Source of the DNA: Bugula neritina
Taxonomy: Eukaryota > Animalia > Bryozoa
Length of the DNA: 64,000 nucleotides
Assembly (NCBI GenBank): GCA_964035545.1
Contig: OZ037769.1
Span: forward strand, 11,562,633 to 11,626,632
Direction of reading: 5' to 3'
Part shown: piece after piece, positions 1 to 64,000 of the stretch
Layout of the letters: each line of letters begins with the position of its first letter
Numbering within the stretch: the stretch's first letter is position 1
The notes under the pieces: model-generated
The model's input: the letters and a program-made list of their open reading frames with translations, nothing else
The model's database searches: none
What the model was told of the DNA's origin: nothing
Position numbers and translations under genes: made by a program

Positions 1-189
1 ACCAGTTTATCAATGTTTAGCCGTCACCACAAAATAAGTAATCCAAGATTTGCGTATTGTTTTTGGACATGTCCCATGCAGCACATTAGTAACTGGTTGA
101 AGTTTTTACAATCGATCATCTCTGCAATCTGCAATGGTAGTGATTCTGGAGCAATTTTTGGCGTAGATGTATAACCTTGCCACGGATAT

Positions 190-750
190 CAGCTTATTTA
201 TTTAGGAGGTTTGTGTACATCTGGTAGTTTTAGCATTGGTGCACTTGTCAGCATTGTCTTGAAGCTAGTGTATGCCTTCTCCTGCGGTTCTTGCCATCTG
301 ACCTTTTTTGGTTCTCCTTTTTTTGTCCAAATCTGTTAGTGGACTTGCTATAGTTGAATAATATGGGATATACTCTCTGTAATAACCAGTAAGTCCAATA
401 AACCATCTTACTTGCGTCCTATTAGTTGGCCTTGGTGCAGCCTTGATTTTCTCGATATTGTCATCCATAGGTTTAATTCCACCCCAGCAAAGTTTATGTC
501 CGGTGAACTCCACATTTGTTCCTCCTATTCTACCCTTATTTGGTCTAAGAGTAAATCCTGCTGTAGCAAGTCGGCTGAAACCCTCTGTTAGCAGTTTTGT
601 GTGTTCTTATGGGAATTCGTTTTACAATCTCCTACGGTTCCTGCCATTTGACTTTTTTTGGTTCTTCCTTTCTTGTTAAATCTGTTAGTGGGCTTGCTAT
701 AGTTGAATAATTTGGGATATACTCTCTGGAATAATCAGCAAGCCCAAAAA
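190..750 (-). mobile_element. Degraded Ty3/Gypsy pol fragment (RT thumb/connection region), partly duplicated
   Basis: ORF 265..513 reads IKAAPRPTNRTQVRWFIGLTGYYREYIP..IASPLTDL, typical Gypsy RT connection sequence. A second partial copy lies at about 630-750. Confidence 0.75.
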
Positions 751-2212
751 ATAAACTAAATGCATAAACATGTATTTTTCAGAAAGTGGAGTCTATTGGG
801 AGGTTTTCATTGTTTTTACACTTGCAAACTTTTAACTGATTTTTACTGGTTTGAGTAGACTATGAACTTTGTCAAGAATGTCAGTGCATAAAATGCTGAC
901 TTGTTGTCCAATCACAAATGATTTGAACCTATTATATATAACTGCCTTCTGTGACACCAAGACAGCACTGGTAGTTGTGGTCATCAGCTGTGGTTGTAAA
1001 CATATAGTGTTTATTGCTAGTTATTCTGAAAATTGCTAGTAAGCCTTTACTTTACTTTAAGCTTTCATTTGTGAACCCCTTTTATAAAAAATTTGAATCC
1101 ATGTTTGCACTACTAACGAATTTAAGTTAGCAAAAGCCAAGGCAATGAGTTAGTTGTATAAAATTATAACAGGGTGCTAACACTTGCTTGGTATGGCCCA
1201 CATTTGCTTACATTCACATAGTTCCTAAGCGTAAACGACTTCAAGAAATAGGAAGGTTAGCTATGATAGTACTCACCAACAACTACCATAGCGGTAATTC
1301 TTTGCAACGATAATAGTAGTAGTAGTTTTTTCATCTTGGAAATCCTAAAAGTAAAATTGAAGCAAATTATTAAGCTGCCATATACACTTTAAATAATTAA
1401 ATGCATTAATGATTACCAACTGTAAACTGTGTCATTTGTAGCAAAAAGCATTAATAAATCCATTTTAGCCAAAGCTATTTAAAAATTTGTATCTACTATA
1501 CCTATGTTCTTATGGTTATATGTGTGAGCATATTTTATCAAAGCAAAAGTTTAACTTCAAGTGCAAGCTTTTAATTTTGCTGTAGTCGGCTCAGAAACCT
1601 TCATAAGCAACACCAACAGCAACCATAGCAGAAATGATGGGCAAAATGAGTATTTCATTTTGGTAATCCTACAAGTGAAATTGAAGCAAATGATGCGAAT
1701 GTATTTTGACACAAACTTGATGAACTTAGCTTTTATTATGTTACAACAAAATGTATGCAATAAACGAAACACAATACGGTATTTTACTTTTATTTTAGTT
1801 GGTGTCTTTCTTCAAAACTAAAGAATATATGCTATAATATTTTTAGTAGATACTGCATAATATTGTTAACATTTCTACATAAAATGCAGAAATGTATCCT
1901 TGAACATATTGAGTCCAACAACAAACTTGAATTTTTTATTTTTCTTTTTCTAGCAAGCGTTGTACTACCAGATGACATTCAGTAAATATTTGGAGTGTAC
2001 CTAGAGTTCTTTACTAAACTGCAGACTGTAAGGTAATGGCTATATTATTATTTAAGCTATCTGTGATTATTATGACCACTCAGTTTTATATTTGTATATC
2101 TAATTTTTGCCCCTTGAATTAAATTGTCTTTTGCACCAACTTATGTTTAGTTATTTGTGGTCATTTGTTGAGTGAGTCACACATTTGACTTGTAACTCAT
2201 GATCTTCTATAA

Positions 2213-2640
2213 TGGACTCTTTTCAGAGGTCCCTAATGTCCCCCCTTACAATTAGGAGTTGTGGTCTGCCAAAATGAAATTTGTTGAGCAATATAGGCTT
2301 GAACTCATTTTTGTGGTTTTGGTTACTGAGCAATACTGAAGTGCCACATCAGCATTGCTCAGTAATCAAAACCACATAAATGCTTTCAAGATTATTTCTG
2401 TTGAAATTATCCATTAACAAATATTTTAGAATCATTTTTTGAACTGCTGATATGTGTGCTTGTACCAAAATATCTATCACCTAAACGATCACTTCTATAG
2501 CATAATTAGTATTCTAAGTAGCAGCCAGATTCTAAATTTTTAATGAGTTTGCTCTTTATGCAAAGGTTCAGCCTATTCCCTTTGGGAGATCACAACTCTT
2601 AATTGTAAAGGGGATATCAGAGACCTCTAAAAAAAGGTCT
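2213..2640. mobile_element. MITE-like element with ~55-bp terminal inverted repeats, shared by both paralogs (also about 46471-46860)
   Basis: Left TTTTCAGAGGTCCCTAATGTCCCCCCTTACAATTAGGAGTTGTGGTCT mirrors right AGATCACAACTCTTAATTGTAAAGGGGATATCAGAGACCTCTAAAAA. Internal hairpin also present. Confidence 0.6.
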
Positions 2641-2953
2641 ATTCACTGTTGTATATTGATTATAATATTTCATCATATTACCAACTAACTCTCTATCATA
2701 CAGTTTGATCAAATAATATTTACTTTTACTCATTTTTAATCTCCAAATATTACTGTTTTTTCAATTATTATCTTGATAATGATCTTTGTGGTAGTAACTT
2801 TTGTTTCCTGTTTTGTTGGAGAGTCTGGTTCCACAGGATGTAGAGTTGATTTCTGATTGTTACAGATAAGCCAGGACATGTTAGTAACAGATACAGAGAT
2901 TCTGATTGGCTGCTATAGAATAGATGTTGAGTACTATTGGCTGATTTCACTCA

Positions 2954-5900
2954 ATGGCGGAAGGTATGTCAGTTCTAGTGAACCAAGTAAATATAATATT
3001 TAGTAGTTTTACCATTATTCAAGTAACTTATATAAAATTATACAAACTTAACTCCTAATGCATGCTTCTGAAAAATTGTATGACTCAATGATGACTATTT
3101 TCTTTCATATCTCAAGTTTATGCATTTTGAGTTCGTTTTTTAGAACTTACAATTTAAATATATTAAAATTGTAATCAAGAATTATATGACCACAAATTTG
3201 TACCAGCTAACTATTTGTTACTGCAATATGCCAGCATCTATTCCTGGTCTGTCAGATGAAGGATATGTGTTTGACAAATCTAACTTGCTGCTATAGCATA
3301 ATATAAACTGGGTCATTTTACTTAATTTAGTACACACTTGAAATCTCCAGCTTTTAGCTTTTTTCACAATTTAGCTGATAATGTATATAGATTTTTGCCC
3401 AAAATTAATAAAATATCAATAAATGCAAATAAATAACCAAGGTTCTTTTCAACTTTGCTTCATTTTCCATGTTTTTCCTAATCATTTAGATGTTTTGGAT
3501 TTGCGGACCGCTATAGATGTACATTACATTGTATGGGTACATATAACTTGCAGAGAGAAGATATTATGTATGGTTTAACTCTGTCAGTATAGAAGAATCT
3601 GATAGAGAATGGATGAAGAATATTCCAGATAAATGCTACACAATAAATGGGTTGAGACATGAAAGTAAACGGCATACCATCACTCATGTTATACTGTGGT
3701 TTAGCATTCCTCCAGATATTCACAATCTCTTCCCTCATCTCACACATTTGTTGTTGAAGGGTATAGGCTCATCTGCCAGGCGTAACAGGTAATGAAACTC
3801 CTCATAATATATTGTATTATTTAATATGTTGTTTATAAAACTTGTTTACCAAAATGTGCGTGTTTGTGTGGGAGTGGACATGAAACATGAACTTCTGTGA
3901 CTCATCACCTCTTAGTATACTAATATTTATATTCTGGTAGTAGAGGAATTAATACATGCCTGTTATTTTACAGAATATCTGAGTTAAAAACTCTCAAGAA
4001 ACTGAATGTGTCCAGGCATTTGCTGTCTGATGATATACCAGATGATATGTTCGAATCTTTACAATCACTGAGAGAGTTGAATATCATTGGTTGTAGCCTC
4101 AGAACTCTACCAAAGAGGTGTGTACTGTGTAGTAGAATTGTGGGTTAGAAGGTGATTGAGTGTTGGAGCATAACTCCGTAATGTGCAAGACAAGATGGGT
4201 TTTCCAAATAGTGTAGAATAATCTTTATTGTAGTCTGAGCAATGATATGTGTGTCTTGATCTAGCGAGCTCCAGTGGTAGACTGATCTACGCTGTGAGCT
4301 CACCTCCTTATATACTGGGAAAAAGTTCCTTCGGGAAACTTCTGCCGATCGCGTCCGAGAATCGGGGTTCCCGTGAAGATGTCGGAGTCACCGACATGTC
4401 CGATCGCATTCAATTGAGTCCGATCGGATCCGACAATCGAATGCCCCAAACCCAGTCTGAGATCTCGACATCCTCACACCTCCGACTCTCGGCCGAGATC
4501 GACTTACATAATTGCACAAAAATGATTATATAATATAAAATAGGAAAGACAAATCTGCATTATTATACGCTAAAATTCACTTCAACTGTACTTATAATTA
4601 ATTATGGTAAAATGATACTGTATGCTGTCCAATGAATTCAAAAGAATATCTACCTCATTAATGTAAATTGTTTGCATGTTATAATATAAGACTGCATTAA
4701 TAGCAGAAGATGCAGTGTAATGAATATTATATTGTAACATTAAAAGGAAACATATACGTGTCGGTTATATTACAGCATATCTCAACTGAGAAATCTTGAA
4801 ATACTAAATATGCCAAGGAATAATCTGTCTAATAATCTACCTGATGATATGTTCACATCGTTACAATCACTGAAAGAGTTGAATATCAGCGGCTGCACAC
4901 TCACCACTCTACCAATGAGGTGTTTACTGTATATATAATTAATTACTATATGTTGTCATGGTAACAACTCTCAACAGAGTCCTACATTGGATGAATTTCT
5001 CTCCACTAAAAACCAGAATTATATTATGTTTTGCATTTAATGCTTTGCTCTGTGTAACATGATAAGAACTAACTCTCATCGTATGCTATTCTCAGCTTCT
5101 GCAACACTGAGCTGCCAGCCATGAAAGTTTAAACTTTGAACTTTCAAGTTACTAGTTTCTACATAACTGAACAGTTATTTCAATATCTGTCCTATGGGAC
5201 TCTTCAGCTATGCTGAACCAGTAGAAGGATATTTTGTTGAAGTAAAATGTACAACAGCGCCGAGTATGAATAAGTCTTGTTTTACATATTTCACAAGTTG
5301 TTTTTAGCATATATGATGTTCTATTCTAGCATATAATGTACTCTGTTAATTGCATATATATATACACATATATACATATATATATATATATATATGTGTG
5401 TTTTTTCAAGTAATTTGTTTTGCTTGCAGTATATAGTATAATAAAAAAATCATCAAAACAGATTATATTAATATGTACAAAATAATTATCTTGCAGCAAT
5501 AGAAGGGACTATATACACTTCCGTTATATTACAGCATGTCTCGACTGCGAAATCTTCAGATACTGAATGTGTCATGGAATAGGTTGTCTGGCAATCTACT
5601 AGCTGATATGCTCACATCTTTACAATCACTGAAGGAGTTGAATATCAGTGATTGTCATCTCAGAACACTACCAAAGAGGTGTGGACTGTATATATTCATA
5701 ACATAATATTTATAGTAGAACGAGGCTGTATGCTGTCCTAAGAAATTCACTTTTCCACCTCTTAGTTTAAAGCTATAACCTTTCATCACCTCAGCACATA
5801 AATTACATTTTGAAAAGAGATGATTTTTTGTAATTTTACTGCATCCTGGGGGTACTAGGCTGATTTTTGTAACCACTGAAGTCAGGAGTTCTCATACATA

Positions 5901-8900
5901 ACTTTGTATATGTAAACATTTTTTAAATAATTCTCAAGTTGCCTTTATACCTTCACGATTTTCGGTCAGAATTTCAATTTGGCCGGGTTGAAATATCTCC
6001 AAGTTGCATTGCATTGTAAAAGCCACTCGTAAAAATTTTAGAATAGGAGTAATAACTCCTTGTAAACATCGTTATTTAGTTATTACTTTGGCGATTAGAC
6101 GAAGTACTTATACGGTTATAATTATATAGCCTACGCCTTCTCAATTATCGCTTTTATGCTGTCCGCTTCACTAATTCACGACGTTTACAAAGGGCATCAA
6201 ATAGCTATTATGTGAGTCAAATTTCAATTTCAGAAAGTGAGTAACCGCATCAATATGATTTCAACGAGTTTCAGTTTGACTATAAAGGGGTACCCGGACA
6301 AGAATTATTAACTTAAACTCGGTACTTTTTTCAGCAGAGGTATAAACGCAACTTCATACCTGTTCAAATTAAAGCATGGTGTTTGCATGTATAACTGCCC
6401 TACACCAGTAGTGCATATATGAATAACAGTTAATGGTTCAAGTATAAAAGGTTTAATAATGTAATGGATTTTCACCCTCTTTTAGTTTCGAAATAACAGC
6501 GTGCAACAGTATATTATAAATACTGTTGCGTATCATTCTTAATTCTGTAATTATAGTTAAGTAAGTTAGCTTGCTAATGCCTAAGTATGGTAATTACTGT
6601 TAAAGCTCAACATAATGTAATTTTACTGAAATACGCATTCTGAAGTTATGTAATATTTCTTTTACTAATGTTGCTTTCTTTTGTGTGTGTCCTTTGTTGC
6701 TGAGATCGGCATTTCGGTCTTCCGAAATGCCGATATGCCGAAAATCGGCGTTTCGGCATTTCGGAGTCCCGAAGTGCCGATATTCGGCATTTCGGAACCC
6801 CGATCTCGGCAACAAAGGAATGTCTTTGTCTCGCTTGTATATAAAAGCCAGCGAGTTCCAGTGTAGTTCAGACTACTACTGGAGCTCGCTGGAAGTAGGA
6901 CCACATAAGCTGTATTTGATGCTAATAAAGTTATCTTCATTCGTATTCAGAATACTTGGCTTATTCTCTCTAGAGCATGTAGGCACTAGTTGCATTCAAA
7001 ACCCACAAGTTTACTACAATAATGCACCGGTAGCAATGGGTATCTTCATGCGTAGAATGTTATATTCTTTGCAACAATGAAGCTTGGGTCAAACTACTTT
7101 TTTTTGGCAATTTTTTAAATCTAATCATGTTCTATTGATATTTAATCAAAATGGCTTCAAAAGGAAAAAGCATCTTGAATTGAATTTTGATTATTCCAGA
7201 CCTGAATCAACTTGAAGTAATCGCAGGAATACTGTACTAGCTGATGGTAGAATCTGTGATCTGATTATCTGATATTTGTGTATCAATTCAAAGTTTTATA
7301 GCTTGTTCAGATACGACACATTTGCATTCGTTGGGTCCAACGAATGCCCAACAGACAACCATCCCACCTCTTTGTCGCCAAATGCAGTAGTAATGTATAG
7401 TTGCTTAGCAACGATACTTTACTAGTAAAGTTGTTACTAGTTAAATTTGATCATAGTTGTGCTGATGACAAAGTAAAATTTTGCATTTATAATGAATCAA
7501 ATATCACAAATTCAAATTATGACAAATATGACATTTACTAGCTAAACAAAAGCTGAAAATTTAGTAAATTTATGTTTAACAGCAGTTGGACCATGAAAAG
7601 TAAATAATGACACGTAAAACTGATTGCCGTGTTGGTGTTTTTATATCAAACTCAAACTGATTATTTATTCTTTCGTAGCCTTTCACTACTTATTACTTAT
7701 ATTTTTTGTTGCTGCTCAATAAAAAAATAAAATGCCCTGTTTTATTGTATTTTCCCCATAAAATAACTATTACTAAGACGTTTTAGCTGAACTAATAGAG
7801 GCTGGTAGTGACTACTTTGTGTGAAATGATTCAGTTGCATCAATTTCAATTTAACCGCATGTTAACTATTTTCAGATCACTGCTACTCATTGTGCACATC
7901 GACTCAGTTGTTTACGTGCATCTTTTAGTCGGGATCACAAAGATCATACAGTACAGCTGGTTGCTCTAGCAGTTTCTATAAAAAAAAACCTACTTCTGCC
8001 ATGAAAACTGCTTGAAATAATTTTTAGATGCTGCTGACTAATGAAATAATATGCTTCCTACAAATTTACTCAATTTAACTAATTATTATTTATTATTATT
8101 ACTAAATTATTGGTTATTTAATTTAGTTACCAGCAATGCCGCTTGAGCAACTTGTTTGCCATGTATGCCCGCGTTCTTGGCTTTTTGAAATAAGCCAATG
8201 ATGTGCGATCAGATAAAATTCGCCAGCTGAAACCTAGCTTGGTAAGGTTCCAACAATTTTTGAAAAGTTAATCACGTGATCCAAAACGAACAAAATCTGT
8301 GTTCATTGTGCCATTATGGCCCGCTATTCGTCCAATTCGTTGACCGTTTGAATAAGCTATTAACATAAATTTGATTTTCACATGGTCTGTGATTTGCTTC
8401 AATCTGCTTTCTAAACTTTAGCTCACAGTCATTTTATTTTAGTATACAGAACCTCCAGGATTTACAGAGGCTAGACATATCAGACAATGTATTCACCAAC
8501 ATTCCACCTTTTGTGTACACATTGAGTAGTCTGCAAGAGCTGGATATATCCGACAATAACCGTCTGAAGTCTCTAGACCCTGAGATATTACAGCTGACTC
8601 AGCTTCATGCACTGAATACAGACGATTGTGATGCTCTCACAACTCCTCCACTAGAAGTGTGTAGAGGCGGATTAAATGCTGTTAGACAATATTACAAGGA
8701 TTTAGCTCAAGGCTCCGGAAAGAATATTCCATTCGCTACAGTTGCTGTGCTTGGTAATACAATGGCAGGAAAAACAAGTTTAGTTAGAACATTGCAAAAT
8801 CGTGACAGAAAGAGAGTCTTGACTGACAGAAGCCCGGAAGCTGCCGTAGATGAGACGACAAAAGTCTTCAATGTTCAAGAAGTTGAAGTAAATGGAACAG

Positions 8901-11900
8901 TGCTGCGTGTCCTTGACATGGGGGGACAGGAAGTGTATCACGCAACATATCAACTCACTCTGAGACAAAACTGTATACCAGTTGTTGTAGTCAATATGGA
9001 AGAATATGACAGCCTTTCTACAAAGTTTTCCAGTAGAGAAGCTGTGAGAAGATTAGCCTTTGACTACATGTCTCACCTCTATCTGGCCAATCCAGCTCTT
9101 GGTGCACCTAAGCTCATCTTGACTCATAGAGACAAATTTACGAGCACCAAATTTCTAGAACAAAAATCGTCGTTTCTCAGCTTAGTGAATCAAATAAGTG
9201 CTGAGTTTGTTGAGGAAGAGATAGAGGTTGGTGGTGAGTTTTGTCAAATTCAACATTTCAAGGAATCAGCAGGTGGAATCTTCATTGATGATGACATTTA
9301 TGAAGTCGGAGTTGATGATGAATATGAAGTGTTCGACCAGATCAAAAAATCTCTTTTTCAAAGCAGTCAAACTTTTGTCAAGCCTCTGCCTTTGGTTTGG
9401 GAAGAAGTAAATGATGGGGTTCTGTTTTTAGAATCTGCCTATAACTCATTTTGGTTTGTTCTGGCTATGTTAAGGCTGCAAAATCTACAACTTGAATTTA
9501 GTCAGCTGGACATTATTCTTACTTACATGCACGATTGTGGTAAGATTCTGTGGTACAAAAATCTGGATACCCTGAAGCCTTACATCTTTCACAAGACATC
9601 AGAAGTTACCAAACTTCTAACAGTTCTGTATCATCACGATCCCAGTGTATGGGACAGCCGGCACCAGTTCCTGCCATTTCTTTCTGGTCATAACAACTTT
9701 GAGATACAACATTTCGAAGCATCAGTAAGTCATTTCATTGAAACCGGTGTTTTAACACAGAATCTCTTAAACCATTTGATAAAAACTCAAACCGAATTCA
9801 AGAACCACAATGATGTGGAAGTTGCTATTCGCCTGCTTAAGACTTTCCACCTGCTGCACGGTCCGAAACATCATCAATCTGGTGATGAATCCACCGAATT
9901 GTGTTTTATTGCACCGCAATTTGCTAGAGAATACTTGAATATTGAGTACCAGTCACCAAAACGAATGTGCCTCCATGTTGGAATTCTGTTCAATGGCCTA
10001 GCGTTACCACACTACGTTTACCATAAGATGACTGTTGGTTTACTAAAGCAGTTTCCTGATGAAGTTGCTGATATCAAAGTCAAGAGAAACGGGGTGGATG
10101 TGTATCAAGATGAAATATACACAAGGCTGGTACACGACTACAAGTCAAGAAAAGTGCTTTTATTTGTCTCATCAGATGCAGAAAACATTTGCAGAATGTG
10201 GCAGATATTGACTACTTCTACTAACAGCATCCTCAGGCATGTTTTAGAAACATGGCCCGCATGCAGACCAGTCCCAACAGTTCACTGTGGTCACTGTTTG
10301 TTGCTAGGCAACCCTCATCCTATAAAGAAAACATCACCTCAGTGGTGTCTTCGCTCTGTAAACTCGGCTGTACCTCATGTCAAATCATATAAAGGATCCT
10401 CAACAATCAAGTGCCAAGGAGAAGTAATCCCTGCTGCTTTACTCTATCCATGTATGTTGATTTCGGTTAATTAATCCACTTGTTTATTTATTATGAATAC
10501 ATAAATAAGTTCTGGGCCATGATGCTGATTTAATAACATTTAGACATAGCGGTTGTATATATGATATATATTTTGCACTCTGAGATATACTTTTTATAAT
10601 ATAAATGTGTAAAGGATCTCATTGAATCCTATATAATGCAGCTCATAAAGCTCTTTCTCTTTCCTCTATTGATGAGTATTTTATGCACATGAATATTTTC
10701 ATGCGAAATATATTCACTCAAACAGTAATTGCTGCCTAAAAATCTGTAAGTTATTGAATATTTCATAAACAGGTTTTCAAATAGTTTGCTTTATTGCATA
10801 GCAAAGCCTTATTCCATGTTATCTAATGAATATTCCTCTTTACCACCTCTCTTTAATCACAATCTGAAGAATATTTGCTATATTATGTTGTTAAACCATC
10901 TTATCACATTACAGGTGAGACTCTATCAGAAGCTGATTCTGAGAAGTTTAAAAGTGCTGTCAGTGAATTGATTGCCAGAGGAGAGAGAAATCAACCAGAT
11001 ACTTCAGGTAGAGAAATGCATATTATTATATATATATGGCTGAGCCTCTAAATCTAACTCTTGTTAAAAATGAAGATGTGGGATTTCTAGATGTTACAGT
11101 GCCTTTAGTTTGGTTACCTTTGCAGTTCCATTGTATGCTAGACTACAACTTTATAGAGTGACTAACGTAACGCTTTTCAAAGTAATTTTTTTCATTTAGA
11201 TTCCATAGCAGTACCTTTGTACGCTGCTCATTTTTGCTTTCTTGTTTAAATCAATCATACTTTGTATAGAATCTAAATTTCAAGACATTAACTCTGTTGC
11301 ACTAAAAAACTGGTACATTGTTTTGTGTTCTCCAGTTGAAAATAACGACCAATCAGATCTGAGAACTGAGGAGGTTACAGCCAATGATGATCTGAGTGAT
11401 CTCTCCGATGAAGACGAGTATTTGTACCCTGATAAAGAGAAAGGTGTGCAAATGAGGTTGATAAGACCCAAGCTGGAAACGACTACAAACTTGAAAATCA
11501 AGCAACTTTTTTTCAAACACTGATAGGGTAATATTTCGTATAATCTAACATAATATTTAAAGGCAAACAGGTGAAGAACATATGTAAAATCTTTCTATGC
11601 AAACAAGTCATTATTTCCAGTTTATAACTGCAGGTATACAGTATGACACGCAAAAGAGGAAGAGCTCTGATAATAAACAACAAGAACTTTGATAAGAGAC
11701 CCGATCTGTGTAGGGCAGGTTCAGATGTTGATGTGGAGAATATGTCTGTAATGTTGAAGGACTTCAAATTTGATGTTGTGACACATACAGATCTGAAAAC
11801 AGAGGTAGGTATGGTGTGACAAGACAGTTTCTACTGAATATAAGCTTATGGTTTGTGTATTGTCATATTGTAAAGCTTGCTGACTCAGCACTTACCAACA

Positions 11901-14900
11901 CATATGTAACAGCAGCTTCTGTAGGAAGTGCGTTTCTACTAAACTAAGTCGAGGCATCTATTAGAATAAAAACATTATTCAGATAGTTCATAACACAAAT
12001 TTTCCAGGCTATTCTGTCTACCATTAAAAATGAAGTACAACGTGAGGAACATGAAGATTTGGGATGTCATGTGTTGGTTATCATGACTCATGGGGGTGTG
12101 GGTGGTTTCATTTATGGAGTAGACATGAAGAAAGTGAGTCTCACTCATGTGTATGACCTGTTGACCCCACTGAACTTTCCTGGAATGTCTGGGAAACCAA
12201 AGATTATCATTCTGGAAACTTGTAGTGGAAGTAAGTGTTTCTACAGTTAGTAGAAAGTGCTTTGAGAGAGGATTGAAAGTAATTTTCAGATTACTCAAAG
12301 CTTAATCTGCTATCAGTTTAGTTAATTGAATCATTGTAATTTAGTAATGAATGAGCAATAGACTATGTAAATTTAGTATATTTAGGCCTACTACTTTGTA
12401 CCAACTCTAAAACACTCACCACTATTACTTATATAGGTTTCTGCAAGTTCAAATGCAAAGTGCATGCTTCTAGAAAATAGCTGTGCAACTTTTATTACAT
12501 GCATTAATCTATTTCATATCTTAAATTTATGAATCATTAGTTCATTTTTCAAAATGTTCAAATTAAGTGCTCAAAAGATGCAAATCAAAAATACAAGTAT
12601 AAAATAAAACCCTGGTTCAGTTTGACCACAGCCCCAGCTGTTTGGCAAAACACACTTATGGCATTTTTCTTGACATGGTGGTGAATAAGCTGGTTGTTTT
12701 TGACAGTTGGGTAATGGTGAAAGACAGCAGCTTTACACATTTATTCTGGCATTCCAAAGTACTCTGAGAGAACCTTTGTATTTTGCCCAGCTGAGTAAAA
12801 CATGTATTGAAAACTCATTAGTAAAATTGTTGATGTTATTGCAGTAGCTTCAGAGCTAAGTGCAAATATTTGATCCAGCAATGACTTGAGGCTGATTAAT
12901 TCAACTTGAATATCACTTACAAAACGTGGCAAATTGCATAAAGCATTACTTCACAGTTGAAAGAACTTAGAGTTTAGACTATATTGTCCCATGGCTGATG
13001 TCATACCATTTGTAAAATAATCATGTTGTTTCGCCAAGTAAATTGTATACAAGAAAGGGTTATCAACATGGTACTATGATGATGATACCAACTAACAATA
13101 TAGACCTACATGCAAGGCACTACACGCTGATGCTGACTTTTATACAAAATTTCTACATTATCTATTGCTAATAGCTGTGCGCTTAAACCCTTGCAGATGA
13201 AATATGTGATTGAGTAAAAAACTACTGCTATACAAATTTAAAATAAAATAGTAGTGGGTACACCTGCAAATAATTCATGGTTAGGGTAGGTTAATGCATT
13301 TGTAATGTGCATGTAAAACAATTTTTTAAATTATTACATAAAAGTAAACTGAAGCACACAAAGTAATCAGACTATGAGAATGTATTTAGTGAAATGTTGT
13401 AGATAACTGCAGCATGAACAGACTATAAAACTCAACCAAAAAGGGGCGCGTACCAATTCTAAAATATCACCATTATAACTTATATAAAACTCTACATTTT
13501 TAAATGCACTTTTAGGCCAATCAGATACAAGCATCGGCTGGTCATGAAGAACCCAGCCAATCAGAATTGTGTAATGCTGTTGTGTTTCACGGGCTGCCCA
13601 ACTGCTAAAGACAACCAGCTCATTCACCACTATGTCAATAAAAATGCCATTAAGTGTGTTTTGCCAAAACAGCTGTGGCTGTGGTCAAACTGCACCAGGG
13701 TGTTATTTTATACTTGTACTTTTGATTTGCATTTTTTGAGCACATAATTTAAACATTTTGAAAAATGAATTCATGATTCATAAATTTAAGATATGAAATA
13801 AAATAATGCATGTAATAAAAGTTTCACAGCTATTTTCTAGAAGCATGCATTTTGCATTTAAACTTGCAGAAGTTTATATAAGTTATAGTGGTGAGTATTG
13901 TAGTGAATTTTGCCAGTTCACTATTATTATTTGTGGGTCTACTTAATCAAAGCCACTGCGACAGGTTGTTTACGATAAGATACTTTATTATTTACACAAA
14001 TATAAGAAGGTTATTTATTTACTGCTAGCATGAATAGAAAACGATTACATAATTAGTGAGCTTTAATACACAACTGTTCTAAATGAAGTCCCAAGCTGCT
14101 CTGCCGGCTAGCTACTCAGCGCACTGCAACTACGAGTAGCTAGCTCCACCTGCTATCAATTAGTGTGACTGTCCTGATTGGCTAGCGTTAGTGGTGCCAC
14201 TGTCGACTGTAAGATATTGTCGGGTAACGTCTACGCCGAGTCGTCTCTGTCGCTACTAATTAACTCCATCACCATAAGCATAACACTAGCATCTGCTACT
14301 AAGCAGCTAACTGCCAGTGCAAACCATCTACGCCTCCTACAGTTGTTGATTCCATTTAACTAGTCTTGCCTTGTTTAACTGCGTGCATTAGTAGCTAGCA
14401 ATAATTGTCCAGCAGATTGTACGCATTCCAATCGTCAGCTATTATGATAATTGATCTCCAGTACTTATAGCCATTATGCCAAGCGTATAGAGAGTAAGCC
14501 ACCAAGAGTTATCCTTTCGATAATAACATAATCTGAAATCCATTACACTCTCCTCACCTATCGAAAGGTACACTCTCTAACTAATACACAATTAAAAAAA
14601 GAATATAACACATGACAAAAAAACAGTATAATATAAAATCAGTATCCTACTCGTTAGTCACAAGAGTTCCGACACACACACAATCTATTTACATCACCTC
14701 CACGAAGAATAAGTACCAGTTGCTACCAGTCAGAGGGGTACGGGGAAGTCGGGGTCGTCAGGTTACTTTGCTAGTCGTCCCTCGCGTCTCGTGTGTAGTT
14801 TAGTCACTTCAGCAGCCACCTGTTCCTGTTCCTCGCAGAGACGAGCCATACGTCACTGTAGCTTCTTTACATTCGTCGACAGGAACTGGTCGAGACTAGT

Positions 14901-17900
14901 GTTTCGGTTAATCGGGCCACGGGTACTCTTCCTCTTCTACGGTAGGAGGGGGGGGGTGGCTGCGTGACGGTAGGATCTATCTTCTAGTTCCTCCCTTAGG
15001 CAGTCTCACCCGCAACAGAACGCCAGACTGTTGAAGGGGTTTACACCTGTCAGTACGACACCTCGACCGAGTCTCGCAATCTACTAACCACTGATTAATA
15101 ATAATCATGTGGCCGACCGCCCCACTCAAGTCGTCAGTGAATCACCTGACTTGGGAAACCAACTTTATCGTTATGATAAAGCGAGACTGATTTAGGCTAC
15201 TAGCTTGAATTCTACTTAATTAATAGAATTATACTAGTAGACTTACCATAAGACAGCCCTGACTTTTAGTCTGCTGCCCACTTAGGCTACGTAGTACGCC
15301 AGCCTGCCAAGTACATGCGTGCACGTTGGCAGTTGAAATAGAAAAGAACGCTTTTTGCAGTGAAAGTGATCACATAATACCTCCTTCACTAGCGAGCTGA
15401 CTTCGCTCTTTCCTTTACCTCGCCCCCCAGACTTCTTTTGTACTTGTCGACACGCTACAAGATGCAGTACGTGTCGACCAAGTCGCACAAGAAGTCTCTC
15501 AAATAAGATGGTGGCGCCCTGGTACGTTGGCTACGTTCCAACGGTACTGGGGAATTTGCTGCGACTGGTGACTTTTCCACCAAAGGTGGTGTCACCAGTA
15601 CGGGGGGGTCCACCCCCAGCTGCCTCTCCCTCAGTATCCTGAGGAATTTCCATCTCATCCGGAACGATGGGCCTGTCGACCGGCTCCGACAGGTCTTCAG
15701 GTGTGTCGACCTCCTCTTCCTGGGGTGGAGGAGGTTGGGGCTGGTCGGCTGGCGCATCAGCCGCCCCGTCCTGGTCTGGCAGTATCTCCTCAATCTCTCG
15801 ATATGCCATGGGTCGCCCCCTCATAGGGGGGCGCCTAGCTGGCTCCAAGAGAGGAGGTGCTTGACCTGCCGCATCAGGACTTGCCCAGTGAGGTTTTAGC
15901 CGTGCCTCGTTCTGGACCGACACTTGTCCAGACCGTTCCACTTTGTATGTGTGATTTGGCATTACCTCAATTACGCAGTAGGGACCTACGAACTTCGGCT
16001 GCAACTTGGCTGCCTGTCCGCGCCTGCGGCGATGACTGGTCATCCAGACCCAGTCCCCCACCTTGTATAAAGGTGGGTCGTCAGAGTCACCACTCCTGAC
16101 CTGCCACTGCTGCTCACGTAGCACCTCGTGAGCCGTCCCCATGCGTTTTACGAGCTTGTCCACGTAGTCGTGGACATTGCTCTCTGGATTCGGAACATGA
16201 TAGGTTACGTGCTCAGGAACCCTTGTTTCTCTCCCCAGCATGAGAAAATTAGGGGTCTCCAGTGTACTGGAGTGAGGGGTACTACGGTACGCTCGCATGA
16301 TCTGCGGCAACACCAAGTCCCACTCTTCCTGGCTCCTACCGATAAGCAGGCTTCTCAGAGAGTCCCCTAGCATTCGGTTGTTCCGCTCCACGACCCCGTT
16401 CCCTTGCGGGTGATACGGGGTCGTCTGACTCTGGTTTACCCCCCACATTCTACAGAGATCGCTCATAAGTTGCGACTGAAACTGGGCGCCCTGGTCAGAG
16501 TGTATCTGCTCCGGCAAGCCGAAATAGCAGAACACCTGTTGATCCAGAGCTCTGGCCACCGAGGGGGCCGATGCATCTGGAATAGCCAGTGCATCAGACC
16601 ACAGCGTGAAATGGTCAGTTAATACCAGTATCCAGTTATTACCTCTCGCTGTAGTGGGCATGGGGCCTACCAGATCGACAGCAACCACCTGCCACGGACG
16701 ACCGGCATGGAGGCGACGCCTCCCTGCGGTCTCAGTGGGGCGGCCATGCTTGCTAGCTTGGCACACCTCGCACTTCCGCACCCGGAGTCGGACATCCCGG
16801 GTCATACCGGGCCAAAACCACTGGAGTTGAAGACACCTGATCACCCGGCTAGCTCCTGCGTGAGCTTGCTTATGGGTGTCCCAGATCAACTCCCGCCGCA
16901 GAGCTGACGGGCAGACTACCCTCTCTCGTTCACTGCGATTGGTGCCGGCTGCCAACGTGATCGTTAGCAGCCCATCGCTGTTGAACCTTAGGGAGTCCCA
17001 GCGGTCACAGAAGTACTTAAACTCAGTACTCTTCACTCGCTGTTCAGCCTCACTCGGCCGCCGTCCCTCCTTCTTGGCCCGGACTAGGTCAGCTACCACT
17101 CCTGGTAGCGTGGACTGGAGCCGGCATAGCTCCCTGACGTTCCGAAGCAACGTGGGGTTTGCGTGAAGGTTGTTAACAGCTTTGTTGGGTGATTCGGACA
17201 GGAGTTGCCCTTCTTCCCAGCTGCACACACCCGCTTTCCCCAACTGCGCTTCGACGTCCGAGCGAGGGGGTCCACCGTCCCTGCGCTCGATATTCTGGCA
17301 TTGCTTACACCCATCTGCCTGGCGGCGGCTGAGTCCATCTGCATTACCGTGTTTCTTACCGGGTCGATGCTCGATCCGATAAGAAAACTCTGCCAGGATC
17401 TCTAGCCAGCGCGCCACTTGGCTGGATGGTTCTGCCCGTCGACACAGCCATATCAGGGACGCATGATCCGTCCGAAGCCGGAATGTGCGCCCATATAGAT
17501 ATGGTCTAAAGTGTTTGACCGCCTTGACTACTGCCAAGAGTTCCCTCCTGGTTGTACAGTAGTTCTTCTCAGGCGCCGACAGGGCCTTGCTATAGTAAGC
17601 CACCACCACCTCGCGACCATCTTGGACCTGCGATAGCACAGCCCCCACATTATGGTTACTGGCATCAGTATCCAAAATGTACTCCTTCGCAGGGTCAGGA
17701 TACGCCAAGATGGGTGCTTCCACCAGGCGATCCTTCAGGTGGTCAAATGCCTTCTGCTCAACCTGCGTCCACTGCCATCGCACCCCCTTTGCGGTCAGCC
17801 GATTTAACGGCTGTGCAATTCCTGCGAAGCCTGGTATGTACTGACGATAGTACCCTACCAGCCCCAGGAACGCCCGCAATTCAGAGAGGTCGACAGGAAC

Positions 17901-20900
17901 GGCCCAGTCCCTCACAGCCCGTACCTTCTCGGGGTCGGTGGCGACCCCGTCTCGACCAACTACATGGCCCAGGTACTTGACCTCGCGTTGCAGTAATGCA
18001 CACTTCGAGGGCTTTAGCTTCAGGTTAGCAGCTCGGAGTCTGTCGAACACCTCCCTGAGTCGACTGACATGTGTGTCGAAGTCGGGGGAGATGACGATGA
18101 CATCATCGAGATATATGAGCAAGGTCTTCCAGTGCAGCCCACTCAGGACCTGCTCCATGAGTCGCTGGAAGGTGGCTGGTGCGGACGTCAGTCCGAATGG
18201 CAACACCTTCCATTTCCAGAGCCCATCCCGCGTTATGAACGCGGCCTTGTCCTGTGCTTCAGGACTCAGGGGCACCTGCCAATACCCGCTTAGCAAGTCC
18301 AACGTGCTGAAAAACTTGCTACCAGCTAAGGCATCGAGCGACTCATCGATCCTCGGGAGAGGGTAAGCGTCCTGGATGGTCACGCTGTTCAGCCTGCGAT
18401 AGTCAACGCAAAACCTCCAGCTACCATCCTTTTTCCGAACCAAAACGACTGGAGAACTCCAGGCCCCATGGCCTGGCTCAATCAGGTCCCGGTTCAGAAG
18501 GTCTTGCACCTGACGGCTCACTTCTCTCTCCTTCTCAGGACCTAACCGACGGGTCGGCTGCCGAATCGGCACCGTCCCCGCCGCCAGGGGTATCTCATGA
18601 CGAACCGTCTCAGTCAGACCCATGTCATGGTCGCCGCAACTGAACACGTCCTTGTACTCAGAGAGTAGCCGCGCCATCTCCAGGCGTTCTCGCTTGCTCT
18701 CGCAGCCATCACAGGCATCCTCGTACAACTCTGTTACGTGTTCAGGCACCGGCCCCCTGCCGTCTCTAGTGGGTACTCCCCGGGCACCGCCCGCTGTTTC
18801 CAGCGCGGGCCCTACATCCTCCTCTTGCACGGAGTGGAACTTCCCTACTAGAGACCCAGCCGGTAATTCTACCGGCTCCGTGAAAGGGTTTACGCACTGG
18901 ACCAGGAACTCCCTCCGCTCATCCAGTCTATTCAGACTGTTAGCGAGCTGGACGCCCCCCAGTGCACCTTCCACCACTCCGAGCTCGGAGATCTCCCTAC
19001 AGTTCACTCTGCAGCGAACTGTAGCCCGGGAGCGCCCAGGTACAGTACAGCGCTGTACCACCTGCACTCCCCCCACCAAGGGTCGGCCAAATCGGTCGAC
19101 ACAGGCCAGCTCACGCCCCGCCATCACTACTGCCGACTTGCTAAAGTCGATGTAGCACCTGTGTCTCTTCAGAAATGGCATGCCCAAGATGGCATCCTCC
19201 TTGAGTTGACTGACGATGAAGGTCTCACTGATCATCTGATCACGGACTCTACCAGTCAACTGGATTACCCCATAGAAAGGAATACACGACCCGTCCGCCA
19301 ACGTGCCGTGTTCCCCCTCATATGGTTCTAGGCTAGCCCTGTCCTTGGCACTGAGAGTGTCGAAGAGACGTCGACTCAGTAGATTTGTGGTACACCCAGT
19401 ATCCAACAGGAATGTGGCAGCTTTACCAGCAATTACAGTATTTTAGAGTTGGTACAAGGAAGTAAATGTACCAAATTTACATGGTCTACTTTTTGTTTTT
19501 ATCAAATTTCTGACTTACAGCCTGGTTGGGTTTTTTGTTTATGTAATTGATACCGCAGCTGTAAAATTAATGTCAACTGTGTGAAACCAAGTATTTAACA
19601 ACACATAAAAAATATTACATTGATTCTAAACTTGTATAAATTGATATCACAGCTAGGATAGATGTTGGTAATAGAGGCATAAACTCAGCACCCAATGTTG
19701 GACAAGCTCAGATAGAGCATGCTGAAATCTTCTCACCCTCCCCTGCCAGAACCCAAAGTGTAGAGACTACCGAGTGTAAGAATAAGGAGAGCTCTGGTGA
19801 TTTGTTAGTAGCTGAACCTTCCACTGAGTGTGAGTAGCACAGCTATGCTTTCTTAATAAATCCTCATAATTAATGATATTCCTACATTTCTCATGCATTA
19901 GGAGTGTTTACTATGTTTACTAAAATGACCCTGTCTACCATTAAGACAATTTTGCCTGATCATTTCACAATAAAGTAAACAATTTGCATTCAGTGGTGGC
20001 TACACTTATTTGGCAGTATCTGTAAACATGAGCAGTTTATTTCACAGCTGGGATAGATGCTGGCGACAGAGACATAGGCCAAGAACCTGGTGTTGAATCA
20101 ACTCAGATAGTGGATGCTGGAATAGTGTCACCTTCTCCTGCTAAAAAACAAGAGATTGAGAATCCTGAGTTTACGATTAAGGAAAACTCTGATGATTTGC
20201 TAATAGCTGAATCTCTCACGGAGTGTGAGTAGAGCAGCTATTGATAATTTTAATAAATCCTTATGGCTAATTTTACTATATTCTTCAAGCATTATAAACA
20301 CAGATATTTTTTTGCACATCAATTCTTCTGTACATCTTTGGATGTGCATTTCACAATAAAGTGAATAGCTTTCATTCTATAATGAATGAAAATAAATAAT
20401 ATGATCTACTCTACTGTCGGCATTTGTTTCACAGCTGGAAAAGATATTGGTGACAAAGACTCAGTACCTGATACTGGGCAATTTCAAAAAGAGGATGGGA
20501 AAACAGGGTCACCCCTTCCTGTTAGAATTCTAGGAGATAAAGATGCTGAGGCTATGACCAGACTGAACTATGATGATCTGCTAGTAGTGAAAGCTAGCAT
20601 GGAGTGTGAGTCTACTCAGGCTACTCAGTGTTGTACTTCTGTATGCATCTTCACTGAACTATATTTACTTACTGAATACTAGACCTCATAGAGGGTGAAG
20701 AGGTGTACTGGGGAATGCTACATATTTTTAGCAGGGGTGGGCAACTTGTTTTGCTCATGGCCAAGTTCAGAGGTCAGCCAAAACGAAGGGCCACATGATT
20801 GTACACTTATTAAATTTTATTATAATAAAGTAATTTGACGCCAAACCTGTACTGCGCCAATCAAAATAGCAATGACAGTTTTTACCTATCCTAAGCATTA

Positions 20901-22225
20901 AAAGGGCCACTGAAAAGTGAGCAAAAAGGTTCCATATTCCCATCACAATGTGTCCCAATTTAATCTCTGTTTCATGTATTTCTATACATCAATATTAACT
21001 ATTGTAGCATTTACATCAAAGATACATCCTGTGTATGGGTCGCTAATGGTTAGAGCTCTTGTTTCTTCAATGTATAGACATTCCGGTCACCATGATCTCT
21101 ACACTATATTCAAACAGGTAGGTTACCAGCTAATTTTTTTAATACAGACTCCATTACCCTAGAAACCACAGTTGCAAAGAAACACTGTGAAACCACATTG
21201 CATCTGTAGCAATGCTGAAAGACATTCACTGGTTCCAAGCTTCGAATAAATGATTTTTCATGTTTAGAAGCAGTTGCATCTAATGAAACCACATAACTAC
21301 AATCATAGGTTCATGCAAACCGCAACCACAAACTCAGCCTTATGAACCTCCATTCCCAATGTCCAAAGTCATGGTAACTCGGCAAACCCAATGTTTTCAA
21401 TGGCCAACTAAATTTCTCCCAATATAGTTACAGCAGCCATCACAATGCTACATGCAAATAATTGTAAACAAAAAATGGCATGTCAATAGGTGGGCTGGTC
21501 TCGTGATGTGTTGGAAAAGAACTATTCCAGATCACTTTAAGAAGAGATGCTTGAAAGTTTAAACCCTACTATCAGCATGTTGTTTTTATCATGTAGCTGA
21601 GAATAGGATTCTTTTTCACTCTCAATTTTGTCAAATTAAGCGGAATTATTTATTTTCTGTTCTCAAAAAACTATCAACCTTCAAAAACTATGCAACAGTT
21701 TGCTGCCCAGTCGGTGTGAATTGACTCAAGTCATTTTCTGTTGCATGATTTTGCTTGATTACTTTATGGTTTTTACCCAACTTTGATGTACTTTCAGTAT
21801 GAATAGTCAACTCTGCTTGCTCCATTCTACTGCTAGAAAGCTTTTAGTTTAATAGAGAGGTAGTTCTCCCCTGAAAGCTATAGTCTGCAACAGCAACAAG
21901 GCTTATAGTAGTACTCATATATTCCACTATGACATCATCCTTCTGTCTGAGTCTCAGAAGGTAGAATTCTGGGATATCTGACTCATGTCACATGACTCGT
22001 AGTCACATAGCTTCAAGTCATAAACTTTTTTCTTTGAAATGTAAATTGTTGAAATATACAGTTTATTGTGATTATGTTTAGGTACAGACTAAAGTCAGGA
22101 AACTGTGCCTAGAGAAAAGGTTAGACAGTGGACAGCTGGTTGTAGCCTGGGATACTCTCACTCACATGAGAAAACTTTACCTGTTTTCTGGTTTCAATGG
22201 ATACAAAAGAGATGATAACTCTTAA
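2954..22225 (+). CDS. LRR-ROC-COR-caspase fusion gene, copy 1 (14 predicted coding exons; +1 frameshift just before the caspase domain)
   Basis: Phase-compatible GT-AG exons: 2954-2963 (ATG GCG GAA G), 3554-3788, 3974-4117, 4776-4919, 5535-5678, 8443-10451, 10915-11007, 11336-11527, 11634-11804, 12008-12230, 19653-19829, 20048-20224, 20435-20605, 21008-21117, 22082-22225 (TAA). All have counterparts in copy 2. The frame closes if one T in the run at 11507-11513 is removed. Confidence 0.85.
3554..3788 (+). CDS. Copy 1 N-terminal exon (ERRYYVWFNS...FPHLTHLLLKGI), LRR cap-like
   Basis: Acceptor ttgcag and donor gtaatg, phase 1 to 2, open frame. Homologous to the open exon at 49732-49966. Confidence 0.8.
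3974..5678 (+). CDS. Copy 1 LRR exon array: three 144-nt phase 2-2 exons (3974-4117, 4776-4919, 5535-5678), two LRRs each
   Basis: Each encodes I-S-x-L-x-N-L-x-x-L-N-V-S-x-N-x-L-S-x-x-L-P-D-D-M-F-x-S-L-Q-S-L-K-E-L-N-I-S-x-C-x-L-x-T-L-P, flanked by ttacag and AG|gt. Confidence 0.9.
4128..4584 (-). mobile_element. Solo LTR in the first LRR intron of copy 1
   Basis: TG...CA termini and 4-bp TSD ACTG (4124-4127, 4585-4588). Absent from the homologous intron of copy 2 (after 50279). TTTATT near 4225 suggests minus orientation. Confidence 0.75.
6691..6818. repeat. Short GC-rich palindromic element with internal TTCGGCA/TGCCGAA repeats
   Basis: Ends CCTTTGTTGCTGAGATC ... GATCTCGGCAACAAAGG are inverted; internal short repeats occur in both orientations. 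Confidence 0.6.
7299..8359. mobile_element. Non-autonomous DNA transposon, PIF/Harbinger-like (TTA target duplication)
   Basis: Absent in copy 2, where the empty site reads AAGTTTTAACAT (~57438). Ends TAGCTTGTTCAGA ... TTTGAATAAGCTA, flanked by TTA. Confidence 0.65.
8443..10451 (+). CDS. Copy 1 large exon: last LRRs + ROC GTPase + COR domain (Roco family, MFHAS1-like layout)
   Basis: ORF 8513..10474. Pre-ROC motif PPLEVCRGG, P-loop GNTMAGKTS, G3 DMGGQ, G4 THRD, COR motif YMHDCGKILWY, C-terminal HCGHC. Confidence 0.92.
11634..12230 (+). CDS. Copy 1 caspase large (p20) subunit exons 11634-11804 and 12008-12230
   Basis: VYSMTRKRGRALIINNKNF...LCRAGSDVD, then VLVIMTHG (catalytic His) and GKPKIIILETCSG (catalytic Cys, QACRG position). 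Confidence 0.9.
13899..19437 (-). mobile_element. Ty3/Gypsy LTR retrotransposon A (3' LTR ~13899-14547; gag and nearly all of the 5' LTR deleted)
   Basis: TG start at 13899. ATTACA at 14542-14547 is followed by a PPT complement (CTCTCCTCACCT). The right end ATTACA at 19432-19437 abuts the protease region. 4-bp TSD GTAT on both sides. Confidence 0.85.
15531..19406 (-). CDS. pol: Gypsy A pol polyprotein (aspartic protease, RT, RNase H, integrase)
   Basis: Open 1291 aa: DTG, YLDD, TDAS, HHCC zinc finger, DDE core (VDLVGP, SDQG, VERNNR), GPY motif; order PR-RT-RH-IN. Confidence 0.95.
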   Translation of the reverse strand: MDTGCTTNLLSRRLFDTLSAKDRASLEPYEGEHGTLADGSCIPFYGVIQLTGRVRDQMISETFIVSQLKEDAILGMPFLKRHRCYIDFSKSAVVMAGRELACVDRFGRPLVGGVQVVQRCTVPGRSRATVRCRVNCREISELGVVEGALGGVQLANSLNRLDERREFLVQCVNPFTEPVELPAGSLVGKFHSVQEEDVGPALETAGGARGVPTRDGRGPVPEHVTELYEDACDGCESKRERLEMARLLSEYKDVFSCGDHDMGLTETVRHEIPLAAGTVPIRQPTRRLGPEKEREVSRQVQDLLNRDLIEPGHGAWSSPVVLVRKKDGSWRFCVDYRRLNSVTIQDAYPLPRIDESLDALAGSKFFSTLDLLSGYWQVPLSPEAQDKAAFITRDGLWKWKVLPFGLTSAPATFQRLMEQVLSGLHWKTLLIYLDDVIVISPDFDTHVSRLREVFDRLRAANLKLKPSKCALLQREVKYLGHVVGRDGVATDPEKVRAVRDWAVPVDLSELRAFLGLVGYYRQYIPGFAGIAQPLNRLTAKGVRWQWTQVEQKAFDHLKDRLVEAPILAYPDPAKEYILDTDASNHNVGAVLSQVQDGREVVVAYYSKALSAPEKNYCTTRRELLAVVKAVKHFRPYLYGRTFRLRTDHASLIWLCRRAEPSSQVARWLEILAEFSYRIEHRPGKKHGNADGLSRRQADGCKQCQNIERRDGGPPRSDVEAQLGKAGVCSWEEGQLLSESPNKAVNNLHANPTLLRNVRELCRLQSTLPGVVADLVRAKKEGRRPSEAEQRVKSTEFKYFCDRWDSLRFNSDGLLTITLAAGTNRSERERVVCPSALRRELIWDTHKQAHAGASRVIRCLQLQWFWPGMTRDVRLRVRKCEVCQASKHGRPTETAGRRRLHAGRPWQVVAVDLVGPMPTTARGNNWILVLTDHFTLWSDALAIPDASAPSVARALDQQVFCYFGLPEQIHSDQGAQFQSQLMSDLCRMWGVNQSQTTPYHPQGNGVVERNNRMLGDSLRSLLIGRSQEEWDLVLPQIMRAYRSTPHSSTLETPNFLMLGRETRVPEHVTYHVPNPESNVHDYVDKLVKRMGTAHEVLREQQWQVRSGDSDDPPLYKVGDWVWMTSHRRRRGQAAKLQPKFVGPYCVIEVMPNHTYKVERSGQVSVQNEARLKPHWASPDAAGQAPPLLEPARRPPMRGRPMAYREIEEILPDQDGAADAPADQPQPPPPQEEEVDTPEDLSEPVDRPIVPDEMEIPQDTEGEAAGGGPPRTGDTTFGGKVTSRSKFPSTVGT
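19653..20605 (+). CDS. Copy 1 three homologous phase 1-1 exons encoding the caspase inter-subunit linker + first p10 strand (19653-19829, 20048-20224, 20435-20605)
   Basis: Each starts cacag|CT-x-x-D-x-G and ends D-L-L-[VI]-[AV]-x-x-x-x-E|gtgagt. Lengths 177/177/171 nt, all open. Confidence 0.8.
21008..22225 (+). CDS. Copy 1 caspase small (p10) subunit exons 21008-21117 and 22082-22225
   Basis: SFTSKIHPVYGSLMVRAL...DLYTIFKQ|VQTKVR...QLVVAWDTLTHMRKLYLFSG matches the caspase p10 pattern (GS-x-F, V..KV, Q....TL.K.LYLF). Confidence 0.85.
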
Positions 22226-24001
22226 ATATACACTGTATTATAGACTTCATTCTAGGTTCACAGATGGCAGTAGTGCACTTAGTGAATCTATAAAATTATA
22301 TGCTTGTGAACATTTTATAGTAGTGACTTTATAAGATTACAGAAATAATTGTGTGCTATGGCAAAAGTTCTCTGATGAAACTAATAGTCATTCTATATTT
22401 ATTGTAATCATGCTGTATGTGTGGCACACATATATGTATACTGATTTTTTGGTATAATAAACTGCTAATTTGTATATTTTCATGTTTTTGAGAACATATT
22501 CTTCATATAATGTATCCAGCTACAGCTGTCTATATTTATTATGATGCTGCATTTTACTGGAGTATTAAGTTTTAACATTCATTTTATTAGTATACAAGTT
22601 TCCATTGTATGTTTGTTCTATAATTATGTTTGATTTCACTTAAATTCTGCATATAATCACTGCTACCTAAATAAACTGAATAATATCCCAGAATGAAACA
22701 TTCGAACAATTTCAAGCACGCATTTTAACAAGAATAGTAACAAAGTTATTCACTTCTAAAATGTTTTATACTTGATGATGTTGACAAACGTACTATTAAT
22801 GCTTGCTTGTGGTCACATGATCAGTCAGTTCATGGTGGAAACTGGGGGTTAGGTTCACAATCCGAGATAAAGTTTTGTTCTCTCCTGATGGTTTATCTTG
22901 GGTCTAGGTAAATGTTTCCAGGTGGGTGTGGACCTGCCACCTTTGAGCACTTCGAGAAATCCAAGATGGCCACTAATTATGAAAGAAATCTTAATCTACT
23001 GTAGTAGATATGAAGTCTATAGTATGCTGGGGAAAATTGATTTTCTTTTTATTCAAGTAGATGTGCAATTTTAGAATGAATATGTGCTATGCCAAGGAAT
23101 AGGAACAGAAGTAAAGACCCAAGAGACATGTTGCTCAGCTCAAAAAATCTAAATTTATTCATAAAAATCACATGGTAAAAACGATAAAAAAAACTTTCAA
23201 AATTGCCTGGACAGTTACATATAGAAAAAACGTTGCTTATTGCCGGTGAATAACAAATGAAAAAAGGATTCAGATGCGCATTGTTTAGCTAAAGTTAAAA
23301 TATACCATAATGTATGTAAGTAAACAAATGCCACAAATTCTGATCATGTTCAGATTATACCATTCGGTATAGAAATGCAATCGAATTTTGAGTTTGAGAA
23401 ACATATTGTTATAATTTTCAGATTTAGGGTTGATGTGCTATCCAGAGAGTCTATTTATTTGCTATAGAACTGCACCAGGATAAGTCGAGTGAACGAGTAT
23501 ATTTTACACACAATTATACATTATAAAAACGATACATTATATTCAAACAAGTTACACATCTAATCTATTTCACACTCTAGCTTCGACTGAGTTAGCAGCG
23601 GGAAACTACAATTGCTGCTAACTATCAACTACGCTAATTGGCTATCCATTGTTCCGGGTCAATTACGCGACCCTACATGTTGTGCTGCTAGTAGTTCCAC
23701 GAACCACCACACCGCCCCCACCAGCAGAAAGCCATCTTTCTAATATATATATAAAAAAAACATTCATTAGTAACCGCATACATCAGTGGACAAAAATAAC
23801 ACATAATATACAGGAAGAGACATAATAATAGACAGAGTCATCATAACGATCCGTTGCATACAATTGGCCAGCTGTAGATAGACGAGGAATACTAGCTAGC
23901 TGTGGTGTTAGACAGGGGATAACCTGTTAAGCAGTTAAACATTTGCATGACATCTTGGTTCCTCCCAAGATGTGAAGTTGCGGAGTATTCTGTGTAGCCA
24001 A

Positions 24002-24822
24002 CTAGAGTCCTTGTTGGGCACGCCGGTGCTTGGCTTGGCATGTACGCAGTTTCCGTTTCATACGGCATACTGATCCCTTTAGCTGGAAGAGTCCTGTTGT
24101 AGTGTTAAGTAAATCTGGTGCCAGCTGGGTGAATTCTTCTTGTAATCGCAGGAGGCGTTCTTCTACTGTGGCTAGGCGTACTGGGTCTGGGGACGGTGTC
24201 CGTCTGCGGCGCAAGGGTGGACTGGGGGACCTGGTTCGTCTCTTCGTCGGGGTAGGGGAGATCTCTCCTTCTTCTGGATATGTAATTTCCTCGGGGGTGT
24301 ATGTAATTTGAGGGCGGTCAGACACCAACGGGGATTGTTGGCGGGCGTTGTCTAACACACGTTGGAACCCCGAGGACAGAACGGCTAACAGCATGGCCTT
24401 CTTCACCAGAGGTCGTATAAGTGTGAGGAACTCCGGGTATAGCTTAGCGTCGACCACGTAGTTTTCTCCAGGGAAACAGCCCGTCGCTCGGTGTCTGGTG
24501 ACGGGGTAGGAATACACATCATTGTACCCGCAGGGGCAGATGTTAGTAGGAGATGAGCATTGACGTGTAGTTTAAGGGAGCGGTGAGAGGCGCAATCTTC
24601 ACCACAGATCTGGCATCTCGTCCGTCCTCTGGACCCCCAGGCCGTTTCTATTTCTTCTTCTGTTTGTGGAGACACCCACCGCCAACGGCGGCGTAGTGGC
24701 TCAGGCCGGTCACCACTAGCATACTCCTCCGGATACGGAGCGGGAAGTGTTCTATCCCGTACCCTGGTTGTAGCGGGTCGAGTGTAATCTGAAAAAGTTT
24801 CAACAGTGTTAATACAGTACAC
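24002..24822 (-). CDS. Gypsy B extra ORF downstream of pol: double zinc finger + Arg/Pro-rich segment + coiled coil (one frameshift near 24545)
   Basis: CQICGEDCASHRSLKLHVNAH then CPCGYNDVYSYPVTRHRATGC. Homologous to a region in element C at about 34560-35200. Confidence 0.7.
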
Positions 24823-25102
24823 TGCCGTGTTGTCAGCTTGAATAGCTTGGCAACTCCTAATTCAGTTACCTCGTAGAGATTTATGGTAGTGAATAGTCAG
24901 ATAGAACACGTATTGCAATGAGATTATAAAAATCTCTAAGTCAAACTGAGTTCTTACTACGGTATTCCACTAACCTATCTCCAGCTCGATTGACTCAGTG
25001 AGTCGGAGCTGAGCGATGCAATCTAGTTTCGTATTAAGATATAGTTAACTCACCCCACGATCTGTTGTCGTAAGACATACTGAATGTGTGAAATGGTTTG
25101 AA

Positions 25103-28100
25103 CTACTGCTTAGAAACACGTCTACTCCTGACTGCATCAGCGTATGAAAAGATCGAGCAACGTGGTTGGGGTGCGTGATTAAGACTTTGTGCACCCGGCG
25201 GATGAAATTTGTTTCTATTTCCGCCGATACAAAAGTTGATATTTCCGTGGTGTTGACAACTCCCACATTTGCTCGATACTTTTCTCGTACGGTTTTCCCC
25301 TAGACTTTCATACACGCCGCTTTTAACGCAGTCGCATATGAAGTCCTTCAAGTATGCGGGGGGTTGCCTCGTACGCTGTCCCTTTTCTAGGGGGGGTGAC
25401 ACGCTTGCCGGTTCGTTAGTAGGGGCCTCTAATGGCGTCTCTACTTCACCGTTAGCGGTCACCTCTTCTTGTTCTCCGGATGGAGCCCCTCCCTCCGTGG
25501 GGGTTTGCACTTCCGGAACCAGCTCGGTTTCTGGAAGTGATGGAATTAGACTTGGCGGTGGCGGACACGCTTCTGTTGATAAAAGCTGCCGCTCCTCTCT
25601 CACCAAGTTTTCTTCCCGCGGTATGACCACTTCGTATTCAGGTCCATGCCGCCGTCGCCCGCGCGTTGTTGTCTGCCTCCTGGGCTATAACAACGGGGGG
25701 GGGGGGGGGGGCTTCTCCCACTCCGTCGGGGCTAGCCCAATATGGTTTCAAGCGAGACTCATTCTGGATAGACACCTGTCCTGAGCGCTCGATCTTGTAC
25801 GTATGATTGGGCATAGCCTCGACGACCACGTAGGGGGCCTACGAACTTAGGCTTCAGTTTATCAGCCTGTCCGCGACGCCTACGGTAGTTGACCATCCAC
25901 ACCTTATCTCCCGTTTGATAGAGAGGTGGTTCATCGGAATCTTCGTGCCGCACCTTCCACTGCTGTTGGCGCAGTATATCGTGTGCGGCCTTCATCCGTT
26001 CCACTAGTTCACTGGCATACTCATGAACCGAGTTGTTTTGTTCTGGAACGTGATAGGTGAGATGGTCAGGGACACGAGTCTCTCTCCCGAGCATCAAGAG
26101 GTTTGGGGTCTCACCAGTACTGGTGTGTGGGGTGCTACGGTATGCACGCATGACTTGCGGCAACACCGTATCCCATTCCTCTTGACCTCGTCCAAGGAGG
26201 AGACTCCGGAGTGCATCACCTAGCATCCGGTTGTTGCGCTCCACCACCCCGTTACCTTGAGGGTGGTAGGGGGTGGTCCTGCTCTGATTTACTCCCCAGA
26301 GGAGGAAAAAGGTCGCTCATCAGTTGAGACTGGAATTGAGCGCCTTGATCAGAGTGTATCTGTTCGGGGAGCCCAAAATAACAGAATACATGTTGGTCTA
26401 GTGCCCTGGCCACTGTTGGGGCTGATGCATCTGGGATAGCCAGAGCATCCGCCCACCTAGTAAAGTGGTCGGTTAGTACTAGGATCCAATTATTGCCTCT
26501 GGGGGTCAGGGGCATGGGTCCGACCAGGTCTACAGCGACTACTTGCCAGGGCCTACCAGCATATAGCCTCCACCGTCCTGCTTCACCAGGGGGGCGGCTA
26601 TGCTTACTGGCCTGGCAGATCTCGCACTGTTTGACTCTGAGCCGGACGTCACGCTCCATTTGTGGCCAATACCACCGGAGTCGTAATTTGGACATCACTC
26701 TCTTGACCCCTGCGTGGGCCTGTTTGTGAGTATCCCAAATCAACTCGCGGCGGATGGCTGTGGGGCAGACTACCCTCTTCCTTTCCGGGTGTCTGCCGCT
26801 GGCAGCTAGAGAGATGGTTAGTAACCCATCCTGCCCGATCCGCAGCGAGTCCCAACGCTGACAGTATAGCCGGAACTCGGCGCATCCCTGTCGTATGCGT
26901 TCCTCGCTGGGTCGTCGCCCTTCCCTTTTGGCCCGGTATATGTCTGCCACGACTCCAGGCAGCTCTTCTTGGAGCTTCTTCAGCTCTCGAACATTACCGG
27001 CCAGTACAGGGTTGGCGCGGAGGTTTTGTACATCCTCCGGGGACTCATCAACTCTTTGCCTGAGTTGACCTTGGTCCCAGTCGAACGGTGCTCCGTGGTG
27101 AGCCAGCGTCTCCAACTCGCATCGCGGGGGACCTCCATCCCTCCTCTCGATGTTGAGACACTGTTTGCAACCTCCGTCAGGTCGGCGACTCAACCCATCC
27201 GCATTGCTGTGTCTCTTGCCCGGTCGATGTTCGATCCGGTATGAGAATTCAGCTAGGATTTCGAGCCACCGGGCGACCTGACTAGAGGGCTCTGCTCTCT
27301 TGCACAACCAGATCAGCGAGGCATGATCCGTACGCAGCCGGAACTTCCTGCCATATAGGTATGGTCTGAAGTGCTTCACTGACTTGATTACTGCCAGCAG
27401 CTCCTTGCGGGTAGTGCAGTAATTTCGTTCAGCGGGTGAGAGAGACTTGCTGTAGTAGGCTACTACTACCTCTCGGCCTTCCTGCACTTGTGACAGCACA
27501 GCGCCAACATTTTGGTCACTGGCGTCTGTGTCGAGGATGTACTCCAGAGTGGGGTCTGGGTAGGCCAAGATGGGCGCCGTTAGTAGGCAGCCCTTGAGGC
27601 GGTCGAACGCTTCCTGTTCGACTGGGGTCCACTGCCACGTCACTCCCTTTGCGGTGAGCCGGTTTAACGGCTGGGCTATGCCCGCAAAGTCCGGTATGTA
27701 TTGCCTGTAATACCCTACCAGCCCCAAGAAAGCCCGGAGTCCGGTCAAGTCTTGGGGGGTGACCCAGTCTTCTACCGCCCGTACCTTTTCGGGATCCGTT
27801 GCCACGCCGTTTCGACCGACAACGTGCCCCAGGTACTTGACCTCCGGCTGCAATAGAGCGCACTTGGAAGGTTTGAGCTTAAGACCGGCACCTCGGAGTT
27901 TCTCGAAAACCTCCTGCAGACGAATGACATGTGTCTCGAAGTCTGGAGAGATTACGATGACATCATCGAGGTAGACCAGCAGTGTCTTCCAATGGAGTCC
28001 GCTAAGGACTTGTTCCATCAGCCTCTGGAAGGTGGTTGGGGCGGAGGTTAACCCGAAGGGCAGCACCTTCCACTTCCACAAACCGTCCCGTGTGATGAAC

Positions 28101-29746
28101 GCCGCTTTCTCCTGGGCGTCGGGACTCAGAGGAACTTGCCAATAGCCACTTAGCAAGTCTAACGTACTGAAGTACTTGCTGCCGGCTAGGGCGTCCAATG
28201 ACTCGTCAATACGAGGTAGAGGATAAGCGTCCTGTATGGTTACGCTATTGAGCTTGCGGTAATCCACACAGAACCGCCAACTGCCGTCTTTCTTCCGGAC
28301 CAGTACGACTGGCGAGCTCCACGCACTATGGGCGGGCTCTATCAGTCCCCGGTCCAGAAGATCCCGTACTTGTCGGCTAACCTCCTTCTCTTTTTCCGGC
28401 CCCAGCCTGCGTGTGGGCTGCCGGACAGGGACTGTCCCTGCAGTCAGCGGTATTTCGTGCCTGACAACTCCAGTCAGCCCCACGTCATGATCTCCGCTAC
28501 TGAACACATCACCGTAGTCGCGTAGCAACTTCGCCATGGCTTGGCGTTCCTTGTTGCTCGCGCAGCCGCCACTGGCTGTTCCGTATAACTCCCATAGATG
28601 TGTTGGGACTGCCCCTCGTCCCTGAATAGGGCACTGAGGGAGTGCCTCTGTCGCATCACCCAGCGATGGGCCTACGTCTCCCTCCTGAACAGAGTGAAAA
28701 CGGCCCAGCATCGACCCAGCTGGGAGCTTGATAGGCTCGGTAAAGGGGTTGACGCACTGCACTAAGATCTCCCCTTGCTCAGTCAGCTGATTCAGACTGC
28801 TGGCAAGTTGGATCTTTTCGTGCGCGCCTTCAACCACCCCGAGTCCAGAGATCCGGCTATTATTCACCCTGCAGTGAATGGTAGCCCGGGAGCGGCCTGG
28901 TATGATACGGTTGCGTACCACTTGCACACCTCCCACTAAAGGGCGGCCGAACTTGTCGACGCAGGCCAGTTCCCGCCCGGACATCATCATTGCAGATCTG
29001 CTAAAATCTATGTGACATCCGTGCCGTTTAAGGAACGGCATCCCGAGGATAGCATCCTCCTTGAGCTGACTGACGATGAAAGTCTCTTGGATCGTTTGAT
29101 CGCGGACTCGTCCCGTCAGCTCAATTATACCATAGAAGGGAAGGCACGACCCGTCAGCTAGGGTGCCGTATTCCTCTTCGTATGATTCCATCTCGCCCCT
29201 GACCCTAGCACTGAGGGTGTCGAAGCGTTCGCGGCTTAAGAGGTTTGTGGTACAGCCCGAATCAATGAGGAAAGTAACAGCTTTGCCTTCCAGTTTACCG
29301 GGCAAGAAATAGCTGTTCCCATGGGGCTGCACCTGAACTCTCTCTTCAGGCCCTACTCTCGCAGGGAGTACCTCCCTCGCTTTGGGTCGCGAAGGAGGTC
29401 TCTTGGGGCGGTGGTAGGTAGGCCTCGGGGGTGCCGAGGTTAGATCCCCGGCTACCTTTGTGGGTTCCCATCCAGATTCTTGGACTCGTAGCCCTGTGAA
29501 TCTGTTGTGAAGGGGCATAGAAAAGGCAGCCGCGGGGCGAAGCCCCTTGCTGGTCCGTCGTGGCTGTTGCCACTGTTGGTTGCCAGTACGCGGTACCCGT
29601 CTGGGTGACCTGCGTTTCTTCTTCCCTGGGGGTTTCATCGTCGGCCCGCAGGAGGTGGGAACATCTGCGGGCCGCGGTAGTTTAACCCCTGATTTAGGAA
29701 GGGACAATATCGGCGGAAATGCCCTTGATTTCCGCACTCCCAGCAA
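25103..29746 (-). CDS. pol: Gypsy B pol (PR-RT-RH-IN), broken by frameshifts in the integrase (~26305, ~25835, ~25700)
   Basis: ORFs 26252..29746, 25759..26247, 25638..25829 and 25103..25630 are consecutive pieces collinear with element A pol. The breaks fall at or near homopolymer runs. Confidence 0.9.
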
Positions 29747-30588
29747 AAACTGACCGTTTCTCTCTGTGGCGGCGCCGATGGCCGCATGGGCTCAGGGGCG
29801 GTACTCACTGGGTTTTGTGGTGTCAGTGTTGCTATCAGTTTGGCTAGCATGTCTGTCAGTTGAGTGACTTTCGATGCCGTCGCCAACTGGGACACGGCAG
29901 CCGCGGCGGGGGTTTCCTCCCCTTGTCCCGCGGCCGTGTCTGCGCGGTCTATCTCCACTTGACAGGAGCTTCCGCGACTTTTATGCATTTGATTAGCTAG
30001 GAGGTAAGCTTCCCCCTCAGTCAGAGCATCTTCAACGGTGGTGACTCCCCTAGCTAGAAACTGATGGTGGAGACCCAGATCGTCGACAGATGCTATGAAA
30101 GCGTCGAGGGTATACCTCTCGCGGTTGACTGGGGGCAAGTCGCTGTACGCGATCTGTGCCAGCTTCATGACCGCGGCGGCATGCTCCCGCAACGGAGTGC
30201 GGGGATCACGCCGCAACCTTTGTAATCGGGCCCTGGCATCTGTAGCAGAGAGGCCGAAGCGGGCCCGCAGAGAAGCAAAGATATTATCAATGTCTACGCC
30301 CAGCCCATAAGGCTTGGCTTTGTCCATCAATGCCATTCTAAGCTTCAGCAAGGCCACCCTAGGGGGCCACTGGGCGACGTCCATTACGTCGCTAAACTCT
30401 TGGATAAATTGTTCCACCTCCTCTTCACCCGTGAAGGTGGGCGCCTTTAACCTGTAGCGGTCCTCAGCTAGTTCTCGCGGAACCCTTCGCTCTTCTACTA
30501 CATGGTTAACAGGCATTGTCTCTACAGCATTGTCTCTACGCTCACCTTCTATTGCCGGTGGTTGAGTTCCAGCATTCTCAGTCTCCAT
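29635..30588 (-). CDS. gag: Gypsy B gag with CCHC zinc knuckle
   Basis: 317 aa ORF next to the PBS with CWECGNQGHFRRYC. Overlaps the pol frame near GLNY, consistent with ribosomal frameshifting. Confidence 0.9.
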   Translation of the reverse strand: METENAGTQPPAIEGERRDNAVETMPVNHVVEERRVPRELAEDRYRLKAPTFTGEEEVEQFIQEFSDVMDVAQWPPRVALLKLRMALMDKAKPYGLGVDIDNIFASLRARFGLSATDARARLQRLRRDPRTPLREHAAAVMKLAQIAYSDLPPVNRERYTLDAFIASVDDLGLHHQFLARGVTTVEDALTEGEAYLLANQMHKSRGSSCQVEIDRADTAAGQGEETPAAAAVSQLATASKVTQLTDMLAKLIATLTPQNPVSTAPEPMRPSAPPQRETVSFCWECGNQGHFRRYCPFLNQGLNYRGPQMFPPPAGRR

Positions 30589-31128
30589 CTTGGATGCACT
30601 ATCCCACCGCTGCCACCACTGTTATAATTTTCAGATTTAGGGTTGATGTGCTATCCAGAGAGTCTATTTATTTGCTATAGAACTGCACCAGGATAAGTCG
30701 AGTGAACGAGTATATTTTACACACAATTATACATTATAAAAACGATACATTATATTCAAACAAGTTACACATCTAATCTATTTCACACTCTAGCTTCGAC
30801 TGAGTTAGCAGCGGGAAACTACAATTGCTGCTAACTATCAACTACGCTAATTGGCTATCCATTGTTCCGGGTCAATTACGCGACCCTACATGTTGTGCTG
30901 CTGGTAGTTCCACGAACCACCACAATATAACATCCAAAATCAAAAGTGCATATAAAATCTTTGGCTGTATATAATAAGGTAAAAACTTGCACCGTTAATA
31001 ATGGCACAAGTAGCTAAGTAGGTAAAAATTGCACATTTTCAATACTAGGGCTTGGAGTGAGCTTTGGGCATTTGGACTGGGGAGGGGGGAACTAGGTTTG
31101 GGAATGGGGGTTTGAGGTTGGGGTTTAA

Positions 31129-31897
31129 AGGATTGCTCTATCTTAGTTTATTACAATCACATTATACTTATGAACTATAATCTAATGTGTATGCAAACAA
31201 TTGTGACTTTGCAAAGCGATATATGCCTAGAAAACAGCTTTTCAAAATTCCAATTTTGAGGGAGGTAAAATTTTCAGCCATGAAAAAGAATAGCCTAATA
31301 CGTGACGTGTGAACGCCAGTAACTATGCTGCACGTGCTAACTATAACGCTAGTATTCAAGGTTGCTGAGCACAATATCAACCAATAACGCTCAAGCAGTT
31401 ACAGTGCGCTATATAGGTCAACTTTGGTGCGCCCGTAATATTGCACAATCTGACCTAGTTTAGATCGATCGCAGGCATTCATCCTAAAGAATGCATGCTT
31501 TTGCAATGCTTTTTTCTAATGGTTACAAGCAAAATATAGCCTAATGTTATTACATACATGTTATTTAAAATGTCAAAAAACTATAGATTAAGATAATTCA
31601 CATTTGCACTTCTATAAATATACAAATTACGAGCTGAAAGATCACATCTCACAGTCATATTTCTATAGTTATTCATTTGTATAGTCACGTGACCAGCAGG
31701 AATGCTGGCGCTGTTACGTCACAGTTCCCAGCTCATTTCAAAATCGGCGTTTTGGCTGTTACCAATCTACACCCTCAACTTCAACTAACTTTTTCTACCT
31801 CTGGTCAAATGCTTTTTGTCAATGCATGCTTAGAAAAACACAATATTTTGTGTGTTTGACCTAAATGGCCATTTATTAGACAAGATAGAGCAATCCT
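31129..31897. mobile_element. MITE with TTAA target duplication (Kolobok-like)
   Basis: TIR AGGATTGCTCTATCTT / AAGATAGAGCAATCCT, with TTAA at 31125-31128 and 31898-31901. Confidence 0.7.
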
Positions 31898-32584
31898 TTA
31901 AGGGTTGAGGGTTTGAGAAAATTTAACATCAGTTTGCCATTTTTACCTGCTTTCCATTGGTACCATTATTACTGTGCCGTTATTCCCTGTGCCACTTTTA
32001 CCTAGAATAATAAAATACACCCTAACTCACCGAAAGAGAAGACAATTTCTTGCAGATCTACTGGTCCTTGCTGATTACTCCCTGAATACGGTGATACCCT
32101 TTGGGACCCAACTGAGATAACACTTGTGATGCTATTGAGCATGTGCAATCTCAAACAGTTCGCCTTATCATAAAAATCAAGTTTAGGTGTGGAGTAATTG
32201 AAGGCCGAATGCAACCAGAGCTTAAACCACTAAAAGAAAGATGAAAGTCACACAGGTTGTCATTAATGATGAGAATACTCTTAGATGAAACCAGGCATCA
32301 AACCCTGTTATATCGGGAGATGGAGTTTATAGCTATTGCAACTCACCGAATAATATCATTGGGTTGTAGCCTTCAGGTGAGCTCGAGTTCAGCATACAGG
32401 CACGGATCGCTTGGCTTGGCTGCAAGGTGACTCCAGTTCCCGTCACTCTGTAGGGGTATTTGTTTGTAGGGGTATTGTCGAGTCTCTGGATTGGGGTATT
32501 TGTCTGTGTGCTCCGCCGTCGACTTCTTGGGCTAGCACTCACCCATATAGCTTAATGCATTCTGCACAATCTTCAATCTCTTCA

Positions 32585-32588
<4 letters not shown>

Positions 32589-32675
<87 letters not shown>

Positions 32676-32800
32676 CCTCTCTCTCTTCCCCTCTCTCTCT
32701 CTCTCTCCCCTCTTCCCCTCTCTTTTTCTCCCTCCCTCCCTCTCTCTCTCCCTCCCTTCCCCCCCCCTCTCTCTCTCTCTCCCTCTCTCCCTCTTTCTCT
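32589..32800. repeat. (CT)n microsatellite and pyrimidine tract
   Basis: About 40 perfect CT units followed by degenerate CT/CCCT. Confidence 0.97.
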
Positions 32801-33500
32801 CATACACAATCCCTTTTATACTTTTCATTTTCATTCAAGCCACACATACACCACACTCACCAATATTTTATAACTATATTGCTGCAGATCGTCAAACTCT
32901 GCTTTTTAGACAAGCAGAGATACGAATTGAAAGTAGTTATAATTTTAATCATTAATGATTATGTAATCCAAATTATAAAAAGTAAAGTCAAGCTGTTGCA
33001 ATACTAAATGTCTAATATATGTATCTATGTAATAATTCTTCCAATTATTATTATTGAGAGTGGATTCTGTATCTGCAATGGTGCCTTATTCGATTAACAG
33101 TTCAAAGCAATTACTCAGCTGCTAGCGTAATAAAAGAACTATATTTGTTATAAAATATCCATAAAATATAAGAGAGAGACACATCCAGTATCTAAGTTAC
33201 ATTTACCGTCTAGTTAGAACCTACTACATTCATCAACATACTACTCCTAACTAATTACTCAGTTCTCTGTAAGCATTCTGCTCCGCAGGGGGTAGTCACG
33301 TGCTTCAATGTCATTGGCTATTCTACACGTGAACGACGTGTACGCTTCGCTAACCACTACACCGCCCCCTCCAGCAGAGAGCCCACTTCCTGTCAAAAAA
33401 TCAAACTGGGGAAAGAAGCGTACCACACACACAAAAATCGATATATATATATATATAAAATATACAAAGCATTTCCGATTCTAAAAACTATACCAAAAAC

Positions 33501-33506
<6 letters not shown>

Positions 33507-33546
<40 letters not shown>
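33507..33546. repeat. (TA)n microsatellite
   Basis: About 20 TA units. Confidence 0.9.
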
Positions 33547-33553
<7 letters not shown>

Positions 33554-33661
33554 AACATGCAGGCGATTGTCCATATTTGCACCATATATACAACAGTTAT
33601 AAGCGTATACAGCTTAATGGTCATCAGGTTGTCTTTCCAGGACGAGATAGTTTGTAGAGGA

Positions 33662-34410
33662 CACAGGATAGTCAAGGGCAACCTTTTAGCTGCAACTGCC
33701 TTGCTGAAGTTTGCATTGTAATCATATAAGAATTCAGTACTAGTGAAATAAAATCTCACCTAATTGTGCTAGAGTCAAAATTTTAAAACTATGTTGTAGA
33801 TCTTCTTTTTCCCCAGTGTAAGATTTTTGGAAATTTCAATTTTCATTTTTTTTGCAAAGTTATAGACAAAAAACTGCCCAATCTCGGCCAATTTTGCCTG
33901 AAAAGCTGACTTTTCAGTACCAGTAAAATATTTCAGCAGCAAAACATGATATCTGAATAAAAATTGCACTGTTGGAATCCTGAGATATTTCTCCAGCGCA
34001 AGTTTTTTCCAATAACTCTTCTAGATTGTTTATAAATTGGTGATTTATACACTGAAAATGCTATATTTTTTCATAGATAATTAGCAGCGCGCAGCACTTC
34101 ACGCTTCAATGAGCACATAGGGATGAGAAGATATTGGCGCGTACATACTAAGTACAGGCTTGCTAGCTGGCAGGCTATAATGAATAGCTTGCTTTGTACT
34201 TTGTTTATGTAGCACCCATAATGGAATGTTGATAGATAACGCAGCCCTAATGAGGGTTGCTGCCTATTGGTTGTAGTTTGATCTTAGGCTAAACAATTGC
34301 AAGTAGGCAACACGCATGCCACCCGCAGAGCAATGTTATTCAAGAATCTGAACTACATTTTGAGAGAAATTTATGATATTCTTAGTGAGGATGCCCTTAA
34401 CTATCCTGTG
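33662..34410. mobile_element. ~750-bp MITE, copy a (CAC...GTG termini)
   Basis: TIR CACAGGATAGTCAAGGGCA / TGCCCTTAACTATCCTGTG; highly similar to 38697-39451. Confidence 0.8.
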
Positions 34411-34559
34411 GAGGGGTGCTACTGGCGAGGAATGCCACACAGACGTCATAGCGGGAGAGAGCACGGGGAATCACACAGATCGGGAATGTCCCTTGGAACG
34501 GAGTAGAGGCACAGTCTTATTCTTGAGCAGCCCGTATGAGCTGAGCAATAGACTCCTTT

Positions 34560-35200
34560 AGAGACCGCAACTCGCTTGCTGCAGCCGAGATCCTTGGGGC
34601 GAGTCGATGTACTTTGCGCTCTAATTCACTAGCCCGGAGCTCCACTTCACGTAAGTTACCGGCCAAGGATGAAGGACGAGGAGAAGAGGAGTGCCACTGT
34701 CACTTACGGTCTGAGGAAGGAGGAGGGGAGGACGAGCGTTTGTGGGGTCTCGTCTCGATGCGTTGCAGTAAGACTCGGGGAAGAGACTTAATAGGAGGTA
34801 TAGGTTCATCTGGATAGCGTTTCACATTTGGCTTCCGGTATCCGGGGGGGGGGGGGAGGGGGGTTTAGTGGTAGGGCCAGGGGTGATGGGTCTGGGAACT
34901 AGAAATCCCTGTGAGAGACGCTCGAGTTGAGCTGGATTGGAGACGAAAGGCTGTATCAGGCTGAAGAACTTGGGATAAGATGCCTCATCCACATCATATA
35001 AGTTTTCCTTGAAACAATTCATCGTCCTCTGATGGCGAAGTATGTAGTCCCTGTGGTAGCTGAACTCTCCACAGGGACAAAAGGTGGTGACAAAGTGTTG
35101 CGGAATATGTACCCGCAGCCTGCGGTGGGTTGTAAAGTGCTGCTGACAGAGTCGACACGTGGTGCTGTCTTCATCACCCCGGTGTTGGAGGATTTCTTTC
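34560..35200 (-). pseudogene. Gypsy C extra double zinc-finger ORF remnant
   Basis: Minus-strand translation CRLCQQHFTTHRRLRVHIPQH...FCPCGEFSYHRDYILRHQRTMNCFKENLYDVDEASYPKFFSLIQPFV. Confidence 0.7.
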
Positions 35201-38200
35201 TCCGTCTCTGGCGTCGTCTAGCACGTCTTTGACTTCAGTGCGTGTGGCAGTGTACGACTGGATTGAGTAGGTAGTTTGGGCTCAGGATTCCACATCATTT
35301 CTAAAGATGGCATCCCCGGAGGAGTGGGGGAACAAGTGTCATATAAAAGAGTATAATTATTGTTAGATCGCGGCTGACCTTTACAACATAATTCTAGTGA
35401 GGATCGACTGTTACTAGTCTGAGGGTCACAAATTTTTTTATAAGGCACTTGAGAAACCGTGTTCGGACAGATAGACTGACTAAGAATCATAGCGTCCAGC
35501 TCTAGATCTAAAAGATTGTCGGCCATTACTATGTCCCCGTCGTCATTCACATTAAACACCATCTCCAGTAATTCTGATTTGATCAGATTGATTAACTCAG
35601 AATTAGCTGGCAACAGACCCGTTTCCATAGATAGGAATACTAGATCTAGGCAGGCTTACCTTGAAACTCGGTATTTAGAGACATACTCAACGTTCGAGTA
35701 TCTGTGTATGAGGTTTGAGAACACGTCTGCCTTTGGCGATGTCGACGTAGGAAAAGGCCGGGCAGCGTGTTCGCTGCACGTGACTAGGACTTTTTGCCTG
35801 GAGCGTATTAATTTCGCCCACTACTCTGCCCTCATAAAAGTTGAATTTTACATTGGGTCAACAACTCCCACAATTTACTGACAGTTTTTCCGTATGGCCT
35901 TCCGCTGGGCTTACATACTTGCCGCTTTGAACGCAGTCACATATGAAGTCTTTCAAGTATGCTGGGGGTTGTCTGGTACGCTGTCCTTGTTCCAGAAGAG
36001 GTGATGCACTCGCCGGTGGACTATTGAGCCCCACTGGTGGAGCTTCCGGTTCCCCAGTAACTATTTCTTCTCTAATTTCTCCAGATGGAGCCCCTTTCTT
36101 CGTAGGGGTTTGCACTTCCGGATCTCGCTCGGGTTCCGAAAGGGATGGTGTCAGGCCTGGCGCCGGAAACGGCGGACGCACTTCTGCTGGTAGAAGCGGT
36201 CGCTCATCTCTTCCCAGGTCCTTTTCCCGCGGCACGACCACCTCATACTTGGGTTCATGCCGCGGTCGCCCACGCGTTGTGGCCTGCCTCCGGGGCTCCA
36301 ACAACGGGGGAGGGGGGCTTCTCCCACCGCATCAAGGCTAGCCCAATATGGCTTCAAGCGAGCCTCATTCTGGATAGACACCTGTCCTGAGCGCTCGATT
36401 TTGTAGGTATGGTTGGGCATCACCTCTACTACTACGTACGGTCCCACGAACTTAGGCTGTAACTTAGCCGCCTCTCCGTGACACCTACGGTGGTTGACCA
36501 TTCACACCCAGTCTCCTGTCTGGTGGAGGGGTGGCTCATCGGAGTCTTCACGCCGCACTTGCCACTGCTTTTCTCGCAGCATTTCGTGTTCGACCTTCAT
36601 CCGCTCTACCAGTTCACTGACGTACTCGTGAACTGAGCTGTCCTGCTTGGGAACGTGGTAGGTAAGGTGGTCAAGAACCCGAGTCTTTCGACCGAGCATT
36701 AGGAGGTTGGGTGTCTTACCAGTGCTGGTGTGTGGCATGCTGCGGTAAACCCGCATGACCTGCGGCAGTATCGTATCCCATTCCTCTTGACTACGCCCGA
36801 GAAGTAGATTCCGGAGCGCATCACCTAGCATCCGGTTGTTGTGCTCCACTACCTCGTTACCTTGTGGGTGGTAGGGGGTGGCACTGCTCTGATTTACTCC
36901 CCAGAGGCGGCAGACGACACTCATCAGTTAAGACAAGAAATGAGCACCTTGTTCAGAATGTATTTGTTCTCGAAGGTCGAAGTAACAGAATACATGTTGG
37001 TCCAGCATCCTGGCCACTGTCGAAGCCAATGCGTTTGGGATAGCCAGGGCGTCGGCCCACATAGTAAAGTGGTCGGTTAATACTAGGATTCAGCTGTTGC
37101 CTCTGGGGGTTGGGGGTATGGGTCCGACCAGGTCGACAGCTACCACTTGCCATGGCCGTTCAGCATATAACCTCCGTCGTCCCACTTCACCAGGGAGACG
37201 ACCATGCTTGCTGGTCTGACATATCTCACACTGTCTTACTTTGAGTCGTACGTCACGCCCCATCTTGGGCCAGTACCACTGGAGTTGTAGTTTGGAGATC
37301 ACCCTCTGCACTCCTGCTTGAGCCTGTTTGTGGGTGTCCCAAATTATCTCACGGCGTATGGCAGCAAGGCAGACCGTTGGCGGCTAGAGTAATGGTCAGT
37401 AGACCATCTTGCCCAATCTGCAGCGAGTCCCATCGCTGGCAGAACAGCCGGAACTCGGCACATCCCTGCCTCAGTTGTTCCTGGCTGGGTCGTCACCTTT
37501 CCTTTTTGACCCGATACACGTCTGCCACCACTCCTGGGAAACTTTCCTGGAGCTTCCTCAGCTCTTTGACGTTATCGGCCAAAACAAGGTTGGCGCGAAG
37601 GTGTTGCACCGTCTCCGAATACTTGTCAGCCGTCGGCTTGAGTTGACCCTGGTCCCAGTCATACTCTGCTCCCGGGTGAGCCAGTGTCTCTAACTCGGAT
37701 CGCGAGGGACCTCCATCCTCTTTTCAATGTTGAGACACTGCTTACACCCTCTGTCCGGCCGCTGGCTCAGTCTATCTGCATTCCCGTGTTTCTTACCCGG
37801 TCGATGTTCGATCCGGTAAGAAAACTCAGCTAGAGTCTCGAGCCACTGGGTGACCTGGTTGGACGGTTCTGCTCTCTTACACAACCAGATCAATGAGGCG
37901 TGGTTCCTATGCAGCCGGAACCTTCTGCCGTACAGATAAGGTCGGAAGTGTTTCACCGACTTGATTACTGCCAGCAACTATTTTCGGGTGGTGCAGTAAT
38001 TTTGTTCAGTGGGTAAGAGAGAATTGCTGTAGTAAGCTACTACTACTTCTCGGCCTTCCTGCACTTGTGACAGCACAGCGCCAATATTCTGTCACTGGCA
38101 TCCGTGTTCAGGATACATTCCAGAGCGGGGTCCGGGTATGCCAAGACGGGCGCCGCCAGCAGGCAACCGTTGAGGCGGTTGAACGCCTGTTGTTCGACCG

Positions 38201-38696
38201 GAGACGACTGCCACGCTACCACCTCTGCGGTGAGCCGGTTAAACCGCTGCGCTATCCCCTCAAAGTCTGGTATGTATTGCCAGTAATACCCTGCCAGGCC
38301 CAGGAATGCCCGTAGTCCGGTCAAATCCTGGAGGGTAGCTCAGTCCTTCACTGCTTGCACCTTTTCAGGATCCGTAGCCACACTGTTTCGACGGCGACGT
38401 GCCCCAGGTACTTTACCTCCGGCTGCAACAGAGCGCACTTGGAGGGCTTTAGCTTTAGACCGGCACCCCCGAGTCTTTCGTAAACCTCCCTCTGACGACT
38501 GACGTGTGTCTTAAAGTCTGGAGAGATTACGATGACGTCATCGAGGTAGATCAACAGTGTCTTCCATTTAAGTCCGCTAAAGACCTGTTCCATCAACCTC
38601 TGGAAGGTGGCTGGGGCGGAGATCAACTTGACGGCGACACCTTCCACTTCCATAGCTCGTCCTGCGGTCCAGAAGATCCCGGACTTGTCGGCTGAC

Positions 38697-39451
38697 CACA
38701 GGATAGTTAAGGGCAACCTTTTAGCTGCAACTGCCTTGCTGAGGTTTGCATTGTAATCATATAAGAATTCAGTACCAGTAAAATAAAATCTCACCTAATT
38801 GTGCTAGAGTCAAAATTTAAAAACTATGTTGTAGATCTTCTTTCCCCCAGTGCAACCTTTTTGGAAAGTTCAATTTTCATTTTTGTTGCAAAGTTATAGA
38901 CAAAAAACTGCCCAATTTCGGCCTATTTTGCCAGAAAAGCTGACTTTTCAGTACCAGTAAAATATCTCAGCAGCAAAACATGATATCTGAATAAAAATTG
39001 CACTGCTGGAATCCTGAGATATTTCTCTAGTGCATCTTTTTTTCTTTTTCCAATAACTCTGCTAGATTGCTCATAAATTGGTGATTTATACACTGAAAAT
39101 GCCATTTTTGTTCATGAGAAACTAGCAGCGCGCAGCACTTCACGCTTCAATGAGCACGTAGGGATGAGAAGATATTGGCGCGTACATAATAATTACAGGC
39201 TTGCTAGCTGGCAGGCTATTTTGAATAACTCGCTTTGGACTTTGTTTATGTAGCACCCATAATGAAATGTTGATAGATAACGCAGCCCTAATGAAGGTTG
39301 CTGCTTATTGGTTGTAGTTTAATCTTAGGCTAAACAATTGCAAGTAGGCAACACGCATGCCACCCGCAGAGCAATATTATTCAAGAACCTGAACTACATT
39401 TTGAGAGAAATTTATGATATTCTTAGTGAGGATGCCCTTAACTATCCTGTT
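38697..39451. mobile_element. ~750-bp MITE, copy b, inserted in Gypsy C pol
   Basis: Same TIRs; interrupts the pol sequence GTCGGCT(G/A)ACCTCC. Confidence 0.8.
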
Positions 39452-42400
39452 GTAACCTCCTTTTCCTTTTCCGGCCCCAACCTACGCGTGGGTTGCCAAA
39501 TAGGAACTGTTCCCGCAGCCAGCGGTATCTCATGACAGACGACTCGTGTCAGGCCTACGTCATGAATTCCGCTGCTGAACACGCCGTTCTACTCGCGCAT
39601 CAACTTCGCCATAGCCTGGCGATCCTCGTTGTCATGCAGCCGTGACAGGTCGCCTCATACAACTCCTTGACGTGTGGCGGGATGATCCCCCGCTCTCTAG
39701 GCGGGCGCTGTCAGCGATCACCCGTCGTGTCTCCCAGCAACGGTCCCACGCTCTCTTTCTGGGCAGAGTGGAAACGGCCCAGCATGAACCAGGCCAGTAG
39801 CTTCACCGACTCCATGAAGGGGTTGACGCACTGCACTAAGATCTCTTCTCGCGCAGTCGGCTGATTGAGACTGCTAGCAAGCTGGATTCTATTGTGCGCA
39901 CCTTCCACCACCCCTAGTCCGGAGATCTGGCTATTATTCACTCTACAGTGAATGGTAGCCCGGGAGGGGCCCGGTATCGTACAGTTCCGTATTACCTGCA
40001 CGCCACTAGAGGACGGCTGAACTTGTCGACACAGGTGAGCTCTCGCTCGGCCATCAACATTGCAGACTTACTAAAGTCAATGTGACACCTGTGTTGTTTT
40101 AAGAATGGCATTCCGAGAATAGCATCCTCTTCAAGTTGACTGACGACGAACGTCTCATGTATGGCTTAGTCACGAACACGCCCAGTCAACTCTATAAGGC
40201 TGTAGAAAGGGATGCACGACCCGTCGGCAAGGTGCCATGCTCTCCTGTATATGGCTCTATCCCGGCTCTTTTTTTGGGAGGAAGGGTATCGAAGGCACGA
40301 CGGCTGAGGAGGTTTGTGGTATACCAGGAGTCTAGTAAGAAGGTGACAGCTCGGTCGGTACCTTGCCTGGTAGGAAATAATTATCTCCGTGTGGTTGTAC
40401 CCGTACTTCCCCTGCGTGCTCGGCTTCAGTGAGATAGAGCCCCCCTGGCCTGGCCCGCGATTGGCGGGGCTTCTGGCGGCAAGGGTTTTGTTTCCCGGGG
40501 ATGGAATGTTTCCCTTTTCTCTCCACAGGTGGCCCGCCCACCAGCTCTGGTTCTGGCAGCCGGTCGAAGCAATTGGTGAGTGGCAGTGTAAAGGTACTGG
40601 GTTGCCTTTCTGGTCGACTGGTCCTACGTGGTACCTGCCACTCTTGAGAAGTATACCGTCGCGTCGGTGCAGACGGTCGGCGGTTTTCCTTGCTGGAGTC
40701 CTCCATTCCTGGCTCGCGGGAGGCGGAGACATCCGCGGGCCGTGGAAGTTTAACTCCCATTTGTTTTGTGGACACTCCATACAAAGATGTCCTTGGTCAC
40801 CGCACTCTCAACACAGAGCCGGTGGCCGCGGTGTCTCGTCTGCTACTGCATGGGTCTTTAGACGAGTTGCAGAGTGTCGGAGCGAGTGACGATGGCCACC
40901 AGCTTCTCTATCATCCCAGTCTCTTCACCGTAGCTGCATGTTCCTGGAGGGGCGTGCGTAGCTCACGACGCAGCTCTTGTAGACCGGCCTTGGCATCTAC
41001 AGCGGAGATGCTGAAACGGGCCCGCAGTGCAGCGAAGATTTCATCAACGCTGGTTCCTAGTCCATACGGTTTGGCCTGTTCTGTTGGTGCCATCCTCAGT
41101 TGGATCAGGGCCACTCAGGGTGGCCACTGGGTGATGTCTACCACATCACTGAATTATTGAATAAACTGCTCTACATCTTTCAGGCCAGTAAAGGTGGGGC
41201 TTCCAGGCGATACCTGTAGGTCTCCTTCTCTTGTAACACGGGGCCCTCTGAGGCTACAGCAATATCAAGCTCACCTTCCATGTGTCAAGCTGGTTCTCTC
41301 GCCATCCTGGTTCTTATTAACGTCTGTCAGGTATTTGCATTGCACAGAATGGTCCTACCGCTGCCACCAATGTCATATTTTCCAATTACGTTATGATGGG
41401 GTTCTACTGTTTGCAATTACCATAGTGGTCAGTTACGTAATTAGATCAGAATAACTCCTGTTTCAGTATGGGAACGACAAATATATTTGAGGCATATAAG
41501 TAAAAGAAAAAAGTGCATTCAGTTGTCCTGAATGTACATAAGTCAAAACGTATCACAATTACTCCAACATCTATTTTCACACAAGTCTATTTTCTACTTC
41601 AGCAGTCTCGAAGCTCTCTGCTTCGCAGGGAGGCAATCACGTGACACAATGGGATTGGATATGTACAAGAGTATGCCATGCCCTTTTATATTCAATTACA
41701 GAGTGTAATCTGTGCTGCAACTACACTTCCACTACCCATTACAATATTATTCTGCATATTTTTTACACGTACTTACCATGGTAAATACCAGAGTTATCCC
41801 CCTTGACACATAACTTATGGCTATTTTTCTAAATACTGCATGGTTATAGCTAAGTTTGTGTTGCAATTTTCCAATATCTTAAATACTATATCTACTGTTA
41901 AGCTTTTAGAGCAGTAAACAGTTTATAAATCCTTTTCCCACATTTACAAATTGCAACGTTGTATGCAATCTAACATTCCAACAAAACAATTTGATAGTGC
42001 TCTGTCTAACACTTTTAACAAATCTCCAAAATGTTGATATATAGTACCATTGAATTTCCAACAATCTAACATTTCAATAAAATAATTAGCATATGCATCG
42101 TGCTATAATGCATAGAGAGAAATAATGAGGAGTTGTCCTTTCGATAATAATAATAATAATACAAGTCTCTACAACAGGGGGATACTAGCCCGAATGACTT
42201 GAACGTTGGCTGTTACGGGGAAGTAGTGTCGATGTCAATTTCTGCGGAACAAGCTGAACTATCGCGGCTATTTTTCGAAGGATAAGAATGCTGCAATAGG
42301 TCACGATGCAATAAACAAGGAACTGGCACCTGCTAGCGCTACCAATGGTAATATAATAATAAATGCTCGAGAGATTATGGTACACTAGAAGTGGAGGCGA

Positions 42401-43261
42401 TTAATCAGATAATCACAATAAGTGAATATATTTTCCCAGTTATAGCCTATAGGTAAGGAAAAAAATTTCAGTGTGCATAAGTGTGGTAATACTAGATTTA
42501 GAAGCAGGCGAGTATTACTGTCGCTGTCAGTGTGCGTGTTCATGTTGCGTATGGGTGTTTAACTTTTACTTTTAGTTTTACTCTAAGTCTAACTCTTGCA
42601 CTTGTGTCTTGTAGGTGTTCATACACTGTTACAGTTTTAGTCTTACCAAGAGACAGTTAGTCTTACTCTTAGAGTTACTTACACTTACTGTTTGTCTTAC
42701 TCTTGGTTTATTTTTTTTAACAATAATTGTAATTATAGCAATAGCATCATACTCATAGTGATTATCATTATGATTTATGTGGTTATCATTAAATGGTTGG
42801 ATTATCATTATGATTAAGTTTTACTTTAACAATAAGAATAACTGTTAGACTTATATTGTTTCAAGTTCAACACTAACAGTAACAGTGACTGAGTTAACAG
42901 TGTAGCTGTAAGTGTTTACAATTATAATCATAGTTATTCAATAATCATCATCATAATGAGAACCTTATTGTCATAATGTCATCGATAATAGTTTGGAATT
43001 GCATTTGATTATCATTATCTTAATTATATTTGAAAATGGCAATGGTAATCATAATTATAATATGTAGAGAAAATCAAACTAGTAAAAACATCAGAGGCGT
43101 ACTGTTGAAGTTTAAGTCTCGCTTGGATTCACTGGAGTCGGAGATTGGCTAGTAGATGTTGTCATACTACTACTAGTAGTACTACAAACTAACAAAGTTT
43201 ACATCATGTGTTATCTTCATCTTTCCTTCTTTCCACAAATATTCGATGATTTATGGGTGTA

Positions 43262-45318
43262 GGGGAAGGCGAGGCAAGTTGGGTCAAAAATTGCTTTTTT
43301 TTAATATTGTGGCCAATCTAAGCATGTAAATATCAAACTGTTTGTCATAAAGATAAATTAACATGTTATCTGCAATAGCCCAATTCTATTTTGAGGCAAC
43401 ACCAACATTTAGTCAGCTACAGATAATACCGTAAAACCTTTCTTCTGACCCAACTTACCCCTCATGCGGGGTAAGTTGGGTCACCACCAAAAACAAATGG
43501 GGCAAGTTGGGTCGCTATTTCATTACTATGGTCTCTAACATATCACTGAAATAAATTCAGTTTATTAATGCTCATTAGGTCTAAGTAATGATTATCAGTA
43601 TCTTAGTTTGAGAAAAACATACAAAGTTTGTAACATAGGCCCCCAGTCATTATTTAAGTTAGTGAGATTATTTGAATTTAGACTCTGGGAATGGACAAAA
43701 AAGAAGTAAATTAAATCTGCTTAGGGCTATTATTTTTATTTAATAAAGGGATCAAGAAAACTAACTCGACTCAAAGCCCATGCCATCTAGTTTGTTGCCA
43801 AAACTAACACAGCCTATAGTTCGAACAGTTGTTCTAGTTGAGACAGGTGCCCCCAACACTCCAACAATTTGCTCAGCCTCCACTGCAGATATGTCTGGCT
43901 GTGATGGCTTAGAGAATGTACCCTGTGGAGTCGTTTTGTAAAAGTCCAATTTCTAATCTCCTCCATCCTTGACAACCACCATTCTAACAAAACCTATGGT
44001 TGAACGTTTTCCTTTGTATTTTACCACCACAAACGCCACTTCTTCTGCATCTGCCACATCCTCTTCTGCTTCCGCCTCGGATGATGAATCACTGTCTGTC
44101 TCTAATGGAACTAAATGGTTCTGCTCATCTTCTTCGCTGCAGGATTCTGGCTCTTTCTGTATAGGCCTACGCTTAGGTCGTTCCTTTCCTTTATTCAACT
44201 TGTCTGATCATTTTTGTTCGATTCTTTCTTTCTCTGGTGTGTCTGTCAGTATAGCGGTCTTTACCCGTTTTCTTCTGGGTGCTCCATCTTTGCGTAAAGC
44301 AGCTTTGGGTAAGGGAAGGATATCTTGAGGGGTAACAGGCTGCTTAGAGGTAGCCACCACCAGTGAAGTAGAAGTATCCTGAGAGGTAGCCAATAAACCA
44401 GAAGTACTAGGCGTGCTTGGATTGTAGATTGGAATCTGGAGTAAATTTGGCTGAGATGAACTTGGCGAAGTTGAATCAGATCATCTTGCTTATTGATCAC
44501 TCTTTGAGGTTGGAACATAGTCGGCGTCGGTAAATATGCCTGCATTTGATGGGAATATGCCAGATGAGCGAAAGCCCGATGTTATGTTAGCAACAGTCAT
44601 GTTTTGCCCAAATGCTTGCTCTGTTAGGGCGCCAATGTTTTACACTTTTATGCTCTTGTTCGGATAGATTATCATTAAGTTATCCATTGCCTTGTTGAAG
44701 TATGTTTTCATTGGACCGAAAACAGTTCTATCCAGAGACTGTAATCAGTGTGAAGTATGTGGTGGCAAGGTGAGTAGAACAACTCCTGATTCTTTAACAA
44801 AAGTTACAGACTCTAAGGATATATGTGAGCAGTGATTATTGCAGTATCATGATCTGCAACAATAAATTTACATTCGCACTATGTTTAGCGATTTGGGGCA
44901 AGTTGGGCCACTGACCCAACTAGCCCCAAAATTTTGACCCAACTTGCCCCATTGGCAGCAATTTTGTAAAGCATGTAATTTTTGCATGAAAAAATTAGTT
45001 TAGAAAGTTTTATAATCCACCAAATATAAGCTAACTATTTAAGCATTCATGACACAAAACATCAGCACTCTATCCTCATGCTTAATGACAAAATTTTGGT
45101 CGACTGTTTTGGTGAACAGAATGTCAAATGAAACAAAAATATTAATATTAGCTAATATTTCACTCACCTCTTTTTTGATAGTGTTGTTGTAGTGGCAGGA
45201 AGTTATTTTAGTTTGGCCTTTACTTCTTGACCTAACTATTCAGTTTCCTAGCATTACAGTTTTTGAGAAAATGGCCTGACCCAACTTGCCCCTTGGCCCA
45301 ACTTGCCCCGCCTTCCCC
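43262..45318 (-). mobile_element. pogo/Tigger-like (Tc1/mariner superfamily) DNA transposon, internally deleted
   Basis: TIR GGGGAAGGCGAGGCAAGTTGGG / CCCAACTTGCCCCGCCTTCCCC with TA flanks. The minus strand at 44540-44830 gives a DDE_1-type remnant, LLTLPPHTSH*LQSLDRTVFGPMK...SGFRSSGIFP. Confidence 0.85.
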
Positions 45319-45699
45319 TATGGTTTTTGCCTGAGATTGCATTTACACTTACTGTGTTCATCTTGTAAAGGATTTTTCTATATTGAGTGGTAATGTTGGC
45401 TGTGTTGCCTCTATGCAATTAAAACTTCCTTTCTTCAGATATGACATCAGAAAAACATTTCATAGTACTAGATATAAAATACAAAATAGTTTCAGCAGAA
45501 ATTTTATTAAAACGCAATCTACAATTAGTCAAATATGTAGAATAAACTTATAGAAATGTAATATGTGCTATAAAATATTACATAGTAGAAAATAAAACAT
45601 AACCATATCATAAAAGATTAATCTCTAATTGATCGATTAGATTAGCTGCGGATGTAAAATTTTAGTAGACCCGATAATTGCCATATCGAGAGCGACGCT

Positions 45700-45780
45700 G
45701 AACCCGAACTTCCGCTGATGAGGCGCCGAAATCATCTGCGGTCACCTGAGTGTCTTCGACCACTGTGCTGTTCTGCTGTG
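45700..45780 (+). promoter_or_regulatory. Candidate promoter / first non-coding exon of copy 2
   Basis: Short CpG-containing island in AT-rich DNA ending in a consensus donor GTAAGT at 45781, just upstream of the duplicated block (~46030). Inference only. Confidence 0.3.
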
Positions 45781-47183
45781 GTAAGTACTTCGCAAAAGCC
45801 ACATACTAGCCCCATCTTCACCTTCACAAACTAACTCAGACCCCTCTTTGCCAATCACAATGTATGGTTTCTCCCCAAAATTTAATAGGTTGATTTGGCA
45901 AAAATTCAGAATTATTATATGGTCAATTGTGTGAGGTCATTTAATTAGCAGCTGGAGGTTGCTGTATTTGAAAAACTGTTACACTTCTTTTGAAACTGAT
46001 CAGAATTCTATAGACTCATTGATGCCAATGTTTTTCAACACAAATTTGTTGAACTTTACTTTTATTATGTTACAGCAAAATATATGCAATAAACGCAACA
46101 CATAATACGGTATTTTACTTTTATTTCAGTGGGTGTTTTTCTTCAAAACTAAAGAATAGATGGCATAATATTTCTAGTTGATACTGCATATTATTTGGCA
46201 AGCGTTATACTCCCAGATAACATCCAGTGAATATTGGGCGTGTACCTAGAGTTCTTTATTAAACTGTGAACTGTAAGGTAATGGCCATATTATTAATTAA
46301 ACTATCTGTGATTATTCTGACAACTCTGGTGATACTTTATTTTTTATAATTGTATATCTAATTTTTGACTCTTGAATGAAATTGTCTTCTGCCCCAACTT
46401 ATGTTTAGTTATTTTTGGTCAGTTGTTGAGTGAGTCACACATTTGACTTGTAACTCATGATCTTCTATAATAGACCCTTTTCAGAGGTCCCTAATGTCCC
46501 CTCTTACAATTAAGAGTTGTGGTCTGCCAAAATGAAATTTGTTGAGCAAAATAGGCTTGAACTCATTTTTGTGGTTTTGGTTGCTGAGCAATGCTGAAGT
46601 GCCACTTTAGCATTGCTCAGTATTTCTGTCAAAATTATCCATTAAGAAATATTTAAAAAATTTTTGAACTGCTAATATGTGTGCTTGTAGCAAAATATCT
46701 ATCTCCTAAAAGAACAATTCTATACCATATTTAGTATTCTAAGTAGCAGCCAAACTTCAAATTTTTAATGAGTTTGCTCTTTATGCAAAGGTTCAGCCTA
46801 TTCCCTTTGGGAGACCACAACTCTTAATTGTAAAGAGGCTATCAGAGACCTCTAAAGAAGATATATTCACTATTGTATATTGATTATAATATTTCATCAC
46901 GTTAGCATTTAAACTCTATCATACAGTTTGATCAAAGAATTTTTACTTTTACTCACCTTTAATCTCCAAATATTACTGTTTATTAATTATTATCTTGATT
47001 AAGATCTTTGTGGTAGTAACGTTTGTTTCCTGTTTTGTTGGAGAGTCTGGTTCCACAGGATGTAGATTTGATTCCTGATTGTTACAGATAAGAAGGGACA
47101 TGTTAGTAACAGATACAGAGATTCTAATTGGCTGCTATAGAATAGATGTTGAGTAGTCATATATGATTGGCTGATTTCACATA

Positions 47184-50100
47184 ATGGCGGAAGGTAAGTC
47201 AGTTTTAGTGAACTAAGTAAATATAATGTAGTAGTTTAACCATTATCCAAGTAACTTATATGAAATTATACAAACTCAACTCATAATGCATTCTTCTGAA
47301 AAATTGTGACTCATTGATGACTATTTTCTTTCATTTCTTAAGTTTATGCATCTTGAGTTCATTTTTTAGAACCAACAACTCAAATATGTTAAAATTGTAA
47401 TCAAGAATTATATGACCACAAACTTGTACTAGCTAAATATTTATTTCTAGTCTATCAGATGATTGCTATGGGTATGACAAATCTAACTTCCTGCTATAAC
47501 ATATGAACTATTGTTACATATGCAACGGATGCTGCTACAGCCCTGACAATGACAATTATATCATACCATAAATAACAGCCATATAGCCATGAAGCATCTA
47601 TTATAATTTTGAATTTTCTCTGAACTAATTGTATTTTTCTGGAATTTAAATATCTTACATATCTTAAATATCTAAACAAATTATCCTGGCTACTCAAGAA
47701 TACAACAGGATAAATTACAAATCTTCAACGTTTCAAAGACACTAACTGGAACTCAGAAGAAATACGGACAAATACAGAAAGAGGCTCTAGCTATAGTGTT
47801 CGCACTAAAGAAGTTTCATCAATACCTCTACGGCCGGCGGTTTATCTTGGTTACCGATCACCGACCATTATTGGCACTATTTGGACCTACAAAGGAGACG
47901 CCAGCTTTAGCAGCCAACAGACTAGCAAGATGGGCACTGCAACTCAGTCAATACGATTATAGTATTGAGTATCGCACGACCAGCAAACATGGCAATGCAG
48001 ATGCACTTAGTCGTCTGCCAGTTGGCCCAGACTTCAAGTTTGATGAGGAGGAAGATGGCAATGATATGGACACGATATGCACGATACGACTGATTTCTCA
48101 ACAATTGAAGCCAACAGATCCAGGAGTACTTCTAAAAGAAACCTTGAAAGATCCCGTTCTGTCTACAGTAATTCGCTACACAAGAGAAGGATGGCCTAAA
48201 ACACTAGAAGAGACAAACACAGAAGATGAGGACCAAACTCATAGTGCAGCTTACAACATACAGTGTTTCAAGAAGGTGTCTGGCTCACTCTCTATCTCAG
48301 ATGGATGCTTGCTGTACGGTTCAAGAGTTGTAATACCGCTTACCCTTCAGCCACAAGTTCTGCAGATTCTTCATCTAGGACACTTTGGCATGCAGCGGAT
48401 GAAACAACTCGCACGTTCTGCTGTTTATTGGCCAAGAATAGACGCAGACATCATGGATGCTTGTAAACAGTGCAGCTCTTGCGCTGAGCACCAAAATCAA
48501 CCAGCCAAAGCTCCTCTCCATCCTTGGATGATTCCAGAAAAGCCATGGAGTCGTATTCACATCGACCATGCAATCAACTTTCTGGGAAGCAACTGGCTAG
48601 TAATTGTGGATGCATACTCAAAGTATCCCTGCATACATCCAACTACATCAACATCTTCCAAGAGAACTACAGAGCTTCTAGAACAAGACTTTGCACACTT
48701 TGGATATCCCCACACTATTGTATCCGACAATGCAAGCACATTCAAGTCTGACGAGTTTCAAAGCTGGTGCCGGGATCGTGGAATAGTTCATCTATCTGGA
48801 GCCCCTTATCACCCTGCCACAAATGGAGCAGCTGAAAGACTAGTGCAATCATTTAAACAGGCTCTAAGAAAATCTAATTTACCACCAAATCTAGCTTTGA
48901 CTGAATTCCTGATGCACTATCGACGCACACCCTTGATAGGAGGATACTCGCCCAGTGAACTGCTGAATGGGAGACAGATTCGTTGCAAAATTGATGTTCT
49001 GCTACCATCACCAGCACACCAAGCCCAAGGACGACAATCAAAGGAAGTGGAAAAGTCTACAGACCAGAAATCCACTGTATCCAAAGTTCACACCTATACA
49101 GTTGGAAGTCCTTGCTACGCACTCTATTGTGGGCCCCGAAGAGACAGAGAACCACGATGGGTCCCTGCCATTGTCACAAAAGTATTGGGACCAAGAAGTA
49201 TAAATGTCAAAGTCACACCAAGAGGACCAATATGGAGACGTCATATTGAACAACTATTACCACGCTACGGGGTTGAGGAAGATTCTGAACCAGCAGACGA
49301 TGTGAAATTTGAAGTTCAAATGGCTGATGTTTCAAATGACGATAGTACTGCTAACCAAATACCTCAACCATGGAGAAATCCCGACTACCCATAGGAGGAG
49401 AGTATGGACCTGAAAATCTTAGAAGATCAAAGAGATTGGCAGCTCGCCAAAATACATAGATGCATCAAAGGCTAGTGGGGAGATGTTACATATGCAACGG
49501 ATGCTGCTACAGCCCTGACAATGACAATTATATCATACCATAAATAACAGCCATATAGCCATGAAGCATCTATTATAATTTTGAATTTTCTCTGAACTAA
49601 TTGTATTTTTCTGGAATTTAAATATCTTACATATCTTAAATATCTAAACAAATTATCCTGGCTACTCAAGAATACAACAACTATATTACAAGGTTTAGTA
49701 GATGTACATTGCATGGTATTTCAATCTGTAGAGGAAAGATATAGAATATGGTTTAACTCTGTCAGTATAGAAGAATCTGATAGAGAATGGGTGAAGAATA
49801 TTCCAGATAAAAGCTACACAATAAATGGGTTGAGACTTGAAAGTAGACGGCATACCATCACTCATGTTATACTGTGGTTTAGCACTCCTCCAGATATTCA
49901 CAATCTCTTCCCTCATCTCACACACCTCGTGTTGAAGGGTATAGAGTCATCTGCCAGGCGTAGCGGGTAATGAAACTCCTCATGATATATTGTATTATTT
50001 AATATGATGTTTATAGAACTTCTTTACTGAAATGTGCAGGTGTAGCATGAAATTATGTCCCTCTTCACCTCTCAGTTTCTTAATATTTATATTCTGGTAG

Positions 50101-53100
50101 TAGAAAGTATTATATATCTGCCTGCTATTTTACAGCTTATCTAAGTTGAAAACTATTGAGAAACAGAATGTGTCAAGGAACTTTCTGTCTGATTATCTAC
50201 CAGATGACATGTTCAATTCTTTACAGTTACTGAAAGAGTTGCATGTCATTGGCTGTAGTCTCAGAACTCTACCAACGAGGTATGTACTGTATATATAATA
50301 AATTATAGTAGAATGATACTGTATGCTGTCCTAAGTGACTCATTATGTAAATTGCTTGCATGTTATAATATAAGACTGCATTAATAGCAGATTATACAGT
50401 GTAATGAATGTATTGTAACACTAAAATGAATTATATACATGTCTGTTATATTACAGCATATCTCAACTGAGAAATCTTGAGATACTGAATGTGTCAGGGA
50501 ATAGCTTGTCTGGTAATCTACCAGATGATATGTTCGAGTCTTTACAATCACTGAAGGAGTTGAATATCAGCGGCTGCACACTCACCACTCTACCAAAAAG
50601 GTGTGTGCTGTATATATAATTATTCTATGTTGACAGAGTAACAACTCTCAACAGAGTCCTACATTGGCTGAATTTCTCTCCATCTAAAACCAGAATTATA
50701 TTATGTTTTGCATTTAATGATTTGCTCTGTCTAACATGATAAGAACCAACTCTCATTGTATGCTATTCTCAGCTTCTGCAACACTGAGCTGCCATGAAAG
50801 TTTAAACTTTGAACTTTCATATTACTAGTTTTTACATAACTGAACAGTTATTAGAATTTCTGCTCTATGGAACTCTGTGGTGGCTCGTGGAGCTACCAGC
50901 AGCGTAATACGGGGAAATATGATTTCCCCTACTATACAGCACGGGGTCACGTAATTGACCCGGAACAATGGACAGCCAATTAGCGACACTGATAGCTAGT
51001 AGCAGTAGTTAGTTTTCCTGCGTTAGTTAGTCGAAGATAGAGTATTGAATTGTGTAGACGTATAGATTAATTGAATGTATTTGTATAGTTTTTGTGATGT
51101 ATTCTTGTGTGTAAAATATACTCGTATTAACTCGACTTATCCTGGTGAAGTTCTCTAGCACATAAATAGACTTTCTTGATTGCACATCAACCCAAAACTG
51201 AAAAACATAACAACTCTTCAGCTATGATGAACCAGTAGACTAGAGGAATATGTTTTTTTAATTTGAATGTATAACAGTGCTGAGTTTGCATATGCCTTGT
51301 TTTAAATATTTCATAAATTATTTTAGCTTTGCATATACAATGTTTTATCCCAGGATATAATGTATATTGTTAATTATCATTGTTATTATTAATGTTTTTT
51401 TCCAAGTAACTTGTTTTGTTTGCAGTATAAAGTATAATGTAACAAATTTTATCGTGCAATCTCATTATATTTAATATGTACAGCATAATCATCTTACAAC
51501 AATAGAAATATTATATACAAGTCCATTATATTACAGCGTATTGGAGCTAACAAATCTTCAGATACGGAATGTGTCAGGGAATTTTCTGTCTGATAATCTA
51601 CCAGATGATATGTTCGAATCTTTACAATCCTTGAAGGAGTTGAATATCAGTATCTCAACTGAGAAATCTTGAGATGCTGAATGTGTCAAGGAATCGGTTG
51701 TCTAATAATCTACCAGATGACATATTCACATCTTTACAATCACTGAAGAAGTTGGATATCAGTGATTGCTGTCTCAGAACTCTACCAAAAAGGTGTGTAC
51801 TGTATATATAATTATTCTATGTTGACAGAGTAACAACTCTCAACAGAGTCCTACCTTGGCTGAATTTCTCTCCATCTAAAACCAGAATTATACTATGTTT
51901 TGCATTTAATGCTTTGCTCTGTGTAACATGATAAGAACCAACTCTCACTGTATGCTATTCTCAGCTTCTGCAACACTGAGCTGCCTTGAGGGTTTAAACT
52001 TTGAACTTTCATATTACTAGTTTCTAGATAACTGAACAGTTATTAGAATATCTGCTCTATGGAACTCTTCAGCTATGATGAACCAGTAGACTAGAGGGAT
52101 ATGTTTTTTAATTTGAATGTATAACAGTGCTGAGTTTGCATATGCCTTGTTTTAAATATTTCATAAATTATTTTAGCTTTGCATATACAATGTTTTATCC
52201 CAGGATATAATGTATATAGTTAATTATCATTGTTATTATTAATGTTTTTTTCCAAGTAACTTGTTTTGTTTGCAGTATATAGTACTGTATAATGTAACAA
52301 ATTTTATCTTGCAATCTAATTATATTTAATATGCACAGAATAATCATCTTACAACAATAGAAAGAATTATATACAAGTCCATTATATTACAGCATATTGG
52401 AGTTAACAAATCTTCAGATACGGAATGTGTCAGGGAATTTTCTGTCTGATAATCTACCAGATGATATATTCGCACCTTTACAATCACTGAAGGAGTTGAA
52501 TATCAGTGACTGCCGACTCAGAACTCTACCAACGAGGTATGTACTGTATTTCTAATAATTATAGTAGAATGAGACTGTCCTAAGTATTCAAAGGAAAATC
52601 TATTTCATTATGTAAATTTTCTGCATGTTCTAATCTAAAACTGCATTAATAACATATTTTACAGTGTAATGAATGTATTGTAACATTAAAAAGAATTATA
52701 TACATGTCTGTTATATTACAGCATATCTCAACTGAGAAATCTTGAGATACTGAATATGCCAGAGAATTATCTGTCTGGTAATCTACCTGATGATATGTTC
52801 ACATCTTTACAATTACTGAAGGAGTTGAATATCAGTGACTGTAGTCTCGGAACTCTACCAAGGAGGTGTGTACTGTATATATTCAAAACATAAATTTGTA
52901 GTAGAATGAGGCTGCATAATGTCATAGAAATTCACTTTTCTGCCTCTTAATTTATAGCTATAAATTTTCATCACCTCTACTTATGCATATTAATTGCATT
53001 TAAAAAAGAGATAAGAAATATTTGTAAATGTAACGCATCCAGAGAGTACTAGACTGGTTTTCGTATCTGTAAATGTTTTCTAAAGGATTTTCATACCTAT

Positions 53101-56100
53101 TCAAAGTAAAGCGTAGTGTCTGCATATATAACTGCCCTACACTAGTAGTACATATATGAATAGCAGTAAAAGGTTTAATGTACAGGCAGCAGTGGGTATT
53201 TTCATGCTTAGAACTTTTTTTTTAAAACAATGAAACTGTAGTCAAACTACTTTATTCTGGCAACTTTTTACAATGAATCATATTCTATTGAAATTTAATC
53301 AGGATGACTTTAAATAGAAAAAGCATTTTGAGTTGAATTTTGATTATTCCAGACCTATATTAATCTTAAAGTAGTTGCAAGAATACTGTACTAGCTGATG
53401 ATAGAATTAGTGGTCTAATAGACGGTTTTCGCATACCTCTCTAGGGGCTTTTATAGTTTGAAGTTGTCTCCTCCCACCCGGTACATGGGGGAGTCTCCAT
53501 GATATATAGAGAGTCATAAAATCAGGAGAAATTTAAGGTTTGTGTGAAGACTATTGCTAGCATAAGTTTCTTTTCTGAGATAAATATTTTGGTCTAAGCA
53601 TACGTAGCAGTTCCAAAAAAGTTTAAATTTTTTTTCTTGACAAATCTTAGAAAAATGAACTTCAAAGCATGTTTGTAGTTTTGGTTACTGAGCTAGCTAA
53701 ATCTGTAACTATGATATAAGTTCCATTAATCATTTGTTATGCTGGCTGTCATGTTCAATTTATAGCTGTTGACCTTTCAACTCTTCGGTTAGGTTCTGCT
53801 GTTAACAAAATTTTAGAGCACTGCTAGTGACTGAGACAGCAGATTAGCTGTGTTAGCATTTTCAATTGGTGACTAGTCAATATTCCGAAGGCCCATTAGT
53901 CCGAAGGCCCATTAGTCCGAAGGCCCATTAGTCCGAAGGCCCATTAGTCCGAAGGTCCATTAGTCCGAAGGTCCATTAGTCCGAAGGTCCATTAGTCTGA
54001 AAATTAGTAGACACATGATAGTAAAGAGCATCCTCACTGAGAATATCATTGATTTCACTCACAATCTAGTTTAAGTTCTTGCTCTGTTAATGCTGTATGT
54101 GGGTGGCATGCGTGTTGCCTGCTTGCGATTGTTTAGCCTGAGATTACACTATGACTAGAAAACAGCTGCCACAATTAGGGCTGCATCGTTTATCAACATT
54201 CCATTATGGCTGCTTTATAAACAAAGTACACAGCAAGCTATTCACTAGCCTGTCAGCTAGCAAGCCTGTAATTAGTATGTACACATCAGTATCTTCTCAT
54301 CTCTAAGTGTTCACTGAAGCATGAAGTGCTGCGAAATGATGATAACTTAGGAAAAAAATTTACTGGCATTTAATTAGTATTACTTATTTTACAGCTAGTG
54401 TAAAAATGACAGGGGACTGCAATTCTATTCTAGCTACAGTCAGTCAGCTACACACCATAATATACCAAACCAAACAAATCCGCAAGATATGTAGATAAGG
54501 GCAACCTTCTAGCTGTAACTGCCTGGCTGGGGCCACACTATTGGTATATAAGAATTCAGTCCAGCCAAATAAAACCTCCCCTAATTGTGCTATAGAATCG
54601 AAATTTAAAAACCATGTTGTAGATCTTTCTGTTCCTCAAAGCAACTTTTTTGAAATTTCCAATAGCTTTTATAGATTTTCTATAAAATATAAAAATATAA
54701 ATATAAAAAATAAAATTTTCGGACTAATGGACCTTCGGACTAATGGACCTTCGGACTAATGGGCCTTCGGACTAATGGGCCTTCGGACTAATGGGCCTTC
54801 GGACTAATGGGGCTTCGGAATATTGCTCCATCCCCTTTTCAATTGAGTATATACTTACGCCTTTATGCTATAAGAATAGCTAAACTACCGAAAAATGAAA
54901 TGTGGATTGATACATGCTATCAAATTTTATAGCAGGCTAAATGCATCTATTGCAATTGTGACAATTATGCTCAAATAAATATATCTATAGATAAACCCAA
55001 ATAGTCTTTTACCTGTTGGCATTCAGGCTTTTGTGTTACAGTTTTGTTATTTCTTAATATTATGCCTGTGGCTTGTAGCATTTAGGAGCAGTAGTGGAGA
55101 AGTTGAAGTAGCCCAAGTTCTTTGAATTACTTTAAAAATGTTGGTGTTGCGAATAACATAACTTCTTTTACTGCATTTCTAATCTAGAACACAGGCTATT
55201 CTCAATTTCTCCATTACTGCACCTATTGCCCATAACACACTACAGTCGAAACGCGACTGTGGCGGCCATTTTGGAGCTGCTTGCGCATGCCTTCAACGTC
55301 ACGTCCTACTTTTTACTGATCACACTACAGTTCACTACGAACGATGAAAGCTAACTGTCTCTAGTCTCGCAGTAAACTTTTAAACCAATAGGAATGCCAT
55401 AAACCAGTTTCTGCAGTATCCACAGTAACCAACAATTAATCTTGGCGCAATTTTTTGAGATTTACTAGCATAATTTAATAAGATTTTCTAGTTATTTTTA
55501 TTCTAATTTACTAGCTTCAATTATTCAAAATTACTAGCTTTATTTAATGATATTACTTAGCTTTATTCAAGCTCATTCACTAGCCTAAAGAACTAAATAA
55601 TTATAGTACGCTAATAAAATTCAACCAAATTAGAAAAACTAAATATGCAGATAAAATTTAGCAAAATTTATCTAATGAATACTTATTTTCATGATTTATT
55701 GAAACTTTCATACATAACTTCATCATAATTATTTTAAAAGTAAATTAATATAATTTTCGAAGAACCAAATCAAATAATAATGCTCGCTAGTAGCACGTGG
55801 AAAAAGTAAAAGCACTTAACCAATCAGGGTTTACCTGGCCAGTCAGTGATTGGCTGATCGCTCAACTTCAGCGATGACAGTTGAACATGTTGAACTTTCA
55901 TCGCATCGCGAAAAACTGACAGTTGCGTTCAGTTGTGACGTCACAGAGGTCAACGCTTAGCCTCGAAAACGCGTTCAAGATGGCCGTTTTGACTGTAGTG
56001 TGGCAGCCCCATTAATCTTGTGTGTAGTAGTCATATCCGCTGGCTGCAGTAGACTCAAGGTCCTAGTTAATGTAGATGGTAGGTTAGTTATATAATTAAA

Positions 56101-59100
56101 TAAAAAAAAGGCTAAGCTAAGCCAACTACTACCGGACCTGAAAACCCAAGTTTTCCAACCCATCGAATTGCAGTATAAACTGAATTATCTGAAAACCGCT
56201 TCAGAAAGAAATTCTGGTTTAAAGTATTAGGCAGATTCTGATAAGTGAAGCAGTGAAATAATGCTGATAAAATTGAGTTATTAACTTTTTGCTTGGGTTT
56301 ACAGTGAAACTATTTATTGTTATAGCTTCTCAACTTCTCATACTCTAAATATCTACATCAGCTAATCTTATTGAAACTTAGCTGTAGTTTTACAGCTGGC
56401 TTGGCTGATTCTGGGTCACAAAATCTTATTGTAAACTTTATATTACACAAGAACTTTGTCTAGTAGTTCAGGCTACTTTATTATAACTGTAAACTATCTA
56501 ATGATATTATAGCTTGTCCAGGAGAGTACTGCCATATAAAACTATGACAGTGGTATATGTATGTTGATAAATTATGGAACTATTATAAATAAGCATAAAC
56601 ATAACAAGTGATTCACTAGCATAAGGAAAGGCAGCATAAAATTGTAATTAATTATGAATCAACAGCTGACATCACAAGAGTAAATATGAACATGTTTAAT
56701 TATTAGCAAATGCACAGTTATAATGCTTTTCTTTAATTTGAGCCTCACATTCGGATGACATAAAATTTTAGAGCTTGGCTATAAGTCAAGACAGCACCAA
56801 TTAGAATATTACAGCTCTTATCTTGAAATAGGCATAAGCGAGGATAAGTTAGCATCAAGTATAACATTTCAATTAAAACTTTCAAATAAAACTATTAGAC
56901 CTGTTGTAAAATATGTAATAAAGATATAGGGCAGACAAAATATTTCAAGATGACGTTGAATGAAAAGATGTCTGCCTAAATATAAAATATTTTAACTAAA
57001 TTTTTGCATAAACTGATCTCTGCTTCTCTTAGTAATATTTTTCTTTTAAAGAAGTTTTAGCCATAACATGAAACTATCTAAAACATTCACAGTTCCTTGA
57101 ACATAATGTAGCACAAGCTCTTAAAAGTATAATCAAGTGTACATGCTATAGCCTATAACACAGCTAGGCTGCTGCACAGGCATGTGAGTAATTACAATAT
57201 GTAACTAGGAGTGAAACAGGACCACTGCAGAATTGAAAGGTCAATTCAGTTATAAATTGCATGGTAATAACAGATAAGACAACAAATGATTATTGGGGCT
57301 TAATCATAGTTGCCATTTCAGCGTTGCCTAGCAACGAAAACCACAAAATCCGTGGAGGACACAACTCTTAATTGTAGGGGAGATCTCGATGACATTGGAA
57401 AAGGGTCTTATTATTCGATATTTGTATATCAATTCAAAGTTTTAACATAAATTTGATGTTTTACATGGTCTGTGACTTGCTGCAATCTGCTTTCTAAACT
57501 TTAGCTTACAGTCATTTTATTTTAGTATACAGAACCTCCAGGCTTTACAAAAACTAGACATATCAAGCAATATATTCAGCAACATTCCACCTTTTGTGTA
57601 CACATTGAGTAGTCTGCAAGAGCTGAATATATCCTACAATGAGCTTCTGAAGTCTCTACACCCTGAGATACTACAGCTGACTCACCTTCATGCACTGAAG
57701 ACAGATGGTTGTGATGCTCTCGCAACTCCTCCACTAGAAGTGTGCAGAGGAGGATTAGATGCTGTGAGGCAATATTACAAGGATTTAGCTCAAGGCTCCG
57801 GAAAGAATATCCCATTCGCTACAGTTGCTATGCTTGGTAATACAATGGCAGGAAAGACAAGTTTAGTTAGAACATTGCAAAGCCGTGAGAGAAGAAGAAT
57901 TTTGACTTACAGAAGCCCGGAAGCTGCCGTAGATGAGACGACAAAAGTCTTCAATGTTCAAGAAGTTGAAGTAGATGGCACAGTGCTGCGTGTCCTTGAC
58001 ATGGGGGGACAGGAAGTGTATCACGCAACATATCAACTCACTTTGAGACAAAACTGTATACCAGTTGTTGTAGTCAATATGGAAGAATATGAAAGCCTTT
58101 CTACAAAGTTTTCCAGTAGAGAAGCTGTGAGAAGATTAGCCTTTGACTACATGTCTCACCTCTATCTGGCCAATCCAGCTCTTGGTGCACCTAAGCTCGT
58201 CTTGACTCATAGAGACAAATTTCCGGGCACCAAATTTCTAGAGCTAAAATCGTCGTTTCTCAACTTGGTGAATCAAATAAGTGCTGAGATTGTTAAAGAA
58301 GAGAAAGAGGTTGGTGGTGCGTTTTGTCGAATTGAACATTTCAAGAAATCAGCAGGTGGAATCTTCATTGATGATGACATTTATGAAGTCGGAATTGATG
58401 ATGAATATGAAGTGTTCGACCAGATCAAGAAATCTCTTTTTCAAAGCAGTCAAACTTTTGTCAAGCCTCTGCCTTTGGTTTGGGAAGAAGTGAATGAGAA
58501 GGTTCTGCTTTTAGAATCTGGCTACAACTCATTCTGGTTTGTTCTGGCTATGCTAAGACAGCAAAACCTTCAACTTGAATCTGGTCAGCTGGGCATCATT
58601 CTTACTTACATGCACGATTGTGGTAAGATTCTGTGGTACAAAAATCTGGATACCCTGAAGCCTTACATCTTCCACAAGATATCAGAAGTTACCAAACTTT
58701 TAACAGTTCTGTATCATCATGATCCCAGTGTGTGGAACAGCCGACATGATCAGTTCCTGCCATTTCTTTCTGGTCATAAAACCTTTGAGATACAAGATTT
58801 TGAAGCAGCCGTAAGTCAATTCACTGAAACCAGTATTTTAACACAGAATATCTTAAGCTATTTAATAAAAACTCAGACCGAATTTAGGAACCACAATGAT
58901 GTAGAAGTTGCTATTTGCCTTCTCAAGACTTTCCGCCTGCTACACGGTCCGTTGCATCATCAATCTGGTGATGATTCCACCGAATTGTGTTTCATTGCAC
59001 CGCAATTTGCTAGAGAATACTTGAATATTGAGTACCAGTCACCAAAACGCATGCGCCTCCATGTTGGCATACTGTTCAATGGCCTAGCGTTACCACACTA

Positions 59101-62100
59101 TGTTTACCATCAGATGACGGTTGGTTTACTAGAGCGGTTTCCTGATGAACTTGCTGATGTCAAAGTCAAGAGAAACGGGGTTGATGTGTATCAAGATGAA
59201 ATATACACGAGGCTGATACACGACTACAAGTCAAGAAAAGTGCTTTTATTTGTCTCATCAGACGCAGAAAACATCATCAGAATGTGGCAGATATTGATTA
59301 CGTCTACTAACAGCATCCTCAGGCATGTTTTAGAAACATGGCCCGCATGCAGACCAGTCCCAACAGTTCACTGTGGTCACTGCTTGTTGCTAGGCAACCC
59401 TCATCCTATAAAGAAAACATCACCTCAGTGGTGTCTTCGCTCTGTAAACTCGGCTGTTCCTCATGTCAAATCATATAAAGGATCCTCAACAATCAAGTGT
59501 CAAGGAGAAGTAATCCCTGCTGCTTTACTCTATCCATGTATGTTGATTTCAGTTAATTAATTAACTTGTTTATTTATTATGAATACATAAATAAGTTCTG
59601 GGCTATGATGCTGATTTACTAACATTTAGACATCGTGGTTGTATATGATATATATTTTGCACTCTGAGATATACTTTATATAATATAAATGTGTAAAGGA
59701 TCTCATTGAATCCTATATAATGCAGCTCATAAAGCTCTTTCTCTTTCCTCTATTGATAAGTCTTGTATGCACATGAATATTTTCATGCAAAATATATTCA
59801 CTCAAACAGTAATTGCTGCCTAAAAATCTGTAAGTTATTGAATATTGCATAAACAAGTTTTCAAATAGTTTGCCTTATTGCATAGCAAAGCCTTATTCCA
59901 TGTTATCCAATGAATATTCCTCTTTACCACCTCTCTTTAATCACAATCTGAAGAATATTTGCTATATTTTGTTGTTAAACCATCTTATCAAATTACAGGT
60001 GAGACTCTGTCAGAAGCAGATTCTGAGAAGTTTAAAAGTGCTGTCAGTGAATTGATTGCCAGAGAAGAGAGAAATCAACCAGATACTTCAGGTAGAGAAA
60101 TGCATATTATTATATATGTGGCTGAGCCACTAAATCTAACTCTTGGTAAAAATGAAGATGTGTGATTTCTAGATGTTACAGTGCCTTTAGTTTGGTTACC
60201 TTTGCAGTTCCATTGTATGCTAGACTACAACTTTATAGAGTAACACTTTTCAAAGTAATCTTTTGAATCTAGAATCCATAGCAGTACCTTTGTAGGCTGT
60301 TCAGTTTTGCTTTCTTGTTTGAATCAATCATACTTTGTATAGAATCTAAATTTCAAGACATTAACTCTGTTGCACTAAAAACTGGTACATGGTTTTGTGT
60401 TTTCCAGTTGAAGATAACGACCTATCAGATCTGAGAACTGAGGAGGTTACAGCCAATGATGATCTGAGTGATCTCTCCGATGAAGACGAGTATTTGTACC
60501 CTGATAAAGAGAAAGGTGTGCAAATGAGGTTGATAAGACCCAAGCTGGAAACGACTACAAACTTGAAAATCAAGCAACTTTTTTCTAACACTGATAAGGT
60601 AATATTTCGTATAATCTAATATAGTATTTAAAGGCACACAGGTGAAGCACATATGTAAAATCTTTCTATGCAAACAAGCCATTATTTCCAATTTATAACT
60701 GCAGGTATACAGTATGACACGCAAAAGAGGAAGAGCTCTGATAATAAACAACAAGAACTTTGATAAGAGACCAGATCTGTGTAGGGCAGGTTCAGATGTT
60801 GATGTTGAGAATATGTCTGTAACGTTGAAGGACTTCAAATTTGAAGTTGTGACTCACACAGATCTGAAAACAGAGGTAGGTATGGTGTGACAAGACAGTT
60901 TCTACTGAATATAAGCTTATGGTTTGTGTATTGTCATATCGTAAAGCTTGCTGACTCAGCATTTACCAACACATATGCAACGGCAGTTTCTGTAGGAAGT
61001 GCGTTTCTACTAAACTAAGTCGAGGCATCTATTAGAATAAAAACATTATTCAGCTAATTCATAACACAAATTTTCCAGGCTATTCTGTCTACCATTAAAC
61101 ATGAAGTACAACGTAAGGAACATGAAGATTTGGGATGTCATGTGTTGGTTATCATGACTCATGGGGGTGTGGGTGGTTTCATTTATGGAGTAGATATGAA
61201 GAAAGTGAGCCTCACTCATGTGTATGACCTGTTGACCCCACTGAACTTTCCTGGAATGTCTGGGAAACCAAAGATTATCATTCTGGAAACTTGCAGTGGA
61301 AGTGTTTCTACAGTTAGTAGAAAGTGCTTTGGGAAGGATTGAAAGTAATTTTCAGATTACTCAAAGCTTAATCTGCTATCAATTTAGTTTATTGTATAAT
61401 TGTCATTTGGTAATGGATGAGCAATTTCTTGTTTTATTAAAATTGAGACTGACAGCTTGGTTGGATTTTCTTGTTTAAACAATTATTAGTTCGGCCATAA
61501 CGAATATATAGATTCTAAACTTGTATAAAATGATATCACAGCTAGGATAGATGTTGGGAACAGAGGCATAGACTCAGCACCCAATGTTGGACAAGCTCAG
61601 ATAGAGCATGCTGAAATCGTCTCACCCTCCCCTACCAGAACCCAAACCGTTGAGAATACCGAGTGTAAGAATAAGAAGAGCTCTGGTGATTTGTTAGTAG
61701 CTGAATCTTCCATTGAGTGTGAGTAGCACAGCTATGCTTTCTTGATAAACCCTCATAATTAATAATAGTCCTACATTTCTCATGCATTAGGAGTGTTCAC
61801 TATCTTATTATGTTACTTTGTTTACCATTAAGACAATTTTGGCTTGATCATTTCACAATAAAGTAAATAGTTTGCATTCAGTGGTGGCCTACACTCACAT
61901 GGCAGTATCTATAAACATAACCAGTTTATTTCACAGCTGGGATAGATGCTGGTGATAAAGACATAGGCCAAGAACCTGGTGCTGGACCAGCTCCGAGAAA
62001 GGATGCTGGAATAGTGTCACCTTCTCTTGCGGAAAAACAAGAGAACGGGAATTTTGAGTCTAAGATTAAGAAAAGCTCTGATGATTTGCTAATAGCTGAA

Positions 62101-64000
62101 TCTATCGCAGAGTGTGAGTAGAGTAGCGATTGATAATTTTAAACAAATTCTTATAGTTGATATTACTATATTGTATTAGTATTAGAAACACAGATAGTTT
62201 TTTGCATATCACTTCTTCTGTACATCTTTGAATGTGCATTTCACAATATAATGAATATTATGCATTCCATAATGGATGAAAAAAAAAATATCTACTAAAA
62301 ATGAGCATTTGTTTCACAGCTGGAAAAGATATTGATGACAAAAGCATAGGCCCAGTACCTGATGCTCTACTAGCTCAAAAAGAGGATGGGAAAACAGGGT
62401 CACCCCTTCCTGTTAGAATTCCAGGAGATAAAGATGCTGAGGCTATGACCAGACTGAACTATGATGATCTGCTAGTAGTGAAAGCTAGCATGGAGTGTGA
62501 GTCTACTCAGTTGTGTTGTATTTCTGTATGCATCTTCACTGAACTATATTTACTTACTGAACAATAGACCTCATGGAGGGTAAAGAGGTGTACTGGGGAA
62601 TGCTACAGATTTTTAGCAGGGGTGCTGTGCTGTGCTGTGCTGTGCTAATCAGAATAAAAATGACAGTTTTTACTTATCTTAAGCATTAAAAGGGTCCTTG
62701 AAAAATGGGCAAAGGGCCACAAGTAGTGAATAGTAGACCACATGGAGGGTCAATAAGTGTACTGGGAATGTTATAGCTCTGTAGTATGTATCCACTGCTT
62801 TCAACACTATACTGATTGTTAATATAATAACCTGGCCAGGTTCCATATTCTCATCACAATGTGTCCCAATTTAATCTCTGTTTCAGTATTTCTATATAAA
62901 TATTAACTATTGTAGCATTTACATCAAAGATACATCCTGTGTATGGGTCGCTAATGGTTAGAGCTCTTGTTTCTTCAATGTATAGACATGCCGGTCACCA
63001 TGATCTCTTCACCATATTCAAACAAGTAAGTTTACCAGTTTAGTTTCTGTAATACAGACTCAATTACCCTAGAAACAACAGTTGCAAAGTAACATTGTGA
63101 AACCACATTGCATCTCTAGCAATGCTGAAAGACATTCACTGGTTCCAAGCTTCGAATAAATGATTTTTCATTCGATGTTTAGAAACAGTTGCATTCAATG
63201 AAACCACATAACTACAATCATAGGTTCATGCTAACCGCAACCACAAACTCAGCCTTATGAACCTCCATTCCCATCGTCCAAAGTCATGGTAACTCGGCAA
63301 ACCCAATGTTTTTAATGGCTAACTAAATTTCTCCCAGTATAGTTACAGCAGCCATCACAATGCAACAAGCAAATACTTGTAAGCAAAGATTAACATGTCA
63401 ATAGGTGGGCTGGTCTCATAATGTGTTGGAAAAGAATTATTCCAGATCACTTAAAGAAGAAATGCTTAAAAGTTTAGTCCTTACTATCAGCATGTTGTTT
63501 TTATCATGTAGCTGAGAATAGGATTCTTTTTCACTCTCAATTTTGTCAAATTAAGCGGAATTATTTATTTTCTGTTCTCAAAAGACTATAAACCTTCAAA
63601 ACTATGCAACAGTTTGCTGCCCAGTTGATGTGAATTGACTCAAATCATTTTCTGTTGCAATATTTTGCTCGATTACTTTATGATTTTTACCCAACTTTGA
63701 TGTACTTTTAGTATGAATAGTTAACTCTGCTTGCTCCATTCTACTGCTAGATAGCTTTTATTTTAATAGAGAGGTAGTTCTCCCCTGAAAGCTATAATCT
63801 GCAACAGCAACAAGGCTTATAGTAGCACTCATATATTCCACTATGACATCATCCTTCTGTCTGAGTCTCAGAAGTTAGAATTCTGGGATATCTGACTCAT
63901 GTCACATGACTCGTAGTCACATGAGTTCAAGTCATAAACCTTTTTCTTAGAAATGTAAATTGTTGAAACTTACAGTTAATTATGATTATGTTTAGGTACA
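47184..64000 (+). CDS. LRR-ROC-COR-caspase fusion gene, copy 2 (last exon starts at 63996 and runs off the window)
   Basis: Exons 47184-47193, 49732-49966, 50136-50279, 50457-50600, [51537-51792 fused, out of frame], 52393-52536, 52722-52865, 57526-59537, 59999-60091, 60408-60598, 60705-60875, 61079-61301, 61542-61718, 61937-62113, 62320-62496, 62916-63025, 63996-. Open throughout if the fused exon is skipped. Confidence 0.87.
47512..49679 (+). mobile_element. Internally deleted Gypsy LTR retrotransposon D (different clade) in the first coding intron of copy 2
   Basis: Apparently identical 196-bp LTRs at 47512-47707 and 49484-49679, 5-bp TSD ACTAT, PPT AGTGGGGAGA. Absent from copy 1. Confidence 0.92.
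47796..49394 (+). CDS. pol: Gypsy D truncated pol: RNase H C-terminus + integrase
   Basis: TDHRPL, NADALSRLP, HLGHFG...CSSC zinc finger, DDE core (IHIDHA, SDNA, AERLV). Confidence 0.9.
   Translation: MFALKKFHQYLYGRRFILVTDHRPLLALFGPTKETPALAANRLARWALQLSQYDYSIEYRTTSKHGNADALSRLPVGPDFKFDEEEDGNDMDTICTIRLISQQLKPTDPGVLLKETLKDPVLSTVIRYTREGWPKTLEETNTEDEDQTHSAAYNIQCFKKVSGSLSISDGCLLYGSRVVIPLTLQPQVLQILHLGHFGMQRMKQLARSAVYWPRIDADIMDACKQCSSCAEHQNQPAKAPLHPWMIPEKPWSRIHIDHAINFLGSNWLVIVDAYSKYPCIHPTTSTSSKRTTELLEQDFAHFGYPHTIVSDNASTFKSDEFQSWCRDRGIVHLSGAPYHPATNGAAERLVQSFKQALRKSNLPPNLALTEFLMHYRRTPLIGGYSPSELLNGRQIRCKIDVLLPSPAHQAQGRQSKEVEKSTDQKSTVSKVHTYTVGSPCYALYCGPRRDREPRWVPAIVTKVLGPRSINVKVTPRGPIWRRHIEQLLPRYGVEEDSEPADDVKFEVQMADVSNDDSTANQIPQPWRNPDYP
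50136..52865 (+). CDS. Copy 2 LRR exon array: four intact 144-nt exons plus one 256-nt fusion of two exons
   Basis: 50136-50279, 50457-50600, 52393-52536 and 52722-52865 are intact. 51537-51792 is chimeric, with TGA at 51670-51672. Confidence 0.88.
50876..51212 (+). mobile_element. Solo LTR related to the Gypsy B LTR
   Basis: TG...CA termini and TSD ACTC. Shares GTAATTGACCCGGAACAATGG and CTCGACTTATCCTGGTG with the reverse complement of 23407-23711. The empty site is visible at ~52042. Confidence 0.85.
53419..57410. mobile_element. ~4-kb composite insertion in the intron before the ROC exon of copy 2
   Basis: Absent from copy 1 (homologous site about 7255-7270). Ends TAGACGGTTTTC ... GAAAAGGGTCT; the right end resembles the 2213-2640 MITE TIR. 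Contains nested elements. Confidence 0.55.
53868..54835. mobile_element. MULE/Rehavkus-like non-autonomous element with subterminal 16-bp tandem arrays
   Basis: 9-bp TSD TTTTCAATT (53859-53867, 54836-54844) and GG...CC ends. About 7 x CCGAAGGCCCATTAGT at the left, with the inverted array at 54719-54824. Confidence 0.75.
57526..59537 (+). CDS. Copy 2 large exon: last LRRs + ROC GTPase + COR
   Basis: ORF 57596..59560, collinear with and highly similar to 8513..10474. GNTMAGKTS, DMGGQ, THRD and YMHDCGKILWY are intact. Confidence 0.92.
60705..63025 (+). CDS. Copy 2 caspase domain exons (p20: 60705-60875, 61079-61301; linker triplet: 61542-61718, 61937-62113, 62320-62496; p10: 62916-63025)
   Basis: Same motifs as copy 1: RGRALIINN, THG, ETCSG, DLLV, YGSLMVRAL. 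Confidence 0.9.

Follow-up and report, generated by a model that had tools for sequence, protein, structure and literature searches.

LRRs, a Roc-COR GTPase and a caspase joined in one spliced gene of the bryozoan Bugula neritina

Animal caspase activation is thought to run via death-fold adaptors on STAND-ATPase or receptor platforms. In the NLR inflammasomes (NLRP or NLRC4 with ASC and caspase-1) and in the apoptosome (APAF1 with caspase-9), a repeat sensor and an NTPase switch are combined with activation of a caspase by induced proximity. Animal Roco proteins (MFHAS1/MASL1, LRRK1, LRRK2 and DAPK1) are arranged as LRR, then Roc, then COR-A/COR-B; the output is a kinase in LRRK and DAPK1, and MFHAS1 has none. 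One to four Roco genes are found per genome. In amphioxus Roco proteins (P0155), the animal LRR-Roc-COR chain is tied to the death machinery through a Death adaptor domain (PF00531), not through a protease itself. In bacteria, LRR-AP-GTPase(Roc)-COR conflict systems are predicted to carry C-terminal caspase, trypsin or TIR effectors (PMC8195603). The LRR-ROCO candidate immune receptors of brown algae form large families with LRRs built from shuffled cassette exons, and one group has a C-terminal peptidase (PMC3341825, PMC11378527).

The gene described here, copy 2 of a tandem family, lies on the + strand at 47184-64000 of a 64,000-nucleotide stretch of the Bugula neritina genome, referred to as the window. 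It joins an LRR sensor, a Roc-COR GTPase and a caspase in a single spliced message. The chain of about 1,440 residues consists of a short N-terminal region, LRR units, Roc with COR-A and COR-B, a conserved acidic/basic linker of about 95 residues between COR and caspase, and the caspase. Its domain order up to COR-B is that of the animal Rocos, and the predicted fold matches LRRK1, LRRK2 and CtRoco. It differs from them in that the output is a caspase, in an extra conserved Cys/His tail after COR-B, and in copy number, which is at least 60.

Compared with the inflammasomes and the apoptosome, the switch is a Ras-like GTPase rather than a STAND ATPase, and the caspase is covalently attached rather than recruited. 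The bryozoan and brown-alga proteins share cassette-exon LRRs, Roc-COR and large family size, but the lineages are unrelated, and the algal peptidase is not a caspase but IPR009003, presumably trypsin-like. The likeness to the bacterial AP-GTPase systems extends over variable LRRs, a Roc-type GTPase, COR, and then a death/protease effector, caspase-like peptidases included. Those systems, however, are bacterial and known from sequence analysis only, whereas the bryozoan caspase is of animal type and the gene is intron-rich, which points to independent assembly within animals, not transfer. A horizontal origin from a bacterial Roco-caspase was rejected, as animal caspases are the closest to this one and, outside the bryozoans, the nearest Roco matches are the amphioxus proteins with a Death domain, at 22-23% identity. 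No description of an animal Roco-caspase was found in the literature searched, in line with the initial annotation, which knew of no characterised one. The architecture is not wholly without precedent, as the order LRR-Roc-COR-caspase had already been predicted computationally in bacteria, in the LRR-AP-GTPase(Roc)-COR systems with C-terminal caspase effectors (PMC8195603).

The exons of copy 2, all on the + strand, are as follows. A predicted mini first exon (47184..47193; ATGGCGGAAG followed by gtaagt) encodes Met-Ala-Glu, ends in phase 1, is in frame with exon 2 and has a counterpart at 2954 in copy 1. Intron 1 contains a retroelement fragment (47442..49698; Pfam RT_RNaseH, rve and Integrase_H2C2) with an RNase H and integrase ORF at 47676-49391. 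Copy 1 lacks this element; that is, the collinearity of the two copies breaks at 47442 and 49699. Exon 2 (49699..49966), the N-terminal region, has 89 codons and ends in phase 2; it is weakly similar to the N-terminus of Watersipora P0151 and matches no Pfam family at E < 0.01. LRR cassette exons of 144 nt follow, namely a (50136..50279; phase 2 to 2, two LRR units), b (50457..50600), c (52393..52536) and d (52722..52865). Between b and c lies a fused cassette pair (51537..51792) of 256 nt, i.e., 2 x 144 minus 32, in which the frame is broken.

The large exon (57526..59537) carries the last LRRs, Roc, COR-A and COR-B, assigned from Pfam, AF2, Foldseek and a 44-sequence alignment, and then the conserved tail, CxHC...C...C. 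It ends in phase 1 with CCA T|gtatgt at 59537, as read in the initial annotation. Linker exon 1 (59999..60091) is phase 1 to 1, and at its acceptor, ...acag|GT, the first two exon bases finish a conserved Cys codon split by the intron; homology to Watersipora runs on across the 59537/59999 junction. Linker exon 2 (60408..60598) encodes an acidic segment, SDLSDEDEY, then a basic-hydrophobic stretch, and resembles the Watersipora linker. It ends in phase 0 with GAT AAG|gtaata, and 60705 starts GTA TAC AGT ATG ACA, giving VYSMTRKRGRALIINN, so that the claimed in-frame link through two short exons to the caspase is present. Neither linker exon matches a Pfam family at E < 0.01, and thus neither a CARD, a PYD nor a DED.

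Caspase exon 1 (60705..60875) contains the p20 start, with the Arg179 equivalent in CRAGSDVD. Caspase exon 2 (61079..61301) holds both motifs named in the initial annotation, THG with the catalytic His (MTHGG) and ETCSG with the catalytic Cys; its phase 1 donor, gtgttt, is weak. Intersubunit exons A (61542..61718), B (61937..62113) and C (62320..62496) are 177 nt each; A and B are phase 1 to 1, and C, which has no Pfam match, ends with DDLLVVKASME, the p10 start. Next are p10 exon D (62916..63025; FTSKIHPVYGSLMVRAL...), in which the Arg341 equivalent is Ile, and the last exon (VQTKVRKLCL...LYLFPGF...), of which the window includes the start (63996..64000). The p10 exons thus exist, but the p10 that had been called full is incomplete inside the window, the stop lying 139 bases past its end. 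In an exon-by-exon walk, all splice sites are canonical AG/GT, none of the exons used has a stop in its own frame, and 1,442 codons are open, provided that the fused LRR exon at 51537-51792 is skipped.

Splicing was read from assembled contigs of four public runs from four studies. The GT..AG joints seen are 59537>59999 (runs X1, X4 and X10), 60091>60408, 60598>60705, 60875>61079, 61301>61542 (X4 and X10), 62113>62320 (X1 and X10) and 62496>62916 (all four runs). The three joints that lead from the Roco exon to the caspase, 59537>59999>60408>60705, are therefore all present. One 256-nt contig (record 9) covers COR, linker 1 and linker 2, and another (record 10) covers linker 2 and caspase exon 1. 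The runs are short assembled contigs without an RNA label; the joints themselves show spliced RNA, and strand, depth, full-length molecules and starts are not readable from them. The contigs are 95-99% identical to the window; in X1, 27 of 106 are at least 99% identical, and the shares in the other runs are similar. Assignment at variant sites to copies 1, 2 and 3 gave a full match to none. As they match no local copy exactly, the contigs prove the gene type and not expression of the copy 2 allele; they probably come from other individuals or strains. The initial annotation also held that there is neither a stop nor a separate start between COR and caspase in copy 2. The absence of a stop stands. 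Sequence alone leaves room for a separate start, given in-frame Met codons in linker exon 2 and caspase exon 1 (VQMRL and VYSMT), while the chain is continuous in the RNA joints. That exons A, B and C might strictly exclude one another was rejected given the B>C joint, the shorter side of which has only 21 letters. No A>B joint appeared in the contigs, which do not cover the 5′ half of exon B.

Domain searches of copy 2 were run exon by exon, and full-length comparisons used Watersipora database proteins. The large exon matches Pfam Roc (PF08477; E 1.8e-8, 35.1 bits against a cut-off of 27) as well as LRR. Its G motifs are a GNTMAGKTS P-loop, DMGGQ and THRD, and in an alignment of 44 homologues G1, the switch I Thr, DxxG and THxD show little or no variation. 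Pfam found no NACHT or NB-ARC ATPase in the window gene, the matches being to Ras-like GTPase families only (Roc, Arf, Ras and MMR_HSR1). Of the domains that had been expected, LRR, Roc and Peptidase_C14 were recovered by Pfam, whereas COR was found by fold: Pfam gave no COR match at E < 0.01 in the window's large exon, and homologues of this exon have weak COR-A and COR-B matches. The AF2 model of the exon (pLDDT 86.9, pTM 0.85) aligns from end to end with LRRK1, LRRK2 and the LRR-Roc-COR of CtRoco, at a sequence identity to solved Roco proteins of 13-15%. Foldseek with this model retrieved LRRK1 (8e05; E 1.5e-23), CtRoco LRR-Roc-COR (6hlu; E 1.9e-21) and a COR-only structure (3dpt; E 7.8e-10, TM 0.59-0.64 by target). 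The model thus places COR-A and COR-B directly after Roc. A prediction of a COR-B homodimer (residues 486-687 of the large exon, two copies), run without controls, scored 0.00 with an uncertain fold and weighs on neither side of the binding question.

Peptidase_C14 (PF00656) is matched at 60705-60866 and 61079-61306, with 38 bits each (38.1 for caspase exon 1) against a cut-off of 21.4. The caspase exons match caspase-8, caspase-2, caspase-9, caspase-3 and CED-3 among PDB sequences and are closest to animal caspase-8, caspase-3 and CED-3; p10 exon D and the last exon resemble the Watersipora p10. MTHGG and ETCSG align with SHG and QACQG of caspase-8, which puts His and Cys in place. Both residues are retained by 19 of 21 paralogues, namely the three local copies and 16 of the 18 others listed, and by all six Watersipora proteins. 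A CARD or DED prodomain was not found; its position is taken by the LRR-Roc-COR module. The S1 pocket is another matter. Its residues are Arg179, Gln283 and Arg341, in caspase-1 numbering. The window copies retain the Arg179 equivalent (CRAGSD). The Gln283 equivalent is Glu (ETCSG) in 18 of the 21 B. neritina paralogues, the three local copies counted, whereas it is Gln in six of six Watersipora proteins. At the Arg341 position, nine of the 21 have Ile, Val or Ser; in copy 2 the residue is Ile, in SKIHPVYGS as compared with ATRSTSHGS in Watersipora. With Gln283 replaced by Glu and Arg341 by Ile, copy 2 departs from the canonical S1 pocket for P1 Asp, and the residues suggest that the cleavage preference in this subclade may not be the usual P1 Asp.

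The genome holds 289 Roco-exon candidates, 65 of them scored. Every one of its 141 caspase-exon candidates was scored, and 139 matched at E <= 0.01. For 60 of the 65 scored Roco exons, a caspase exon lies on the same strand no more than 5 kb downstream (paired by eye). The family has expanded in tandem to 60 genes or more, and probably to well over 100. The number of LRR cassettes varies among paralogues. RefSeq models from Watersipora subatra, about 1,400 residues long and named only "MFHAS1 homolog", have the same architecture and exon layout, i.e., a large exon, two linker exons and then caspase exons, and the linker sequence is conserved between the two genera. Watersipora P0025 and P0044 match Pfam LRR and Peptidase_C14, with a weak COR-A match in P0044 as well; their Roc-COR stretch was assigned by homology to the window's large exon. 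Contig splices, fold, dyad, paralogues and Watersipora models agree, and the proposal of a single-chain LRR-Roc-COR-caspase is borne out.

The family looks like undescribed single-chain receptors for cell death or immunity. The best explanation of the whole, to which we give a probability of roughly 0.6, is a spliced Roco-caspase gene of a tandem family that encodes a caspase receptor driven by LRR sensing and COR dimerization. The proposed steps are as follows. The LRR arm would bind a ligand, microbial or non-self. Binding would free the LRR from Roc-COR and change the nucleotide-dependent self-association of COR, in a direction that the proposal does not specify; in the C. tepidum Roco, GTP binding favours the monomer. 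The C-terminal caspase domains would be brought together and activated by proximity, the Roco module replacing the CARD/DED adaptor route of initiator caspases. Cell death or proteolytic signalling would follow, serving immunity or colony allorecognition.

Other readings of the locus bear on different parts of this proposal. A Roco gene and a caspase gene might merely be adjacent and joined occasionally by read-through, so that the fused frame is meaningless. The Met codons noted above and the contigs, which cannot reveal full-length transcripts or starts, would allow this. We regard it as very improbable because the joints are canonical and in frame, an intron interrupts the final conserved Cys codon of the COR tail and Watersipora homology runs on across it, the linker is conserved between genera, order and strand are kept in 60 of 65 paralogues, and the Watersipora RefSeq models and gene structure concur. 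A weightier concern is that the family is real but the window copies are decaying, copy 1 as a caspase-less truncation or pseudogene and copy 2 as a pseudogene. The same exon chain had been noted in copy 1 (2954..22225, + strand; three LRR cassettes), and the chain is there; copy 1 is nevertheless not intact to the caspase, as linker exon 2 has a base too many in a T run, which creates a TGA at 11521-11523, just before the donor. That base could, however, be an assembly error. Retroelements sit within both copies, the one in copy 1 (12359-19616; 7.3 kb) lying in the intron that follows caspase exon 2. In copy 2, the donor after the active-site exon is weakened by a 4-base loss relative to copy 1, and the fused LRR cassette brings stops if included, but skipping it keeps the frame, every flanking exon being phase 2 to 2. 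At the listed variant sites none of the contigs is an exact match to copy 2, against which stand the contigs that share at least 99% identity with the window. In copies 1, 2 and 3 alike, exons A, B and C are open and their splice sites intact, and dN/dS between copies 1 and 2 is 0.36 for the Roco exon. In the interval 59300-61301, which takes in the final 238 bases of that exon, both linker exons, caspase exons 1-2 and their introns, the two copies differ at 2.5% of exon bases as compared with 4.3% of intron bases. On this balance decay is unlikely, though a serious contender.

About as doubtful, and of similar weight, is the reading in which the caspase domain of the subclade no longer cuts after Asp, or cuts nothing, and serves as a protease of other specificity or as a scaffold. 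The Gln283 and Arg341 replacements speak for it, as does loss of the catalytic Cys from two paralogues, L004 and L012. A non-canonical S1 pocket together with such losses means that the protease may be altered or, in some copies, dead. Against this, the window copies retain His, Cys and the Arg179 equivalent, and specificity cannot be had from sequence by itself. The proteins might also regulate developmental cell death, e.g., the cyclic polypide degeneration of bryozoan zooids, rather than act as non-self receptors. A caspase effector with a GTPase switch would fit a regulated death programme, and the data analysed hold no link of the genes to infection. At least 60 tandem paralogues with variable LRR cassette number, however, form the pattern of a recognition repertoire and not of a housekeeping death pathway, and we consider a developmental role quite improbable.

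Returning to the Roco-caspase receptor, a broader proposal can be made tentatively, at somewhat less than even odds. Bryozoans may carry a large, fast-diversifying repertoire of single-chain Roco-caspase receptors, with a Ras-like GTPase as switch, a built-in caspase and a diversified substrate pocket. Such receptors would add a third, independent class to the cytosolic immune or allorecognition receptors of animals, next to NLRs and RLRs, and would be convergent with the predicted bacterial AP-GTPase-caspase systems. If this is true, direct coupling of a Roc-COR GTPase to a caspase would be a novel route to caspase activation and an animal counterpart to the bacterial GTPase-caspase defence systems. 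It would also offer a natural system for Roco biology, and hence for LRRK2, whose GTPase switch has as its output a protease that is easy to measure. Public annotation conceals such genes under "MFHAS1 homolog". In a colonial phylum whose immunity and allorecognition genes are almost unknown, the size of the family suggests a recognition repertoire.

The window (G+C 41%, eukaryotic) corresponds to C5:11562633-11626632 in a genome of 216 Mb. It contains one gene type in two tandem copies, with retroelements between them. The chain of copy 2 was traced one exon at a time; exons were searched singly, and full-length comparisons were made via database proteins. All exons are on the + strand. The chain opens with a predicted ATG at 47184 and closes with a stop that lies 139 bases beyond the window end, for a total of 1,442 codons. 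A predicted ATG-bearing first exon (47184-47193) and a second exon (49699-49966) are followed by four LRR cassette exons of 144 nt (50136-50279, 50457-50600, 52393-52536, and 52722-52865). Next is the large Roc-COR exon, a 2-kb open exon at 57526-59537 that ends in CCA T, with the donor gtatgt following at 59537. Linker exons 1 and 2 (59999-60091 and 60408-60598) connect it to caspase exons 1 and 2 (60705-60875 and 61079-61301). Three intersubunit exons of 177 nt each, A, B, and C (61542-61718, 61937-62113, and 62320-62496), an exon at 62916-63025, and a last exon from 63996 onward complete the gene. Read exon by exon, each is open in its own phase, with AG/GT sites and sensible codons at the junctions. 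The p10 that the initial annotation gave as full is incomplete within the window, its stop being outside.

A fifth LRR unit, at 51537-51792, must be skipped for the chain to stay open, as its inclusion brings in stops. This frame-breaking unit of 256 nt consists of two 144-nt cassettes merged by a 32-base loss; it looks like a product of unequal recombination between cassettes. Intron 1 of copy 2 holds a retroelement fragment (47442-49698) with Pfam matches to RNase H and integrase, which copy 1 lacks.

The domains expected of the joined protein were LRR, Roc, COR, and Peptidase_C14. Pfam finds LRR and Roc (35.1 bits, cut-off 27) in the large exon and Peptidase_C14 in caspase exons 1 and 2 (38 bits each); it misses COR in the large exon and finds no family in the linker exons. 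COR was recovered by structure instead. An AlphaFold2 model of the large exon, for which 44 homologues were used, has high confidence (pLDDT 86.9, pTM 0.85). The best Foldseek matches of the model are LRRK1 (E 1.5e-23) and the C. tepidum LRR-Roc-COR crystal structure 6hlu (1.9e-21), followed by many LRRK2 structures, the RocCOR tandem 3dpu, and the isolated COR domain 3dpt (7.8e-10). COR is thus present despite the Pfam result. Little or no variation is seen across the homologue alignment in the P-loop, the switch I Thr, DxxG, and THxD. The caspase exons are nearest to animal caspase-8, caspase-2, caspase-9, caspase-3, and CED-3, and the His of MTHGG and the Cys of ETCSG align with the catalytic dyad.

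After COR-B there is a conserved tail, C-x-H-C ... C ... P-C (59370-59537 plus 59999-60000), which is not visible in LRRK1, LRRK2, or CtRoco, and which may be a small zinc-binding module. The 59537/59999 intron interrupts its final Cys codon between T and GT. Similarity to the spliced proteins of the bryozoan Watersipora subatra continues over this junction (PC-ETLSEAD, PC-DTLSRRE, and PC-YNLTDAE).

Splicing was assessed by comparing positions 58050-64000 with contigs from four public runs, each from a different study; the RNA nature of the runs is presumed, one being labelled RNA-Seq. The relatives and a 'symbiont metagenome' label carried by some of the runs with this sequence indicate a cheilostome bryozoan as the source. 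Seven joints, all GT..AG, were found in these runs, three of which are designated X1, X4, and X10: 59537 to 59999 (X1, X4, X10), 60091 to 60408 (X10 directly; X1 and X4 via a divergent exon end), 60598 to 60705 (X1, X10), 60875 to 61079 (X1, X4), 61301 to 61542 (X4, X10), 62113 to 62320 (X1, X10; the shorter side is 21 letters), and 62496 to 62916 (all four runs). A single 256-nt contig holds COR, linker 1, and linker 2, and a second contig, overlapping the first, holds linker 2 and 60 letters of caspase exon 1. The proposed chain 59537-59999-60408-60705 is therefore present in spliced RNA. Contig identity to the window is mostly 95-99%, and at the listed variant sites no contig is an exact match to copy 1, copy 2, or a third copy that lies 37 kb downstream. 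The contigs therefore document the gene type as carried by other alleles or other individuals; they are not evidence for expression of the exact window allele, for transcript ends, or for full-length molecules.

The fusion is not confined to the window. Genome-wide, there are 289 candidate matches to the Roco exon, of which 65 were scored (identity 57-92%, nearly all open), and 141 candidates for the active-site caspase exon. When the lists were paired by eye, a caspase exon lay 1-5 kb downstream on the same strand for 60/65 Roco exons and at 6-15 kb for the remaining five. Large clusters lie at 32.5-35.1 Mb of C1 and 2.5-6.3 Mb of C6. In a full HMMER scan of the Roco exon against 1.8 billion representatives, most matches were single-exon ORF calls; the long ones were RefSeq models of W. 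subatra, named 'MFHAS1 homolog' or 'uncharacterized'. Two of these, P0025 (XP_067947674, 1,419 aa) and P0044 (XP_067948342, 1,413 aa), have LRR and Peptidase_C14 by Pfam, with a weak COR-A match in P0044; their Roc-COR stretch was assigned by homology to the large exon. Two architecture searches, one with the Roc-to-caspase part and the other with only the caspase part and long candidates, yielded the Roco-plus-caspase combination in Watersipora proteins only. The next Roco matches in these searches, from amphioxus, lack a caspase. The P0025 gene spans 57 kb and has the 2-kb Roco exon, two small linker exons, caspase exons, and a single intersubunit exon. This layout is that of the window gene, and the fusion is therefore older than the split of the two lineages. 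We put the probability that the fused gene is real above 0.9.

The initial annotation placed the same exon chain at 2954-22225. The exon order of copy 1 is indeed that of copy 2, but as assembled a TGA precedes the caspase. In copy 1, a T run close to the end of linker exon 2 is longer by one base, and the exon reads ...QLFFKH and then TGA (11521-11523), five bases upstream of the donor. So assembled, copy 1 would encode a Roco protein without a caspase; the extra T may be a homopolymer error. For the Roco exon, comparison of copy 1 with copy 2 gives dS 0.14, dN 0.05, and dN/dS 0.36. Over 59300-61301, which takes in the 3′-terminal 238 bases of the Roco exon, the two linker exons, caspase exons 1-2, and their introns, the copies differ at 2.5% of exon bases and 4.3% of intron bases. 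Both copies were therefore under constraint during most of their history. Comparison of 57442-61425 with 8360-12359 sets the Roco-exon dS of 0.14 against an intron divergence of 0.043 just downstream; this much lower 3′ divergence hints that the 3′ half has undergone gene conversion between the tandem copies.

The third tandem copy (G000:C5:11663672-11673800 in this genome; family loci L041, L042, and L021), 37 kb past the window end, has a Roco-exon protein 92% identical to that of copy 2 and shares exons A, B, and C. The space between and within the two gene copies is filled by several long retroelements that carry large pol-like ORFs (12359-19616, 24000-30700, and 34800-41200); ORFs on the minus strand are at 15534-19442 and 26255-29791. 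The 7.3-kb element at 12359-19616 is an insertion in the copy 1 intron downstream of the caspase active-site exon. Long intergenic CT/AG and TA dinucleotide microsatellites occur at 32550-32700 and 33480-33560.

The window caspase departs from the canonical S1 pocket. At the Gln of QACxG, counted over 21 paralogues (three local copies and 18 others) plus three copies not paired with a p10 exon, the residue is Glu in 18 (LE[TVA]CSG and variants), His in two, Leu in one, and Gln in three; Gln (QAC[SG]G) is present in each of the six Watersipora proteins. The Arg179 equivalent is retained. The Arg341 equivalent, five residues ahead of the Gly of GSW, is Arg in Watersipora and 12/21 paralogues, and Ile, Val, or Ser in 9/21, including all three local copies. 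Within the family, the S1 pocket has thus undergone remodelling. Two paralogues lack the catalytic Cys and keep the His: L004 (G000:C8:8282477-8282701, IIEAASGS) and L012 (G000:C6:6130986-6131204, LEASSG). They are possible decoy or regulatory forms.

Exons A, B, and C (61542-62496; copy 1, 19642-20613) are paralogous and encode the caspase intersubunit region. Each begins G[IK]D... and finishes DDLL[VI]..., a strand start; they run from phase 1 to phase 1, and in all three local copies each is open and flanked by intact splice sites. In Watersipora and in less closely related paralogues there is space for a single such exon only. Strict mutual exclusivity of the three is ruled out, because joints from caspase exon 2 to A, from B to C, and from C to the following exon, D, were seen; the A-to-B joint has no contig coverage.

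Domain order and fold mark this as a Roco protein, fold and catalytic dyad as a caspase. A death-fold prodomain and a STAND ATPase are absent from the window gene. Its nearest described counterparts are animal MFHAS1 and LRRK proteins, which differ in output domain, as well as bacterial LRR-AP-GTPase-COR proteins, predicted with caspase or other effectors (PMC8195603), and brown-alga LRR-ROCO families assembled from cassette exons, one group of which has peptidase domain IPR009003 (PMC3341825, PMC11378527). No paper on an animal Roco-caspase was found in the literature searched. In a single chain, the gene combines a repeat sensor with an NTPase switch and a death effector.

In Roco proteins the LRR folds back onto Roc-COR, and self-association via COR is nucleotide-dependent; initiator caspases are activated by induced proximity. 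Here, a single chain that occurs in many copies combines sensor-like repeats, a GTPase whose motifs are intact, COR, a conserved linker, and a caspase that retains its dyad. A ligand on the LRR would alter the nucleotide state and self-association of Roc-COR, through a switch that could run in one direction or the other, and this would bring the attached caspase domains together. We rate this mechanistic reading as a whole at even odds or slightly less. Both the number of copies and the variability of the LRR cassettes favour a role in non-self recognition, of microbes or of other colonies, over a housekeeping death role.
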